DNA of 58,659 nucleotides, from sequence record DRR723986_7683. One strand, 5' to 3'. The notes below the pieces were generated by a model. It did no database searches. It saw only the letters and a list, made by a program, of their open reading frames with translations, and was not told the origin of the DNA. Made by a program: the position numbers and the translations under genes. Positions 1 to 58,659 of the stretch are shown here, in pieces. The stretch's first letter is position 1, and every line of letters starts with the position of its first letter.

Positions 1-56
1 CAAGAAATCATCCACCGCTTCAGGCCTGAAAGTCATTCTTACGATCCGGATTAACA

Positions 57-827
57 TTAGGGGTGGAAGGTTACATACACGACACTGTCATATTTCAAAC
101 CAAGTAAATCACCTCCGTGTCCGTGATTGATCCCAATTTCTAATAGGTTCAAGCTGTTGAAAAAAGCAAAACAATCGCCAGGCTCTACCTGGTCATATCC
201 ATTATTCAATCTGTTAACTGATTCCCTGCCAAATTCAATGGTGAATTTGCCTGGGTTTAACTTATCGAATACTTCCTTGTTAATATTCGTGATTAGATTT
301 CCATATCGATCTACGCGTAGTACATGTCCAGTTATATGCTCGCGTGTAGCTTTTGGATGGCGGGACATTAGCTTTCGGAAGTTTTTCAAAGGTCCACCAA
401 AATCATGAATGGCAGCTCCACTGGCAACTTTCGCAGCGATGGGTGCTAAAATATCTTTTGTAGGAAAGGTTGAATCTTTCAAGTGTATGTCCGCAAACTG
501 CACCATGATGCCAGGCTCATGATCCGCCAGTAGACTTAAGATCCCATTATTTGGTCCTACAAAAATGTGCTCTTCGAGCTTTACACCAATGTATCCATGG
601 GTGATGCTGCCGGTTGTGTTTAAGGATATAAGATGGACAGTGCCTTTAGGGAAGTCTCGAAATGTAGAACGCAATACAAATGCTGCATGAGCAATATCAA
701 ATGCCTCGATATTGTGAGAAATGTCGATGATGTTTAACTGTGGATTTACGGCAAGCATTTTAGCTTTTACTGCCGGTACGTAGTAATCTTTGTCCCCAAA
801 ATCTGAGAGGAATGTCACCAATGCCAT
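57..827 (-). CDS. SAM hydrolase / SAM-dependent halogenase family protein (DUF62)
   Basis: N-terminal 'TFLSDFG..D.YV...K', 'DISHNI..FD', 'FPKGTVH', 'GPNNG', 'VDRYGNLITN' and 'FNSLNLLEIGIN.G' motifs of the DUF62 family. Confidence 0.85.
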   Translation of the reverse strand: MALVTFLSDFGDKDYYVPAVKAKMLAVNPQLNIIDISHNIEAFDIAHAAFVLRSTFRDFPKGTVHLISLNTTGSITHGYIGVKLEEHIFVGPNNGILSLLADHEPGIMVQFADIHLKDSTFPTKDILAPIAAKVASGAAIHDFGGPLKNFRKLMSRHPKATREHITGHVLRVDRYGNLITNINKEVFDKLNPGKFTIEFGRESVNRLNNGYDQVEPGDCFAFFNSLNLLEIGINHGHGGDLLGLKYDSVVYVTFHP

Positions 828-934
828 AGAAGCAAGTCAATTAAAATTTATGTACTTTTGTTTAGGAGGGGTTGGAACAAAAATAGAAATTTTATTCTTC
901 TACCTTCAACGATAATCTAATCAATAATAACAGT

Positions 935-1924
935 TTGGTCGAAAAAGTAATCACGTTAGAAAATGTTCCCTTGGCAGAATTCCTAGGCGAAGCCAATGAG
1001 AATATCAGGCAAATTGCCGCTGCCTTTCCCCAAAGCAAAATTATTTCCCGAGGTAATGAGATACGAATCCAAGGTGGAGCTCCTGAAATCCTGAGAATTA
1101 ACGATGTTCTCAATCTTTTATTGGAGCATGTAGATCGCTTTGGTCATATCACTCCTGAGAATGTCAAAGACTATTTGGACGTGGAAGGAATTCCATTTGA
1201 AGAAGCCAATCGGGATCAGGTAATTGTTTTTGGGAATAAAGGAATCGTAATCAAGCCAAAGTCAGCCAATCAGAGGAAATTGGTAGAATCTGCGATGCAG
1301 AACGACTTGGTTTTTGCCTTAGGGCCTGCCGGAACTGGTAAGACTTACATTGCAGTTGCATTAGCTGTTCGGGCTTTGAAGAATAGAGAAGTAAAGCGAA
1401 TTATCATTACTAGGCCTGCTGTGGAGGCAGGAGAGAATTTAGGCTTTTTACCTGGCGATCTTCAGGAAAAATTGGATCCGTACTTAAGGCCTATCTATGA
1501 CGCACTTCAGGATATGGTGCCACCGGAGAAACTTAAATATTACCAGGAAACTCGAGTAATCGAAATTGCCCCTTTGGCTTACATGCGTGGAAGGACGCTT
1601 CATGATGCCTTTGTTTTGCTGGATGAAGCTCAGAATACAACAAATGAGCAGATTAAGATGTTCTTAACCCGAATGGGGCCAAATTCCAAAGTAATAATCA
1701 CTGGAGATCAAACGCAGGTGGATTTGCCGGTAAGGCAGAAAAGTGGTTTGTCTGAAGCCCTAAAAATCCTCAAGGATGTGAAAGGGATTGGCATTGTAAA
1801 TCTAAGTGGTAAAGATGTGATCAGGCATAGATTAGTGAAGTCTATCATCGAAGCATACGAGAAAGATCATTATTACAAAGAACAGCAAAGGAATGAGTCT
1901 GCAAGTAGTAAAAATAACCCGTGA
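935..1924 (+). CDS. phoH: PhoH family ATPase
   Basis: Walker A GPAGTGKT, TRPAVEAGENLGFLPG, AYMRGRTL, LDEAQN; TTG start. Confidence 0.95.
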   Translation: MVEKVITLENVPLAEFLGEANENIRQIAAAFPQSKIISRGNEIRIQGGAPEILRINDVLNLLLEHVDRFGHITPENVKDYLDVEGIPFEEANRDQVIVFGNKGIVIKPKSANQRKLVESAMQNDLVFALGPAGTGKTYIAVALAVRALKNREVKRIIITRPAVEAGENLGFLPGDLQEKLDPYLRPIYDALQDMVPPEKLKYYQETRVIEIAPLAYMRGRTLHDAFVLLDEAQNTTNEQIKMFLTRMGPNSKVIITGDQTQVDLPVRQKSGLSEALKILKDVKGIGIVNLSGKDVIRHRLVKSIIEAYEKDHYYKEQQRNESASSKNNP

Positions 1925-2327
1925 CGATCAGCTGAAGGCTGCATATAAGATCAGAGAGCAGGTTTTTGTGATAGAACAGGGCGTTAACCCACAGGCTGAA
2001 TACGATGAGTATGAAAGTCAGTGTTCTCATTTCTTGGCATGTTTGGACGATAGGCCGGTTGGTGCAGCACGATGGAGGATGACGAGTAAGGGAGTGAAGT
2101 TGGAGCGCTTTGCCGTATTAAAAGAAGTGCGTGGGCAAGGCGTAGGGCAGGCATTAGTCGTCGCTGTTCTCAAGGATATTGATGCTAACCCTGAGGCTAA
2201 GGATCACATAAAGTATCTACACTCCCAAATTTCGGCCGTCCCACTTTATTTAAAGTTTGGATTTGAAAAAGCTGGAGATATATTTGAAGAGTGTGGAATT
2301 ATGCACTATAAAATGCAATTGGCTTAA
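1893..2327 (+). CDS. GNAT N-acetyltransferase (ElaA/YjcF-like)
   Basis: IREQVFVIEQG, RGQGVG acetyl-CoA motif, LYLKFGF, 'FEECGIMH'; overlaps the phoH 3' end. Confidence 0.9.
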   Translation: MSLQVVKITRDDQLKAAYKIREQVFVIEQGVNPQAEYDEYESQCSHFLACLDDRPVGAARWRMTSKGVKLERFAVLKEVRGQGVGQALVVAVLKDIDANPEAKDHIKYLHSQISAVPLYLKFGFEKAGDIFEECGIMHYKMQLA

Positions 2328-2453
2328 GTATTGTTGCAAATTTTACAACTCATTATAGAAATATGAAATCGAGCATGGCCAAACCGTTAACCCCTCGGGG
2401 GGTTAGAAGTTAAGCACGGTTCCTTAAGATCATAGAAAAACAATTATAAACAG

Positions 2454-3029
2454 ATGAAAAAAATAACTTTTACTCTCACTCTTATTCTGGCATTAGTGGT
2501 TTCAGGATATTCTCAGGATGTAATTTCTAGTAGCGGAAGTACCACTCCGGGAAATGGCGGTTTTTCAAATGAAATCCATGTTAATTTTCTTAATTTGATC
2601 TGGTTCGGATCACTGGAGGTAGGATTCGAGCGTTATTTGAGTGATGATCATTCCTTGGAATTCAAAGGATTTATTAATGATCGTTTTGGCATTAATAATG
2701 AGAAAAACGGGAAAAAGTACAAGACTAATTCTTTGCAGGCTTCAATGAATTTTTACTTTGGAGATGGTGATAATGGTAGATTCTTTCTATTTCCTTTAGC
2801 TAAACTTCGATTCGGTGATTTTGAAGAGCCTGCTGATGGTGGAGGAGTGCAGACCACGGATATGACGGCATTTATACTTGGGGCAGGAGCTGGATACAAA
2901 TGGGAATTGTCAAAAAACTTCGCTTTTGGCCCTTTTGCTAGTGTAGGCAGAAACTTCAGCGATGATGTTACAGATCGCTTTAGCGGAATAGAATTTAATG
3001 CTGGCTTTAACTTGGGATATAGATTCTAA
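2454..3029 (+). CDS. Outer-membrane beta-barrel protein (DUF3575-like)
   Basis: Signal peptide, alternating beta-strands, C-terminal 'FNLGYRF' aromatic OMP signature. Confidence 0.75.
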   Translation: MKKITFTLTLILALVVSGYSQDVISSSGSTTPGNGGFSNEIHVNFLNLIWFGSLEVGFERYLSDDHSLEFKGFINDRFGINNEKNGKKYKTNSLQASMNFYFGDGDNGRFFLFPLAKLRFGDFEEPADGGGVQTTDMTAFILGAGAGYKWELSKNFAFGPFASVGRNFSDDVTDRFSGIEFNAGFNLGYRF

Positions 3030-3057
3030 GATTTCCCATCCCATCGAATAACGATAC

Positions 3058-3082
3058 AGAGCCCTTTTTGGGCTCTTTTTTT
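3058..3082 (+). terminator. Rho-independent terminator
   Basis: AGAGCCC-TTTTT-GGGCTCT stem followed by a T tract, just after the OMP gene. Confidence 0.8.
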
Positions 3083-3343
3083 ATGCTAAAAATTTTAACT
3101 AATACAGGTGTTTTCGGCAAACTAGCCTGTGAAAAAAGTCCTTATTCTTTAATGGTTGAAACCTTGTGCCATTTGTTTCTTTGTGGTAAAAAATGATTTT
3201 ACGAAGATCAAAGTAATCAAAAAGAGAATGCGCGAATTAAAGAGTTTATGCTGTTTGAAAACGAGTGATCCATAATCGCTGGATTATTTTCCTTCTGTAT
3301 TTTTCAAAAAAATAAAGTAATTTAATTCTTTAATTTTTTGAAG

Positions 3344-5278
3344 ATGAGATTTGCTGACTTTCCATTTTTACGGTACCTGCCATTCATTTTGATAGGGATT
3401 TTTATTGGCCAATCAAATTGGTCACCCAGTTTAATGTCACTGGCACTCGCTCTGAGCCTGCTATGGTTAGGATATTTGATTGTGATGGTAAAGCTAGAAA
3501 AGGGTAAGTCTAAATTTCAGCCCAGTTATTTAGCTTATGTAGCCTTACTAGTATTTGGTGCTTTACTGGTTCAAAATAGGCTGGCTCAAACTGAATTCAA
3601 TACAGAGATACTTCATTCAGACAGCTATCTCGCTGAGGTGACGTTATACGATCAGCAGAAACCTAATTCATTTGAAAACCTGTTGGCGGTCAAATCGATT
3701 TTAGTCGACAGGGTATGGAAGGATGCTCAGGTTAAAGTCTTGATTTATCACCAAAATGAGCAAGGACTTGAGCCGGGGCAAGTTCTTCTGGTCAAGAAAA
3801 AACCGGAGCAAATCCCTTCTCCACTCAACCCCTTAGAGTTTGATTATAGACAGTATTTGGAGAGGCAGGAGATTCACTTTCGCCAGTTTTTAGGCAAGGA
3901 CTACCAGGTAGTTGATTCTGCGAGGACTAGCGTTTTTGACTACTTTTTGGTGCGTTTGAGACATGGAATCGGCGAGATGCTCAAATCCAAAATTCCCGAT
4001 GAGAATTCTGCTCAAATTGCTCTAGCCTTGCTCTTGGGGCAAAAAAAGGAGCTAGATCCAACAATTAGAGAAGCCTACACTCAAGCTGGTGTGATGCATA
4101 TTTTGGCAGTTTCAGGACTTCATGTTGGGATTATTTACGCCCTGTTTATTTTGATCCTCAAGCCTCTCAAATTGAAGAAGGAAAGGGCTAAGTTATATCT
4201 TCTAGTCGTCATTCTCATAATCTGGCTATATGCTTTCCTGACTGGATTGTCGCCTTCGGTGGTTCGAGCTGCTACCATGTTTTCGTTGCTAACCTTCGGT
4301 CAGATGCGTGAGCGGCCTCCTTTGATTTACAATATTCTTGCTTTTTCGGCGATCCTGATGATTACTATAAATCCTGATGTGATCTATGAAGTTGGATTTC
4401 AGCTTTCGTATCTAGCAGTGCTAGGCATAGTGATAATTCAGCCTTTGATTTTGAATCTATGGTTGCCGAGGTATAAAGTTTTGGAATATATCTGGCAACT
4501 CACTTCTGTGAGTGTAGCTGCACAGTTGGTGACTTTTCCTCTTTCTATTTATTACTTTCATGTCTTCCCAACTTACTTTTTGCTAGGTAATCTCCTGATA
4601 CTTCCGCTAGCTTTTGTGATCATGCAAGTCGGTGTTCCGTTGATGATGCTTGGATGGATTCCTTTATTAGGTGAAGTGTTAGGTTGGGTTTTAAGCTGGT
4701 TGATCTGGCTTCAAAATTGGATTGCTGAAGCTATACGAGTGATTCCCGGAGGGAAATTAGATAGACTTACCATTGATTTTGCCGGAATGCTTGTGGTGTG
4801 GGGAATGCTTCTGATTATTGCGGCGTGGGAGTTTGGTTCGAAAAGAAAGTTGACTTGGATAGGTTTGAGCATTTTATTTTTGTGGGCTGGTTTTCGATTC
4901 TATTCCGAACTTCAAAAACCTTCCAGAGAACTGATGATTTATCAAGGCAAGAAATCTCAGTTGCTTGATTTTTCTGTTTCTGGAGAAACTTATTCCTGGA
5001 ATCAAGGTTTGGATGGAGGAGAGATCAGCTATTCTGTGGAGCCCTATCGAATTCATAATCAATTAGCTCAATTTCCAACTTCATTAATCGCACAGGAGCT
5101 AGATTCTGGGAAACTAGAATTCATTAGCGCCGGTTTTACCTTTGATCCAACCCATAAAAAACTCTGGTTTCTAGCTCCTCCAAAATTAATTTATAGTTGG
5201 TCAGAAGGTCAATGGGTTGCGATGCAGACCAAAGATATGTTAGTGGTTGATTCCTTAGCGTACCGAATACTTTTCTGA
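3344..5278 (+). CDS. comEC: ComEC/Rec2 family competence membrane protein
   Basis: 'G.MHILAVSGLHVG', 'GLSPSVVRAATM', 'GFQLSY' motifs; many TM segments; ATG at 3344 (TTG at 3338 is an alternative). Confidence 0.92.
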   Translation: MRFADFPFLRYLPFILIGIFIGQSNWSPSLMSLALALSLLWLGYLIVMVKLEKGKSKFQPSYLAYVALLVFGALLVQNRLAQTEFNTEILHSDSYLAEVTLYDQQKPNSFENLLAVKSILVDRVWKDAQVKVLIYHQNEQGLEPGQVLLVKKKPEQIPSPLNPLEFDYRQYLERQEIHFRQFLGKDYQVVDSARTSVFDYFLVRLRHGIGEMLKSKIPDENSAQIALALLLGQKKELDPTIREAYTQAGVMHILAVSGLHVGIIYALFILILKPLKLKKERAKLYLLVVILIIWLYAFLTGLSPSVVRAATMFSLLTFGQMRERPPLIYNILAFSAILMITINPDVIYEVGFQLSYLAVLGIVIIQPLILNLWLPRYKVLEYIWQLTSVSVAAQLVTFPLSIYYFHVFPTYFLLGNLLILPLAFVIMQVGVPLMMLGWIPLLGEVLGWVLSWLIWLQNWIAEAIRVIPGGKLDRLTIDFAGMLVVWGMLLIIAAWEFGSKRKLTWIGLSILFLWAGFRFYSELQKPSRELMIYQGKKSQLLDFSVSGETYSWNQGLDGGEISYSVEPYRIHNQLAQFPTSLIAQELDSGKLEFISAGFTFDPTHKKLWFLAPPKLIYSWSEGQWVAMQTKDMLVVDSLAYRILF

Positions 5279-5340
5279 GTTTGATTTTGCAATGCATGCT
5301 ATTGAAACTAACTTGATCCCAAACCCAAATTGCGATACAA

Positions 5341-6114
5341 ATGAGCGCTGTACTTACAGAGATCACTGATAAAATAGGAATTATTACCCTGAATAGGGCA
5401 GAAAAGCGAAATGCCCTTAGTCCAGCGCTGATTGCGGGACTTCATCAAGCTTTCGAAGAAATGAATGCCAACGAGAAGGTGAAAATCATTGTGCTTCGAT
5501 CTACTGGAAAAGCATTCTGTGCTGGTGCAGATTTGGCCTATTTGCAGCAGCTGCAAGATTTCTCCTATGAAGAAAATCTGGAAGATAGCCGTAGATTGAT
5601 GGACTTGTTTAATTTGATTTACTGTCTTCCCAAAATCGTGATAGCAGAGGTACAAGGCCATGCCTTGGCTGGAGGTTGTGGTCTGGCGACTGTTTGTGAT
5701 TTTGCTTTTGCAGTGCCTGATGCACTTTTCGGATATACTGAAGTGCGTATTGGCTTTGTGCCAGCATTGGTTTCTGTTTTTTTGCAAGAGCAAATTGGTG
5801 CTGCCAAAACCCAAGAACTATTACTTTCCGGAGAGTTTATTACTGCCAGCAAAGCTGCAGAACTCGGTTTGATTACAGGAGTGGAGCCAGCAGAGTTTTT
5901 GGGGAAATATGTGATGGAATTCGCTACTAAGCTTATTTCTCAAAATTCCGCTTACGCAATGGGCAAAACCAAATCTCTTTTGCGGGAGCTAAACCAAGAA
6001 AGCAGAAATAAATCTCTAGAGCTAGCTGCTGAAACTAACGCCAAAGCTCGAGCTCATGAGGACTGCAAGAAAGGTATTGCTGCTTTCTTAACTAAAAATA
6101 CGCCAGCTTGGTAA
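5341..6114 (+). CDS. Enoyl-CoA hydratase/isomerase (methylglutaconyl-CoA hydratase-like)
   Basis: LNRAEKRNAL, FCAGADL, GHALAGGCGL, EVRIGFVPA crotonase motifs. Confidence 0.9.
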   Translation: MSAVLTEITDKIGIITLNRAEKRNALSPALIAGLHQAFEEMNANEKVKIIVLRSTGKAFCAGADLAYLQQLQDFSYEENLEDSRRLMDLFNLIYCLPKIVIAEVQGHALAGGCGLATVCDFAFAVPDALFGYTEVRIGFVPALVSVFLQEQIGAAKTQELLLSGEFITASKAAELGLITGVEPAEFLGKYVMEFATKLISQNSAYAMGKTKSLLRELNQESRNKSLELAAETNAKARAHEDCKKGIAAFLTKNTPAW

Positions 6115-8037
6115 ATGCTGAATCGGGCTACAGAAATCCTACATCAAGTATTTGGACATGCTGATTTTCGGCCGGTTCAGAAAGAAATTATCGAGTCAGT
6201 TCTGACTGGAAAGGACACCCTTGCGCTTTTGCCAACAGGAGGAGGAAAGTCACTTTGCTATCAGATTCCAGCGCTGACGCAGGATGGAATTTGCCTTGTT
6301 GTGAGTCCGCTAATAGCCTTAATGAAAGATCAGGTGGATGGGTTAAAGGCGAAAGGGATTAAGGCAGCAGCGATTTATTCTGGGATGAGTTATCGGGAGA
6401 TTGACCGTACACTGGATAATTGCATCTATGGAGACTACAAATTCCTATACGTATCTCCCGAACGATTGAAGGCGGAACTCTTTGTGGAGCGTTTTCGGCA
6501 AATGAAAATCAATCTGATCGCAGTGGATGAGGCACATTGTATTTCCCAATGGGGGTATGATTTCCGTCCGCCATATTTGGAGATTGCTCTGATACGACCT
6601 TATCACCCGAAAGTCCCGGTTTTGGCACTGACAGCTTCGGCTACTCCGCAGGTTTGTGCCGATATCATGGAGAAGCTGGAGATGAAAAAGCCGGCAGAAT
6701 TCCATCAAAGTTTTGCCAGGAAAAACCTTAGTTACTCGGTTCGCCTAGTAGAAAACAAACTAGAAAAAGGGCTGGAAATACTCAGTAGGATTGAAGGGAC
6801 TGCGATCTGGTATGTGAGAAATAGACAAGGGACACATCAAATTGCGAAGGCATTGAGCCAATTAGGGATCTCTGCTTTAGCTTATCATGCTGGCTTGTCC
6901 ATGCTGGATCGTGCGAAGCGTCAAGAAGCTTGGATGAAAAATGAAGTTCGGGTGATGGTCAGTACCAATGCATTTGGGATGGGGATTGACAAGCCAGATG
7001 TCCGGGTGGTTATTCATAGCGATTTGCCGGAAAATGTAGAGAATTACTACCAGGAAGCTGGCAGGGCAGGTCGAGATGAAGCGAAAGCATATGGGGTTTT
7101 ACTTGTCAATAATCAGGATTTCGAGACTATACTCAAACGTGCTGCCTTGGTTTATCCTTCACTGGATTTTGTAAAAAGGGTTTACCAGTGCCTTGCTAAT
7201 TATTACCGGATTGCTGTTGGTAGCAATATGCTGAGCAGTTATGATTTTGAGTGGAGTGAGTTTGCGAATACCTATGAACTGGGGGTTTTGGAGACTTTTT
7301 ATGCACTGAAATTATTGGAAGAGGAAGGTTTTATAGGTTTGAGTGAAAGCTATTATTCTCCCTCTAAAATTCATTTCACAGTGGATCCATCCCGCTTGTA
7401 TGAGATTCAGATTGCTTACGCAAAGCTGGATCCTGTGGTAAAAATCATCATGCGAACCTACGGTGGGAATGTCTTTTCCGAATACATCAAAATCCAGGAA
7501 GCTAAACTTGCCAAGTCACTGAATCTTTATGAAAGTGAGGTGATCAAATCACTGAAGCAATTGGAGCAATTGGAGGTGATGGTGTATGATCAGCGCAAGG
7601 ATAAGCCTCAGATTACCTTTTTGACGCCACGTTATGACGCCGGGAAATTGCCGCTAAATTTCAAACGAATAGAACTTCGAAGAGCATTGACTTTGGAAAA
7701 GGCTAAAAGCATGGTTGCGTATGGTCAGCAAAATGAACTTTGTCGGACACAATTCATTCAAGAATACTTTGGTGAAAGCACAGATCATGAATGCGGAGTG
7801 TGTGATGTTTGCATCGCAAACCGTAAGGCAAATGACCCGTTAAAGGCTGAGAATAAGCTTAAAAATAAAATTCTGGAAACTTTAAGCAGCACTGGCGAGT
7901 TGTCTGAGAAGGAGATCTTTGAACGTATTAGGCTTCCTGCCTCTCAAAAAAATCTTCGTGTATTGCGCATTTTGCAGGATCAGGGATATATTACACAAGC
8001 GAGGTCTGGCAACTATGTAATTTCAACTCATGAGTAA
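6115..8037 (+). CDS. recQ: RecQ family ATP-dependent DNA helicase
   Basis: LPTGGGKSLCYQ, VDEAHCISQWGYDFRP, TNAFGMGIDK, QEAGRAGRD, C-terminal Zn site CR...CGVCDVC; no HRDC domain evident. Confidence 0.93.
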   Translation: MLNRATEILHQVFGHADFRPVQKEIIESVLTGKDTLALLPTGGGKSLCYQIPALTQDGICLVVSPLIALMKDQVDGLKAKGIKAAAIYSGMSYREIDRTLDNCIYGDYKFLYVSPERLKAELFVERFRQMKINLIAVDEAHCISQWGYDFRPPYLEIALIRPYHPKVPVLALTASATPQVCADIMEKLEMKKPAEFHQSFARKNLSYSVRLVENKLEKGLEILSRIEGTAIWYVRNRQGTHQIAKALSQLGISALAYHAGLSMLDRAKRQEAWMKNEVRVMVSTNAFGMGIDKPDVRVVIHSDLPENVENYYQEAGRAGRDEAKAYGVLLVNNQDFETILKRAALVYPSLDFVKRVYQCLANYYRIAVGSNMLSSYDFEWSEFANTYELGVLETFYALKLLEEEGFIGLSESYYSPSKIHFTVDPSRLYEIQIAYAKLDPVVKIIMRTYGGNVFSEYIKIQEAKLAKSLNLYESEVIKSLKQLEQLEVMVYDQRKDKPQITFLTPRYDAGKLPLNFKRIELRRALTLEKAKSMVAYGQQNELCRTQFIQEYFGESTDHECGVCDVCIANRKANDPLKAENKLKNKILETLSSTGELSEKEIFERIRLPASQKNLRVLRILQDQGYITQARSGNYVISTHE

Positions 8038-8632
8038 TTTTCTTGACGATTTATTCAACAAAGTATTTAAGTCTTCGGAAAGGACTCCTATGACGCACAA
8101 GGAAAATATTGTGCACAAGGAGTTGGAGATCGAAGATGCGAGAAAATGGATGGACTCTAATGAAGGTAAAGAGTTGATCGCCAGGATTGCCAAGTCGTAT
8201 CATTTCAAAACTATCCAGATCGAAGAGCGCCCGCAGATTCATATTTTGGATTCTAAGTACGCTAGAGGTTTTGCCATAACTTATGATGATCCATTAGATG
8301 AGCAAACATTTTCCTTGCTTTTCTTGGCTTTTGCGCAGCGTGTTCTAGCTTTGGGATATAGGCAAGTGAGTTTGGATAGGAAAATGGAAGAAATAAACGA
8401 GCAGGTGAAAATCACTGATAAGTATTATTTCAAACCTCCGCTCAAAGCACTTGGCAAGAATGAGTTGATTTCTCAGTTATTTGGCAATATTGCTATAGAG
8501 AAAATCACCGTAAATAACCAGCCCAATTACCTCAAGGTGCTAGCGACGTTTTATTCGGATAGGCTATACCAGGATCCAGAACCTTTCGATCAATTTCTTG
8601 ATCACATATTTGAAGCAACAAATGATGGATAG
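8030..8632 (+). CDS. Hypothetical protein
   Basis: 200 aa ORF overlapping both neighbours in an operon; no motif recognised. Confidence 0.7.
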   Translation: MSNFLDDLFNKVFKSSERTPMTHKENIVHKELEIEDARKWMDSNEGKELIARIAKSYHFKTIQIEERPQIHILDSKYARGFAITYDDPLDEQTFSLLFLAFAQRVLALGYRQVSLDRKMEEINEQVKITDKYYFKPPLKALGKNELISQLFGNIAIEKITVNNQPNYLKVLATFYSDRLYQDPEPFDQFLDHIFEATNDG

Positions 8633-9176
8633 AATTACATTAAAAGAGCAACTAGGCAGATATCGGACACCATATGAGGAAGAGGCGAGTTTTATTCAAT
8701 GTTTTTTGGATTTGACGGAAGATCCGCTTGCTTATGAAAGAGCCCGCTTGGAAGGCCATTTCACAGCTTCTGCTTGGATAGTGAACCGCAAGCGTACGCA
8801 TACTTTGCTTACACTTCACCGCAAACTCGGCAGATGGCTTCAGCTAGGTGGGCATGCGGATGGAAATGAGGATTTATTGGAAGTAGCCATGAAGGAAGCT
8901 GAGGAGGAAAGTGGATTGAAGAGTCTGGAGTTTGTGGACAAAACGATTTTTGACTTGGATAAGCATATTATTCCAGAACGTCCACATGTACCTGAGCATT
9001 TTCACTACGATGTGCGCTATATTTTGGAGGCAGACTTATATGAGCCATTGATTAAAAGCGATGAGAGTATTTCTTTGGCTTGGGTAGCATTTGATTCAGT
9101 TCAGGATGTGATCGGTTACAATCCTTCTATTCTACGAATGCTTGAGAAAACCAGTAAATCAGAAATTCTTCTTTGA
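8622..9176 (+). CDS. NUDIX hydrolase
   Basis: GHFTASAW, 'HRKLGRWLQLGGHADG...AMKEAEEESGL' Nudix box; likely start ATG at 8622 or 8625. Confidence 0.9.
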   Translation: MMDRITLKEQLGRYRTPYEEEASFIQCFLDLTEDPLAYERARLEGHFTASAWIVNRKRTHTLLTLHRKLGRWLQLGGHADGNEDLLEVAMKEAEEESGLKSLEFVDKTIFDLDKHIIPERPHVPEHFHYDVRYILEADLYEPLIKSDESISLAWVAFDSVQDVIGYNPSILRMLEKTSKSEILL

Positions 9177-9613
9177 TGATTAAGTTTGACCCTGCGCAGT
9201 TAGAGCGCGAGATCACATTTTCCTTACCTATTCAGATTAGATTCTCAGATATTGACGGCTACATGCATGTCAATAATGGGATATATTTCAATTACTTCGA
9301 ACATGCCAGAGCGGTTTTCTTGGAGCAGGTTTGTCAATGGGATATTATGAAAGTAGGCTGTGTGGTCGGCCGAATTGAAATGGATTATTTCCGGCCTATT
9401 CATGTAGATGATACCCTCAAAGCCTTGGTGAAATGCAGTAGAATTGGAAATTCCTCCTTTGATTTAGAGCAATATTTGGTGGGAGAAACGAAGACTGGAG
9501 AGCATTATACATTTGCAAAAAGTAAATGCATACTGGTCTCTGTAGATATGAAATCGATGAAGCCCATGCCGCTTCCAGAAAACTATAGGGCAAAACTTCA
9601 GTCCAATTCCTGA
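9173..9613 (+). CDS. Acyl-CoA thioesterase (4HBT/YbgC family)
   Basis: 'IRFSDIDGYMHVNNGIYFNYFEHAR' hot-dog fold motif. Confidence 0.9.
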   Translation: MMIKFDPAQLEREITFSLPIQIRFSDIDGYMHVNNGIYFNYFEHARAVFLEQVCQWDIMKVGCVVGRIEMDYFRPIHVDDTLKALVKCSRIGNSSFDLEQYLVGETKTGEHYTFAKSKCILVSVDMKSMKPMPLPENYRAKLQSNS

Positions 9614-9654
9614 TTTCAAAGACGCAATCCTTATCTTTGCGCAAAATTTAAGCC

Positions 9655-10368
9655 GTGAAAAAACTTTGGATAATTACCTTGCTATTGGCAGGATTGATGG
9701 GCTGTAGCCCAAGTGAAGAGGAATTGGTACAAGAAGGAATCCTTCAAATGGATGCTCAAAATTGGAGTGGAGCAATTACGCTTTTTGACCGAGCGCTTGA
9801 GATCAATCCGGAAAATGCACTGGCCCTGAATGCAAAAGGAGCAGCACTTTTTCAGGAAGAAAAATTTGAAGAAGCAGTTCCTGTTTTTACAGCTTCAATT
9901 CAGGCGGATTCCGCTAGCTATAAGGCATGGTTCAACCGTGGAAATGCCAATTTGAAACTGGAGAACTTTAAAAATGCAGTGTCTGATTACAACATGGCTA
10001 CTTTGCTTGATCCATCTCAAACAGATATTTACTACAACCGTGGACTGGCTTTGTTAGGCTTGGAGGAATACGAAGATGCACTACTCGATTTTGACCAAGC
10101 ACTTAAAGTAGAGCCAAACCAAGCACTTGTTCACTTCAATCGTGGAAAAGCACTTTTAGGAAATAATGATCCAGGAAATGCAATGAAAGCCTTAACTGAT
10201 GCGATCAATTTGGATGGGAAAAATGGCGCTGCCTATTACTTACTTGGCGTGACAAGAATGTCCGCGTTGGGAGAATCTGAAAAAGAAGAAGGATGTGCAG
10301 ATCTTAAGATGGCTCTTCAACTTGGATACACTGAAGCTAAAACTTGGATAGACGATTTCTGCGAATAA
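9655..10368 (+). CDS. TPR-repeat lipoprotein
   Basis: Lipobox 'LMGC'; repeated 'A..NRG.A...L..Y..A..DF..A' TPR units; GTG start; TATCTTTG -7 box at 9632-9639. Confidence 0.85.
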   Translation: MKKLWIITLLLAGLMGCSPSEEELVQEGILQMDAQNWSGAITLFDRALEINPENALALNAKGAALFQEEKFEEAVPVFTASIQADSASYKAWFNRGNANLKLENFKNAVSDYNMATLLDPSQTDIYYNRGLALLGLEEYEDALLDFDQALKVEPNQALVHFNRGKALLGNNDPGNAMKALTDAINLDGKNGAAYYLLGVTRMSALGESEKEEGCADLKMALQLGYTEAKTWIDDFCE

Positions 10369-10369
10369 G

Positions 10370-11335
10370 ATGGCAGTAATTGGGCAGGACATATCGCAAG
10401 CAAAAAGAGTCCTTGATGCGGGTGAGTTAGTTGCTATTCCTACCGAGACCGTTTATGGTTTGGCAGGAAATGCGCTGAATCCGGTGGCAGTAGCATCGAT
10501 TTTTGAGAAGAAAAACCGCCCAAGTTTTGACCCCTTAATTGTTCATATTCCTTCTCTTGACGTAGCAGAGAACTATGTAATTGACATTCCTGATCCGCTC
10601 CGAAAACTTGCCGAGCAATTCTGGCCAGGTCCTTTGACTTTGCTTCTCCCGAGAAAAAATACTATTCCTGACATAGTTACTTCAGGTTTGGAACGAGTTG
10701 CAATTCGTGTACCTGATCATTCCTTGACTTTAGAATTACTCTCTCAGTTAGATTTCCCTCTAGCTGCGCCAAGTGCAAACCCTTTTGGATACATTAGTCC
10801 TACTTCCCCACAGCACGTGGATGCTCAGTTGGGAGAAAGGATTTCTTATATTTTGGATGGAGGAAAATGCAGGGTAGGCTTGGAGAGTACTATAGTAGGA
10901 ATGGAAGAAAACGAAATTGTGGTTTATCGGCTTGGGGGGTTAGAAATTTCGGAAATTGAACGTATTGTGGGGGAAGTGACTGTGAAAAGTCATAGCTCCT
11001 CCAATCCTCAGTCTCCTGGTCTTTTAGAGAGCCACTACGCACCTACGAAGCCTTTTATATTAGGTAACCTGGAAGAATTGATTGCTGAGCGCAAAAGGCA
11101 GGGAATTGACTTTGCGGTACTTTCTCTAGCTCAAGTCTTTCCTGCTATTCCAAGTGGAAGCCAAATTGCTCTAAGTACCAAAGGAGATTTGAAAGAGGCG
11201 GCTACGAATCTCTTTGCTGCGATGCGAACGTTGGATGCGTCCAATGCTACCGTGATTTTGGCAGAATTGATGCCTGAGGAAGGTTTGGGAAAAGCCATAA
11301 ATGACCGCCTGAAGCGGGCTGCAACGAAAGGATAA
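10370..11335 (+). CDS. sua5: L-threonylcarbamoyladenylate synthase (Sua5)
   Basis: PTETVYGLA, KNRPSFDPLIVH, FWPGPLT, AAPSAN, C-terminal SUA5 domain (PGLLESHYAP...DRLKRAA). Confidence 0.93.
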   Translation: MAVIGQDISQAKRVLDAGELVAIPTETVYGLAGNALNPVAVASIFEKKNRPSFDPLIVHIPSLDVAENYVIDIPDPLRKLAEQFWPGPLTLLLPRKNTIPDIVTSGLERVAIRVPDHSLTLELLSQLDFPLAAPSANPFGYISPTSPQHVDAQLGERISYILDGGKCRVGLESTIVGMEENEIVVYRLGGLEISEIERIVGEVTVKSHSSSNPQSPGLLESHYAPTKPFILGNLEELIAERKRQGIDFAVLSLAQVFPAIPSGSQIALSTKGDLKEAATNLFAAMRTLDASNATVILAELMPEEGLGKAINDRLKRAATKG

Positions 11336-11457
11336 AATTTCTTTCCGATACTTCTTCGCAAATTGATCACAGGGGAAAGTCGATTTTTGCCGTAATCTTT
11401 GATAAATTCACACCTGATTTTTATCTATTTAATTAATCAAAAGCTATTAACCTTACT

Positions 11458-12657
11458 ATGAACTCTAGAATCAAAAATGTAGATAATCTTAGTTTTGAAG
11501 GCAAGAAAGCGCTCGTGAGAGTGGATTTCAATGTTCCTTTGGACGACCAACTGAATGTAACTGACGATACCCGTATTCAAGCTGCACTTCCAACGATCAA
11601 TAAAATATTGAAGGATGGCGGATCTGTGATCTTGATGTCTCACTTGGGCAGACCAAAATCGGGACCTGAGGATAAATTCTCTTTAAAGCACATCGTAGTT
11701 GCTTTGGAAAAAGCATTGGACAGAAAAGTAAAATTTGCCCAGGACTGCATAGGCCAAGAGCCGGAAATGCTTGCAGAAGGTTTGAAGCCTGGCGAAGTTT
11801 TGCTTTTGGAAAACCTAAGGTTCCATAAGGAAGAAGAAAAAGGGGATAAGGATTTTGCTGAGAAGCTTTCCAGACTTGGCGATGTCTATGTGAATGATGC
11901 GTTCGGTACAGCACATAGAGCGCATGCATCTACGGCGGTTATTGCTCAATTCTTCAATGATAAAGTTTGTGGATACTTAATGCTTTCTGAGTTGAAAAAT
12001 GCAGACAAAGTATTGGGCAATCCTGAAAGACCATACACCGCGATCATGGGTGGAGCGAAAATCGCTGACAAGATTTTGATCATCGAGCAATTGCTGAACA
12101 AAGTAGATAACCTGATCATCGGTGGTGGTATGTCCTATACTTTTGCCAAAGCACAAGGTGGAACAATCGGTGATTCTTTGCTTGAAGCTGATAAAATGGA
12201 TTTCGTTCTTGAGCTAATGGAAACAGCAAAAGCAAAAGGGGTTAATCTTATCCTTCCGGTTGATACAGTGATTTCTAAAGCTTTTGCAAATGATGCTGAG
12301 CAGGGAATGGCTAACAAAGGCGAAATTCCTGATGGATGGATGGGCTTGGATATAGGACCAAAATCCCGTGAATTGTTCTCTGAAGTAATCGCAAATTCAA
12401 AGACTATCCTTTGGAATGGTCCAATGGGCGTTTTTGAAATGGATTCGTTTGACAAAGGAACAAAGGCTGTCGCTGAGGCGGTAGTAGCTGCGACAAAAGC
12501 TGGCGCTTATTCCCTAATCGGTGGAGGTGACTCTGCAGCTGCGGTTAATAAGTTTGGATATGGAGATGATGTGTCCTTTGTATCTACTGGTGGTGGAGCA
12601 TTGCTAGAGCATATGGAAGGCAAAGTGCTTCCAGGTGTTGCGGCTTTGGAGCCTTAA
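11458..12657 (+). CDS. pgk: Phosphoglycerate kinase
   Basis: [47 protein letters not shown]. Confidence 0.98.
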
Positions 12658-12677
12658 AAATTTCAGACTTTCATTTC

Positions 12678-12717
12678 AGACCTTCGGAGTTTTTAAAACT
12701 TCGAAGGTCTTTTTTTT
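12678..12717 (+). terminator. Long palindrome / intrinsic terminator after pgk
   Basis: AGACCTTCGGAGTTTT-T-AAAACTTCGAAGGTCT (16 bp arms, one G-T pair) followed by a T tract. Confidence 0.8.
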
Positions 12718-12819
12718 GACTTTTTAAACTGCAACGAATACATCTTTTAGGTTATTCAGGATTTCACTTAAATTCCAAATGTCAAATCATGAATTCTGAA
12801 TTTCGAAGTGGGGGAGAAG

Positions 12820-13677
12820 TTAAAACGCTACTTCCACCAACACAGGAAAGTGATCTGAAGGATATTTTTTTCCATAATTATCAGTCAGAATCCCATGACG
12901 AATCACCTTAATATCCCCTTTCACAAACACGTGATCGATGATTCCATCAGGCATTTTCTCCCAGTCAAAACTTGTAAATGAACCTGCTGGACCATAAGAT
13001 GGGATTTCAGAAATAAGTCTGGCATCTTGCCAGTCTGGGTTGCTGGTAATGGTAGAATAGGCAGCATTATCAGGTTTTACATTAAAGTCTCCCATAAGAA
13101 TTGCCGGAGCATTTTCTTTGTTGATCAAAGACACTTGTGCCATCACCAACTTGCTGCTTTCTTCCCGTGCCTGCTGACCGATGTGATCGTAGTGAATGTT
13201 GAAAACATAGAAGGTTTTTCCGCTCGTATCCTTGAATTTACCCCAAGTACAAATCCTATTCAGCGCAGCATCCCAGCCCTTACTTGGTTTCTCAGGGGTT
13301 GGTGAAAGCCAAAAAGTGCCTTGATCCAGCATTTCAAACTTCTTCGGATCGTAGAGAATTGCTGCATATTCACCTTTCTCAGTTCCATCATCGCGGCCCA
13401 CCCCAATATATGAATAGCCAAGTTCTTTGGTCAGATCCATGAGTTGATTATTTAATGCCTCTTGTACACCAACGAGCTCAATTTGGTGAAATTGAATCAA
13501 GCTTGCCACATGCGGAAGACGATCTTCCCAAAGGTTTCCTACATCGTTTGGATTGGCGTATCGGATGTTGAATGTGGCGAAATTGTGGGTTTGGGCGATG
13601 GAAATCGAATTAATTCCTAGGTTTAGAGTCAGCAACAAAAGGCTTGTTTTTATTAGACTTATCAGGGTTTTTGTCAT
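12820..13677 (-). CDS. Secreted endonuclease/exonuclease/phosphatase family protein
   Basis: Signal peptide; TFNIRY, GVQE, GVGRDDG, GTFWLS, MGDFN, IDHVF, PSDHFPV. Confidence 0.92.
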   Translation of the reverse strand: MTKTLISLIKTSLLLLTLNLGINSISIAQTHNFATFNIRYANPNDVGNLWEDRLPHVASLIQFHQIELVGVQEALNNQLMDLTKELGYSYIGVGRDDGTEKGEYAAILYDPKKFEMLDQGTFWLSPTPEKPSKGWDAALNRICTWGKFKDTSGKTFYVFNIHYDHIGQQAREESSKLVMAQVSLINKENAPAILMGDFNVKPDNAAYSTITSNPDWQDARLISEIPSYGPAGSFTSFDWEKMPDGIIDHVFVKGDIKVIRHGILTDNYGKKYPSDHFPVLVEVAF

Positions 13678-13853
13678 GAATTCAGAACTTATTCTTGAAA
13701 AATGGTTTAAGTATTTAAAATTGAGTCATAATTTCATCAAATGAAATCGAACATCGAGAAAACTTTTCAAAGAAGAGTATTTCTTAATATGCAAGAGACC
13801 ATCCCGAAATATTGGGACAGGCGTGTGGCCATTAAAAATCAAATTAAAAACAC

Positions 13854-14747
13854 ATGAAAACCCTTTATCCCAAAGACCTAAGTGCCCTAGAATTTTACAG
13901 TTTGATGCAGGGCGCTGTGGCGCCAAGACCTATTGCCTTCGTCAGTACTATCGATAAGGCCGGAAATATTAACCTTAGCCCATTTAGCTTTTTTAATTTA
14001 GTTAGTTCCCAGCCTCCGATTTTGATATTTTCTCCTCTACGAAGAATGAGGGATAATACCACTAAGCATACCCTTGAAAACATTTTGGAAGTGCCTGAAG
14101 TAGTGATCCATATCGTTCATTTTGGTATGGTGGAGCAAATGTCGCTCGCCAGCACTGAGTATGAAAAGGGTGTGAATGAATTTGAAAAAGCAGGATTTAC
14201 CCAAGTAGCTTCCAGTGAAGTCAAGCCGCCTCGTATCAAAGAAGCCCGTGTTTCTTTTGAATGTAAAGTGAATGAGGTAAAGTCACTTGGAGAAAGTGGA
14301 GGTGCTGGAAGTATTGTAATCTGTGAAGTGCTTGCGGCTCATGTAAATGAGGCCATTTTCGATGATGCTGGAGCGATAGATCCAAACAAGCTAGATGCAG
14401 TAGCGCGTCTTGGTGGTAATTGGTACAGTCGAGCCAGTGGGGCTTCACTTTTTCAGATTCCTAAGCCATTGCGTACCCTCGGGATTGGAGTTGATCAACT
14501 GCCGGACGATGTTAGAAATAGTACCATCCTAAGTGGAAATAACCTAGGTAGACTTGGTAATGTTGAAGCTTTTCCCAGTGAGGCTGAAATAGCGGAGTTT
14601 GGAAAAAGCGATGAAATTGAGGAAATGAGACTTCGATTCAAATATGATCCAGATTCTCTTGTGGATCATTTACATCTTTTGGCCAAGGAGGCACTAGATG
14701 AGGATGATGTGGAGAGGGCTTGGTTGATCCTGTTGCAAAAGACATAA
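13854..14747 (+). CDS. Flavin reductase family protein
   Basis: VAPRPIAFVST...NLSPFSFFN, KHTLENI, VARLGG.WY. Confidence 0.88.
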   Translation: MKTLYPKDLSALEFYSLMQGAVAPRPIAFVSTIDKAGNINLSPFSFFNLVSSQPPILIFSPLRRMRDNTTKHTLENILEVPEVVIHIVHFGMVEQMSLASTEYEKGVNEFEKAGFTQVASSEVKPPRIKEARVSFECKVNEVKSLGESGGAGSIVICEVLAAHVNEAIFDDAGAIDPNKLDAVARLGGNWYSRASGASLFQIPKPLRTLGIGVDQLPDDVRNSTILSGNNLGRLGNVEAFPSEAEIAEFGKSDEIEEMRLRFKYDPDSLVDHLHLLAKEALDEDDVERAWLILLQKT

Positions 14748-14774
14748 AAAAAGCGGCTTAAGCCGCTTTTTTTT
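14746..14774. terminator. Bidirectional intrinsic terminator
   Basis: A7-GCGGCTTAAGCCGC-T8 perfect palindrome between convergent genes. Confidence 0.88.
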
Positions 14775-16542
14775 ATTTGATGATGAATTCCTGTGGCATT
14801 CTTACTTGAATGCCTTCGTAGGATTTCAATTTCTCTACTTGCTTGATGAGTTCGTAGTTAGATCCCAACTTACTCTGAAGTATTTTGACTTGTACATTAT
14901 TTCCTAAATCCTCCATGATTGTTTCAAACCAAGGTTTTTTAGTTGGGTAATACACTACGTGATAATCATCTGCGGCTCCGATTCTGGCTGCAGCAAGATC
15001 AATCGTAGTATTCAATCCTCCAAGTACATCTACCAAACCTCTTTCTTTAGCTTGATTTCCTGTCCAAACTCTTCCTGAAGCAATTTCTTTCACGGCTTCT
15101 GTAGACATTCCTCTACCTTCAGAAACGCGGGAAATAAACGTTTCATACCCATCTTCTATGGTACGTTGGATGATGGATCGTTCTACTTCGGTCATCGGTC
15201 TGGTAGGGTTCATGAAATCTGAAAGCTCTCCCGTTTTTACAACATCTGTAGTAATTCCTAAATGCTTATTTAGCAGTTCTTGGGCGTTAAACATCATGCC
15301 GAAAATACCGATTGATCCTGTAATAGTATTTGGCTGTGCCACAATAGTATCAGCCGGCGCGGAAATATAATAACCACCAGAAGCAGCAACTTCCCCCATA
15401 GAAACATATACTGGCTTGGATTTTTTAGCTTCTGCCATTTCTCTCCAGATCACTTCAGATGCTACTACTGAACCCCCTGGGGAGTTTACGCGAAGTACGA
15501 TTGCCTTGATGTTGTCGTCTTTACGTGCTTTGCGAATTTCTTTTGCAAACTTTTCGGAGCTGATTACCCCATCAGCATCTCCACCTACGATTTCTCCTTC
15601 TGCGATGATTACAGCAATTCTATTGGAAGAAGTGATGTTTTTAAATTTTGCAGTTGCATTCAAGTCAGTTACGTTGATCGTTTTGATGTCATCGTCTTCA
15701 TCGATACCAAGCTTTTCCTTCATCTTCGAAAGTACTTGGTCCATATAAAGTAATTCAGTTGCTAATCCGTAAGAAACTGCATCTTCAGGCTTTCGAACCA
15801 ACATCATGTCGTTGATTTTCTTCAAGCTGTCGTAAGGTATTCCTCTAGACTCAGAGACGCCATGAAGTGCAAATTGATTCATGTCATCAAGGAAAGATTG
15901 AGTTTGTAGCCTGGCTTCAGGACTGCTTTTCTCTAGGATAAATGGCTCTACTGCAGATTTGAATTCACCTACCCGGAATATTTCCGGTTGAACTCCTATT
16001 TTTTCAAAAAGTCCTTTAAAGAAGATTCCTTCAGAGGAGAAGCCGTTGAAGTCAATACCGCCTAGAGGATTAAGGTAGATTTCATCGGCAACAGAAGCAA
16101 TGTAATAACCACCTTCAGTATACGCTTCGTCATAAGCGACGATAAATTTACCTGAAGTTTTGAAGTCTACTAAAGCTTCACGAAGCTCAAGCAAGTTGGC
16201 TTGTCCAGCGATGATAAGACCAGTATTTAGGTAAATTCCTTTTATGTTATCATTGGTTTTTGCTTCGCCAATGGCTTTTTTAAGGTTAATAAGTCCTGCA
16301 CTGAACTCCTGACCAAATGGATTTCCAAACATGGAAAGATCCAAATCATCCTCTGAGGTTCTTTCTACGATAGTTCTACCATTAAGGTCCAGGTGTAAAA
16401 CAGTATTTTCACTTACAGTGACTTCTTTGTCTCCACTTGAAGAGGCGACGATGCCGATCAGCCCTAACATAAGAAGCACACTCAGTATGCTGAAAACAAA
16501 AAGACCGACTATTACCGCCAGTACATTTCCTAAGAATTTCAT
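14773..16542 (-). CDS. sppA: Signal peptide peptidase SppA (67K type)
   Basis: N-terminal TM, GEFKSAVEP, LRVNSPGGS, SMGEVAASGGYYI, TITGSIG, GRVWTG. Confidence 0.95.
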   Translation of the reverse strand: MKFLGNVLAVIVGLFVFSILSVLLMLGLIGIVASSSGDKEVTVSENTVLHLDLNGRTIVERTSEDDLDLSMFGNPFGQEFSAGLINLKKAIGEAKTNDNIKGIYLNTGLIIAGQANLLELREALVDFKTSGKFIVAYDEAYTEGGYYIASVADEIYLNPLGGIDFNGFSSEGIFFKGLFEKIGVQPEIFRVGEFKSAVEPFILEKSSPEARLQTQSFLDDMNQFALHGVSESRGIPYDSLKKINDMMLVRKPEDAVSYGLATELLYMDQVLSKMKEKLGIDEDDDIKTINVTDLNATAKFKNITSSNRIAVIIAEGEIVGGDADGVISSEKFAKEIRKARKDDNIKAIVLRVNSPGGSVVASEVIWREMAEAKKSKPVYVSMGEVAASGGYYISAPADTIVAQPNTITGSIGIFGMMFNAQELLNKHLGITTDVVKTGELSDFMNPTRPMTEVERSIIQRTIEDGYETFISRVSEGRGMSTEAVKEIASGRVWTGNQAKERGLVDVLGGLNTTIDLAAARIGAADDYHVVYYPTKKPWFETIMEDLGNNVQVKILQSKLGSNYELIKQVEKLKSYEGIQVRMPQEFIIK

Positions 16543-16603
16543 AAGCTAAATTATTTGAAGCCCAAAATAACCTAATTTGGGCCATGTATACAAAAGCAAT
16601 TTT

Positions 16604-17092
16604 ATGCGGAGAAAGTTTGAAAAAGCAGTATTAATATTAGGAGGGAATAAAGGAGATAGAAATGTGCTGCTAGCGTCGGCTGTGAAGGCTGTTTCGGAAT
16701 TAGGGAAAGTGACAGCGAAGTCGAAGATTTACGAAACAGAAGCATGGGGTGGAGTAGCTAAAGGGCCTTTTTTGAATCAAATTGTTGAAATTGAAACGAC
16801 ATATTCACCGTTTGAAATCTTAAATTTTATTCAGAAAATCGAGATAGTTCTTGGAAGGAAAAGGGACGAACACTGGGGAGATCGGACGATGGATATTGAT
16901 ATTATTTATTTTGGCGGTCAAGTGATCGAAGCAGTGGAATTGGAAATTCCACATCCATATTTGTCCGAACGGAAGTTTGTACTCACCCCATTAGCTGAGA
17001 TTTTACCTGATTTTATGCATCCTATTACGGGGAAAAGTAGTCTGCAGATGCTAAAGGAATGTAGAGATAAAAGTGAAGTGAAAGAGTTCTAA
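16604..17092 (+). CDS. folK: 2-amino-4-hydroxy-6-hydroxymethyldihydropteridine diphosphokinase
   Basis: LGGNKGDR, YETEAWG, FLNQ, GR.R...WGDRTMDIDI, IPHP...RKFVL.PL.EI; start uncertain (16577 TTG or 16604 ATG). Confidence 0.93.
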   Translation: MRRKFEKAVLILGGNKGDRNVLLASAVKAVSELGKVTAKSKIYETEAWGGVAKGPFLNQIVEIETTYSPFEILNFIQKIEIVLGRKRDEHWGDRTMDIDIIYFGGQVIEAVELEIPHPYLSERKFVLTPLAEILPDFMHPITGKSSLQMLKECRDKSEVKEF

Positions 17093-17179
17093 AGTTTTGA
17101 GTTCAAAGTAGCCGAGGCACTTTGCATGGGCAATAAATAATTGCTCATAAGCAGATAATCTGGGGTATGATATTCATAA

Positions 17180-17386
17180 TCAATCTTCTAGGAATTCCAA
17201 AATATCTCCAGGCTGACAATCTAGAGCCTGGCAAATGGCTTCCAAGGTACTAAAGCGGATAGCCTTCGCCTTGCCTGTTTTTAGAATTGAGAGGTTGGAT
17301 AAGGTTAATCCTACTTTATCCGAAAGTTCATTTAATGACATTTTCCGCTTTGCCATCATGACGTCGAGGTTTACAATAATCGGCAT
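17180..17386 (-). CDS. XRE/Cro-C1 HTH transcriptional regulator (YozG-like)
   Basis: MPIIVNLDVMMAKRKMSL.ELS..VG.T..NLSILKTGKAKAIRFSTL..IC..LDCQPGDIL. Confidence 0.93.
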   Translation of the reverse strand: MPIIVNLDVMMAKRKMSLNELSDKVGLTLSNLSILKTGKAKAIRFSTLEAICQALDCQPGDILEFLED

Positions 17387-17389
17387 AGT

Positions 17390-17944
17390 CTAGACAGTGA
17401 GTTCGTTTTCGGATTGTATTTCAATCCCTTTTTTTACCACTTGGACGGCAATGAAAAATAGTACAGACATGAAAATCCACACATCTCCCCCCTCCAAATG
17501 AAGCTTTTTCATATCAATAGCTGGAATGCCCTGGGTAGTAAGCCAATGGTAGAAATTTGCTCCGCAATTTGAAAATAGGCCGATGGCAAATGCCAGATAG
17601 GTGAAATTCAACATGAATTTTTTCAGCTCAGAGGTGAAAGGCTGTGAAAATGAAAGGGTCTTATTGGAAAAAAGCTTAATAATTTGATGAAAAAGGAGAA
17701 TTTTCAGTACTGCAACAATACTCATTACAAGCGTAAGAATTAGAAAATGTCCAGAGTCAAAATTATAAATAGCAGAGAAGTCCACTTTTTCCCAGAAATT
17801 TTTGGCTCCCTCAGGATTGATAAATAAGGTTATAAATGTGTTGACGATGATAGCGCCAGCTTCCACCATCAAAGCGATGTAAAAAATCCATGCCATGACG
17901 TGCAAGATTTTCAAAGTCTTATTCGCATTAAGTTTGGTTTCCAT
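17390..17944 (-). CDS. DUF2975 family membrane protein
   Basis: Four TM segments; C-terminal 'KKGIEIQSENELTV'; typical pairing with the downstream XRE gene. Confidence 0.88.
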   Translation of the reverse strand: METKLNANKTLKILHVMAWIFYIALMVEAGAIIVNTFITLFINPEGAKNFWEKVDFSAIYNFDSGHFLILTLVMSIVAVLKILLFHQIIKLFSNKTLSFSQPFTSELKKFMLNFTYLAFAIGLFSNCGANFYHWLTTQGIPAIDMKKLHLEGGDVWIFMSVLFFIAVQVVKKGIEIQSENELTV

Positions 17945-17982
17945 ATTTATTTACGTTTGATTCGGTAAATAACACTAAAAAA

Positions 17983-17999
17983 TTATTGATAAACAATAA
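17983..17999. promoter_or_regulatory. Putative operator of the DUF2975-XRE operon
   Basis: TTATTG-ATAAA-CAATAA inverted repeat ~40 bp upstream of the start codon. Confidence 0.45.
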
Positions 18000-18077
18000 A
18001 TAATTAGCGATCAAAGGAAATTTATTTTTCAATCCGTTGATAGTTTTACCGCCAAAGGCGATGTACACTAAAGTCAT

Positions 18078-18113
18078 AAAAAAAGGTTCAAGCCTGTGAA
18101 AGCTTGAACCTTT
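18078..18113 (-). terminator. Intrinsic terminator of fabD
   Basis: AAAGGTTCAAGC / GCTTGAACCTTT stem, with a T tract on the minus strand. Confidence 0.8.
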
Positions 18114-18169
18114 GGTGTATATACTTTTAATCTACGACCCCTTATCCTATGGAATCGATGTATTTGCAG

Positions 18170-19045
18170 TTAAAGACCTGAAACTTCAGCTTCAGGATGA
18201 ATCTTTTTTACAAGGCCTTGAAGTACTTTTCCCGGACCGCATTCCACAAACTCGGTAGCGCCATCTGCAACCATGTTTTGGACAGATTGTGTCCATTTTA
18301 CAGGAGCAGTGAGTTGTGCTATTAGATTGGCTTTGATTTCTGATATTTCAGTAACTGCCGTGGTGCTCACATTTTGGTAAACAGGGCAGCTAGGCGTGTG
18401 GAAAGTGGTTGCTTCTATAGCTGTCTGCAATTTTTCACGAGCTGGCTCCATCAATGGAGAATGGAATGCTCCCCCTACAGGTAGTGGTAATGCACGCTTA
18501 GCTCCAGCTTCTTTCATCTTTTCGCATGCGATTTCGATGCCTTTATTCGAACCGGAAATCACTAATTGACCAGGACAGTTATAGTTTGCTGCTACGACTA
18601 CTTCTTCGGAAATGCTCGCACAGATTTCTTCTACTTTTTCATCGGCTAGACCCAAAATAGCAGCCATGGTCGATGGGTTGATTTCACAAGCTTCCTGCAT
18701 GGCAAGGGCTCTTTGGTAAACTAATTTCAGCCCGTCTTCAAAAGCAAGTGTGCCATTGGCTACTAATGCTGAAAGTTCGCCCAAAGAATGACCTGCTACC
18801 ATGTCAGGTGCAAAATCAGGAGTTGTTTTGGCTAAAATTACAGAATGAAGAAATACAGCAGGTTGAGTTACGTTAGTTTGCTTGAGTTCCTCAGCAGTCC
18901 CGTCGAACATAATATCTGTAATGCGGAAACCCAAGATCTCATTTGCTCTTTCAAATAATTCTTTTGCTTCGGTACTTTCTTCATAAAGTGCTTTTCCCAT
19001 TCCTGGGAATTGGGCGCCTTGGCCCGGAAAAACAAATGCCTTCAT
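18170..19045 (-). CDS. fabD: Malonyl-CoA:ACP transacylase
   Basis: FPGQGAQ, TQPA, GHSLGE, ANYNCPGQ, GAFHSPLM, GPGKVL. Confidence 0.97.
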   Translation of the reverse strand: MKAFVFPGQGAQFPGMGKALYEESTEAKELFERANEILGFRITDIMFDGTAEELKQTNVTQPAVFLHSVILAKTTPDFAPDMVAGHSLGELSALVANGTLAFEDGLKLVYQRALAMQEACEINPSTMAAILGLADEKVEEICASISEEVVVAANYNCPGQLVISGSNKGIEIACEKMKEAGAKRALPLPVGGAFHSPLMEPAREKLQTAIEATTFHTPSCPVYQNVSTTAVTEISEIKANLIAQLTAPVKWTQSVQNMVADGATEFVECGPGKVLQGLVKKIHPEAEVSGL

Positions 19046-19116
19046 TAATTGGTGTTTTTTGTTCGGGGCAAATATAAGTCTTTTCCCAAATGTCAGTTTG
19101 CTAGTAAAGCCCGATA

Positions 19117-19554
19117 TTACAACCCAGCAAAACCGGTTTGCTCAAGATTTTCTTTGGACAGGAATTTAGCTTTTTCCTCAGGACTAGCCAGTCTACAGGT
19201 GTTTTTCTTGCCAAACCACCGATACCGGTTTGCTCCAATCCAATCGTAGATAGGGTCCCGAAGAAATTTGGGTATTAAAATAAGAGCATACAAAGCCGGC
19301 CAGAGTCCAGAGAGGTTTCTTGCGATTTTAAGCGCAGCAGTACTTTTGTAATAGATTTCCCCCTTTTCTAAAAGCACAATTGAGTCTAAATAATGTTCTC
19401 GAACCTCAAATTTGGAAAGTATTTGCCTACTCAAATCCTCCTGCAGTGCTCCTACCAAGAAGTGATCTTTATTATCGCGTTGGATTACAAAATCAATGGA
19501 AGTATTACATAAGTTGCATACTCCATCAAAGAAGATGATGGATTTGGCTGACAT
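19117..19554 (-). CDS. DCC family thiol-disulfide oxidoreductase
   Basis: FDGVCNLC motif, 'Y.KS.AAL', 'IGANRYRWFG'. Confidence 0.9.
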   Translation of the reverse strand: MSAKSIIFFDGVCNLCNTSIDFVIQRDNKDHFLVGALQEDLSRQILSKFEVREHYLDSIVLLEKGEIYYKSTAALKIARNLSGLWPALYALILIPKFLRDPIYDWIGANRYRWFGKKNTCRLASPEEKAKFLSKENLEQTGFAGL

Positions 19555-22346
19555 TATCGAAGAAGTTGAATCGTTCCTTTTAGAGTCTGCTCTTTTTTCG
19601 CAGGATCGAGAACGTCAAAAACTACATTGCCTGAATAATAATAGGTTCCAGCCGGCAACTCATTTCCATTTTTATCTGTGCCATCCCATCTGATATAAAT
19701 ATCATTTTCATTGCTTTCCAAGCTATTATAGGAGAAAACTTCCACGCCCCAGCGATTGACTATCAAAATATCAACTCCCAAAACAAACCGTGGACATTGC
19801 GTAAATGGATTGTCAAAAGCCATGAATGTTTCATTAAATCCATCTCCATTTGGAGTAAAGGCATTTGGTAGATTATAGCTTGGGCAGTTGTCTACGCAGA
19901 CTATATTGCTAGGCTCAGATTCATTTCCTGATCGATCTACAGCAGTGATGTAATAACATCCTCTATAGTTCGGTAGATTAGAAATAGTAGTTACTAGGTC
20001 TAAAGAAGATAATTCTGCCACTAATTCAAATTGACCAGATTCTCCGTCAGGCGTAAAGTAAAGTTTATACCCGCTCAGCTCATCATCACAATCTCCTGTG
20101 AAATCAGGAGCCCAGCTTAAATCATGCTTATAGGTAGCATTATTGCAAGGGACTTCTGCGAGGTATTCAGTGCATTCAGGTCCTTCGAAAGTTAATACCG
20201 GTGGACATGGAAGGCGATTATCATCAGGCTTAGCACATGCTATTTGAGATTTGTTTTCAAGAGGATATACTAGTCCGGCTACATTATACGATCCTTTAGT
20301 AATAACGTAATAGCAGTATTCCAATTCTTTCTGAAGCGGAATTCCGTTGAAGCTACCATCATCTAAATAGCTGAAACCTTCAGATGTCACATCCACATCA
20401 GCTATTTTCACAAAAGTAGCATCATCCGCAGCCGCTGCATCTGTTCGATTTCTATATACCTCATGTCTGTACTCGCTCACAGCATTGTTCCAAGGGACAG
20501 TGAATTCCCAATTAACTTCAATTGCCTCATTGATTATGGTCAAATCCGTCCAAACGGATGAAGCTTTAGAAGAGGTGTCAATTTTGGTGTTTCTATCCAG
20601 AAGAACTACCTCGTAATTGTAAACCAGGTTTTGGGTATTTAATCCTGTATCGGTGAATAGCGTATCCGATGTAATTCCCAAAGAGACTTGTCCTGCATCT
20701 CCTGTGAATCCTGTGCTTCGCAAAAGCTCGTAACTATATGGCCCCGGGAATTGTACTTTGTCTATGTCATACGGAGGGGTCCATTTTACAAATATCTCGC
20801 CAGCAGTAGGGTCAGTTTCTTCTACACTGACATTTGTGATGATAGGTACATCCACATCGATTGTGACGCAAATCTCATCTGAGACTATGCTTTCGCCCAG
20901 CCTAGGTTCTGGGTAGGCTGCTACTAATCTATAGCAATAGGTGTTTCCAGGTGCCAAACCTTCTCCGCCGTTGGTATCAAGGAAGTCTAGCGTTTGCATC
21001 GTGGTAGTGCCTATTAGTTCATAGCCCGCTCTTATCCCAGTTTCACAGCTATCTGGCAAATAAGGGTCAGAGTTTATCCTTCTCCAAATCTGCATCTCGT
21101 TGGCTGAGTTGGCACAGGCGTAAGGGTCCCAGTTCAACTCTACTTCTCTACCAGGCATTTGTTCTATTTCATCAAAAACTGGAGGCGGACCGACCACTTT
21201 GATACGCCACGTTTTAATGTCTACTAAGGCTGGACCAGAACTAGGATCGTCCGTGATTCTTACACGGACTTCATATTCCCTTGCTCGCACATGATTACAG
21301 ACAGTTTGCCAGTCGAAATTAACTACTCCGGGAGTAGGCTGGAATTCACTCTCTGGGGAGTAAATCGCTGGAGAGGTGGTTATTTCTATAGGCTCTCCGA
21401 AGACTTCAATTTTGATTGGATCTCCATCAGGATCTTGGCCTTGAATAATTTCTTCTATTTTGGTCCCAGCTACCACGCACAGGTCGGGAGGTAAAATCAA
21501 CTCAGGTCTTCTATTATTTGAGTTTTCGATGATGATCTGCATATCCCGTACTACACTTCCGATAAGCTCAAATTTTCCGTTGAGCTTTCTATATTCGTTA
21601 ATCCTAAATGCCACATTAAATTGTCCCGCGGTACCAGGAGCGTCCCAAATCAAATCTCCCGTTATTGGATCTAATCTTAAAAATGCTGGGGTAGTGCCAT
21701 CTTCTTGATTGAAGCTGAACTCTGGAGAAGCTGGGCTTCTGTAGTTGTTAACTGGACGCTGAAATGCTTGCTTTGGAATATCCATTACATAAGCCAAGCT
21801 ATCTCCATCTGGATCGTAAGCACCTGGATTGTGGATGTATCTCACATTCACTGCTCCATTATCCACTGGAGGAATTGTCAAAACAGGAGAATTATTTACC
21901 CCAATAAAGGGATCAATGGTGATGGTAGTTTCCACATAAAAAGGCGTATCCACCGAGTTATCCATATTTAATGTTTTGTCATTTCGGTTGAATTCCTGAA
22001 ATCGAATGGTATAAGTTCCGGGACCTTGGAAGGTATGTGTTATTATAAATTCATTTTTTTCAATTTGATTCCCTAATGGCGTTACAATAGATATATCACT
22101 TTCCGTGTTTAATTCAGTGACTCTCCCATCTCCAAAATCAATTTCTCCAGGCCCAAAGATCACATTAGATCGAGTATCGGTGTATCCAACTACTGTGATT
22201 TTATAAGTTAAATTTTGAACAGACACCCGCTCAGCAATGATTTCTCCAGCTCTAATGTGTGTTGCCCAAGCTTCAGAAATTCCCGCAATTAGGAAGAGTA
22301 AAAAAAGTCCAAGGGTGATTTTCAGCTTCATAATGGTCAAGTTCAT
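19554..22346 (-). CDS. T9SS type-B cargo (gliding motility-associated C-terminal domain) protein with Fn3/Ig-like domains
   Basis: Signal peptide then 'ATHIRAGEI'; DPDGDSL motifs; Fn3-like 'YCY..'; C-terminal LPNAFTPNGDGFN...NRWG...WDG...GTYYY; alternative start 22331. Confidence 0.88.
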   Translation of the reverse strand: MNLTIMKLKITLGLFLLFLIAGISEAWATHIRAGEIIAERVSVQNLTYKITVVGYTDTRSNVIFGPGEIDFGDGRVTELNTESDISIVTPLGNQIEKNEFIITHTFQGPGTYTIRFQEFNRNDKTLNMDNSVDTPFYVETTITIDPFIGVNNSPVLTIPPVDNGAVNVRYIHNPGAYDPDGDSLAYVMDIPKQAFQRPVNNYRSPASPEFSFNQEDGTTPAFLRLDPITGDLIWDAPGTAGQFNVAFRINEYRKLNGKFELIGSVVRDMQIIIENSNNRRPELILPPDLCVVAGTKIEEIIQGQDPDGDPIKIEVFGEPIEITTSPAIYSPESEFQPTPGVVNFDWQTVCNHVRAREYEVRVRITDDPSSGPALVDIKTWRIKVVGPPPVFDEIEQMPGREVELNWDPYACANSANEMQIWRRINSDPYLPDSCETGIRAGYELIGTTTMQTLDFLDTNGGEGLAPGNTYCYRLVAAYPEPRLGESIVSDEICVTIDVDVPIITNVSVEETDPTAGEIFVKWTPPYDIDKVQFPGPYSYELLRSTGFTGDAGQVSLGITSDTLFTDTGLNTQNLVYNYEVVLLDRNTKIDTSSKASSVWTDLTIINEAIEVNWEFTVPWNNAVSEYRHEVYRNRTDAAAADDATFVKIADVDVTSEGFSYLDDGSFNGIPLQKELEYCYYVITKGSYNVAGLVYPLENKSQIACAKPDDNRLPCPPVLTFEGPECTEYLAEVPCNNATYKHDLSWAPDFTGDCDDELSGYKLYFTPDGESGQFELVAELSSLDLVTTISNLPNYRGCYYITAVDRSGNESEPSNIVCVDNCPSYNLPNAFTPNGDGFNETFMAFDNPFTQCPRFVLGVDILIVNRWGVEVFSYNSLESNENDIYIRWDGTDKNGNELPAGTYYYSGNVVFDVLDPAKKEQTLKGTIQLLR

Positions 22347-22630
22347 TTTTAAGGAGAAATAGAATTTACGAATTTATCCTGTTCTAAGGTTTTAACTTAC
22401 TTTCTGTTCCTATACGAATTAAATAGAAGTAAGTAGAAAATCCCCGCAAAATCAAACATTAAATCTCTACATATAGTTATACATCCAGCAAATTCTTCAA
22501 AGGTTGAAGTCTATTTAGAACTGATTAAAATAAGAGAAGTGTTTTTGAATAGATTGTTTGCTAGTTGTTCCAAATGTAAATTTGGCACAATTAATCAAAG
22601 ATTTCGTTTTAATCTAATCGCAAAAATTGT

Positions 22631-23311
22631 ATGAGCTGGGTTACAAAAACCTTGAGTAGCACAATAGGCAGGAAACTGATCATGGCGCTGACCGGACTTT
22701 TCCTGATCCTGTTTTTGACAGGTCACGTTTCGGGTAATTTACTGTTATTCAAGGGTGATGGGGGTGAGGCATTTAATATTTATGCCAAATTCATGACGAC
22801 GAATCCCGCAGTAAAACTTCTTTCTTACTTGACCTATATTTCCATTATTGGTCATGTTATATTTTCTATATGGCTGTCCAAGAGAAATAAATCTGCACGT
22901 CCGATTGGCTATGGCGTATCCACTCCGCCATCTACTACAGTTTCTTCCCGCAACATGGGCATCTTGGGTACGATCATTCTGATCTTTATCGTGGTTCACA
23001 TGCAAAGCTTTTGGGCTCAGATGCACTGGGGAGATTTACCATATGTGACCTATGAGGGAGAAGAATACAAGGATCTTTACAGCATCGTCGTGTTTGCATT
23101 TCAGAACATCTGGATGGTTATAGGCTATGTAGTAGCGATGGTTTTCTTGGCCTTCCACCTTTCTCATGGCTTTGCCAGTGCATTTCAGACCCTAGGTTTG
23201 AACCATGCGAAATATTCCCCAGCCATCTCGGTGATCGGAAAAATCTATTGCATCCTGGTGCCAATTCTTTTTGCCAGCATGCCAGTTTATATCTATTTCA
23301 CACAGAGCTAA
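22631..23311 (+). CDS. sdhC: Succinate dehydrogenase/fumarate reductase cytochrome b subunit
   Basis: 'STIGRKLIMALTGLFL..FL..H..GN', conserved heme His residues, 'HLSHGF.SAFQTLG'; first gene of the sdh operon. Confidence 0.93.
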   Translation: MSWVTKTLSSTIGRKLIMALTGLFLILFLTGHVSGNLLLFKGDGGEAFNIYAKFMTTNPAVKLLSYLTYISIIGHVIFSIWLSKRNKSARPIGYGVSTPPSTTVSSRNMGILGTIILIFIVVHMQSFWAQMHWGDLPYVTYEGEEYKDLYSIVVFAFQNIWMVIGYVVAMVFLAFHLSHGFASAFQTLGLNHAKYSPAISVIGKIYCILVPILFASMPVYIYFTQS

Positions 23312-23324
23312 TCTATAGTCCCCT

Positions 23325-25259
23325 ATGATACTAGATTCAAAATCCCCAATCGGACCTTTAGCCGAAAAGTGGACTAAACATAAGTTTAACAGTAAGCTGG
23401 TAAACCCAGCAAACAAAAGAAAATACGAAGTAATCGTAGTAGGTACCGGTCTTGCTGGAGCCTCAGCGGCTGCTTCTCTGGCAGAACTTGGCTATAAAGT
23501 GAAAGCATTTTGCTTCCAGGATAGCCCGCGTCGTGCGCACTCTATCGCAGCACAAGGCGGGATCAATGCTGCCAAAAATTATCAAAATGACGGTGACTCG
23601 GTATTCAGACTATTTTACGATACCATCAAAGGTGGAGATTATCGTTCCCGTGAATCCAATGTGTACCGTCTTGCAGAAGTTTCTGTAAATATCATTGACC
23701 AGTGTGTGGCGCAGGGAGTTCCTTTCGCCAGAGAATATGGTGGATTGCTAGCCAACCGTTCATTTGGTGGAGCGCAGGTGTCCAGGACTTTCTATGCTAG
23801 GGGCCAAACGGGACAGCAGTTGCTTTTAGGCGCATATTCTGCATTGAGTCGTCAGGTAGCTAATGGTAAAGTGAAACTTTATCCTCGTACCGAAATGATG
23901 GACGTCGTGACTATCGATGGACATGCTAGAGGTATAGTGACCAGAAATCTGATTACTGGTAAAATCGAAACTCACGCAGCTCATGCGGTCTTGCTATGTA
24001 CTGGTGGCTACGGAAACGTATTTTTCCTATCTACCAATGCGATGGGATCGAATGTAACGGCGGCTTGGAGAGCTCACAAAAAAGGAGCTTACTTCGCCAA
24101 TCCTTGCTACACGCAGATTCACCCGACTTGTATCCCGGTATCCGGAGACCATCAGTCCAAGCTGACCTTGATGTCTGAATCACTGAGAAATGACGGTCGA
24201 GTGTGGGTACCAAAGACTGTAGAGCTGGCGCAAAAGCTTCGCAAAGGAGAAATCAAACCTAGAGATATCAAGGAGGAGGATAGGGATTACTACTTGGAGA
24301 GAAAGTATCCTTCATTTGGTAACTTAGTTCCTCGTGATGTAGCTTCCAGAAATGCGAAAGACGTCTGTGACGAAGGTCGCGGCGTAAATGAGACGGGTCA
24401 AGCAGTTTTCCTTGATTTCCGAGATGCTATCAATCGTGACAGCGAGGATGCGATCCGAGCGAGATACGGCAACTTGTTTGATATGTATCAGCAGATCACC
24501 GGCGAGAATCCTTACCAGACTCCAATGAAAATATATCCAGCGGTTCACTATACTATGGGTGGACTTTGGGTTGATTATAACCTATCTACTACCGTTCCTG
24601 GGCTTTACTCCCTAGGAGAGGCAAACTTCTCAGATCACGGAGCAAACAGACTGGGAGCTTCCGCTTTGATGCAAGGTCTGGCAGATGGATACTTTGTAGT
24701 GCCTTATACTATCGGAGATTATTTGGCTCAAATTGGACCAGCACCTGTGGATACCAATCATCCTGAATTTGCGAAAGCAGAAAAAGGCGTGAAAGATGCC
24801 ATCCAAAAGCTATTGTCTATCAACGGTACCAAAACTGTAGATCACTTCCATAAAGCTCTAGGACATATCATGTGGGAATACTGCGGTATGGCTAGAAATG
24901 CAGAAGGTTTGACTAAGGCTAAAGGGATGATTCAGGAGCTTAGAAAGGAATTCTGGAAAGATGTGAAAGTGTTAGGTGCAAATGAAGAATTGAACCAGAC
25001 CTTGGAGAAAGCTAGCCGAGTTGCTGATTTCTTAGAGTTGGGAGAATTGATGATTGATGACGCGCTCAATAGAAATGAGTCTTGTGGCGGTCACTTCAGA
25101 ACAGAATCTCAAACCCCGGAAGGAGAAGCTCTTAGAGATGATGAGAACTATGCTTACGTAGCAGCTTGGGCATTCAAAGGTGAAAATACGCCTGAAGAAT
25201 TAAATAAAGAACCATTGGTGTTCGAAAACGTGAAGTTGACTCAGAGATCCTACAAATAA
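23325..25259 (+). CDS. sdhA: Succinate dehydrogenase/fumarate reductase flavoprotein
   Basis: [42 protein letters not shown]. Confidence 0.97.
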
Positions 25260-25290
25260 ATTCAAGACTTTAATTCATAACTATATTAGT

Positions 25291-26040
25291 ATGAAACTGA
25301 CATTAAAAATATGGAGACAGAAAAACGCCAGCGATAAAGGCGGTTTTGTCACCTATCCTATAGCTGGAATTTCCACTGACATGTCATTCCTAGAGATGAT
25401 GGATGTCTTGAATGAGGAACTTGCTATCAAAGGAGAAGATCCAGTGCACTTTGACCACGATTGCCGTGAAGGTATCTGTGGTATGTGCTCTTTATATATC
25501 AATGGCCACCCACATGGGCCGAAGCAGACGACTACCTGTCAGCTTCACATGCGTTCGTTCTCTGATGGAGACACCATCACGATCGAACCTTGGAGAGCTG
25601 CGGCTTTCCCGGTAGTGAAGGATTTGGTGGTGGACCGTGGTTCTTTCGATAGAATCATCCAGGCGGGAGGCTATGTGTCCGTGAACACCGGTGGTGTTCC
25701 TGATGCGAACGAGATTCCTATTCCAAAGAGGATTGCGGATGAGGCTTTCGATTCTGCTACTTGTATTGGTTGTGGAGCTTGTGTGGCAGCCTGTAAGAAT
25801 GCTTCTGCGATGCTCTTTACCTCTGCCAAAATCTCTCAGCTGGCAATGCTTCCTCAAGGTCAGGTGGAACGTATGTCCAGAGCAGAGAAGATGGTCGCTC
25901 AGATGGATGAGGAAGGTTTCGGAGCTTGTACTAATACTGGTGCTTGCGAAGCAGAATGTCCTAAGGGAATCAGCCTAACGAATATTGCTCGAATGAACAG
26001 AGAGTATTTTTCTGCTTCTATGAAGAGCGAGAATGTATAA
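25291..26040 (+). CDS. sdhB: Succinate dehydrogenase/fumarate reductase iron-sulfur subunit
   Basis: [32 protein letters not shown] Fe-S motifs. Confidence 0.97.
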
Positions 26041-26091
26041 TTGAATTACAAATTCATAAAGAATGAAAGAGCCGGCGAGAGTCGGCTTTTT
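25998..26091 (+). repeat. Direct repeat copy 1 (sdhB 3' end plus terminator)
   Basis: Aligns with 28491-28585 at roughly 80% identity by manual alignment. Confidence 0.85.
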
Positions 26092-26093
26092 TT
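26066..26093 (+). terminator. Intrinsic terminator of the sdh operon
   Basis: AAAGAGCCGGC-GAGA-GTCGGCTTTTTTT hairpin with T tract. Confidence 0.85.
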
Positions 26094-26245
26094 GGTTTTT
26101 GGGGTGATGCAGGGAGGCGTTGTATATTTCTTTTCTATATTTAACTAAAGGAATTATATCATTAGTAGATATCTTTCCAAATAAGCATGATATCACTAAT
26201 AGGGTATAAACATACGTTGTAGGCAATTTTAACACGAGACAGAAA

Positions 26246-27694
26246 ATGACAGAAATACCGAAAATATTCATTTCATATAGTTGGACAACACCACAACACG
26301 AAGACTGGGTTATCAACCTTGCAGAGAAACTTGTTTCTGATGGGGTTGACGTAATTATTGACAAGTGGAACTTAAAAGAAGGGCATGACAAATACAATTT
26401 TATGGAGACGATGGTTAAATCGTCGGACATTCAGAAAGTGCTTATAATTCTTGATAAAAAATATTCAGAAAAGGCAGAAAAAAGAGCAGGTGGTGTTGGG
26501 ACAGAAACTCAAATAATAAGTCCGAAAATATACGGTGACGTTTCTCAAGAAAAATTCATTCCTATTGTTGCTGAAAAAGATGAAAACGAAAATGCTTTTG
26601 TCCCAACATTCTTAGAAAGTAGAATTTACATTGACCTATCAGATGACGATAAATTTGAAGAGAACTACGAAAGCCTATTAAGAAATATTTATCAAAGACC
26701 TGCATATAGCAAGCCTAAAATTGGAAAAGCCCCAAGTTATCTTTTTGAAGATACACCAATGACTCATAAAACTTCAAACATTGTTAGAAGTTTTGACAAT
26801 CAAATATCCAAATCACCTAAAAGAGTAAATGCAATAATTCGAGAATTTTTGGACGACTTTTTCGATGATTTGAAAGGTTACTCTGTTGACCTTAATGGAA
26901 CAAGAGATATTATACTTTTTGGAAAAGCAATCCACGATAATATAAATTCATACACACCACTCCGAAACGATTATATTATATTTCTGGACAAACTTTTCAA
27001 GAGCGAACTTGAATTTGACATTGATATTTTCATAAAATTTTTTGAAAGGTTACCAATACTCAAAGACCCACAAGACGGTAGAAGTAGTTGGACACAAAGC
27101 GAATTTGACAACTTTAGATTTTTCATTCACGAGATATTTGTTTACACTATTGCAGTGGGTTTAAAAAATGAAAAGTACAAGTTCATTGAAGAAATTTTGT
27201 ATTCAGGGTATTTCTTTCAAGGACGATTTGATTATAAAAAAGATGCCCAAAGATTTGATGAACTATACAATTATGTTGAGATATTTGACCAATACTATAA
27301 ACAAACTTATTCCAAAGATTATTTCAGCCCAATGGCAGATTTGATTGTAAAACGCTTACCTGATAATTTGACCTTAGACGACATAGTAAATGCTGACTTG
27401 CTTATTCATTACATCGCATCTTTTGAAAATATTAGGTGGTTCCCTATAACATATGTTTATAGAACAAGAGATAACGGTAAATTTGAGCTATTTCACCGAC
27501 TTGTTTCATTAAGACATTTTGAGAAAGTAAAAGTTCTTTTCAATGTAAATACAGTTAAAGAGTTACAAGAAAAAATAGCGGATTTTCAAACGACAGACAA
27601 AAATCCAAATGGGAATGGGTATTCACGTTCATTTGACAGGGTTATACCTATTCACAAACTTATTGAAAGTGACAAAATAGGAACAATTCGATAG
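26246..27694 (+). CDS. SEFIR/TIR-domain protein, putative anti-phage defence
   Basis: N-terminal 'PKIFISYSW...H..WV..LA..L...GVDV..DKW.L..G.D...FME', 'YSEKA..RAGGVGTE' SEFIR/TIR signature; long helical C-terminus; spot GC counts 27-33% versus 55% in an sdhB line. Confidence 0.85.
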   Translation: MTEIPKIFISYSWTTPQHEDWVINLAEKLVSDGVDVIIDKWNLKEGHDKYNFMETMVKSSDIQKVLIILDKKYSEKAEKRAGGVGTETQIISPKIYGDVSQEKFIPIVAEKDENENAFVPTFLESRIYIDLSDDDKFEENYESLLRNIYQRPAYSKPKIGKAPSYLFEDTPMTHKTSNIVRSFDNQISKSPKRVNAIIREFLDDFFDDLKGYSVDLNGTRDIILFGKAIHDNINSYTPLRNDYIIFLDKLFKSELEFDIDIFIKFFERLPILKDPQDGRSSWTQSEFDNFRFFIHEIFVYTIAVGLKNEKYKFIEEILYSGYFFQGRFDYKKDAQRFDELYNYVEIFDQYYKQTYSKDYFSPMADLIVKRLPDNLTLDDIVNADLLIHYIASFENIRWFPITYVYRTRDNGKFELFHRLVSLRHFEKVKVLFNVNTVKELQEKIADFQTTDKNPNGNGYSRSFDRVIPIHKLIESDKIGTIR

Positions 27695-27700
27695 AAAAAC

Positions 27701-27835
27701 TGCCTACAACAGGCGTTTGGCACAATGGCGGGTGTAGTGGTTAATTGAACATTCTGCCTCGCATTAGTATTTGTGGTATATTGACAGTTTTGTGATACGA
27801 AATCCGCCACTACGCCAACCTGAATCCCATTAACG
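27701..27835 (+). repeat. attC-like imperfect inverted repeat
   Basis: TGCCTACAAC start; CAGG/CCTG, TTGGC/GCCAA and TGGCGG/CCGCCA nested arms with bulges; ends with ATTAACG where a GTT core would be expected. Confidence 0.6.
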
Positions 27836-27889
27836 CAATTTTCCAAACTTCCAATCCGCACTAAAATCATCTGAATACTCACCTTTACC

Positions 27890-28483
27890 ATGCACCCATC
27901 CAATTTACTTCAACAAGTAGCTTTCATCAAAGAAATAGACAAGCTGAAATACATTCAGCGCAAGACGCGATTATTCAACAGCGATAGACAGGAAAATGAT
28001 GCTGAGCATAGTTGGCATTTGGCGATGATGACCATTGTACTGGCTGAGCATTCGGACAAGCCAATTGATGTGCTGAAGGTGGTGAAAATGGTGCTAATCC
28101 ACGACATCGTGGAGATCGATGCTGGCGATACGTTTATCTATGATTCCACAAAGAATCATACCAATACTGAAGAAGAACTTCTTGCCGCAAAACGGATTTT
28201 TGGACTTTTACCAAAGGAGCAGGCCGAGGAATTTATAGCGGTTTGGGAAGAGTTTGAAGCAGGTGAATCTGATGAAGCGAAATTTGCGAAGTCTATGGAC
28301 AGATTTGAGCCGTTGCTACAAAACACCTCAAATAATGGTGGGACTTGGGCGGAATTTGATGTTCCTTATCAAAAAGTTTACGATAAGAAAAAAGCTATCA
28401 AAAATGGTTCTACATCTATTTGGAACTATGCAGAGAACTTGATTAACGAAAGTGTGGAGAAGGGGATTCTGAAAAAGGGATAA
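27890..28483 (+). CDS. HD domain phosphohydrolase (HD_3 / YfbR-like)
   Basis: 'IDKLK.IQR.T', 'ENDAEHSWHLA', 'LIHDIVEIDAGD', 'AKFAKSMDR'. Confidence 0.92.
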   Translation: MHPSNLLQQVAFIKEIDKLKYIQRKTRLFNSDRQENDAEHSWHLAMMTIVLAEHSDKPIDVLKVVKMVLIHDIVEIDAGDTFIYDSTKNHTNTEEELLAAKRIFGLLPKEQAEEFIAVWEEFEAGESDEAKFAKSMDRFEPLLQNTSNNGGTWAEFDVPYQKVYDKKKAIKNGSTSIWNYAENLINESVEKGILKKG

Positions 28484-28490
28484 GAATAGG

Positions 28491-28585
28491 CAGAGAGTAT
28501 TTCTTCTTTTCTGTAAAAAGAGAGAATGGATAATTTAATTACTAATTCATAAAGAAGATAAAAAGTCGGCAAGAGTCGGCTTTTT
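28491..28585 (+). repeat. Direct repeat copy 2: degenerate relic of the sdhB 3' end plus terminator
   Basis: Reads REYFFFSVKRENG* in the frame where sdhB reads [13 protein letters not shown], with the stop at the same offset; followed by an AAAAGTCGGC-AAGA-GTCGGCTTTTT hairpin. Confidence 0.85.
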
Positions 28586-28792
28586 CTATTTTCTGATTTT
28601 GAAGTTCTATTTTTTAACAATTCTCTACATGTCAATTGCTCTCTTTATAAATATTAGAATTATTCCAATTCAAATTTGCACTGAATGATCAAATTCAGCC
28701 TTAAAACCAATTAAAATTTTGAATGTGAGCCTTTATGCTTAACTTTGAAAAATTATATTTTAAGAAGATTTTGTCACAAATACAAATTAGAT

Positions 28793-30229
28793 ATGAGTTA
28801 TATAGATCTGGGGATCTTTGTCGCCTACATGCTGGCTATGCTGGGAGTGGGGTATTTTTACATGAAGAAGAACTCAGGTCAGGAGGATTACTATGTGGGC
28901 GGAAGGAATATCGGCCATTGGCATATCGGGCTTTCGGTTGTAGCGACTGACGTTGGCGGAGGTTTCTCCATTGGGCTTGGTGGCTTGGGATTTGTGATGG
29001 GAATGTCTGGTTCCTGGATGCTTTTTACAGGACTTTTGGGCGCTTGGCTCGCAGCAGTAGTATTGATTCCACGAGTAAAGTCCGACCCAGCATTTGCTAA
29101 GTTTTTTACCTTTCCACAGATCATCGGTCATCTATACAATTCCACCACCGCCAAAGTTGCAGCCGTAATCTGCTTTCTCGGATATCTTGGTTTTACTTCC
29201 TCACAATTATTGGCAGGTGCCAAGCTCGCTTCAGGAACTTTCGAAGAGCTTGATCTTTCCTATGCGCTTTTGATCATGGGTGCAGTTGCGGTTGTGTATA
29301 CCGTGATGGGTGGACTGAAGGCTGTTATTTATACCGATACGATACAATGGATAGTTTTGATGGCAGGTTTGATGTTTATCGGAATCCCTATTTCTTACAA
29401 TTATGTAGGAGGCTGGGATGGTATTCAGAGCACTTTGCCCCAGGAATTTTTCTCATTTACTAATTTGACTTGGCAGGATCTTGCGAATTGGGGAATTACG
29501 ATTATCCCGATTTGGTTTGTGGGTATGACGCTTTATCAGCGGATTTTTGCCGCGCGTGATGTAAAGTCTGCAAAGAAGGCTTGGTTTATCGCCGGACTAT
29601 TTGAATGGCCTATTATGGCACTTTTAGGGGTTTCTTTGGGTTTACTATCCAGAGTAGCCGTAGAGCAGGGTGCATTGGAGGGGTTTACCACCGCGATGGA
29701 TCCGGAAATGGGGCTTCCGGTTTTGCTGAGCCAGATCTTACCAGCTGGTATTTTAGGATTGATGATGTCAGCCTATTTTTCAGCAGTGCTTTCTACGGCA
29801 GATTCCTGTCTGATGGCAGCCTCGGGAAACCTGACTACCGACATTCTTGGAAAATATTACACTTCAAAATCTCTTAAAGAAGAGATGAAAATCTCTCAGT
29901 TGCTCACTTTGGCAATTGGAATAGTAGCAATTATTATTGCTTGGCAGATGACGGAAGTTTTGAGTTTGATGCTATATTCCTATGCTTTTATGGTTTCTGG
30001 GCTTTTAGTGCCGGTGCTGGCAGGTTTGTTTTTCAATCAGACCAGTGCAAAAGCAGCCACTGCATCTATGATTACGGGAGGTTCCTTGACTGCAGGTTTG
30101 ATTATAACCGAAGTGTCACTTCCTTTTGGCTTAGATGCCAATTTATTTGGGCTCACGCTCTCTTTGCTGACGTTTTTGTCAGTGATTTATTTCGAAAAAA
30201 ATAACAGTTCAAAGTTAAAATCTATATGA
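28793..30229 (+). CDS. Sodium:solute symporter family protein (PutP-like)
   Basis: 'DYYVGGR', 'ATDVGGG', 'YTVMGGLKAVIYTD.IQ', 'YQRIFAA', 'SAVLSTADS'; about 13 TM; ATG 28793 preferred over TTG 28745. Confidence 0.92.
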   Translation: MSYIDLGIFVAYMLAMLGVGYFYMKKNSGQEDYYVGGRNIGHWHIGLSVVATDVGGGFSIGLGGLGFVMGMSGSWMLFTGLLGAWLAAVVLIPRVKSDPAFAKFFTFPQIIGHLYNSTTAKVAAVICFLGYLGFTSSQLLAGAKLASGTFEELDLSYALLIMGAVAVVYTVMGGLKAVIYTDTIQWIVLMAGLMFIGIPISYNYVGGWDGIQSTLPQEFFSFTNLTWQDLANWGITIIPIWFVGMTLYQRIFAARDVKSAKKAWFIAGLFEWPIMALLGVSLGLLSRVAVEQGALEGFTTAMDPEMGLPVLLSQILPAGILGLMMSAYFSAVLSTADSCLMAASGNLTTDILGKYYTSKSLKEEMKISQLLTLAIGIVAIIIAWQMTEVLSLMLYSYAFMVSGLLVPVLAGLFFNQTSAKAATASMITGGSLTAGLIITEVSLPFGLDANLFGLTLSLLTFLSVIYFEKNNSSKLKSI

Positions 30230-30666
30230 TCAAACTAGAAACTCTATCTACTATTGATAATGCGACTTATTTACAAAAAAATGAGATCGCAGATTTCCTT
30301 TTTGTCCACCTCGGTCAGTATGGTGATCCAAAGGAAGATATTATGAAGTGTCTGGACTATGCCTTAGACCAAAGTCTACATGCCGGTGGTTTTGTAGTAA
30401 TGGCGAGGGAGAATGATAAAATCCTAGGTGCACTTATCATGAATAAAACAGGTATGTCGGGTTATATTCCCGAAAATATCCTGGTTTATATTGCCGTAGA
30501 TGCAGCCCAAAGAGGTAAAGGAATAGGAGGGAAAATCATGGATATGGCTATTAAAATGGCTAATGGCTCCATCGCTTTGCACGTGGAACCAGACAATCCT
30601 GCGAAGAAATTGTATGAAAGAATCGGCTTTACAAACAAGTACCTTGAAATGAGGTTGACTAAGTGA
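30226..30666 (+). CDS. GNAT N-acetyltransferase
   Basis: 'LVYIAVD..QRGKGIG', 'LHVEPDNPAKKLYERIGF'; ATGA overlap with the symporter. Confidence 0.9.
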   Translation: MIKLETLSTIDNATYLQKNEIADFLFVHLGQYGDPKEDIMKCLDYALDQSLHAGGFVVMARENDKILGALIMNKTGMSGYIPENILVYIAVDAAQRGKGIGGKIMDMAIKMANGSIALHVEPDNPAKKLYERIGFTNKYLEMRLTK

Positions 30667-30667
30667 A

Positions 30668-31738
30668 ATGGCTTACCTGACATTAAATAGAGCTAAGCTC
30701 AAAGAGAACTTTGAGTTTCTCAAAAAGACCTTTGCAAAAAGCGACATCTCCTGGGGTGTCGTATCCAAATTGCTTTGTGGTAACAAACTTTTTCTCCAGG
30801 AATTAATAGACCTTGGAGTAAAGGAGGTTCACGACAGCAGGATTGGAAATCTCGAAATTGCTAAAGGTCTAGATCCCAATCTACAGACTGTTTACATCAA
30901 GCCTGTATCCAAAAGATACGTGCGTAAAATGGTTCAGTTTGCTGACGTCAGTTTGAATAGTGAGTTGGAAACTATCCGTTGGATAAGTCAGGAAGCCGTG
31001 AAGCAGGATAAGAAACACAAGATTATCATCATGGTGGAGACGGGAGATCTTCGCGAAGGAGTAATGGGTGAGCGATTAGTGGAATTTTATTCCCAAATCT
31101 TCCACCTTCCAAACATTGAAATCATAGGCTTAGGGACGAATTTGAATTGCCTAAATGGGGTAATGCCATCCACCGATAAGCTCATACAGCTGTCACTGTA
31201 CAAGCAGATTATTGAGCTAAAATTCAACAAGAAAATACCTTGGGTTTCTGCTGGTACATCAGTCACCATTCCATTGATGCTGACTCACCAATTACCGAAA
31301 GGAATCAATCATTTCAGGGTAGGAGAGACCTTATATTTTGGTCTTGATTTGTTTGAGGAAAAAGTCATCGAGGGAATGAACGGGGATGTTTTTGAACTGC
31401 ATGCGGAAATCATTGAAATGCAGGAAAAGCCGCTTTTACCCGTTGGTAATCTGGCTGCTAACCCACAAGGAGAGACTGCTGAGATAGATGAAACGCTGTA
31501 TGGACAAAGTTCTTTTAGAGCAATCATTGATATAGGCTTGCTGGATGTAGATCCAAAATACCTAATTCCTGCTGATGGGAATTACGAGATTTTGGGAGGT
31601 AGTTCTGATATGTTAATTATCAATTTGGGCGAAAACCCACAGGGGTATAAAGTTGGTGATACCTTGAATTTCGATATGAAATATATGGGTGCACTTAGTC
31701 TGCTAAATTCGGATTACATAGACAAGAAAGTTATCTAG
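30668..31738 (+). CDS. Alanine/ornithine racemase family PLP-dependent enzyme
   Basis: 'GVVSKLLCG' PLP Lys, 'DSR', 'MVETGDLREG', 'GTNLNCLNG..P', 'NHFRVGE', 'GGSSDM' (YhfX/Orr-like fold III). Confidence 0.85.
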   Translation: MAYLTLNRAKLKENFEFLKKTFAKSDISWGVVSKLLCGNKLFLQELIDLGVKEVHDSRIGNLEIAKGLDPNLQTVYIKPVSKRYVRKMVQFADVSLNSELETIRWISQEAVKQDKKHKIIIMVETGDLREGVMGERLVEFYSQIFHLPNIEIIGLGTNLNCLNGVMPSTDKLIQLSLYKQIIELKFNKKIPWVSAGTSVTIPLMLTHQLPKGINHFRVGETLYFGLDLFEEKVIEGMNGDVFELHAEIIEMQEKPLLPVGNLAANPQGETAEIDETLYGQSSFRAIIDIGLLDVDPKYLIPADGNYEILGGSSDMLIINLGENPQGYKVGDTLNFDMKYMGALSLLNSDYIDKKVI

Positions 31739-31808
31739 AAATTGGTTCTGAAAAATCATTTGGCATGGTCGTGGGAATACAGTTGGGAAAACCAACCAGT
31801 ATTTGACT

Positions 31809-32402
31809 ATGAAAAAAGTAGTGTTATTTATCGCCCTTGGACTAGGAATGGTCCAACTTTCTCAAGCACAATCCTCAGAAAAACCAGGTGGATTTGGAGT
31901 TCGAGGTGGAGCCAGCCTTTTCAATTTTAGCGGGGATGATGTTTCCGAAAATGATTACACCAATCGTGTAGGGTTCCATGTAGGTGGATACACAATGTTA
32001 TTTATGACGGATCGTCTAGCTCTTGAGCCAGGTGTGTATTACTCTGTGAAAGGAACTCAAAATGATGACTTTGCAGATAGTCGCGCAATTTTAGGCTATG
32101 TGGATGTTCCGGTTCTATTTAGATTATATCCTGCGGAAGGATTTAATATTTTCGCAGGTCCTCAGATTTCATTTTTGCTTAATTCAAAATTTGAGGGTGA
32201 TTTCTTTGGGAACACGATTTCCTATGACTCTGATGCGATCAAAGAAACAGACTTTGGAGTAGCGATGGGTGTAGGATATAATCTACCCAAAGGATTTAAT
32301 GTACAGGCATCTTATGATTTGGGGTTAACTCCGATTTTCAAGGATAGTGATGCAGATGTGTACAACAGAGGATTCAAATTATCCGCTGGCTATACTTTCT
32401 AA
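31809..32402 (+). CDS. Porin family / OMP beta-barrel protein (PorT-like)
   Basis: Signal peptide, 'FGVRGG', 'GFHVGG', 'YVDVPVL', 'AGPQISFL', terminal 'AGYTF'. Confidence 0.85.
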   Translation: MKKVVLFIALGLGMVQLSQAQSSEKPGGFGVRGGASLFNFSGDDVSENDYTNRVGFHVGGYTMLFMTDRLALEPGVYYSVKGTQNDDFADSRAILGYVDVPVLFRLYPAEGFNIFAGPQISFLLNSKFEGDFFGNTISYDSDAIKETDFGVAMGVGYNLPKGFNVQASYDLGLTPIFKDSDADVYNRGFKLSAGYTF

Positions 32403-32420
32403 GGAATAATTTAGTAATGT

Positions 32421-32457
32421 AAAATGCCTCCGACTTTAAATCGGAGGCATTTTTTTT
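32421..32457 (+). terminator. Intrinsic terminator, possibly bidirectional
   Basis: AAAATGCCTCCGA-N7-TCGGAGGCATTTTTTTT. Confidence 0.85.
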
Positions 32458-32658
32458 GGTGATATTTAACCGAAAAGATCAAAAAGGGGACGTAGAGTTC
32501 GCAGCTTTGGAATAGGAAATGTTCAGTGCGGTGGGTGTGAGAGAAGGCTAATTTCCTCCGTCCGATTTGCCGTCGATGAATTTTCTGTCTTATACTAAGA
32601 AGATAGAAAAGCATTTAAAAATTTTTATAGTCAACGGGTTCCCTGCATCTGCCATAGG

Positions 32659-33756
32659 TTATCGGGCTTCCTTCATCCCATTTATCCAATCCTTGATCAG
32701 CTGAACACCTTCTTTGTGGACAGTCGTTCTACCAAGTTCAGGCATTGCGATCCCAACTTCCGTGGAATTCATACGATGGGTAATAATGGATTCATCTGCC
32801 TTGCCTGGAACGATGTCAAAATCAAATGTTCCTGCGCCATTGCCCGCAGCAACGGGGATTTTATTAATTCCAAGTTTTCTTGGATCCGTTTGATCGTAAG
32901 TAAGGAAAAGCCCAGAGGTACTGGCAGGGCCTTCTGCGCTGTGACAATGTGAGCAATTAATATCTAAGTATGCCATTGCCCTGTCATTCAAAGGAAGGTT
33001 CTTGTCTTCGTAATTGATCATGGCAGGATGAGCGTTCTTCCCCTCAAAACCTTCTAGTTTTCCCAGTTCTGTCCAATGAGCAAGTTGATTTGACTCTCCT
33101 GAAGTGTATTCCAGCTCATTATTTAGATGCTGAACTTTTACGCCAATTGGAGCCAGAGTCTCATTCTTATTGTGGCATGTTTTACACTGGTTCTTGTTAG
33201 GAACGATGTAATTGATTACCTGGTCTTTTCCCGTAGCATCGGTGAATGAGACCTCCATTTGTCCTCCTACTACTTTTAGGATTGCTTCCGTCTGACTTTC
33301 ATTCCAGATGTATGGATAGGCTACCCAACCATTCTTTTCATTGATCAGTAACCTGGTCTCAATAATTCTTCGGATACCTTCAGGTTTTCTGAAGTCTACT
33401 GGATAATAAAAATTCTTGATTAAAATGGTGCCTTTTGGAAAATCAAACTCATTTGAGGTCAAAGTGGCTTTTTCTCCCTCCGGAAAGAAAATATAGCGAC
33501 TTTTGAGTGCGTAGTCAGTAAAAAGCGAAGAGGCAGGTTTGTAAGGTACAACGTCTTTTATTGGAGATAACTCATTTAACTCTCCTGTAAAGAATCCGTA
33601 GGTCGAAAGCCTTCCATAGGGGTAATTCCCATCTGCCAATTCTTTTTCGGGCACTGGATCTTCGTTATTGATTTTGGGCTCGGTTTTGCAGGCAACCATG
33701 AAAATCGTGATCGCTAGGAAAAGGTGGACTCCCCAGAAAATGGAACTACTTCTCAT
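32659..33756 (-). CDS. SO2930-family diheme c-type cytochrome lipoprotein
   Basis: Lipobox 'MVAC'; LFTDYALKSR, FPKGTILIKNF, IETRLL; two CxxCH motifs (CKTCH, CSHCH); 'MPELGR..VH.EG'. Confidence 0.85.
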   Translation of the reverse strand: MRSSSIFWGVHLFLAITIFMVACKTEPKINNEDPVPEKELADGNYPYGRLSTYGFFTGELNELSPIKDVVPYKPASSLFTDYALKSRYIFFPEGEKATLTSNEFDFPKGTILIKNFYYPVDFRKPEGIRRIIETRLLINEKNGWVAYPYIWNESQTEAILKVVGGQMEVSFTDATGKDQVINYIVPNKNQCKTCHNKNETLAPIGVKVQHLNNELEYTSGESNQLAHWTELGKLEGFEGKNAHPAMINYEDKNLPLNDRAMAYLDINCSHCHSAEGPASTSGLFLTYDQTDPRKLGINKIPVAAGNGAGTFDFDIVPGKADESIITHRMNSTEVGIAMPELGRTTVHKEGVQLIKDWINGMKEAR

Positions 33757-35048
33757 TACATTTCAGCTAAAGAGGCAACATTGGTTTTTACTGGGGCAGA
33801 GCAATTTTGAAATGGGGTCACATCTGCAAAAGCTTTGATATTATCTTCTCCTTCGCTTAGATCAAACCTAGTGAAAAGAAGGTCATTCATATTTTTCTCT
33901 GACAGACATATGTTCATAGGATTGGTGGAGATATCCTTGCTGATCGACTCATCCCAAATGCCATCGTAAATAATGTCCTGTGTTTTGGCTTTGCCATGGG
34001 CATTATAGATACTGATCAACTGCCCAAGTTCCCTGCTTAGATCTGGGAAACCTTTTGTACGGTCATATTCATTGTCATGAATGTAAATGTCGCTGGTAAA
34101 AGGTGACCAGTTTGGGGCTTCGCTTGGGAAACCAGTGATTTGATAGCTGGCAATAGCCACCCCCGTAGTCTTGTTGCGAAGGATGCGGTTATTGTAGATT
34201 TCCACTTCTTTTGCTGCCAAAAGGATAACGCCAGATCCGGGAGGAATCATCGTTACGGTATTGCCATTTGCTCCTTCGCCAGTGGCGGTTGCAAAGTTTT
34301 CATGGTTGTTTTCGATGATGTCGTTATCGTAGATTTTTGTTTTAACTCCGTCTGCTTTTGGTAAACCTGGAAGGTTGAAAACCAGAATTCCGCCTGCATT
34401 ATCACGTGCTACATTTCCAAAAACTTCTGCATTGTCACAGTTTTCGATTTCTATTCCGGCCACATTTCCGAAGGCAAGAGAGTTTTTTACAACGATATTT
34501 TCAGACTGACCTACATAGATTCCTGCATCCCGGGAGTGAGAAGCGATTACCTCGTCTATCATCACGTTCTTGCATTGCACTGGATAGATCGCGTATGTAC
34601 CGTTTTTGGACTTATCGCCGTTTGTCCAAGTGACGTTGATCCGACGAAAAGTAATTCCATCTGTATGCTGCACTTTGACTCCATCACCAGGCGCATCCTC
34701 TACTGTGAGATCTTGGATGGTGATATTATTACCAACTAGCTTGATGCCTTCACCTCCCGTAGTGAGGTTTTTAAAGGAGAGAACTGTTTCCATCAGCCCA
34801 GCTCCTTTGATTGTGATATTTGACTTATTGTCAATAATCAGCTGAGTATTTAACTCATAGAATCCACCAGGGATCTCAATCGTCGCCCCATCCTCAGCCA
34901 TGATAAAATCTTCAATGACTTTTTCCGTTTGCTCCTGAGTCATTCTAGGAAGTTCAGAACTGTCAAAAGTCTGTTCATTAGAAGAGCTGCTGCAGCTAAA
35001 TCCAATAATAGTAATGCTAACAAGTGCGAGGTATCCAAGTAGTTTCAT
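33756..35048 (-). CDS. Parallel beta-helix repeat lipoprotein
   Basis: Lipobox 'GFSC'; 'NG.YAIYPVQC', 'DAGIYVGQS', 'NVAGIEIEN', 'GGILVFNLPGL'; 1-nt overlap with the cytochrome gene. Confidence 0.85.
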   Translation of the reverse strand: MKLLGYLALVSITIIGFSCSSSSNEQTFDSSELPRMTQEQTEKVIEDFIMAEDGATIEIPGGFYELNTQLIIDNKSNITIKGAGLMETVLSFKNLTTGGEGIKLVGNNITIQDLTVEDAPGDGVKVQHTDGITFRRINVTWTNGDKSKNGTYAIYPVQCKNVMIDEVIASHSRDAGIYVGQSENIVVKNSLAFGNVAGIEIENCDNAEVFGNVARDNAGGILVFNLPGLPKADGVKTKIYDNDIIENNHENFATATGEGANGNTVTMIPPGSGVILLAAKEVEIYNNRILRNKTTGVAIASYQITGFPSEAPNWSPFTSDIYIHDNEYDRTKGFPDLSRELGQLISIYNAHGKAKTQDIIYDGIWDESISKDISTNPMNICLSEKNMNDLLFTRFDLSEGEDNIKAFADVTPFQNCSAPVKTNVASLAEM

Positions 35049-35275
35049 GGGGCGTTAATTGATTGAAATAATTCCTTCAAAGCTAAGGACATGGGGAAGC
35101 TTATGCCTTGACTTTTGTCAAAAAATAGAATTATGACTTGTTAATAATCAATAAAGCAGTCAAATAATGCTTGTGCCACAGGAATTAACCATGATTATTC
35201 GTTTATCGAAACACTGCTATAACAACCTGAGAAGTACTGTTAAATGCGTAAGCTTGGTGGGGATTTTTGGTAGTT

Positions 35276-36175
35276 CTAAAATTCTTCGTCAATCAATTCC
35301 TTATTACAAGCAGCACCAGCCATAGTTCCAGATGATACCGCAAATGCCACTGATCGGAACATGTTGGTATTGTCTCCACAAGCAAAAACTCCTGGTACAG
35401 TCGTTTTTTGAAGCTGGTCTACTTCCAGATATCCATTGCTTTTCAGCTCACAGCCAAGGGCTGCAAGGATCGAAGAATTTTGTTCAAAATCGGGTTTGGC
35501 ATATAATGCTTTCACGGAAACTAAGCTCCCATCTGCCAATTTGATACATTGAATTTGCCCTTCCTGATGCTGGATTTCTTCAATTTGAGTTTCGAGGATT
35601 TTGACATTTTTGGACTCAAGTGAAGATTTTTGTTCTTTGGTGAGCGTAGATTTTCCGTTGGTGAACAAAGTCAAATCTTTGGTCCAGTTCGTAATCATTT
35701 TACCAAACTCAAAACCGAATTCTCCATTTGCCAAAATACCCGTTCGTTGGTTTCTGACTTCATATCCATGGCAGTATGGACAATGGATGACAGAAATGCC
35801 CCAACATGCTTCTAAACCTGGGATTGGCGGAAGAATGTCTTTTATTCCACTAGCGAAAATCAGCTTTTTACCTTCAAATAGTTCTCCTTTTCCGGTTTTG
35901 ATTTCAAAACCTGAATGAGTCTTTTTTCCCTCGACTGCCATTCCATCAAGAAAAGTTACGGTATCATATTTTGCTACCTGATCTTTACCTACAATTGAGA
36001 TTTCGGCGGGAGTACTTCCATCCTGTGTTAAAAAATTATGGGAGTGAGGAGTTTGGCGATTGCACGGTTTGCCCGCGTCGATGACCAAAACTTTTCGGAG
36101 AGATCTGCCTAGTGTCATAGCAGCAGAAAGACCTGAATAACTTCCACCTATAATTATTACATCGAATGTGCTCAT
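35276..36175 (-). CDS. Thioredoxin-reductase-like NAD(P)/FAD-dependent oxidoreductase
   Basis: DVIIIGGSYSGLSAA, HCPYCHGYE, T.VPGVFACGD; start MSTF at 36175 (ATG 36241 lies upstream of the -7 box). Confidence 0.9.
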   Translation of the reverse strand: MSTFDVIIIGGSYSGLSAAMTLGRSLRKVLVIDAGKPCNRQTPHSHNFLTQDGSTPAEISIVGKDQVAKYDTVTFLDGMAVEGKKTHSGFEIKTGKGELFEGKKLIFASGIKDILPPIPGLEACWGISVIHCPYCHGYEVRNQRTGILANGEFGFEFGKMITNWTKDLTLFTNGKSTLTKEQKSSLESKNVKILETQIEEIQHQEGQIQCIKLADGSLVSVKALYAKPDFEQNSSILAALGCELKSNGYLEVDQLQKTTVPGVFACGDNTNMFRSVAFAVSSGTMAGAACNKELIDEEF

Positions 36176-36200
36176 TCCGCTTGAAAAGTTGTTGTATGGG

Positions 36201-36253
36201 CAAAGGTAAAAAAAGCTTTCATTTATGCAATAATGTTGCATAAATGAAAGCTT
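36201..36253 (-). promoter_or_regulatory. Promoter (-7 box TACCTTTG) with an adjacent 41 bp perfect palindrome (operator and/or terminator)
   Basis: AAGCTTTCATTTATGCAA-TAATG-TTGCATAAATGAAAGCTT at 36213-36253; Bacteroidota TAnnTTTG box at 36208-36201. Confidence 0.65.
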
Positions 36254-36281
36254 AAAATTTATGTATTAAACCCTGTCTTTC

Positions 36282-37004
36282 TTATGGATTCGTTGACCAG
36301 AACTCCACGTTTTTCACCAAAGCTCTTTTTGGAAGTTTCAAATGTGATATGAGCAATTCTGCGAAATCTTCGGGTTGCAATACCTTGTCCGGATTCCCAT
36401 CTGTCAGGTTATTGTCCATAGCTAGGTCAGTAGCTATGGTACTTGGGCTCATGCTGAATACACGGATGTCTGATTTTCTGACTTCCATCATCAATGATTC
36501 TGTCAATCCGTTCAACCCAAATTTGGAAGCACTGTATGCACTTGTCATCGCATTTCCTTTTTGCCCAGCAGTAGAGGATACGTTAACTATATCACCGGAT
36601 TTTCTCTCAAGCATTCCTGGAAGAACTTCGTGGATCACATAATAAACCCCGAATAGATTCACCTTAACGATATTTTCCCATTCGCTTACTTCCAGATCTA
36701 GGAAATTGCCAAACTTCCCAGTTCCAGCATTATTTACCAAAATATCAGGAACTCCGAGTTCCGAAATCAGAGAAGCAATAGCGGTTTTGATGCTTGAAAA
36801 ATCAGATTGATCAGCGACAGCTATTGCGACTTTCAACGAGGAGTCAATTGAGGCGACTTCTTCCTTAACCTGTAATAAATCTGATTCTGTCCTGGATAAT
36901 ATCGCCAGATGAACTCCTTCCTTTGCCAGCGCCAAAGCAATTGCTTTTCCTAATCCTTTTCCTGCGCCAGTGATCAGCGCTACTTTTCCTTGTAGTGATT
37001 GCAT
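36282..37004 (-). CDS. Short-chain dehydrogenase (3-ketoacyl-ACP reductase-like, YoxD-like)
   Basis: TGAGKGLG, NNAG, SS, YSASK catalytic motif. Confidence 0.9.
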   Translation of the reverse strand: MQSLQGKVALITGAGKGLGKAIALALAKEGVHLAILSRTESDLLQVKEEVASIDSSLKVAIAVADQSDFSSIKTAIASLISELGVPDILVNNAGTGKFGNFLDLEVSEWENIVKVNLFGVYYVIHEVLPGMLERKSGDIVNVSSTAGQKGNAMTSAYSASKFGLNGLTESLMMEVRKSDIRVFSMSPSTIATDLAMDNNLTDGNPDKVLQPEDFAELLISHLKLPKRALVKNVEFWSTNP

Positions 37005-37100
37005 GGTTTTGTGTTAATCAATATAAGATACAAAAACAGCTGGCAGGGATTTGAGTTCAGCGGGAGGGATATTTCTTTTTACAATCTTAAAATGTTCGAG

Positions 37101-37835
37101 TTATTTCTTCTCAAACATCTCTTCCGTATAATCCAGCAATTCCGTCCCACCAATTTTGCCATGCCCTGGAATCACAATAATAATTTCCGGAAAAGTTGAT
37201 TTAACTTTTAGCACTGTGGCTGACCATTTGCCGACGTTAGCATCTTCTAAATTGCCATTTCCAGCTCCTAGCGCTTTGATCATACAGCCTCCGAAAAGCA
37301 CCTTGTCGGAAGGAACATAGGACACAAAATTGTCTTTGGTGTGCCCTTCCCCCAGAAATTGATTTATCACGTTAATTTTTCCAGCTTGAAGATTAAGTCT
37401 CTTTTTGAAACCAATTTGAGGAAGCGGATATCCTGCATTTTTTGCCAATGCTATGGTTTGGTCAGAGGCATAGGATGGGATTTTTCTGGAGTGAAACTCG
37501 TCCAGCCCTCCCAAGCAATCCCAATGGAAATGTGTAGCAACTACTCCTTTGACTACTGTTTTCTGATCGTTTTCAAGCCAGTTAATCAATTCTAAACTTG
37601 CTTCCTCATTGGCTGGCGTGTCAAAAACCAGTGCTTCCCCTTCATTGATTACGATCATCCCATTGCAGGCCACTTTTCCAAAATCATTGGTATTTAGGTA
37701 GCTAATATGAACAAAGGTGTTTGGGCTGATCTGTTCGATTTGTAGAGTCTCAGATTTGTAGACAAAAGAATTTTCTTGGGCAAAAAGAACTGAGATCCGG
37801 AAAAACAATAGGAAGAAAAAGACAAAGGATTTCAT
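37101..37835 (-). CDS. bla: Subclass B1 metallo-beta-lactamase
   Basis: Signal peptide; 'CNGMI', 'DTP', THFHWDCLGG (HxHxD), GHTKDN, FGGC, GNL.DA, PGHG; start 37835 preferred. Confidence 0.88.
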   Translation of the reverse strand: MKSFVFFFLLFFRISVLFAQENSFVYKSETLQIEQISPNTFVHISYLNTNDFGKVACNGMIVINEGEALVFDTPANEEASLELINWLENDQKTVVKGVVATHFHWDCLGGLDEFHSRKIPSYASDQTIALAKNAGYPLPQIGFKKRLNLQAGKINVINQFLGEGHTKDNFVSYVPSDKVLFGGCMIKALGAGNGNLEDANVGKWSATVLKVKSTFPEIIIVIPGHGKIGGTELLDYTEEMFEKK

Positions 37836-37883
37836 TGATTGAAAGCAATAAGTGAAAGTAAATGACATGTTTATTCAAAACAA

Positions 37884-37913
37884 AATCCCAGCCTATTTTC
37901 ATAAACTGGGATT
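37884..37913 (-). terminator. Putative intrinsic terminator
   Basis: AATCCCAG / CTGGGATT stem followed on the minus strand by TTGTTTTG. Confidence 0.5.
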
Positions 37914-37936
37914 GGTAGAGCCTATTTCATTAAATA

Positions 37937-40900
37937 TTATTTTCTCAGCGTTTCCAAATAACTAACCAAGTCCACCAGTTCAGTTTCTGATAGTGGAAAT
38001 TTAGGCATCAGTGATTCTTCCAACTGGGTGACACTCTCGATATCCACCAGCTTGTAAATCTTCTGCTCGGCTGATCCTACCAATTTCACTACTAGATCAT
38101 TTTCTGTTTTAGAATTGACGATGCAGGTAAACTCTGTTCCGTCTTTCATTTTAACAAGTTGAGTTTCATATCCAAAACCCATTCCTTCGGATGGATTGAT
38201 GATGGCATTAAATAGCCCTTCTTTGGATAATTTATCTCCAATTTCGGATAGGCCTGGTCCAAAATCAATTCCTTTGTCGGCAATTTTATGACAGGCCAGA
38301 CAATAAGTGTCTGCAATGAGCAGTCCTTTTTCTACGTCTCCTTGTTGAGCTAGAAGCTTCGGCAAATCAACCGTTGCGTTTGAAGATGCTTCTCCAAATT
38401 TCTCATTGGCTTCGGCCCGGATAGTTCCATTCCAAGAAGATAGAAGGATTTTCTGCGCTATAGGAAGCATATCAGCTGGGATCTTATCCGCTTTTGCCAA
38501 TTCTAATAAATACGGCTCAGAATTATACCCTTTTGCAGCTTCCATCGCAGCAGTCCTCATATCCAAAGAGTGAGATTCATTGAGATAAACTTCGGCCAAG
38601 AGTTTTGCCATTTCCTCATTATCTATTACTCCAAATTTCTCAATCGAAGCCACCGCTTTTTTTTCATCAGGATTAGCAAAGGACTTCTCTATTTCTCCCA
38701 TTCCATACAAGGCAGCAAAACTATTTGCCGCCATTTGGGAATGCTGACTATTCTCAGACTGGTAGATTAGCTTTTCCAACCTGACTTTTTGATCTCTCAA
38801 CTGATATTTGCTTACGATATCTAAAAAATCCCGGTCATCTGCGATACTTCCGGCCGTATTTTTTGCAAGGGTGAGAATCTCTCGATCTGGCGAAGCTGGG
38901 TCAAAAGTAATCTGTCTAAGGATAATGAGTTGATCCTCTTCAGGAGCATTTGCTAAGAGTGATTTCAGGGTTTTGTTTTTGGCCTCAGTAGACTGAAAAT
39001 CAAGAGCTCGATAGAAAGATTGATTGTTACGGCCAGGTTGAGAAAGGATAATTTTTCCTAATAGTTCTGCAGTATTTGATGCACGTGATCTCCAGACTAT
39101 GTCTTTAGCTTCCTGATTTTCCATCCATCCTGAACCTGTTTGTTCTAAGTACGCAGGCAAATAATCATCCCAGAAGCCTTCTGCAGCTATTCCCAACGCC
39201 TCCAAATACCAGCGATCTCCGTTCTCATACCCATTAACCAGTTTTAGCCAAACTTCAGGATTATGCTTGTACCGAATTGCTAATGCTACTTCTCTTCGAA
39301 CTTGAGCAGATTCGTCTCCTGCCATTTCTAGCAAGAAGGATACGTCACTCATTTTGTTATTCCTATAAGCACGAATGGCGGCTACTCTGATATTCTCATC
39401 TGAGTCAGTTGCAGCAGTTTTGATGTAATCATTCCCATTTGGTAGCTTAGTAAGTACCCAGAAAGCTCTTGCTCGCATCCTACTTTCACCTTCGGTAAAT
39501 AATTGCTCCAAGGCGTCTTTTGCCTCGCCGCCTTTTTCTACCAATGCCATGAACGCTTTAAAATGAGTAGCGCGATTTGGGCTTTGAAGTAAATTAATTA
39601 AAGAAGGAATGCTTGTATAATCCGGCTTGCTCACGTTATAGTCAACATCTTTAGGGGCAAGTCTATATATTCTTCCTTTGTCCAGATCTCCCATGGCATG
39701 TCCACCAACTCCCGGATCATACCAATCAGAAATGAAAAGTGATCCATCTGGAGCAACCGTCACATCAGAAGGTCTAAACCAATTATCTCTGGAATTTCCA
39801 TCCAAAAGATTGATGATTTTGGCAGTAAAACCAGCTCCAGAGGGAACGGCTGGATACGATCTTACGATATTTGGTCCAGCATCGGAATGAATGACCTGAT
39901 TCTGGTATTCCTCAGGGAGTAATTTACCTTCATACACTAAAATTCCTGTAGGCGAACCTGCATAGGTCTGAAGAAGGTTGGGGACTACACCTGGATCATT
40001 TAAGTGCCAATGCTGCTCATAAACGGAGTCTTCCATATTGATTCTTCTAGCTCTCCAGTCTGCGCCTGTCACTTCATCCTTGAAGCCATAGTTGCCATAA
40101 TCCATGACGTAGTTGATTCTTGTACTTCTGTTTCCATCGTCATCATTGTCAGATTGCCACATTCTGCCATAGCTATCTGTGGCTACTTCGTAGTTATTTC
40201 TGAAATTCCAACCTAGCACTTCTACATCCGAACCGTCGGGATTCATCCGGAACACCATACCCTCTTTATAAGGTTGAGTTTTGTTATTGACTGGTCTGCT
40301 AAGTGGATCCATAATAGGAGAGCCGTCCGCGTAATGAAGACCTTCCCCAGCATTTCCGTAATTAAAATATAATTTACCATCTGGCCCAAAGGTGAAAGAA
40401 TGCATCCCATGATCATGTTGCTCACCACCTACTCCTTCAAATAAAATTTCCTTTTTCTCCGGCACATCATCGCCATCAGCATCTGTAAAAACATATACAT
40501 ATGGGCTGACTGAGACATAAACTTTATCTCCGAATACTGCAATCCCTAAGGCTGCATTGATATCATTCCCCTGATAAAAAACCTTTGATTCATCAGCCAC
40601 TCCATCTCCATCGGTATCTTCCATAATTAGGATTCGATCACCTTCAGCTCGGGTAGGGTTTCTTGGGTTTAGGGACGTACGATAATTATATGCCTCTGCA
40701 ATCCAAACTCTACCACGTTCATCAATATCCATATTGGTAGGATTGGACATCATAGGTTCGGATGCGAAAAGTGTAAGCTCCAATCGTTGGTCTGCGACGA
40801 CAATTCCATCTACCGCATGTTCAGATGATCTTTTTTGCTCCTCAGTGAGTTTTGAATATTCTTCATCTGTGAGTTGAACATGCTTTTTTTCACAGGAAAA

Positions 40901-40945
40901 AAGTAATAAGCTCAACAAGCTTAGTAGTGTGATTTTTTTAAACAT
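37937..40945 (-). CDS. PVC-type heme-binding CxxCH membrane-bound dehydrogenase lipoprotein
   Basis: Lipobox 'LFSC'; 'LFASEP..SNPT..DIDERGRVW', 'EDTDGDGVAD', 'FRNNYE', 'FRPSDV.VAPDG.L..SDWYD' propeller; HEAT repeats; CLACH...GPGLS.IG cytochrome c domain. Confidence 0.88.
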   Translation of the reverse strand: MFKKITLLSLLSLLLFSCEKKHVQLTDEEYSKLTEEQKRSSEHAVDGIVVADQRLELTLFASEPMMSNPTNMDIDERGRVWIAEAYNYRTSLNPRNPTRAEGDRILIMEDTDGDGVADESKVFYQGNDINAALGIAVFGDKVYVSVSPYVYVFTDADGDDVPEKKEILFEGVGGEQHDHGMHSFTFGPDGKLYFNYGNAGEGLHYADGSPIMDPLSRPVNNKTQPYKEGMVFRMNPDGSDVEVLGWNFRNNYEVATDSYGRMWQSDNDDDGNRSTRINYVMDYGNYGFKDEVTGADWRARRINMEDSVYEQHWHLNDPGVVPNLLQTYAGSPTGILVYEGKLLPEEYQNQVIHSDAGPNIVRSYPAVPSGAGFTAKIINLLDGNSRDNWFRPSDVTVAPDGSLFISDWYDPGVGGHAMGDLDKGRIYRLAPKDVDYNVSKPDYTSIPSLINLLQSPNRATHFKAFMALVEKGGEAKDALEQLFTEGESRMRARAFWVLTKLPNGNDYIKTAATDSDENIRVAAIRAYRNNKMSDVSFLLEMAGDESAQVRREVALAIRYKHNPEVWLKLVNGYENGDRWYLEALGIAAEGFWDDYLPAYLEQTGSGWMENQEAKDIVWRSRASNTAELLGKIILSQPGRNNQSFYRALDFQSTEAKNKTLKSLLANAPEEDQLIILRQITFDPASPDREILTLAKNTAGSIADDRDFLDIVSKYQLRDQKVRLEKLIYQSENSQHSQMAANSFAALYGMGEIEKSFANPDEKKAVASIEKFGVIDNEEMAKLLAEVYLNESHSLDMRTAAMEAAKGYNSEPYLLELAKADKIPADMLPIAQKILLSSWNGTIRAEANEKFGEASSNATVDLPKLLAQQGDVEKGLLIADTYCLACHKIADKGIDFGPGLSEIGDKLSKEGLFNAIINPSEGMGFGYETQLVKMKDGTEFTCIVNSKTENDLVVKLVGSAEQKIYKLVDIESVTQLEESLMPKFPLSETELVDLVSYLETLRK

Positions 40946-41179
40946 AGGATGAGCGGTTATTAGGGTTTGAAAACAAGCTATCAAATTAAGGAAAAGTTAT
41001 GAAATGGGGCTAATAGCATGTCATAAGGTAGGTGATATGCCTCTTTACTCTTATATGTTTTCTGTATTATTTCAATTTCCCCTGTGAACCAAAGTTTGTT
41101 TAAGGACCAACGGGAGAATTGTTTAGAATTTCTAGGGTAGAGTTAACTTCTTATTTGCTTGAAAATCCTAAGTTTAGGT

Positions 41180-42274
41180 ATGAAAAAAGCCATTAATATC
41201 ACTCTCCTTTTATGTCTAATCCTGATTTGGAATACCACATTTGGCCAAGAAACCAGATGGTATGGAGAAAGTACCGAAATGATGAATGCGCTGGAAGGCA
41301 GAGGATGGGATGAAATTGGATTCAATCGTCTTCCAGATTCTGCAGAAGCCATAGTCCGTTTGCCAGTATGGAATTTATCGAGGCAGACAGCAGGTCTTTC
41401 TTTGCGTTTTACTTCAGACAGTCCCGAAATTCACGTATCCTATACACCTTCTTCAACACGATTGGAAATGCCGCACATGCCTGCTACTGGTGTCAGTGGG
41501 GTGGATTTGTATGTGAAGGATAGTTCTGGAAAGCTTCTTTGGGTGAGAGGAAGTTACAAGTTTGGGGAACAAATCACATATCAGTTTCAATTATCCAATG
41601 ATGCGGGCTTGTCAAAAGAGTTTCAACTATTCCTGCCTCTTTATAATGGGTTGAGTGAGCTGCAGATAGGTGTTCCAGATGATAAAGTTTTTGCTTTTGT
41701 TCCCAAAAGAACTGAAAAACCGATTCTAGTTTACGGGACTTCCATTGCTCAGGGAGCTTGCGCATCCAGACCGGGTATGGCTTGGACAAACATTCTGTCA
41801 AGGGACGTGGATATGCCAATGATCAATTTGGCTTTCTCAGGAAACGGTAGGATGGAGGAGGAGGTGATTGAATATGTCTCTAAGATTGATCCTGCAGTTT
41901 TTGTATTAGACTGTCTGCCAAATTTAGGTAGCTTTTCTGAAAACGAAGTCAAAACCAAACTGATTTATGCAGTCAACACTCTTCGGTCAAAATATCCAAA
42001 CACTCCTATTTTATTGACTGAGCATGCAGGGTATTCTGATGGGTTAGTTTTTGAGCCAAGAGCTGAGATTTATGAGAATTTGAATGCCTGGCTCCAGGAA
42101 AGTTTTACAAAGTTAACGAGCGATGGAGTGACAGGGATTTACACGTTGACAAAAGATGAAATTGGAATGGGTATAGATGATTTTGTGGACGGTACACATC
42201 CGACAGATTTGGGGATGTCCAAGTATGCCAAAGCTTACGCTAAAAAGTTAAAGGAGATTTTTGAAGAAGAATAG
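41180..42274 (+). CDS. SGNH/GDSL hydrolase with N-terminal GxDLY domain
   Basis: Signal peptide; 'SGVDLY', 'YGTSIAQG.CASRPG', 'NLAFSGNG', 'DG.HP.DLG'. Confidence 0.88.
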   Translation: MKKAINITLLLCLILIWNTTFGQETRWYGESTEMMNALEGRGWDEIGFNRLPDSAEAIVRLPVWNLSRQTAGLSLRFTSDSPEIHVSYTPSSTRLEMPHMPATGVSGVDLYVKDSSGKLLWVRGSYKFGEQITYQFQLSNDAGLSKEFQLFLPLYNGLSELQIGVPDDKVFAFVPKRTEKPILVYGTSIAQGACASRPGMAWTNILSRDVDMPMINLAFSGNGRMEEEVIEYVSKIDPAVFVLDCLPNLGSFSENEVKTKLIYAVNTLRSKYPNTPILLTEHAGYSDGLVFEPRAEIYENLNAWLQESFTKLTSDGVTGIYTLTKDEIGMGIDDFVDGTHPTDLGMSKYAKAYAKKLKEIFEEE

Positions 42275-42333
42275 AATAGGGAAATAGGAATAAAAATATG
42301 TAGGTATGGATTTTTCCCAATAACCAAAAGAGC

Positions 42334-42365
42334 AAAAAAAAAGCAGCCCTAAGGCTGCTTTTTTT
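42334..42365. terminator. Bidirectional intrinsic terminator
   Basis: A9-GCAGCC-CTAA-GGCTGC-T7 between convergent genes. Confidence 0.88.
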
Positions 42366-42369
42366 ACTA

Positions 42370-43614
42370 TTAATGAGCTGCGACTGCGGCTGGTTTTTTG
42401 CCTTTCTGCCAGAAAAATAACAGAGTAAATGCAACTATCAGTATTATCGGGAAAGTCATCATTGTAGATAATGTAGCTTGGCCCGCTGCAAGGTCTAGAT
42501 CTGCTCCAGTAAGACCTAGGGCTGTTTGCTCAGCAATATCATCGTCAATCCAGCTACCAATGAAAGGTTGGAAAATTGACGTTGAAAACATACCAACTCC
42601 ACCTACTATTGACATGCCCAAGGCACCACTTTTTGGAATTTTGGCAGCTACAAATCCGAGCATAGTTGGCCAGAAGAATGCTACTCCCGTGGCAAAGAAA
42701 ATTGCAGCTATATATACCATTACGCCTGTCTGAGTACTGAAAAGGTAAATCCCCAAAGTGGAAATTACTGCTCCTAGAAGTAATACTCCAGTTTGACCAA
42801 GTGCGCTAGTAACCGGTCCTCCAAAAAATCTTAAAACAGCCATTAACCCCGTAGTAAGTGCAAGGATCAACATAGGTTTAGCTCCAGAGCTTTCTAAAAC
42901 TAATCCAGTCCATTTTTGTGGTCCAAACTCAGTGATTGCAGTGAGTGCCATACATGCAAAAATGAATAGGAATAAAGGAGTCAACATCGCCTTAAAGTTT
43001 TCAGATAGTGAACTTGCTTGTTCTACACTTGCTTTAGGGAAGGTTTTTCCATTAAATAAGTAAACGTACACTAGGGCTGGAATTGGGATTAACCAAAACT
43101 GGCTTTGCCATGAGAATCCAAGTGTAGACATCAATTCTGAAAGTAGGGCTCCTACAAATATTCCCCCAGGAAACCACATGTGGAATCTGTTGAGCATTTT
43201 GTTCATTTTGTCGCCAGTATACATGTCTGCAATCATAGGATTACAAGCAGCCTCAGTACAGCCACATCCAATTCCCATAAGTAGATTAGAAACGAGGAGT
43301 ATGGCATAACTTAAATCTGAAACAAAGTAAATCGCGTACAAAGTCAATGCTGCACCTAAAAAGTGAGAAAGAAAGGCGATTTTCATGATCTTTTTAGGAC
43401 CAATAGAATGATAAATCAGTCCTCCAATAATCATTGCGATTGGGAAACCGAAGAACCAAAGTGAATTTAAGTACCCTAATTTTTCAGCGGTGTACCCCAA
43501 ATCTTCACCAAGTGATTTTAATGTACCCGCACTGATACTGAATGAGAAAGCAGTTGTAATAAGCGCAAAACAACTTGCGTTGAAAAGCGCACTTTTGTTG
43601 ATGGTTTGAGTCAT
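42370..43614 (-). CDS. MFS transporter (sugar/fucose-permease-like)
   Basis: About 12 TM; 'G..EAACNP.IAD.Y', 'LNRFHMWFPGGI', 'WPTMLG'; start MTQT at 43614. Confidence 0.88.
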   Translation of the reverse strand: MTQTINKSALFNASCFALITTAFSFSISAGTLKSLGEDLGYTAEKLGYLNSLWFFGFPIAMIIGGLIYHSIGPKKIMKIAFLSHFLGAALTLYAIYFVSDLSYAILLVSNLLMGIGCGCTEAACNPMIADMYTGDKMNKMLNRFHMWFPGGIFVGALLSELMSTLGFSWQSQFWLIPIPALVYVYLFNGKTFPKASVEQASSLSENFKAMLTPLFLFIFACMALTAITEFGPQKWTGLVLESSGAKPMLILALTTGLMAVLRFFGGPVTSALGQTGVLLLGAVISTLGIYLFSTQTGVMVYIAAIFFATGVAFFWPTMLGFVAAKIPKSGALGMSIVGGVGMFSTSIFQPFIGSWIDDDIAEQTALGLTGADLDLAAGQATLSTMMTFPIILIVAFTLLFFWQKGKKPAAVAAH

Positions 43615-43730
43615 ATGATGATAGGTTTTAGAATTTTGGGTTGTTAACAATATTTTCCAAAGATGGGAAAGTAGGAAAAATATTGCATTCAGCTTTCCCG
43701 CTAATCAAAAAAATCTTTCTGATTATATCT

Positions 43731-46481
43731 TTAATCCAATACCAGCAAGGATCCTATTTCCTTTTCTTCAAGCCCATAGAGGGCATTTCGAACCATAATT
43801 GTCACTACGTAATTTCCTGTAGGCACATATACACCATTCACTTTTCCATCCCAATTAAGAATTGGTTCTTCCATAGGAATATCTGTTGTTGAGGAATGGT
43901 GGATTAACTCACCTTGACGATTTAGGATGAAGAGCTCAGCTTCCGTAACCCCTTCGCTCATCAATACCCTAAAATCCTTATCAGGGTTTCCAAGGATCAT
44001 GGCGTTTGGATATACTATTTGATAATTGCAGACATCATAGGTTCTGAAATTGTCTTCAAACTCGCAACCGTCAATTGTAGTGACCATCAATCTATAATTC
44101 CCAAGTTGGGTTGGCTTATATAGTCTCTCCGAAGAGACTAATTGCTCTTCAAAATACCATGCATATGTTTCATACTCTCCAGCATCGATTGGAGGTAAAT
44201 TATTGTCTTTCGTGCAGACAGGATAGCTTTCATCCAGATTTGGAAGGGTCAAAAGGGTACTTTCCTCTACCAAAATAAGGTTTCTACCAATTTCACATTG
44301 AAACTTGTTATATGCCACAACTTCATAAGTGCCAGGGGCATCCACTTCTATTTCAAAAAGATTATTGAATTCTGGGAGTTCTTGACGTTGATCATTTAGA
44401 TCATAAAAAATCCATTCTGTCTCTAGCACCTCATCCTCATCGGTCTTCAAAGTGACCAATGCTGTTCCGGGTTCAGGACAGATTTTGGTAGCTTCTAGCG
44501 TCATCGCTACAGATGTGATCGGTGGAATGACTTCAAATTCTACAGGTGCAGGCTCACAAAACCCACTAGCCAAGGGTTGGATGATAAGCGAAAATAGACC
44601 AGACGTGGCAGGATAGAATTCTACACCTCTACCTACAATTTCATTATCTGAATTGATCCACCTAATACTGGTCTCATCAGGAAGTAAGCCTTGGATTTCT
44701 GCCACATATTGAATAGGGTCAAAGCACCCTTTTTCTAATTTGATAGGTTCAAAAGTGAATTTTGAAGAAAAAGTCACCCGAAAATCTTCCACCCGCGAAC
44801 ACAAAGTTGAAGAGGAACTAATTGGAGCAGCTTTTAACGAGTATAATCCTTCAGAAGTTAGAGAAAAGCCTTTACCGGAACTCAAAGATTGAGTGGTTCC
44901 ATCAGGATATGTCAGCGTGAATAGTAGGTTTTGGCTTGTCTCTGGGATGTATTCGAAATTATCGCAGATATTAAAATCACCCGGTGTGCTGAATTCAACT
45001 TGAGGTTGTTTAGCAATTGAAAAAGTTTCGTTTGGGTAGGTACAGCCATCAATTATTTGTTCCAAAATATAATTTCCCGATGAAACATTGAGGGTCAATA
45101 GACCATTTATTGGTATAGGACCTGCATCGATAACACCTTTTGAATCGGAGAATAAACGGTATTCTCCAGTACCTATTGACTGGCCAAAATCCACCTCTAC
45201 TTTTCCCTGCATCACTCCTGTTGGAGAGCAGGCCTCAGGCTCGATGGTGACAGTTGGTGTAAATTGATTTGGAGGGCTTGGAGTTGCAGGAGGGTTTTTG
45301 GCTGATACCTGTACTAATTTGGTGATTTTGCACCCATTTTGGGTAGCAATTACTGAGTAGATTTTAGGCTTAAGGTTAGTGTAGGAAAAGGCTTGCCCTG
45401 CAGAAACTGATGACAAACTGACTCCAAGTTCAGGGATTTCTAAGGAATCCAAGTCAGTAGTGCTGGTGATTTGGAAGCTTCCATTTTCAGTGACACAGTC
45501 ATCTGGAAACACTATATTTTGGATACTTATTTGCGGTGATTCTAAAAGTTCAAAGGCTATTTTCCTTTCAGAAGGGCAGTCTGGGTAGTTTTCATCCACA
45601 GCACTAAAAAAAACTTCATAAGTACCTGGTCCATCAAGTTCGCTGGATTCAAGAGAGATCTCAAATGCATCTCCCAGATTAGTTTTGGCAGCAGCACCAA
45701 TCTTTCGAATAGACCATTCTCCAGTCAAAGGAGTATCTGTTCCTATGGATATGCTACTTCCCTCACAGATTTGGGTACTTGACTGTATGATTTTATAATC
45801 GATTGAAGGACCTACAAAAGTGGACCCTCTAATAGTACATGCTTGAGTTCCGTCAGAATTTGTTAAATAAAATTCCACGAAATGATAGCCAATATCGTAC
45901 GTCAAAAATTCATTTCCTCTGCCAATTTCTACTTCATCACCGTTCTCATCGAGAGATTTCCAAATGATAGTATAATCAGATAGGCTAGGTGTATTTGGGT
46001 CTAATGCTTCCAGCAAAACAGGTTGATCACCACAAACCAGGTAGTCTTGTTTTAAAGCCAATTCAGCTCCTTTTTGGATTTTGACTTCTAAATCTTCCTG
46101 ATAAAAATTGGGATTAGTGCCTCTTCTTACTTTTAATGAAACCGTGTACTCTCCGATCTCGGCAAATAAAAATTGTATGGTTTCAAACTGATCACCACCA
46201 CTTCTATTTAATAGTTCTTCCCCTGTGGACTTTGTTATTATCCACTCATATACATCGCCAGGGTCACCTCCAGCACTGTATGTGCCGATTACTCCACCTA
46301 TTACAATACATAAATTCGAATCCCCTGTGAGTAGGGGAGTTGCATGTGTAGAATAGGCAACTTCAGGTTTGCTTGGGGTTATTATTTCTCTCCCTAAGTT
46401 GATAAAGGGTGATGAAATAAGGATAATCCAAACCAAAATCATCCCAATCATCCTTGCGGGGAATTGGTTAATAGGGTTCAA
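43731..46481 (-). CDS. T9SS type-B cargo protein, Ig/PKD-like stalk (916 aa)
   Basis: N-terminal hydrophobic segment; Cys-paired Ig-like repeats; C-terminal 'YPNA...NRQG.LI...WDG..NG..VP.G.Y' CTD; TTG start uncertain. Confidence 0.8.
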   Translation of the reverse strand: MNPINQFPARMIGMILVWIILISSPFINLGREIITPSKPEVAYSTHATPLLTGDSNLCIVIGGVIGTYSAGGDPGDVYEWIITKSTGEELLNRSGGDQFETIQFLFAEIGEYTVSLKVRRGTNPNFYQEDLEVKIQKGAELALKQDYLVCGDQPVLLEALDPNTPSLSDYTIIWKSLDENGDEVEIGRGNEFLTYDIGYHFVEFYLTNSDGTQACTIRGSTFVGPSIDYKIIQSSTQICEGSSISIGTDTPLTGEWSIRKIGAAAKTNLGDAFEISLESSELDGPGTYEVFFSAVDENYPDCPSERKIAFELLESPQISIQNIVFPDDCVTENGSFQITSTTDLDSLEIPELGVSLSSVSAGQAFSYTNLKPKIYSVIATQNGCKITKLVQVSAKNPPATPSPPNQFTPTVTIEPEACSPTGVMQGKVEVDFGQSIGTGEYRLFSDSKGVIDAGPIPINGLLTLNVSSGNYILEQIIDGCTYPNETFSIAKQPQVEFSTPGDFNICDNFEYIPETSQNLLFTLTYPDGTTQSLSSGKGFSLTSEGLYSLKAAPISSSSTLCSRVEDFRVTFSSKFTFEPIKLEKGCFDPIQYVAEIQGLLPDETSIRWINSDNEIVGRGVEFYPATSGLFSLIIQPLASGFCEPAPVEFEVIPPITSVAMTLEATKICPEPGTALVTLKTDEDEVLETEWIFYDLNDQRQELPEFNNLFEIEVDAPGTYEVVAYNKFQCEIGRNLILVEESTLLTLPNLDESYPVCTKDNNLPPIDAGEYETYAWYFEEQLVSSERLYKPTQLGNYRLMVTTIDGCEFEDNFRTYDVCNYQIVYPNAMILGNPDKDFRVLMSEGVTEAELFILNRQGELIHHSSTTDIPMEEPILNWDGKVNGVYVPTGNYVVTIMVRNALYGLEEKEIGSLLVLD

Positions 46482-46596
46482 TGAAATCTAATTAGGGTGC
46501 GTGCAAAGATAGCAATACCATTTCTTTAATGGATTGCTGTCGGATGATGCAAGTTCAAAAAATGTTCCAATCCTACTTTGGATTCTAGTTGATTAC

Positions 46597-49500
46597 CTAT
46601 TCTATGATGAGAATGGAGCCAAAATCCGATTTTGAAATCTTTTGTTGATAATTTTTAAAATTAATTCGTACAGCGTAATTCCCGTTTGGAATTGCTTTTC
46701 CATTGTATGTGCCGTCCCATGCACAAGTGGATTCTTCAGATATAAGGTTTGTTTGAGTGCACTCAAAAATTACTTGTCCCCATTTATTTACAATAACTAA
46801 GTCGAGTTCGTCGATTAGATAATTTGTGTAAATTAGAAATTGCTTATCTGGATTGTCAGGTTGTACAGCATTAGGATAAATGACCTTCAACTCACATTCT
46901 TCCTCGGTGATGAAGTCTGTCTGATATGCACACCCTTCAGCACTATACACAAGGAGCCTATAGTTTCCAATGGACTGTGGCTTATAAACCGAATTAGTGG
47001 ATACAAGTTGGTCCTCAAAATACCATTCATAGCTGGCAAAACTGCCAGGATTAATTGTAGGGCCGATATCATATTTTGGACAAACTTGATAGCTTTCTTC
47101 TACTTCCGGCCTGACGGTATCTGTGCTTCTTAATATCAAAACCTGGTCAAATCCCAAAATGCATGGAACATCGTTGTAAATACGCACTTCATAGGTGCCT
47201 TCCCGAATTGCTAAGATTTCTTCTTTGTTCCGTTCGCCTGCGAGCTCTATTTGCTCACCGGTCGGAAAGGTGTACCACCATTCTATGGAAGTCACCATAC
47301 TAAAGTCTGCCTCTGCTCTAATAGTTGCGGAAGGGGAATCAGGACAAAGAGGATCTGCCAAGAGCATTACATCTAAAGCCAGTACTGGAGGCAATACTTC
47401 AAAAGAAATAGGAGAAATATGGCAAGGGATTATATTTGATGGCTGCACTTCCAAAGAGTAGATCCCCGGACGATCTATCATGAAAAATTCATCTGTCCCA
47501 ACTTCATTTCCATTTTCGTCTAACCAAGAGATATCAACATCATCTATTGAATAATTACTAACTGATGCCTGAAAAATTTTTTTCCCATCACAAAATTCTT
47601 CAGACAGTATAGGTGTGAAATCGACAGTCTCAGCAAGAGTTACATTCATCTCTTTTTGCTCAGGACAAAAAGTTGTTGGGCTATTTCTGTCAAATGCTAG
47701 AAATATATAGACGCCTGCTTCATCAATTGTGAAAGATTGCCCAGAATTTTTTTCGATCACTGCACCTGAGGGCGTGGTAAGGAAAAATTCTAAATCTTGG
47801 TTGGTTTGGGGTACTAATTCGTAGTAGTCACAAATAGCGAGTACCTCAGGGATATCAAATTGTACTTTATCTGGAGTTAAGTCCAATTGAAAAGTTGTTC
47901 TGCCAAGCTCACAATTTTTATTGATTTCAGGTAGGATGCTATAAGCTGAAGCCTCGTAGGTGCCACCTATTCTTGTGGTGATGATGGTTTGATTATTGAA
48001 TTCAGGTAGTAGGACTATTTCACCGTCTTCATTAAATCGTCTCCACCTAATGTCTGTGACAGCTTCTGGAGAAGTGGTGATTAGCTCCACTCTTGCTTCT
48101 GGGCCGAATTCACATAATTTGGTCGTTACTATTGAAGCATCCACAAATAGAACGGGTTCATTAACAGTAAATTCCTTTGGGGATATAGGACAATTTTCGG
48201 AGTTTTTGGGTTGGACTTCTAACGAAAAAAGTCCGTTGGATGTAGGTGATAAAAATAGTGTTTGGCCAGTACCAATCGTGTCTCCATCCGAATTTCTCCA
48301 GAAGAACTCTGCTAAAGAGGGATCATAGCCATTGATGTCTGCTTCATAGACTCGGTTTCCAATCACACAATCTTCACTTTTGAGTTTTGGCTCAAATGCT
48401 ATAGGTTCTGTAGTACTTACAAATAGCTTTCGTTCAGATGGACAAATTTCACTTTGATCTGGAATTGTACCAATTACACTGTACTCACCTGCCTCTGTGA
48501 GGGTCAAAGGATCTCCAGCTTTTGCTGTGCTAATATTACCAGAAGGATCTGTCAGAGTAAAAAGAAGGATTTGTGAAGTTTCTGGAATTAACTCAAAAGA
48601 ACCACAAATCGTGAGGGAGTCTGGTATAGAAAAAGAAGTCTGGGGCTTGCTTGGAATCTCAATTAATTCCCTGGTAGGTAGGTTGCAGCTGTCCTTATCC
48701 AGAATTTCGAAGAAATATTTCCCTCCGCCAAGTTCTATTTTGAATGGGTTGGCAGTAGGTAAGGCTTCTTTTAATGCTACGTCGCCTTTTTCATTGATGA
48801 CACGAAATGAGCCTTCAATTATCCCGTTTTCGAGATTTACATCGAATGATCCGTTTATTTTTCCATTTGTAGTGCACGATTCTGCAGTGATATTTTCAAT
48901 TTCAAATTTTAAAACAGAAGGTGGATCATTCAGGGGAACTACAGCTCCCAAGGTGTTTTGGCAACCGTTAAGAAAGGAATATAAGGTGTAGCCTCCGGAT
49001 TTGAGATTATTGATAACAATAGTTTCCCCAGCTAGGAATGGGCCGTAGGTGGATCCTGAAGCACCAACTCTTACCAAGTCCAGGTTAGTTTCTGCGATAA
49101 GCTCCAACCCTCCATCAGGATTGAGACAGCCACTCGAACCTATGACTGAAGATACAGATATAGCAGGCTGCTCATTGTAATTGAATATACTGGTTGCCTG
49201 TGGAATACAGGATGGGTTGTTTTCGTTTTCAATGATAAGTTCAATACTATACTCTCCATAAGCCATTAAATCCTTTTCAGGCAAGAGGGTCACAGAAGAT
49301 GAATTCCCCAAATCAATGCGATTAGGCTCGCCTGGCATTTTCAAAAACCACCTTCCTATACTTATTGGGTCAGCAGTGAAAGTGATACTACCGTCTTTAC
49401 AAACTGTGGAGGCACTCTGTATTATAGAGATAGAATTTAAAACACTGACTTTGGTAGTAAGCGTATTGTTACACACAGGGTTTCCCTTATCATCAGGGAA

Positions 49501-50097
49501 GTAAAAAGTAACAGAATATGTGCCCGCAGTACTAACATTGAGCATATTTGCAGTGCCTACAACTTGATTACTTTCATTTTTCCATTCAAAAATATAATTC
49601 GAAAAATTAGAACTAGCAGGGGATATAGCTTGTAATTCAATTGATTGTCCTGGACAAACATTATATGTGCTGGTCAAAGCAATCACAGGTCCTTTTATTA
49701 CATCTACTTCTTTTTCCAAGTCAGCGATTGGTTTCCCACCACGACTCACCTGAAGCTTTACTTTATGCGTTCCGGGAAGCTCAAATGTGTATTCAATGTT
49801 TGGAAACGATCCTGGAGGACGTGTGAATAATAGACTGCCATCTGGAGCTAAGATAGTCCATTTATATACGTCTGTAGCTGGGTCTCCTCCTCCTGAGAAC
49901 GTTCCCACCACGCTACCAAAAATGTTACATATCCTGTCAGGACCAGTCAACTCAGGATCTGCTACATTAGTTAATGCAGCAAGCTCTTTGTTTGAGTTGT
50001 CCCTAAGGATGTAGGAAAAGGATAAACCAATGCCTACTACTGCCGAAAGCAGCATTAAAGTAATTAGTTTAAACGTTTTATTGCCTATGAACTTCAA
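46597..50097 (-). CDS. T9SS type-B cargo protein, Ig/PKD-like stalk (1166 aa)
   Basis: Paralogue of the 916 aa protein with an internal ~258 aa duplication; CTD 'YPNA...NKWG.VIF...WDGTYNG..IPNG.Y'. Confidence 0.82.
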   Translation of the reverse strand: MKFIGNKTFKLITLMLLSAVVGIGLSFSYILRDNSNKELAALTNVADPELTGPDRICNIFGSVVGTFSGGGDPATDVYKWTILAPDGSLLFTRPPGSFPNIEYTFELPGTHKVKLQVSRGGKPIADLEKEVDVIKGPVIALTSTYNVCPGQSIELQAISPASSNFSNYIFEWKNESNQVVGTANMLNVSTAGTYSVTFYFPDDKGNPVCNNTLTTKVSVLNSISIIQSASTVCKDGSITFTADPISIGRWFLKMPGEPNRIDLGNSSSVTLLPEKDLMAYGEYSIELIIENENNPSCIPQATSIFNYNEQPAISVSSVIGSSGCLNPDGGLELIAETNLDLVRVGASGSTYGPFLAGETIVINNLKSGGYTLYSFLNGCQNTLGAVVPLNDPPSVLKFEIENITAESCTTNGKINGSFDVNLENGIIEGSFRVINEKGDVALKEALPTANPFKIELGGGKYFFEILDKDSCNLPTRELIEIPSKPQTSFSIPDSLTICGSFELIPETSQILLFTLTDPSGNISTAKAGDPLTLTEAGEYSVIGTIPDQSEICPSERKLFVSTTEPIAFEPKLKSEDCVIGNRVYEADINGYDPSLAEFFWRNSDGDTIGTGQTLFLSPTSNGLFSLEVQPKNSENCPISPKEFTVNEPVLFVDASIVTTKLCEFGPEARVELITTSPEAVTDIRWRRFNEDGEIVLLPEFNNQTIITTRIGGTYEASAYSILPEINKNCELGRTTFQLDLTPDKVQFDIPEVLAICDYYELVPQTNQDLEFFLTTPSGAVIEKNSGQSFTIDEAGVYIFLAFDRNSPTTFCPEQKEMNVTLAETVDFTPILSEEFCDGKKIFQASVSNYSIDDVDISWLDENGNEVGTDEFFMIDRPGIYSLEVQPSNIIPCHISPISFEVLPPVLALDVMLLADPLCPDSPSATIRAEADFSMVTSIEWWYTFPTGEQIELAGERNKEEILAIREGTYEVRIYNDVPCILGFDQVLILRSTDTVRPEVEESYQVCPKYDIGPTINPGSFASYEWYFEDQLVSTNSVYKPQSIGNYRLLVYSAEGCAYQTDFITEEECELKVIYPNAVQPDNPDKQFLIYTNYLIDELDLVIVNKWGQVIFECTQTNLISEESTCAWDGTYNGKAIPNGNYAVRINFKNYQQKISKSDFGSILIIE

Positions 50098-50209
50098 CTG
50101 AAGATATAAAAACGGTGAGAATCAGACCTCTAAGCTACTATTTAAATGAGGTCAAAAAAAATCCAACAATTAAAAATGAAATCCAGGTTTTTAATAATAT
50201 CCTAGCCTG

Positions 50210-50962
50210 TTATCTCACAAATACCCAGTTGTTTTCCTTGCTCAGTTTTTCAGAATACTCATAGCCACTTTCATTAAAAGTTTTTAGTTGCTCTGTATCC
50301 GTGATTCTATTTTTAATCGCAAAATTACTCATCATGCCTCGAGCCTGTTTGGCAAAAAAGCCCACAATTTTATAACTATCGTCTTTATATTCCTTGAAGT
50401 CGATCGTAATCACAGGGCTTTTTAAGGATTCCAAATGAACGGCTTTGAAATATTCCTGGGATGCAAGATTAACTATAGTATTGCCTTCTGCGGCGTTATT
50501 GATAGCTTTTGAGATTTTTTTGTCCCAAAACTCATAAAGATTCTTCCCTTTTTTATTCTCTAATTTAATCCCCATTTCCAACCGATATGGCTGAATTAAA
50601 TCTAATGGTTTCAATAAACCATATAAACCAGAAAGAATTCTCAAATGCTTTTGAGCAAAATCAAAATCCGCCTTAGAATATTCGTCTACATCGATTTTGG
50701 TGTATACATCACCTTTGAAAGCCAGTAATGCCTGCTTGGAATTTTCCTCAGTAAAGTCTTTCTGAAACGTCTTAAATCGTTCATTATTTAGTTCTGCCAA
50801 ATTTTCAGAGATCTGCATCAATTCTCCAATTTCTTTGGCCGACTTCTTTTTCATGATTCTCACTAAGGCGCGCGTATCAGTTAGGAAATCAGGTTGTGTG
50901 GATTCTGTGAAACTTGGGGTGCTGTAGTCCAGCGTCTTTGCTGGTGAAATAAGGATAAGCAT
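50210..50962 (-). CDS. yaaA: Peroxide stress protein YaaA
   Basis: MLILISPAKTLD, AFKGDVY, ILSGLYGLLKPLDLIQPYRLEMG, VNLASQEY, AKQARGMM. Confidence 0.95.
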   Translation of the reverse strand: MLILISPAKTLDYSTPSFTESTQPDFLTDTRALVRIMKKKSAKEIGELMQISENLAELNNERFKTFQKDFTEENSKQALLAFKGDVYTKIDVDEYSKADFDFAQKHLRILSGLYGLLKPLDLIQPYRLEMGIKLENKKGKNLYEFWDKKISKAINNAAEGNTIVNLASQEYFKAVHLESLKSPVITIDFKEYKDDSYKIVGFFAKQARGMMSNFAIKNRITDTEQLKTFNESGYEYSEKLSKENNWVFVR

Positions 50963-50963
50963 A

Positions 50964-53900
50964 CTATTGAATTACTGTAATAGACTTTATTACTTTTTGT
51001 GTGATATTTTGGTCTGTACTGGTAAACTTCACAACTACCGCATATGTTCCGTTTGGCACAAGCTCTCCTCTGACTTGGCCGTCCCATGGACAGAAAGGTT
51101 GTTTTGGCTCAATATTCTCATGCTCACAATAAAAGATCAATTCACCCCAACGATTGTAAATATAGACTTCTACATCATCTATATATTCATTTGCATATAG
51201 GATAAAGTTTCTATTCGGATCATTAAGCACTACGCCATTTGGGAAGACTATTTTCAGCGAGCAATCTTCCACAACTTCTATGGTGGCTACATAAGCACAA
51301 CCCAAATTGTCGGATACGGTAAGTTCATAGATTCCGCCCTCAGTAGGTGTGAAAATAGGTGCCTGAGAGATTTCAACTCCATTTAATTTCCACGAGTAGT
51401 TATCGTATGTCCCTGGGTCAATAGTCTGAGTCACACCTTCAATAGCACAAATAGTGAATCCAGCAGGAACTATCGGCGGACTGATAGTCGATTTTGAAAC
51501 TACCCCGTTGGCACGGCCAAGCTCACAGCCTACACTACTTCTAAGTAAGGCTTCGTAAGTTCCTTCTTGAGAAACTTCTATGATTGGCATTCCATCAAAA
51601 GCAGGTATTCTGGTACGTGTACCATTGAGCACAGAATACCATTCGATATCAGCTACATTCGTCATATCCGCATCTACTGTAATAGTAGTGCTAGTTTGAT
51701 CGATACAAAATGGCACTATATCCAAGCTGACCTCTACTCGCTGGGAAATTACTTCTGCGGAGAAAGATTTTTTATCGACTGGACATAACCCGCCTGCTAC
51801 CGGCTGAACTTCCAAGGTGTAATCTCCAGATCTGCTTGGAACAAAGATTTGTCTTCTTCCTACGATAACACCTAATGCATCTTTCCATAGGAAAATCACA
51901 TCTGCGGGTAAAGCATTATTCAATACAGCTTCATATTGAATGCCTACCTGACAGTCCACGATTGGGGGTGAAATCTCAAAATCTATTGGCTGTGTAATGT
52001 TAGCCACGATTGTTTCTTCTCTTGGACAATTGACGCCAGTTGGATCTTCGCCTCTCACGGTATAGGTGTCAGAAAGAGTGATTGTAAATTCTCCATTTGC
52101 ATCCGGGGAAATCAAAGAACCAGCAGAATTTGTGACCGTGTAAGTCAATACATCTGGAGAAGTGGGAGCAAAGGTGAAGCTTTCGCAGGCAGTCAAGTCA
52201 GAAGGGACTGAAAATACTACCTCAAATTTCTGAGCTATATTATAAATCGTTGGATCCGGGATAGCGCAACCAGTCGGGTCCTCCTGAATTTCTACTGCAT
52301 AATCTCCATAAGGAACCAAAATATCAAACTGACTTGTATTAGTAAATGTCCCTTGGAAAGTCTGTCCGTCACCTTGTCGAGTTACTGTGTAAGAGCCAGA
52401 TTGAGGAGAAATGGTGAAGTTGACAACCAACATGCCATTTTGAACTCCAGATGGACCGCAAATTTCTTCAGTAGGCGTGACGGTATATTCAAATCCTGCG
52501 GGAGGATTACTGTTCTCTACAGTGACGCTCCCGGCATAAGTACAACCAAAACTATTTTCTGCTTCGATGGTATAAACTCCCGGAAGAACTGACATAACTT
52601 GAACAGAACTTCCCGCGGTTAAATTGGTGAAGGTCTCACCTGTCTCTAATACGGTCAAAGTGGTAGCATCTGATTGCATCGTGATCTCAAATGAACCATC
52701 AGGAGTATTACAATCTGTAGCCGGAGTAGTTTGAACTGCCGTGAAAATAGGTAATTCATTTACCAGTAAATCTAATTTTTTCTCAACGACGCAACCTTCT
52801 AAAATTGGGTCTTGGGTCACGAAAATGATTTCATATTGCCCAGGTCCAGGAAGTGTATTGATGAACAATTCTAACTCGAAAAACTCGCCTAAAGCAACTC
52901 TATTTGGATCACCATTAAGCTCGTAAAACCATTCTCCTGTGATCGGGGTATTCGGTGCGAATGTAACCGAAATCTCTTCATAACATACCTCTGATGCTGT
53001 CTGAGTGAGGTCAAATTCGAATGCTGGGCCTACAAAAATTTCAGCCGTAGCAGGACATGTTTCATAAAGCAAGGCTTCATCTTCCGACAGTCCTGCTGGC
53101 AGTCTATAGCTGACACTTACTGTGTAGATACTTTCTTCATCAACGGTAATAGTATTAGAATTTTCATCTCCAAAAACTTGCCCTGCAGCATTTGTCCACT
53201 CGAAATCATACAATCCTTCTGCAGGATCATATCCATCTATTGCAGTTAAAGTGACAGGGTTGCCTGCACAAAGCGTTGCGTCATCAGCTAGAGTCAATTC
53301 TGGTGGAGCTTCAACCAAAATTTCAGTAGTCGCCCGGAAATATTCGGCATCACCGCATCTATCTACTCTAAGCTCTACAGTATAGGTTCCAGGGTTATTA
53401 AATATCTGCTCTAGATTCTGGAATTCATCTCCCGGACCACCGTAATCGCTTCGGATAATTGTCCCATCATCTTGATTAGTAATTGTCCAGAAATAGCTGT
53501 CAATATCAGGCTCTCCTCCACCTTCAAGAAGTGCACCTGCTCCGAGTTCTGGATCTAAGCAAAGTCTGGCAGGTGCAGCTAGACTTGGTTCTGGAATCGA
53601 ACTACCTGAGTTTTGGACATATGAAGGTAGGCCAAGATTCGAGGTTCCTGGCATGGCTTCTACACCATCCTGGGTAAAGGTGCTTTGAGAATTACAACCT
53701 GAACCTACGTTGATTTGACCAATTCTATTATCGCCTACTACAGCGACATAGATTTGACCATTTGGTCCTATCTGCAGTGCTCCCAAATTAAGTCCACTCG
53801 TTTGACTTATTTGATTTTTTGTGCTGATGATACAGGCTTCTATTTGTGCTCTTGTGCTTGCTCCATCAAAACATGCTGGGCAAACTGCAGCAGACGAATC

Positions 53901-56519
53901 ATCATTTTCGTTGGCCTTAATTATAAATTCTTCTATTCCAGGACCGCCATTTCTATATGATACTAAGATTCGCTCTCCATCCTCGGAGAACTCCATTCCA
54001 TAAACATCTCCGTCACAACCGAGATCAACTCTTGCGTACTCTGTCATTTCTCCAGTGTCACTGTCGAAATCAAAAATCTCTAATTTATTACATCCACCTT
54101 CAGAAATGGTTACAGCAAGTTGATCTCCATCCGAATTAAATTTCATAGCGCCAACGCCAGAATTGAAGCCGTGATCAGAACCTACAGAACTTAGAACTGG
54201 TTGACCAATACCTTGCGCAGATACTGGATACGCACGGAATGTATTATTCCCAAGTTCATGATAGACAACCCAAGTTGTGTCTCCCGCATCCAATGCAGCG
54301 GTGTGCTCAGAAGAAGGACTGAAAAGGAAATTGTCTTTGGTTACGACATTTCCAACCCCGGTAGGGTTTTCTGATTTGATGTCTACCAAAGAATATTTCG
54401 CCTCGTTGGTTCCATTTGCAGAAAGTTGCGTAGTGAAAAGGTAGAATAGTGTCTCCTCAGCAGGAACTGGAACTGCAATTACACCTTGACTGCTAGAATT
54501 GTCACCACCTATATCTTCCCCGTTTTCCATTAAATCCCCATTGAGATCCCAAACTGATTGGCCATCTGTGTAGAAGAGCACTTGGCCTGCCTGATCGGAG
54601 ATGGTGGTAGTTCCTGCTGGTATGTTTTGAGGATGTCTAGCTGCTATTGGACGTGGTGTCGGAGCATCAGGATCGTCTGGGTCAGGGTTGAAATCAAGCC
54701 CTGCACCATCACCAAAGTACCAAATGTTGTTTGTCTGATCTTGGACATCCCACATTTTGACGCGAATCTCAGCATAAGCATAGCAGGAAGATCCCGGTTC
54801 ACGTACCAAAACCCAATACAGACCTGGAGTACAAACTTCATTGGCTTCTTCACCAATCCATCCTTGATCACGTTTGTTTGACCAGAAGTATTCATAATTT
54901 TCACCGCCACCTTGTCCGCTTCCAACTCCACCTCCGCCTCCAGCTCCACCGTCTTCCTCACCAGCCTGAGCTGATAGCAGTGGGCTGAGATCTAAGCAAG
55001 TTTCGCATAAAGTGGTGTCTTGTGGAGAAAAATTAGCCTGAAGGTTATTTTCTGTTAGGGTAATGGTATGATTTACGGATAATGTGGTGCTATCAGCGAA
55101 GGTGACATCCAGTGTCACATTTAGACTTTGTCCGGATGCTGCATCTGCCGGGATTAAAAAATGCTCTTGAGCATAATCAGCTGGCAATGCATTACCTGTA
55201 GAGTCTGTAAGTGGAGGATCGAAATTCCACGAAAAACTTACAGGTCTATAGTTCTCTGGAGTGATTAGAGAAGTTAATTGAATTGGATTGTTTGCACAGG
55301 GCATTTCTGGGTCCCAAGTGAAATCAACTGTGGGATCTACGTCTGCATTTGGAGCAAAAATCGGAAATATCGTCCCACAGAAGTCTACACCGGCAAATGG
55401 GTCTTCCTCAATCTCCACCAAGTTCAAATCAGCTTCGTTAGGATTTGCTACTTTTCCAATCATTTGCGGGCCGCCATCTACTTCCTCGTAGATATAATAG
55501 ATACTTCCATCTGGCCCCGCTTTGATATCGTAAACGGCGAAAATTCCCTCCGGGGGAGTACCTGGCCCTTCGATAGGCAGGACTTCTGGTGTGCCTGAAA
55601 GATCTGAGACAGGAATTCTAAAAAGTGAATCCCCCGCAGAATAATAAATGTAATTACCATCAGGAGAAACTTCTGCTCCTCCATAGTTACCATTTCCGGA
55701 TGATTGAGAAATAGGGGTTGGTGAACCAAAAGTCCCACTACTAGTATTAAAGTCCAATACCAAAATAGGGTCAGTACTGGATTCAGGTATGATGATTAAC
55801 TGGCTTGTCTCCGCATTAAAAACGATCTGTTTTGGAGTGGAAGAGATAGCCTGATTGTCTGTGACGGTGAAACTTCCCTCACCTGAATCAATGCTTCTAG
55901 AAATAAGGTTTCCATTATCAAAACTGATCAAATACGAAGGTGAAGCTGGCGTTTTTACAACCAAAACAGCTCCAGACCCATTGCCTATTACATTGTCGCT
56001 AGAGGTAATTTCACCCAATGGCCGCTCATTTCCAGTAGCTTGGCCTGGGGCATTCATATCCACTACTGCATACTGAAGCTCTCCGCCCAGCGAGAGATAG
56101 AAAATATAAAAAAGCTTGTTCCCTTCTGGATCATATTCTAAGAAACCAGTTGCTACTTGCTGAATTCCGTCAATATTTCCATTCAGCCCTGAGCCAACTC
56201 CTTGAATAGGATTTTGACTATAGTCGTAAACTAATTCACCATTGGTGAGAAACAGAGGTTGTCCGGTGATAGGATCAATAGCAAGTGCAGAATTGTTTTT
56301 GGTAAAAACAATTGAGCCAGGAATTGACTGGACGTTAGGCGAATTTCCTTTTCCGAAGGATAAATAATTATTTTCTGTTGATCCACCGCAATAGCCAAAT
56401 ATCCACTCATTGTCATTAAATCCCTGCGAATACACCGCAGTATTAAATACAAAAGTTGTAAATAGGAGGGTAATCGTAAAAATGTAGGGTAACCTTATGG
56501 AATTAGGGCTGCTTTTCAT
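50964..56519 (-). CDS. Large T9SS type-B cargo / adhesin-like protein (two beta-propeller-like heads, PKD/Ig stalk)
   Basis: Signal peptide; two 'W.FG...L.F...G..LF.T.G..V.D' domains; stalk homologous to the two downstream paralogues; CTD 'FPNG...YNRWGELIF...WDG...G..VPNGTY'. Confidence 0.87.
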   Translation of the reverse strand: MKSSPNSIRLPYIFTITLLFTTFVFNTAVYSQGFNDNEWIFGYCGGSTENNYLSFGKGNSPNVQSIPGSIVFTKNNSALAIDPITGQPLFLTNGELVYDYSQNPIQGVGSGLNGNIDGIQQVATGFLEYDPEGNKLFYIFYLSLGGELQYAVVDMNAPGQATGNERPLGEITSSDNVIGNGSGAVLVVKTPASPSYLISFDNGNLISRSIDSGEGSFTVTDNQAISSTPKQIVFNAETSQLIIIPESSTDPILVLDFNTSSGTFGSPTPISQSSGNGNYGGAEVSPDGNYIYYSAGDSLFRIPVSDLSGTPEVLPIEGPGTPPEGIFAVYDIKAGPDGSIYYIYEEVDGGPQMIGKVANPNEADLNLVEIEEDPFAGVDFCGTIFPIFAPNADVDPTVDFTWDPEMPCANNPIQLTSLITPENYRPVSFSWNFDPPLTDSTGNALPADYAQEHFLIPADAASGQSLNVTLDVTFADSTTLSVNHTITLTENNLQANFSPQDTTLCETCLDLSPLLSAQAGEEDGGAGGGGGVGSGQGGGENYEYFWSNKRDQGWIGEEANEVCTPGLYWVLVREPGSSCYAYAEIRVKMWDVQDQTNNIWYFGDGAGLDFNPDPDDPDAPTPRPIAARHPQNIPAGTTTISDQAGQVLFYTDGQSVWDLNGDLMENGEDIGGDNSSSQGVIAVPVPAEETLFYLFTTQLSANGTNEAKYSLVDIKSENPTGVGNVVTKDNFLFSPSSEHTAALDAGDTTWVVYHELGNNTFRAYPVSAQGIGQPVLSSVGSDHGFNSGVGAMKFNSDGDQLAVTISEGGCNKLEIFDFDSDTGEMTEYARVDLGCDGDVYGMEFSEDGERILVSYRNGGPGIEEFIIKANENDDSSAAVCPACFDGASTRAQIEACIISTKNQISQTSGLNLGALQIGPNGQIYVAVVGDNRIGQINVGSGCNSQSTFTQDGVEAMPGTSNLGLPSYVQNSGSSIPEPSLAAPARLCLDPELGAGALLEGGGEPDIDSYFWTITNQDDGTIIRSDYGGPGDEFQNLEQIFNNPGTYTVELRVDRCGDAEYFRATTEILVEAPPELTLADDATLCAGNPVTLTAIDGYDPAEGLYDFEWTNAAGQVFGDENSNTITVDEESIYTVSVSYRLPAGLSEDEALLYETCPATAEIFVGPAFEFDLTQTASEVCYEEISVTFAPNTPITGEWFYELNGDPNRVALGEFFELELFINTLPGPGQYEIIFVTQDPILEGCVVEKKLDLLVNELPIFTAVQTTPATDCNTPDGSFEITMQSDATTLTVLETGETFTNLTAGSSVQVMSVLPGVYTIEAENSFGCTYAGSVTVENSNPPAGFEYTVTPTEEICGPSGVQNGMLVVNFTISPQSGSYTVTRQGDGQTFQGTFTNTSQFDILVPYGDYAVEIQEDPTGCAIPDPTIYNIAQKFEVVFSVPSDLTACESFTFAPTSPDVLTYTVTNSAGSLISPDANGEFTITLSDTYTVRGEDPTGVNCPREETIVANITQPIDFEISPPIVDCQVGIQYEAVLNNALPADVIFLWKDALGVIVGRRQIFVPSRSGDYTLEVQPVAGGLCPVDKKSFSAEVISQRVEVSLDIVPFCIDQTSTTITVDADMTNVADIEWYSVLNGTRTRIPAFDGMPIIEVSQEGTYEALLRSSVGCELGRANGVVSKSTISPPIVPAGFTICAIEGVTQTIDPGTYDNYSWKLNGVEISQAPIFTPTEGGIYELTVSDNLGCAYVATIEVVEDCSLKIVFPNGVVLNDPNRNFILYANEYIDDVEVYIYNRWGELIFYCEHENIEPKQPFCPWDGQVRGELVPNGTYAVVVKFTSTDQNITQKVIKSITVIQ

Positions 56520-56601
56520 AATTTTCGAACTGCTTCTAAAACAACATACGTTCTGTAACGTTGAAGAAGCCTACTGAATATTCAAATTAACGAACAAATA
56601 C

Positions 56602-57648
56602 TTGTTAAGGTCTCTGGTTTACGTTGTTTTTCTTTGTGTGGTTGGACTATTTGTAGGAACCAATGCCTACGCACAGGATCCGCAATATAGCCAATATTAT
56701 GCGGCACCTCTTTACTTAAACCCAGCATTTGCTGGATCTGAGTTGACTGGCCGTGTTGGATTCAACTATAGAAACCAATGGCCCAGTATCGATGCCCAGT
56801 TCACAACATTTTCTGCTTATTACGACACCTACCTGAATGATTACAACTCAGGGATAGGGGTAATGGTTATGCAAGATACAGAGGGAGCTTCCAAACTTCG
56901 ATCTACTACCATTTCAGCTATATATTCTTACGAATTGAAGCTTGGAGAAAAAACTTTTTTCCGTCCAGGTTTTCAGGCTAGTTATATCCGAAGAGAAATT
57001 GGATTTTATGAAAATCTCATTTTTGCGAATCAAATTAATCCAAACGATCCGTTTGGCCCTATATTCCCAGGTTCAGATATCCCTGGTCTAGGAGATCCAG
57101 TCAATATGCTTTCGCTATCCTTTGGTGGGTTATTCTTTACAGAGGATTTTTGGATTGGCGGCTCGGCCCATCATGTGAACACACCCAATCAATCTTTTAT
57201 CGATGGAGATAGCCCACTACCTGTAAAATTCTCAGCACATGCAGGCTATAGAATTAATTTGGGGGAAGGGTCCATGCGTGGAGATTTCACCCATATAAGA
57301 AAACAACGATATTTAACACCTACCATCAATTATAAGAAGCAAGGTCCATTCGAGCAATTGGATGTAGGCGCCTATTTTTACGTGGAGCCAATTGTTTTTG
57401 GAGTTTGGTATAGAGGACTGCCGTACAAAAAGGTGGAAGAGCAAAGCAATCGGGATGCTATCGTAATGATGGTGGGTTTGAATTTGCTTTCTGGCCTGAA
57501 TGTCGGATACAGCTTTGATTACACGGTTTCTCAATTAGGGATTCAATCAGGTGGAGCCCATGAGTTAAGTTTGTCATGGACTCTGCCAAATAACAGCCAA
57601 GGCCAGCCAAGAAGGAGAGACACGCTTCTCCCTTGCCCTAAGTTTTAA
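56602..57648 (+). CDS. PorP/SprF family type IX secretion system membrane protein
   Basis: 'AQDPQYSQYY..PLYLNPAFAG', 'NYRNQWP', 'GYSFDYT.S.L....GGAHELS', C-terminal 'CPKF'. Confidence 0.93.
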   Translation: MLRSLVYVVFLCVVGLFVGTNAYAQDPQYSQYYAAPLYLNPAFAGSELTGRVGFNYRNQWPSIDAQFTTFSAYYDTYLNDYNSGIGVMVMQDTEGASKLRSTTISAIYSYELKLGEKTFFRPGFQASYIRREIGFYENLIFANQINPNDPFGPIFPGSDIPGLGDPVNMLSLSFGGLFFTEDFWIGGSAHHVNTPNQSFIDGDSPLPVKFSAHAGYRINLGEGSMRGDFTHIRKQRYLTPTINYKKQGPFEQLDVGAYFYVEPIVFGVWYRGLPYKKVEEQSNRDAIVMMVGLNLLSGLNVGYSFDYTVSQLGIQSGGAHELSLSWTLPNNSQGQPRRRDTLLPCPKF

Positions 57649-57893
57649 GATACCCTCTGCGGAGTCTCAAAAGGCAATTTAGGCGTGGCCCAATGGTGCA
57701 ATTTTTAAGTCACAGAAATCAGAATAAATATTTCCATTTGACTGTGCCGCTTAGGAATATATATATCGTCAAGGCTCGAAAAGCAGGGGTGTTAAAAACA
57801 TTAATTATCGCTTGAATAAAGGAAAGCTGTTTGGTCGCAACTTGACGGGAGGTCGTTCCGTTACGTCGCTGTTCCGCCGCGAGAACTATTCAT

Positions 57894-57928
57894 AAAAAAA
57901 GCTGAAACGATTTCTCATTCCAGCTTTT
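57894..57928 (-). terminator. Putative intrinsic terminator
   Basis: AAAAGCTG / CAGCTTTT stem with a T7 tract on the minus strand after the oxidoreductase. Confidence 0.65.
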
Positions 57929-57949
57929 GATGTTAAACTTTACTTTTAA

Positions 57950-58659
57950 TTAAAGGGTGTAAAACTCCTCCCATCCTTTTCTTGGCGCTTCACCTCTTAG
58001 CAGCTGATTTGCTAGTGGATTGTTCGTGATGCGTTGAGTTTCTCTATCAAACTTCAATGTGGTATTTAATTGCTGAGCTAAAACTCCTAAGCAGAATACC
58101 TGACTAAGTGGACCTGCGATTTCAAACCTTGAACGAGTTTCTTCCTCACCTTTGCAAGCTTTCAGGAAGTTTGCAAAGTGGTTTGATGGACTTTCAGGTA
58201 CTTCAGGAAGTTTGCTAGCCATGTCTTTAGCTTTTTCTTCGCCAATAATAGAAAGTGTACTGCCATGAGATCCACCTTTGAAAGTCAGGTCTTTTCCATA
58301 AATGATTTTACCTGGATTTAGCTTAGCAGGCTGAATCTGCCCGTTACTGGCTGCAGGAATATCAGCATTCAATTCGGAAGTACCGTAGTCTGCAGGTACA
58401 GGAGGTACATTGTCCACGCCATCATACCAAGTAAGTGTCAAAGCAGGCATATCACCACGCTCCGGAAATTTGAACGCCAGTGTAGATGACATTGGGAAGA
58501 AGAACGGATTGTGTCCTTTAAGCATCACTGGATCCACTTCATATGGCAAGCCTAGTTCAAGGAATTCATGGGCAGTGTCCATTGTATGTGCTCCCCAGTC
58601 GCCTAGAGCGCCCATTCCGAAGTCATACCAGCATCTCCACTGTCCGTTGATGAAGTCTT
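57950..58659 (-). CDS. Gfo/Idh/MocA family oxidoreductase (5' part outside the window)
   Basis: Frame open to the window edge: 'GQWRCWYDFGMGALGDWGAH..D', 'H..NF..ACKG', C-terminal 'R.GWE'. Confidence 0.85.
   Translation of the reverse strand, partial: DFINGQWRCWYDFGMGALGDWGAHTMDTAHEFLELGLPYEVDPVMLKGHNPFFFPMSSTLAFKFPERGDMPALTLTWYDGVDNVPPVPADYGTSELNADIPAASNGQIQPAKLNPGKIIYGKDLTFKGGSHGSTLSIIGEEKAKDMASKLPEVPESPSNHFANFLKACKGEEETRSRFEIAGPLSQVFCLGVLAQQLNTTLKFDRETQRITNNPLANQLLRGEAPRKGWEEFYTL

Follow-up and report, generated by a model that had tools for sequence, protein, structure and literature searches.

A predicted bSEFIR defence gene on a probable cassette of an integron-like recombination system in Bacteroidota

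Introduction

The stretch of DNA analysed here (the window; 58,659 nt of sequence record DRR723986_7683) carries a single SEFIR gene between two short inverted sequences, the second of which opens an imperfect fold-back. The protein names of close relatives place the DNA in the genus Algoriphagus, order Cytophagales. The arrangement is that of an integron cassette with no integron in view, and this raises the question of what the unit is and what could have moved it. Positions 26216-27831 are read here, with a probability of about 85%, as a single gene cassette that belongs to a site-specific recombination system of integron-like type, native to the Bacteroidota. Its proposed parts are a G|TT 5′ core, a 30-nt leader, a single bSEFIR gene and a 124-nt attC-like palindrome.

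The proposed window cassette

The 5′ core site is of the R′ type (GTTGTAGGCAATTTT, 26216-26230, + strand) and is complementary to positions 27696-27710; crossover would be expected at its G|TT. The ATG of the SEFIR gene follows the leader at 26246, and the stop codon TAG (27692-27694) lies directly before the inverse core of the R″ type (AAAACTGCCTACAAC, 27696-27710, + strand). This inverse core ends in AAC and is a 14/15 complement of the first. Its position 11 is the conserved A/C mismatch of a wider site family, which on the bottom strand is a G·T wobble.

An attC-like site of 124 nt (27708-27831, + strand) runs from this AAC to the triplet expected as GTT, here ATT. The stems CAGG 27710/CCTG 27819, TTGGC 27717/GCCAA 27814 and TGGCGG 27726/CCGCCA 27804 are present. 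The site is the sole match in the window with E < 0.4 to the model R1, also with filters off, and its score of 124.1 bits is that of one of the 14 sequences on which R1 was trained. The closing R′ core, ATTAACG (27829-27835, + strand), is degenerate; relatives contain GTTRRRY-like cores, and GTT stands at the ATT position in the 91%-identical copy of genome G304. Every coordinate, stem and repeat of the original prediction proved right when checked on the sequence.

With one R1 site and its coding sequence in 58.6 kb, filters off, the arrangement is SALIN-like, the published definition of a SALIN being based on IntegronFinder calls. The window had been described as having no integron in view, and no integrase was found in it: a profile search of 44 of the 45 ORFs of at least 80 aa detected no member of the Phage_integrase family, and three array integrases gave no tblastn match in the window (best E 0.043). 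No Rfam family was found at the site in a search of 25500-28500. Two weak matches to snoRNA models (E 0.12 and 0.4) were observed at 27980-28049, inside the downstream HD gene. A third exact copy of the 10-mer, at 49554-49563 (- strand), was taken as chance; it lies within an ORF of 1166 aa and has no R1 match.

From the window sequence alone, the inverted repeat and the fold-back are at chance level. The DNA fold of 27690-27845 gave z = -0.02 for the bottom strand and +0.26 for the top strand against 200 shuffles, and a second 15-nt inverted pair, at 93%, is present within the same 2.3 kb. The 10-mer with at most one mismatch has 4 matches in the window where 2.56 would be expected; a count of 4 was attained by 23 of 100 shuffles. 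The features of the site become significant only through comparison, by way of the repeated family, the covariation and the break of homology exactly at 26216. Since ATT replaces GTT and the fold does not exceed shuffles in stability, the window copy is probably immobilised.

The cargo (26246-27694, + strand) is a predicted bSEFIR anti-phage defence gene of 482 aa, assigned with PADLOC and Pfam. The PADLOC bSEFIR profile covers residues 1-481 (2e-110, 368 bits), and over residues 5-145 the Pfam SEFIR domain (5.5e-19, 69.3 bits) scores above TIR_2 (1.2e-16, 61.7 bits). A defence role of bSEFIR and the depletion of NAD+ are described in the accessible text of two studies (10.1101/2022.05.11.491447, 10.1101/2024.02.11.579819). 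The window protein resembles the bSEFIR defence of Millman et al. in its N-terminal SEFIR domain and in the profile match over the whole protein. Unlike that system, it is the cargo of a mobile cassette within a Bacteroidota genome, its defence activity being predicted from sequence.

Occurrence of the same cassette elsewhere

A search of 401 genomes of the order found the window SEFIR protein in 11, including a 94% identical copy in another family, and in none of 11 same-genus genomes (the nearest genome, G001, included) or 37 same-family genomes. The bSEFIR cassette is present in two further families of this order, and four metagenomes carry it too. DNA homology to G304 covers 26216-27822 at 91% and that to genome G051 covers 26216-27710 at 79%; the flanks are unrelated in both. 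For these copies, as for the metagenome contigs, homology starts at 26214-26216. Contigs of four runs, from four studies, carry the cassette and show 35-37 differences from it over about 1500-1520 nt. Of the long contigs, three start at 26214-26216, one of them with unlike sequence on both sides. The SEFIR cassette is thus present in other contexts, with homology starting exactly at the GTT (G26216), as expected of the predicted mobile unit.

The copies vary in how far they extend. The G304 copy and the contigs of runs X1 and X4 continue into the site body. The G051 copy, in which the SEFIR gene is broken, and a 3659-nt contig of run X5 stop at the AAC (27709/27710), without a site body; these body-less copies are not predicted by the simple cassette model. 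No excision junctions or circles were seen in the stretches covered by the run contigs, in which rare excision cannot show.

The site family and its arrays

Positions 27708-27818 match many places across 41 related genomes, and R1 matches were found in 31 of the 41, both as singletons and in arrays. The hairpin is not unique, homologous sites standing after unrelated ORFs in many genomes, as the original prediction had supposed. In five genomes 87 sites are present, and by our own grouping each of the five contains one recombinase-linked array, arrays lacking a recombinase, and singletons. The length from AAC to GTT is exactly 124 nt in 12 of 17 aligned copies.

The pairing of the sites is conserved. 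Over 21 pairs in 14 sites, 83.3% of the cells are paired against 75.5 ± 1.2 in shuffles, a level reached by none of 500. Nine pairs have changes on both sides (compensatory), and slid controls are 28-40% paired. The C-G pair of the AAC/GTT box is kept in 12 of the 14 aligned sites and in most further matches. The mean fold energy of 40 sites is -17.2 kcal/mol for the top strand and -18.0 kcal/mol for the bottom strand, versus -11.9 for shuffles, with no significant difference between the two strands (Wilcoxon p 0.13); a preference for the bottom strand is hinted at by the position-11 wobble alone. In the alignments the loop beside the box measures 1 × 5 nt, extrahelical bases are not clearly apparent, and the centre is conserved instead of variable.

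The arrays are co-oriented, with mostly one ORF per interval between successive sites. A cassette rule was defined in which positions 4-10 after the GTT of one site are compared with the reverse complement of the positions before the AAC of the next, at least 6 of 7 being required to agree. It is obeyed by 10 of 18 adjacent site pairs versus 13 of 794 non-adjacent ones (Fisher 1.4e-12). Most of the 8 adjacent pairs that break the rule are far apart and may hide undetected sites. In four of the five recombinase-linked arrays the start site that matches is found 42-249 nt beyond the stop codon of the recombinase gene. The cargo of the sites is more than defence genes, and the sites occur in arrays as well as singly. 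The earlier proposal of a cassette system that delivers defence genes singly is supported, with the arrays, the non-defence cargo and the older insertion that surrounds the window copy as qualifications.

The recombinase beside the arrays

In the nearest genome, G001, and in many relatives a recombinase gene lies directly upstream of the site arrays, which agrees with the original prediction of an “IntI-like or other tyrosine recombinase” encoded elsewhere. Of 25 loci taken as integron-integrase-like, either for a first-half piece scoring 89 bits or more or, in two cases, for a broken gene adjoining a site, 12 have an R1 site within 6 kb downstream on the same strand (own reading), where chance would give about 1%. 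Cassettes and recombinase gene point the same way in 12 loci, whereas 2 loci have them divergent. Among the matches listed, 9 R1 matches fall in 80 recombinase loci, R1 being a narrow model. Loci labelled Marinilabiliaceae, Bacteroidales and Flavobacteriaceae likewise hold R1 matches beside a recombinase gene, and in an Ignavibacteriota locus a repeat array adjoins a similar recombinase. By adjacency only, the array-linked recombinase would be the enzyme acting on the sites.

The array-linked recombinases contain the invariant R, K, H-x-x-R, H and Y positions of tyrosine recombinases and an extra N-terminal extension of about 90 residues. Their genes are additional to the genome’s own XerD, and the source annotations name them XerD or site-specific integrase. 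The TIGR02249 cut-off (265 bits) is passed in none of the 41 related genomes. Among NCBIfam models, those of IntI rank first or second for two of the proteins, at 190 and 199 bits, and the same models give 135.5 bits for the XerD of one such genome; the array-linked recombinases score below the curated IntI cut-off and all Xer cut-offs. The best match among solved structures is 4a8e, an archaeal XerC-like (XerA-type) protein, in one stretch (1.2e-37). Aligned to VchIntIA (PDB 2a3v), the proteins match in two separate parts, 24 residues of theirs standing opposite 67 of VchIntIA.

The spacing from KxKDR to LRHSFA is 60-65 residues in all Bacteroidota array-type proteins measured and 102 in eight true IntI; it is 58-68 in 32 of the 42 proteins measured, two being unmeasurable. 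The eight true IntI come from a scan of genome contigs with an integrase alignment and are those among the matches listed, which are a mixed set, the scan motif being common to all Xer and IntI proteins. In a tree, the eight IntI with the additional domain group together as a clade (support 100/100) that sits on a long branch. None of the Bacteroidota array-linked proteins joins this clade; they fall into a poorly resolved bush, apart from the XerD pair. No R1 match was found in the 8 true-IntI loci. The array-linked proteins are a recombinase family related to Xer and IntI, yet not IntI. Their lack of the IntI additional domain bears out the suggestion, also made in the original prediction, of a Bacteroidota-specific system rather than a classical integron.

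The insertion locus

The conserved left neighbour of the cassette is the frdB/sdhB iron-sulfur subunit gene (25291-26040, + strand; Pfam Fer2_3, Fer4), followed by its intrinsic terminator (26065-26092, + strand), a 12-pair stem and then a T run. The frdB gene has 93-95% nucleotide identity to G001, and the homology stops at 26103. To the right lies a sodium:solute symporter gene (28745-30229, + strand; Pfam SSF), the neighbour of frdB in empty-site genomes, which stands directly after frdB in 3 of 19 frdB loci. Two X4 contigs that seemed to join frdB to the symporter region as an empty site were rejected, their sides consisting of 20-25 letters at 85% likeness.

The insert is bracketed by a direct repeat of about 95 nt, 83% identical over 96 aligned nt. 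The left copy (25998-26091, + strand) holds the 3′ end of frdB and the terminator, and the right copy (28491-28585, + strand) a pseudo frdB 3′ end and a terminator copy (28560-28585). G001 and G025 have this repeat as well, enclosing different contents. Such a bracket points to a second, different integration event. As the copies differ by about 17%, the duplication is old, and the differing contents of close genomes indicate later turnover. The window cassette lies in an old variable insertion, or hotspot, between frdB and the symporter gene, and the window copy may therefore not have arrived singly.

The left flank (26096-26215, + strand) may be the only room for a promoter. It has no relative in the fetched loci and no integrase remnant by tblastn. 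A sigma-70 promoter scan found 13 candidates versus 10.1 expected, which is chance, with a consensus that does not cover Bacteroidota promoters. The flank may be a decayed attI-like site; its likeness to the attI-like sequence of G001 is weak (16/24 by own reading). The G001 array at the frdB locus opens with a copy of that genome’s integrase-proximal attI-like sequence. On the other side, a conserved right flank with the leader of the HD gene and the cassette-start-like motif GCAATTTT spans 27835-27889 (+ strand). Homology with G001:C6 begins at 27835, directly after the last site of the G001 array. The HD-domain (YfbR-like) phosphohydrolase gene (27890-28483, + strand; Pfam HD_3, 4.2e-56) belongs to the same insertion, and no + strand terminator was found at the site or between the SEFIR and HD genes.

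Proposed mechanism and alternative explanations

In the proposed mechanism, a tyrosine recombinase encoded elsewhere in the genome would recognise the folded site, with strand exchange at the conserved triplet. The cassette would be released in circular form, its first bases then pairing with the bases before its AAC in a stem of 10-15 bp. The circle could insert again into an attI-like site that adjoins the recombinase gene, into a further site of this kind or into secondary sites. We infer both the folding as a single strand and the exact position of cleavage.

What the sequences show is a repeat family with conserved pairing, arrays at the side of recombinase genes, crossover-type junctions at GTT and the same cassette in unrelated contexts. 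It is hardly credible that the site is a product of chance, or a REP-like or terminator-type intergenic palindrome with no role in gene movement. The single-sequence statistics would suit such an origin, as would the absence of any Rfam family in 25500-28500 beyond the two snoRNA-model matches; against it, the edges of homology coincide exactly with the boxes in three genomes and in four metagenomes, the cassette rule holds, the sites adjoin recombinase genes and the site has no + strand terminator pattern. The homology of the G051 and X5 copies, which spans 26214/26216 to 27709/27710 only, would fit a moving unit made of the gene between the 15-nt inverted repeats (GTT...AAC), the 124-nt body being a separate repeat. 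This is improbable, given that the G304, X1 and X4 copies run on into the body, that the body covaries with the boxes and that gene and body alternate throughout the arrays; the broken G051 gene fits decay after loss of the hairpin.

An integron would likewise show AAC...GTT boxes, a palindromic site, agreement with the cassette rule and arrays, and isolated cassettes are common in genomes according to the accessible text of Loot et al. (10.1101/2022.09.11.507474). An ordinary integron cassette (SALIN), moved by a classical IntI with additional domain located elsewhere or in a donor, is nevertheless very improbable. None of the 41 related genomes exceeds the TIGR02249 cut-off, the array-linked recombinases differ from the eight true IntI in spacing (60-65 versus 102 residues), in the two-piece VchIntIA alignment (24 versus 67 residues) and in lying outside the supported IntI clade, and the true-IntI loci lack R1 matches. 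It is possible, if rather doubtful, that the cassette is a passenger, or a later exchange, in a larger block of left flank, cassette(s) and HD gene, inserted at the frdB 3′ end by a different event that duplicated a target of about 95 nt. The direct repeat, terminator included, points this way, as do its occurrence around other contents in G001 and G025, the loci in which frdB is followed directly by the symporter gene and the attI-like copy opening the G001 array. However, the duplication is old and turnover has followed it, and the last site meets the same flank at the same base in the window and in G001, as cassette exchange at G|TT would leave.

Comparison with known systems

The integron-like system of Bacteroidota to which the window cassette is assigned shares much with classical integrons as these are presented in the accessible text of PMC5027507 and 10.1101/2022.09.11.507474. 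In both, AAC and GTT triplets end an imperfect palindrome, and the first bases of the cassette are complementary to those before its own AAC. The cassettes are putatively promoterless, mostly hold a single ORF and form co-oriented arrays. An array and an insertion site lie beside a tyrosine recombinase gene, which holds for the relatives and not for the window. Single sites and arrays lacking a recombinase lie dispersed through genomes in the manner of CALIN and SALIN, and phage-defence genes are among the cargo. The sites appear to depart from attC, for which the accessible part of PMC5027507 defines an unpaired central spacer, extrahelical bases and a variable terminal structure. The Bacteroidota sites have an R stem of 10-15 bp with a conserved mismatch at position 11, a box loop of 1 × 5 nt in place of a roughly symmetrical spacer, no identified extrahelical bases, and a centre of about 70 nt conserved across genera. 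The window copy in addition has ATT for GTT.

Integrons are defined by IntI and its additional domain, and this domain is thought to be necessary for recombining folded attC sites. It is described as IntI-specific and located around patch III in the accessible text of PMC9668308. The array-linked recombinases resemble IntI in their catalytic positions, their matches to IntI models and the place of their genes beside an array of hairpin sites. Unlike IntI, they are about 40 residues shorter between KxKDR and LRHSFA, score below the cut-offs, fall outside the clade and have the N-terminal extension. They are like XerA, XerC and XerD in having 4a8e as the best structure match and a similar catalytic motif spacing (60 versus 68 residues), and unlike them in being encoded in addition to the genome’s own XerD, beside arrays, with scores under the Xer cut-offs.

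The accessible text of the IntegronFinder 2.0 paper names one complete Bacteroidetes integron, in Salinibacter, and surveys using an IntI-based definition report, in the text available, almost no integrons in Bacteroidetes. The taxon tables of IntegronFinder surveys may list sites of the present kind as CALIN or SALIN. The literature covered, mostly outside subscription journals and supplements, describes neither integron-like arrays from Algoriphagus, Cytophagales or Flavobacteriia nor IntI-like enzymes that lack the additional domain.

Significance

For the window alone the practical result is modest, namely one defence cassette, probably fixed, in a variable hotspot. Beyond it, a cassette system with the hallmarks of an integron is present in most of the genomes searched of one order, always with a recombinase that does not have the additional domain. 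The chances are about even that a second integron lineage, as yet undescribed, exists in Bacteroidota and in at least one genome of Ignavibacteriota, with arrays and dispersed single cassettes based on AAC...GTT hairpin sites of about 124 nt, and with Xer-like recombinases that either never gained or have lost the additional domain. If this is true, the capture of hairpin cassettes arose twice or predates IntI, and standard integron finders miss a main route of defence genes in Bacteroidota. Confirmation would mean that integron-finding software needs new models, and would pose the testable question of how an Xer-like enzyme handles folded sites. It would also provide a new handle on the origin of integrons and explain the passage of single defence genes, bSEFIR among them, from one Bacteroidota family to another.

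The cassette and its cargo

The cassette occupies 26216-27831, and on re-reading of the window sequence all coordinates of the original prediction proved exact. The 5′ core, GTTGTAGGCAATTTT (26216-26230), lies 30 nt upstream of the ATG at 26246, which opens a 482-aa ORF with a TAG stop at 27692-27694. Directly 3′ of this ORF is the inverse core, AAAACTGCCTACAAC (27696-27710), complementary to 26216-26230 at 14/15 positions (pair I8). The three stem segments proposed for the fold-back and the terminal ATTAACG (27829-27835) are present in the window. The entire attC-like site (27708-27831) also falls within an 83-aa minus-strand ORF (27652-27903), which is probably spurious.

Matches to SEFIR (5.5e-19) and TIR_2 (1.2e-16) fall within residues 1-145 of the 482-aa ORF, and the bSEFIR defence profile covers the full length of the protein. 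The cargo is a known defence gene, bSEFIR, with a predicted function in defence. For the bSEFIR protein already described, defence through NAD+ depletion is reported (10.1101/2022.05.11.491447; 10.1101/2024.02.11.579819). The claim that no integron is in view also holds for the window, with no integrase family found in 44 of the 45 ORFs of at least 80 aa and nothing found by tblastn with three array recombinases.

In isolation, none of the features of the window goes beyond chance. A second 15-nt, 93% inverted pair occurs within the same 2.3 kb as the 26216-26230/27696-27710 pair, and the 10-mer core is not over-represented within the window. The fold of a 156-nt stretch is no more stable than that of dinucleotide shuffles (z = -0.02 and +0.26).

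A family of attC-like sites

When 25291-28483 was compared at the DNA level with 41 related genomes, many separate matches confined to 27708-27818 came up, spanning the same genus and other families of the order. The 17 aligned copies share one common plan of an AAC-ending box, a stem, a conserved centre of ~70 nt, a return stem, a 5-nt spacer and GTT. In 12 of these rows the AAC-to-GTT length comes to exactly 124 nt. Across the 14 full sites, 83.3% of the cells of a 21-pair structure are paired, compared with 75.5 +/- 1.2 on shuffling (0/500 shuffles as high), and nine of the 21 pairs carry changes on both sides. Sliding the partner columns as a control left 28-40% paired.

The 14 aligned full sites, the window's own among them, were used to build a covariance model, R1. 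This model recovers sites outside its training set, giving 31 matches over the first 24 sources, exactly one of them in the window, and matches in 31/41 related genomes. Run without filters, R1 gives the window's site 124.1 bits and every other window match an E-value of at least 0.42. The hairpin is repeated rather than unique, with 87 sites in five genomes. The mean fold of 40 sites is 5-6 kcal/mol better than shuffles, which is not so for the window's own site.

Arrays and recombinase genes

Sites within the arrays of related genomes are co-oriented, neighbours being separated mostly by a single ORF. By our grouping, each of the five genomes that together contain the 87 sites has one recombinase-linked array, several recombinase-free arrays and numerous isolated sites. 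Among the gene products carried are hydrolases, a PF00144 beta-lactamase-family protein, immunity proteins, a type IIG restriction-modification enzyme and a three-gene Hsp70-like/UvrD-like block. Very large cassettes adjoin the recombinase at one locus (L047, G024:C76, 894-11550), where a ~5.6-kb cassette of three genes (Hsp70-like, UvrD-like helicase and a 554-aa protein without assignment) is followed by one of ~4.9 kb encoding the type IIG enzyme and a 444-aa protein without assignment. At another (L049, G014:C20, 9309-10760), the PF00144 (serine hydrolase) gene forms a cassette between two sites, and the array's recombinase gene is frameshifted.

A search of the 41 genomes with the integron integrase model TIGR02249 gave no match above the curated cut-off. 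The model also yields a class of two-piece matches (model positions ~2-180 and 238-315), and 25 integron-integrase-like loci were chosen, either because the first-half piece reached 89 bits or more or, for two broken genes, because they adjoin a site. By our reading, a same-strand R1 site lies within 6 kb downstream in 12 of these 25 loci, where chance would give ~1% since site density is roughly one per 250 kb. Two further loci have an R1 site upstream on the opposite strand, and several of the remainder lie at contig ends. Among the matches listed, genes of this kind are also followed by R1 sites in loci labelled Alkalitalea, Aquiflexum, Winogradskyella, a Bacteroidales MAG and a Bacteroidetes MAG. 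In an Ignavibacteriota MAG (L076, 11110-20193), at least ten GGCTAAC...GTTAGCC repeats lie downstream of a like recombinase, which is without the IntI insertion and has a motif spacing of 63.

Array-linked recombinase as IntI was ruled out by every membership test on the protein, namely cut-off, additional-domain spacing and clade. Two array-linked proteins score 190-199 bits against TIGR02249 (cut-off 265) and 197-210 bits against the XerA/integron model NF040815 (cut-off 220); XerD of one such genome scores 135.5 bits against TIGR02249. Among solved structures, 4a8e, an archaeal XerC-like protein, matches best and does so without a break; the alignment with VchIntIA (2a3v) splits in two, with 24 residues in the array-linked proteins against 67 in IntI. 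The KxKDR-to-LRHSFA motif spacing was examined in 42 proteins, two of which gave no measurement. It is 58-68 residues in 32/42 (60-65 in all Bacteroidota array-type proteins, 68 in XerD) and 102 in 8/42, the IntI clade among the matches listed. In a maximum-likelihood tree, these eight proteins form a clade with 100/100 support, and the Bacteroidota array proteins are not part of it; they branch with proteins of other phyla and of archaea in a bush of poor resolution, apart from the XerD pair. The catalytic positions are invariant across 12 aligned members. Proteins of this family are annotated at source as XerD, site-specific integrase or tyrosine-type recombinase and have their closest named relatives in Algoriphagus and Cyclobacterium.

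One genome has a gene for single-strand-binding protein (SSB) that overlaps an array-linked recombinase gene at its start (L046, G036:C14, 3918-4286). SSB is known to control attC hairpin folding.

The cassette rule and the crossover

In integrons, the bases 3′ of an attC's G|TT are already part of the following cassette, with whose own inverse core they pair. This rule was examined in all 18 adjacent site pairs of the examined loci, at the seven variable positions after GTT. At least 6/7 match the reverse complement before the next AAC in 10/18 adjacent against 13/794 non-adjacent pairs (Fisher 1.4e-12). Eight adjacent pairs depart from the rule; in most of them over 1.3 kb separates the two sites, and undetected sites may lie between. 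In four of the five recombinase-linked arrays, the sequence that best matches the inverse core of the first site (11-14/15) is found 42-249 nt beyond the recombinase stop codon, the fifth array having only a 9-nt run.

The window cassette follows the rule at 14/15. Its sole core mismatch is at position 11. Of the 11 adjacent pairs matching at 5/7 or more, 10 likewise have their mismatch (top strand A versus C) at this position. On the bottom strand it corresponds to a G.T wobble, which hints weakly at that strand as the folded one; overall fold energies do not differ between strands.

Spread of the bSEFIR cassette

The bSEFIR protein is found in 11/401 genomes of the order and is absent from all 11 same-genus genomes, including the nearest of the genomes compared (G001), and all 37 same-family genomes. 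G304 and G051, from two other families, encode it at 94% and 83% identity to the window copy. The DNA match extends over 26216-27822 in G304 (91%) and 26216-27710 in G051 (79%), and the sequence upstream of the cassette is unrelated among the three. In G304, the site ends in GTT, and another cassette with its site comes next. In G051 (L135/L149, G051:C14), the gene is broken and the site body is missing.

Contigs with the cassette occur in four metagenome runs from four studies, with 35-37 differences per about 1500-1520 nt. Three long contigs start at 26214-26216. A contig 3659 nt in length is unlike the window to either side of the cassette, and many others match the site alone with differing upstream sequence. 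The bSEFIR cassette has moved between contexts. In two independent copies (G051 and a contig of run X5), homology to 26216-27710 stops at AAC and the 124-nt body is missing; loss of the hairpin is our guess for their origin.

The frdB hotspot

The window is ordinary chromosome, not plasmid or phage. A symporter gene comes immediately after frdB in three of the genus's 19 frdB loci, and in the window the two are separated by ~2.4 kb. The SEFIR cassette and an HD gene (27890-28483, +) are bracketed there by a direct repeat of ~95 nt (25998-26091 and 28491-28585, 83% identical) containing the frdB 3′ end and terminator. The same duplication occurs in G001 and G025 with other contents between the copies, and points to an old integration at the frdB 3′ end. 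The 120-nt left flank (26096-26215) has no relative in any locus examined. At 41% G+C, the surroundings (19554-22346, 46597-57648) include frdCAB together with cargo and components of type IX secretion (CHU_C, PorP/SprF).

In G001, the hotspot holds an array of at least seven sites over two contig ends. It opens with a near-copy of that genome's integrase-proximal attI-like sequence (L030 2545-2613 versus L051 1815-1925, on another contig). As the near-copy includes the recombinase gene's last codons, the attI-like site appears to have been duplicated without the gene. The G025 hotspot (L029, G025:C4, 2479-5369) carries a SoFic and a DUF4365/restriction-like defence gene, each followed by a ~110-nt copy of the HD gene's first part. 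No R1 sites were found at this locus, so genes also enter the hotspot by another mode of insertion, distinct from the first.

The flank next to the last site, the HD gene leader, is shared by the window and G001 and begins at the same base in both, and no + strand terminator was found between the SEFIR and HD genes. The leader (27835-27889) contains a motif typical of cassette starts, GCAATTTT. At another locus in G036 (L015 1400-1490, 2076-2215), an intact HD gene precedes an AAC...TTT stretch, palindrome-like by eye, on which R1 gave no match. From this motif and stretch, the HD gene may itself once have been a cassette gene.

Proposed mechanism and relation to integrons

In the best reading of these data, a tyrosine recombinase excises and inserts the cassette at the conserved triplet of the folded site, as in integrons. 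Beyond the site family, its pairing, its arrays, their link to recombinase genes and the crossover-type junctions, all of which are observed, we infer single-strand folding, the cleavage point and the identity of the enzyme. At its end, the window's site reads ATT where its 91% relative in G304 has GTT, and it is one base shorter ahead of the flank motif. Because of these two changes and its shuffle-level stability, the window copy is probably fixed.

The cassette logic is common to integrons and the present system, which differ in recombinase family, the proteins lying outside IntI by all tests, in site geometry and in host phylum. Single sites without integrase (SALINs) are already known (10.1101/2022.09.11.507474). 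Surveys record at most one complete integron in Bacteroidetes (IntegronFinder 2.0 paper). A literature search of partial coverage found no description of such a system.
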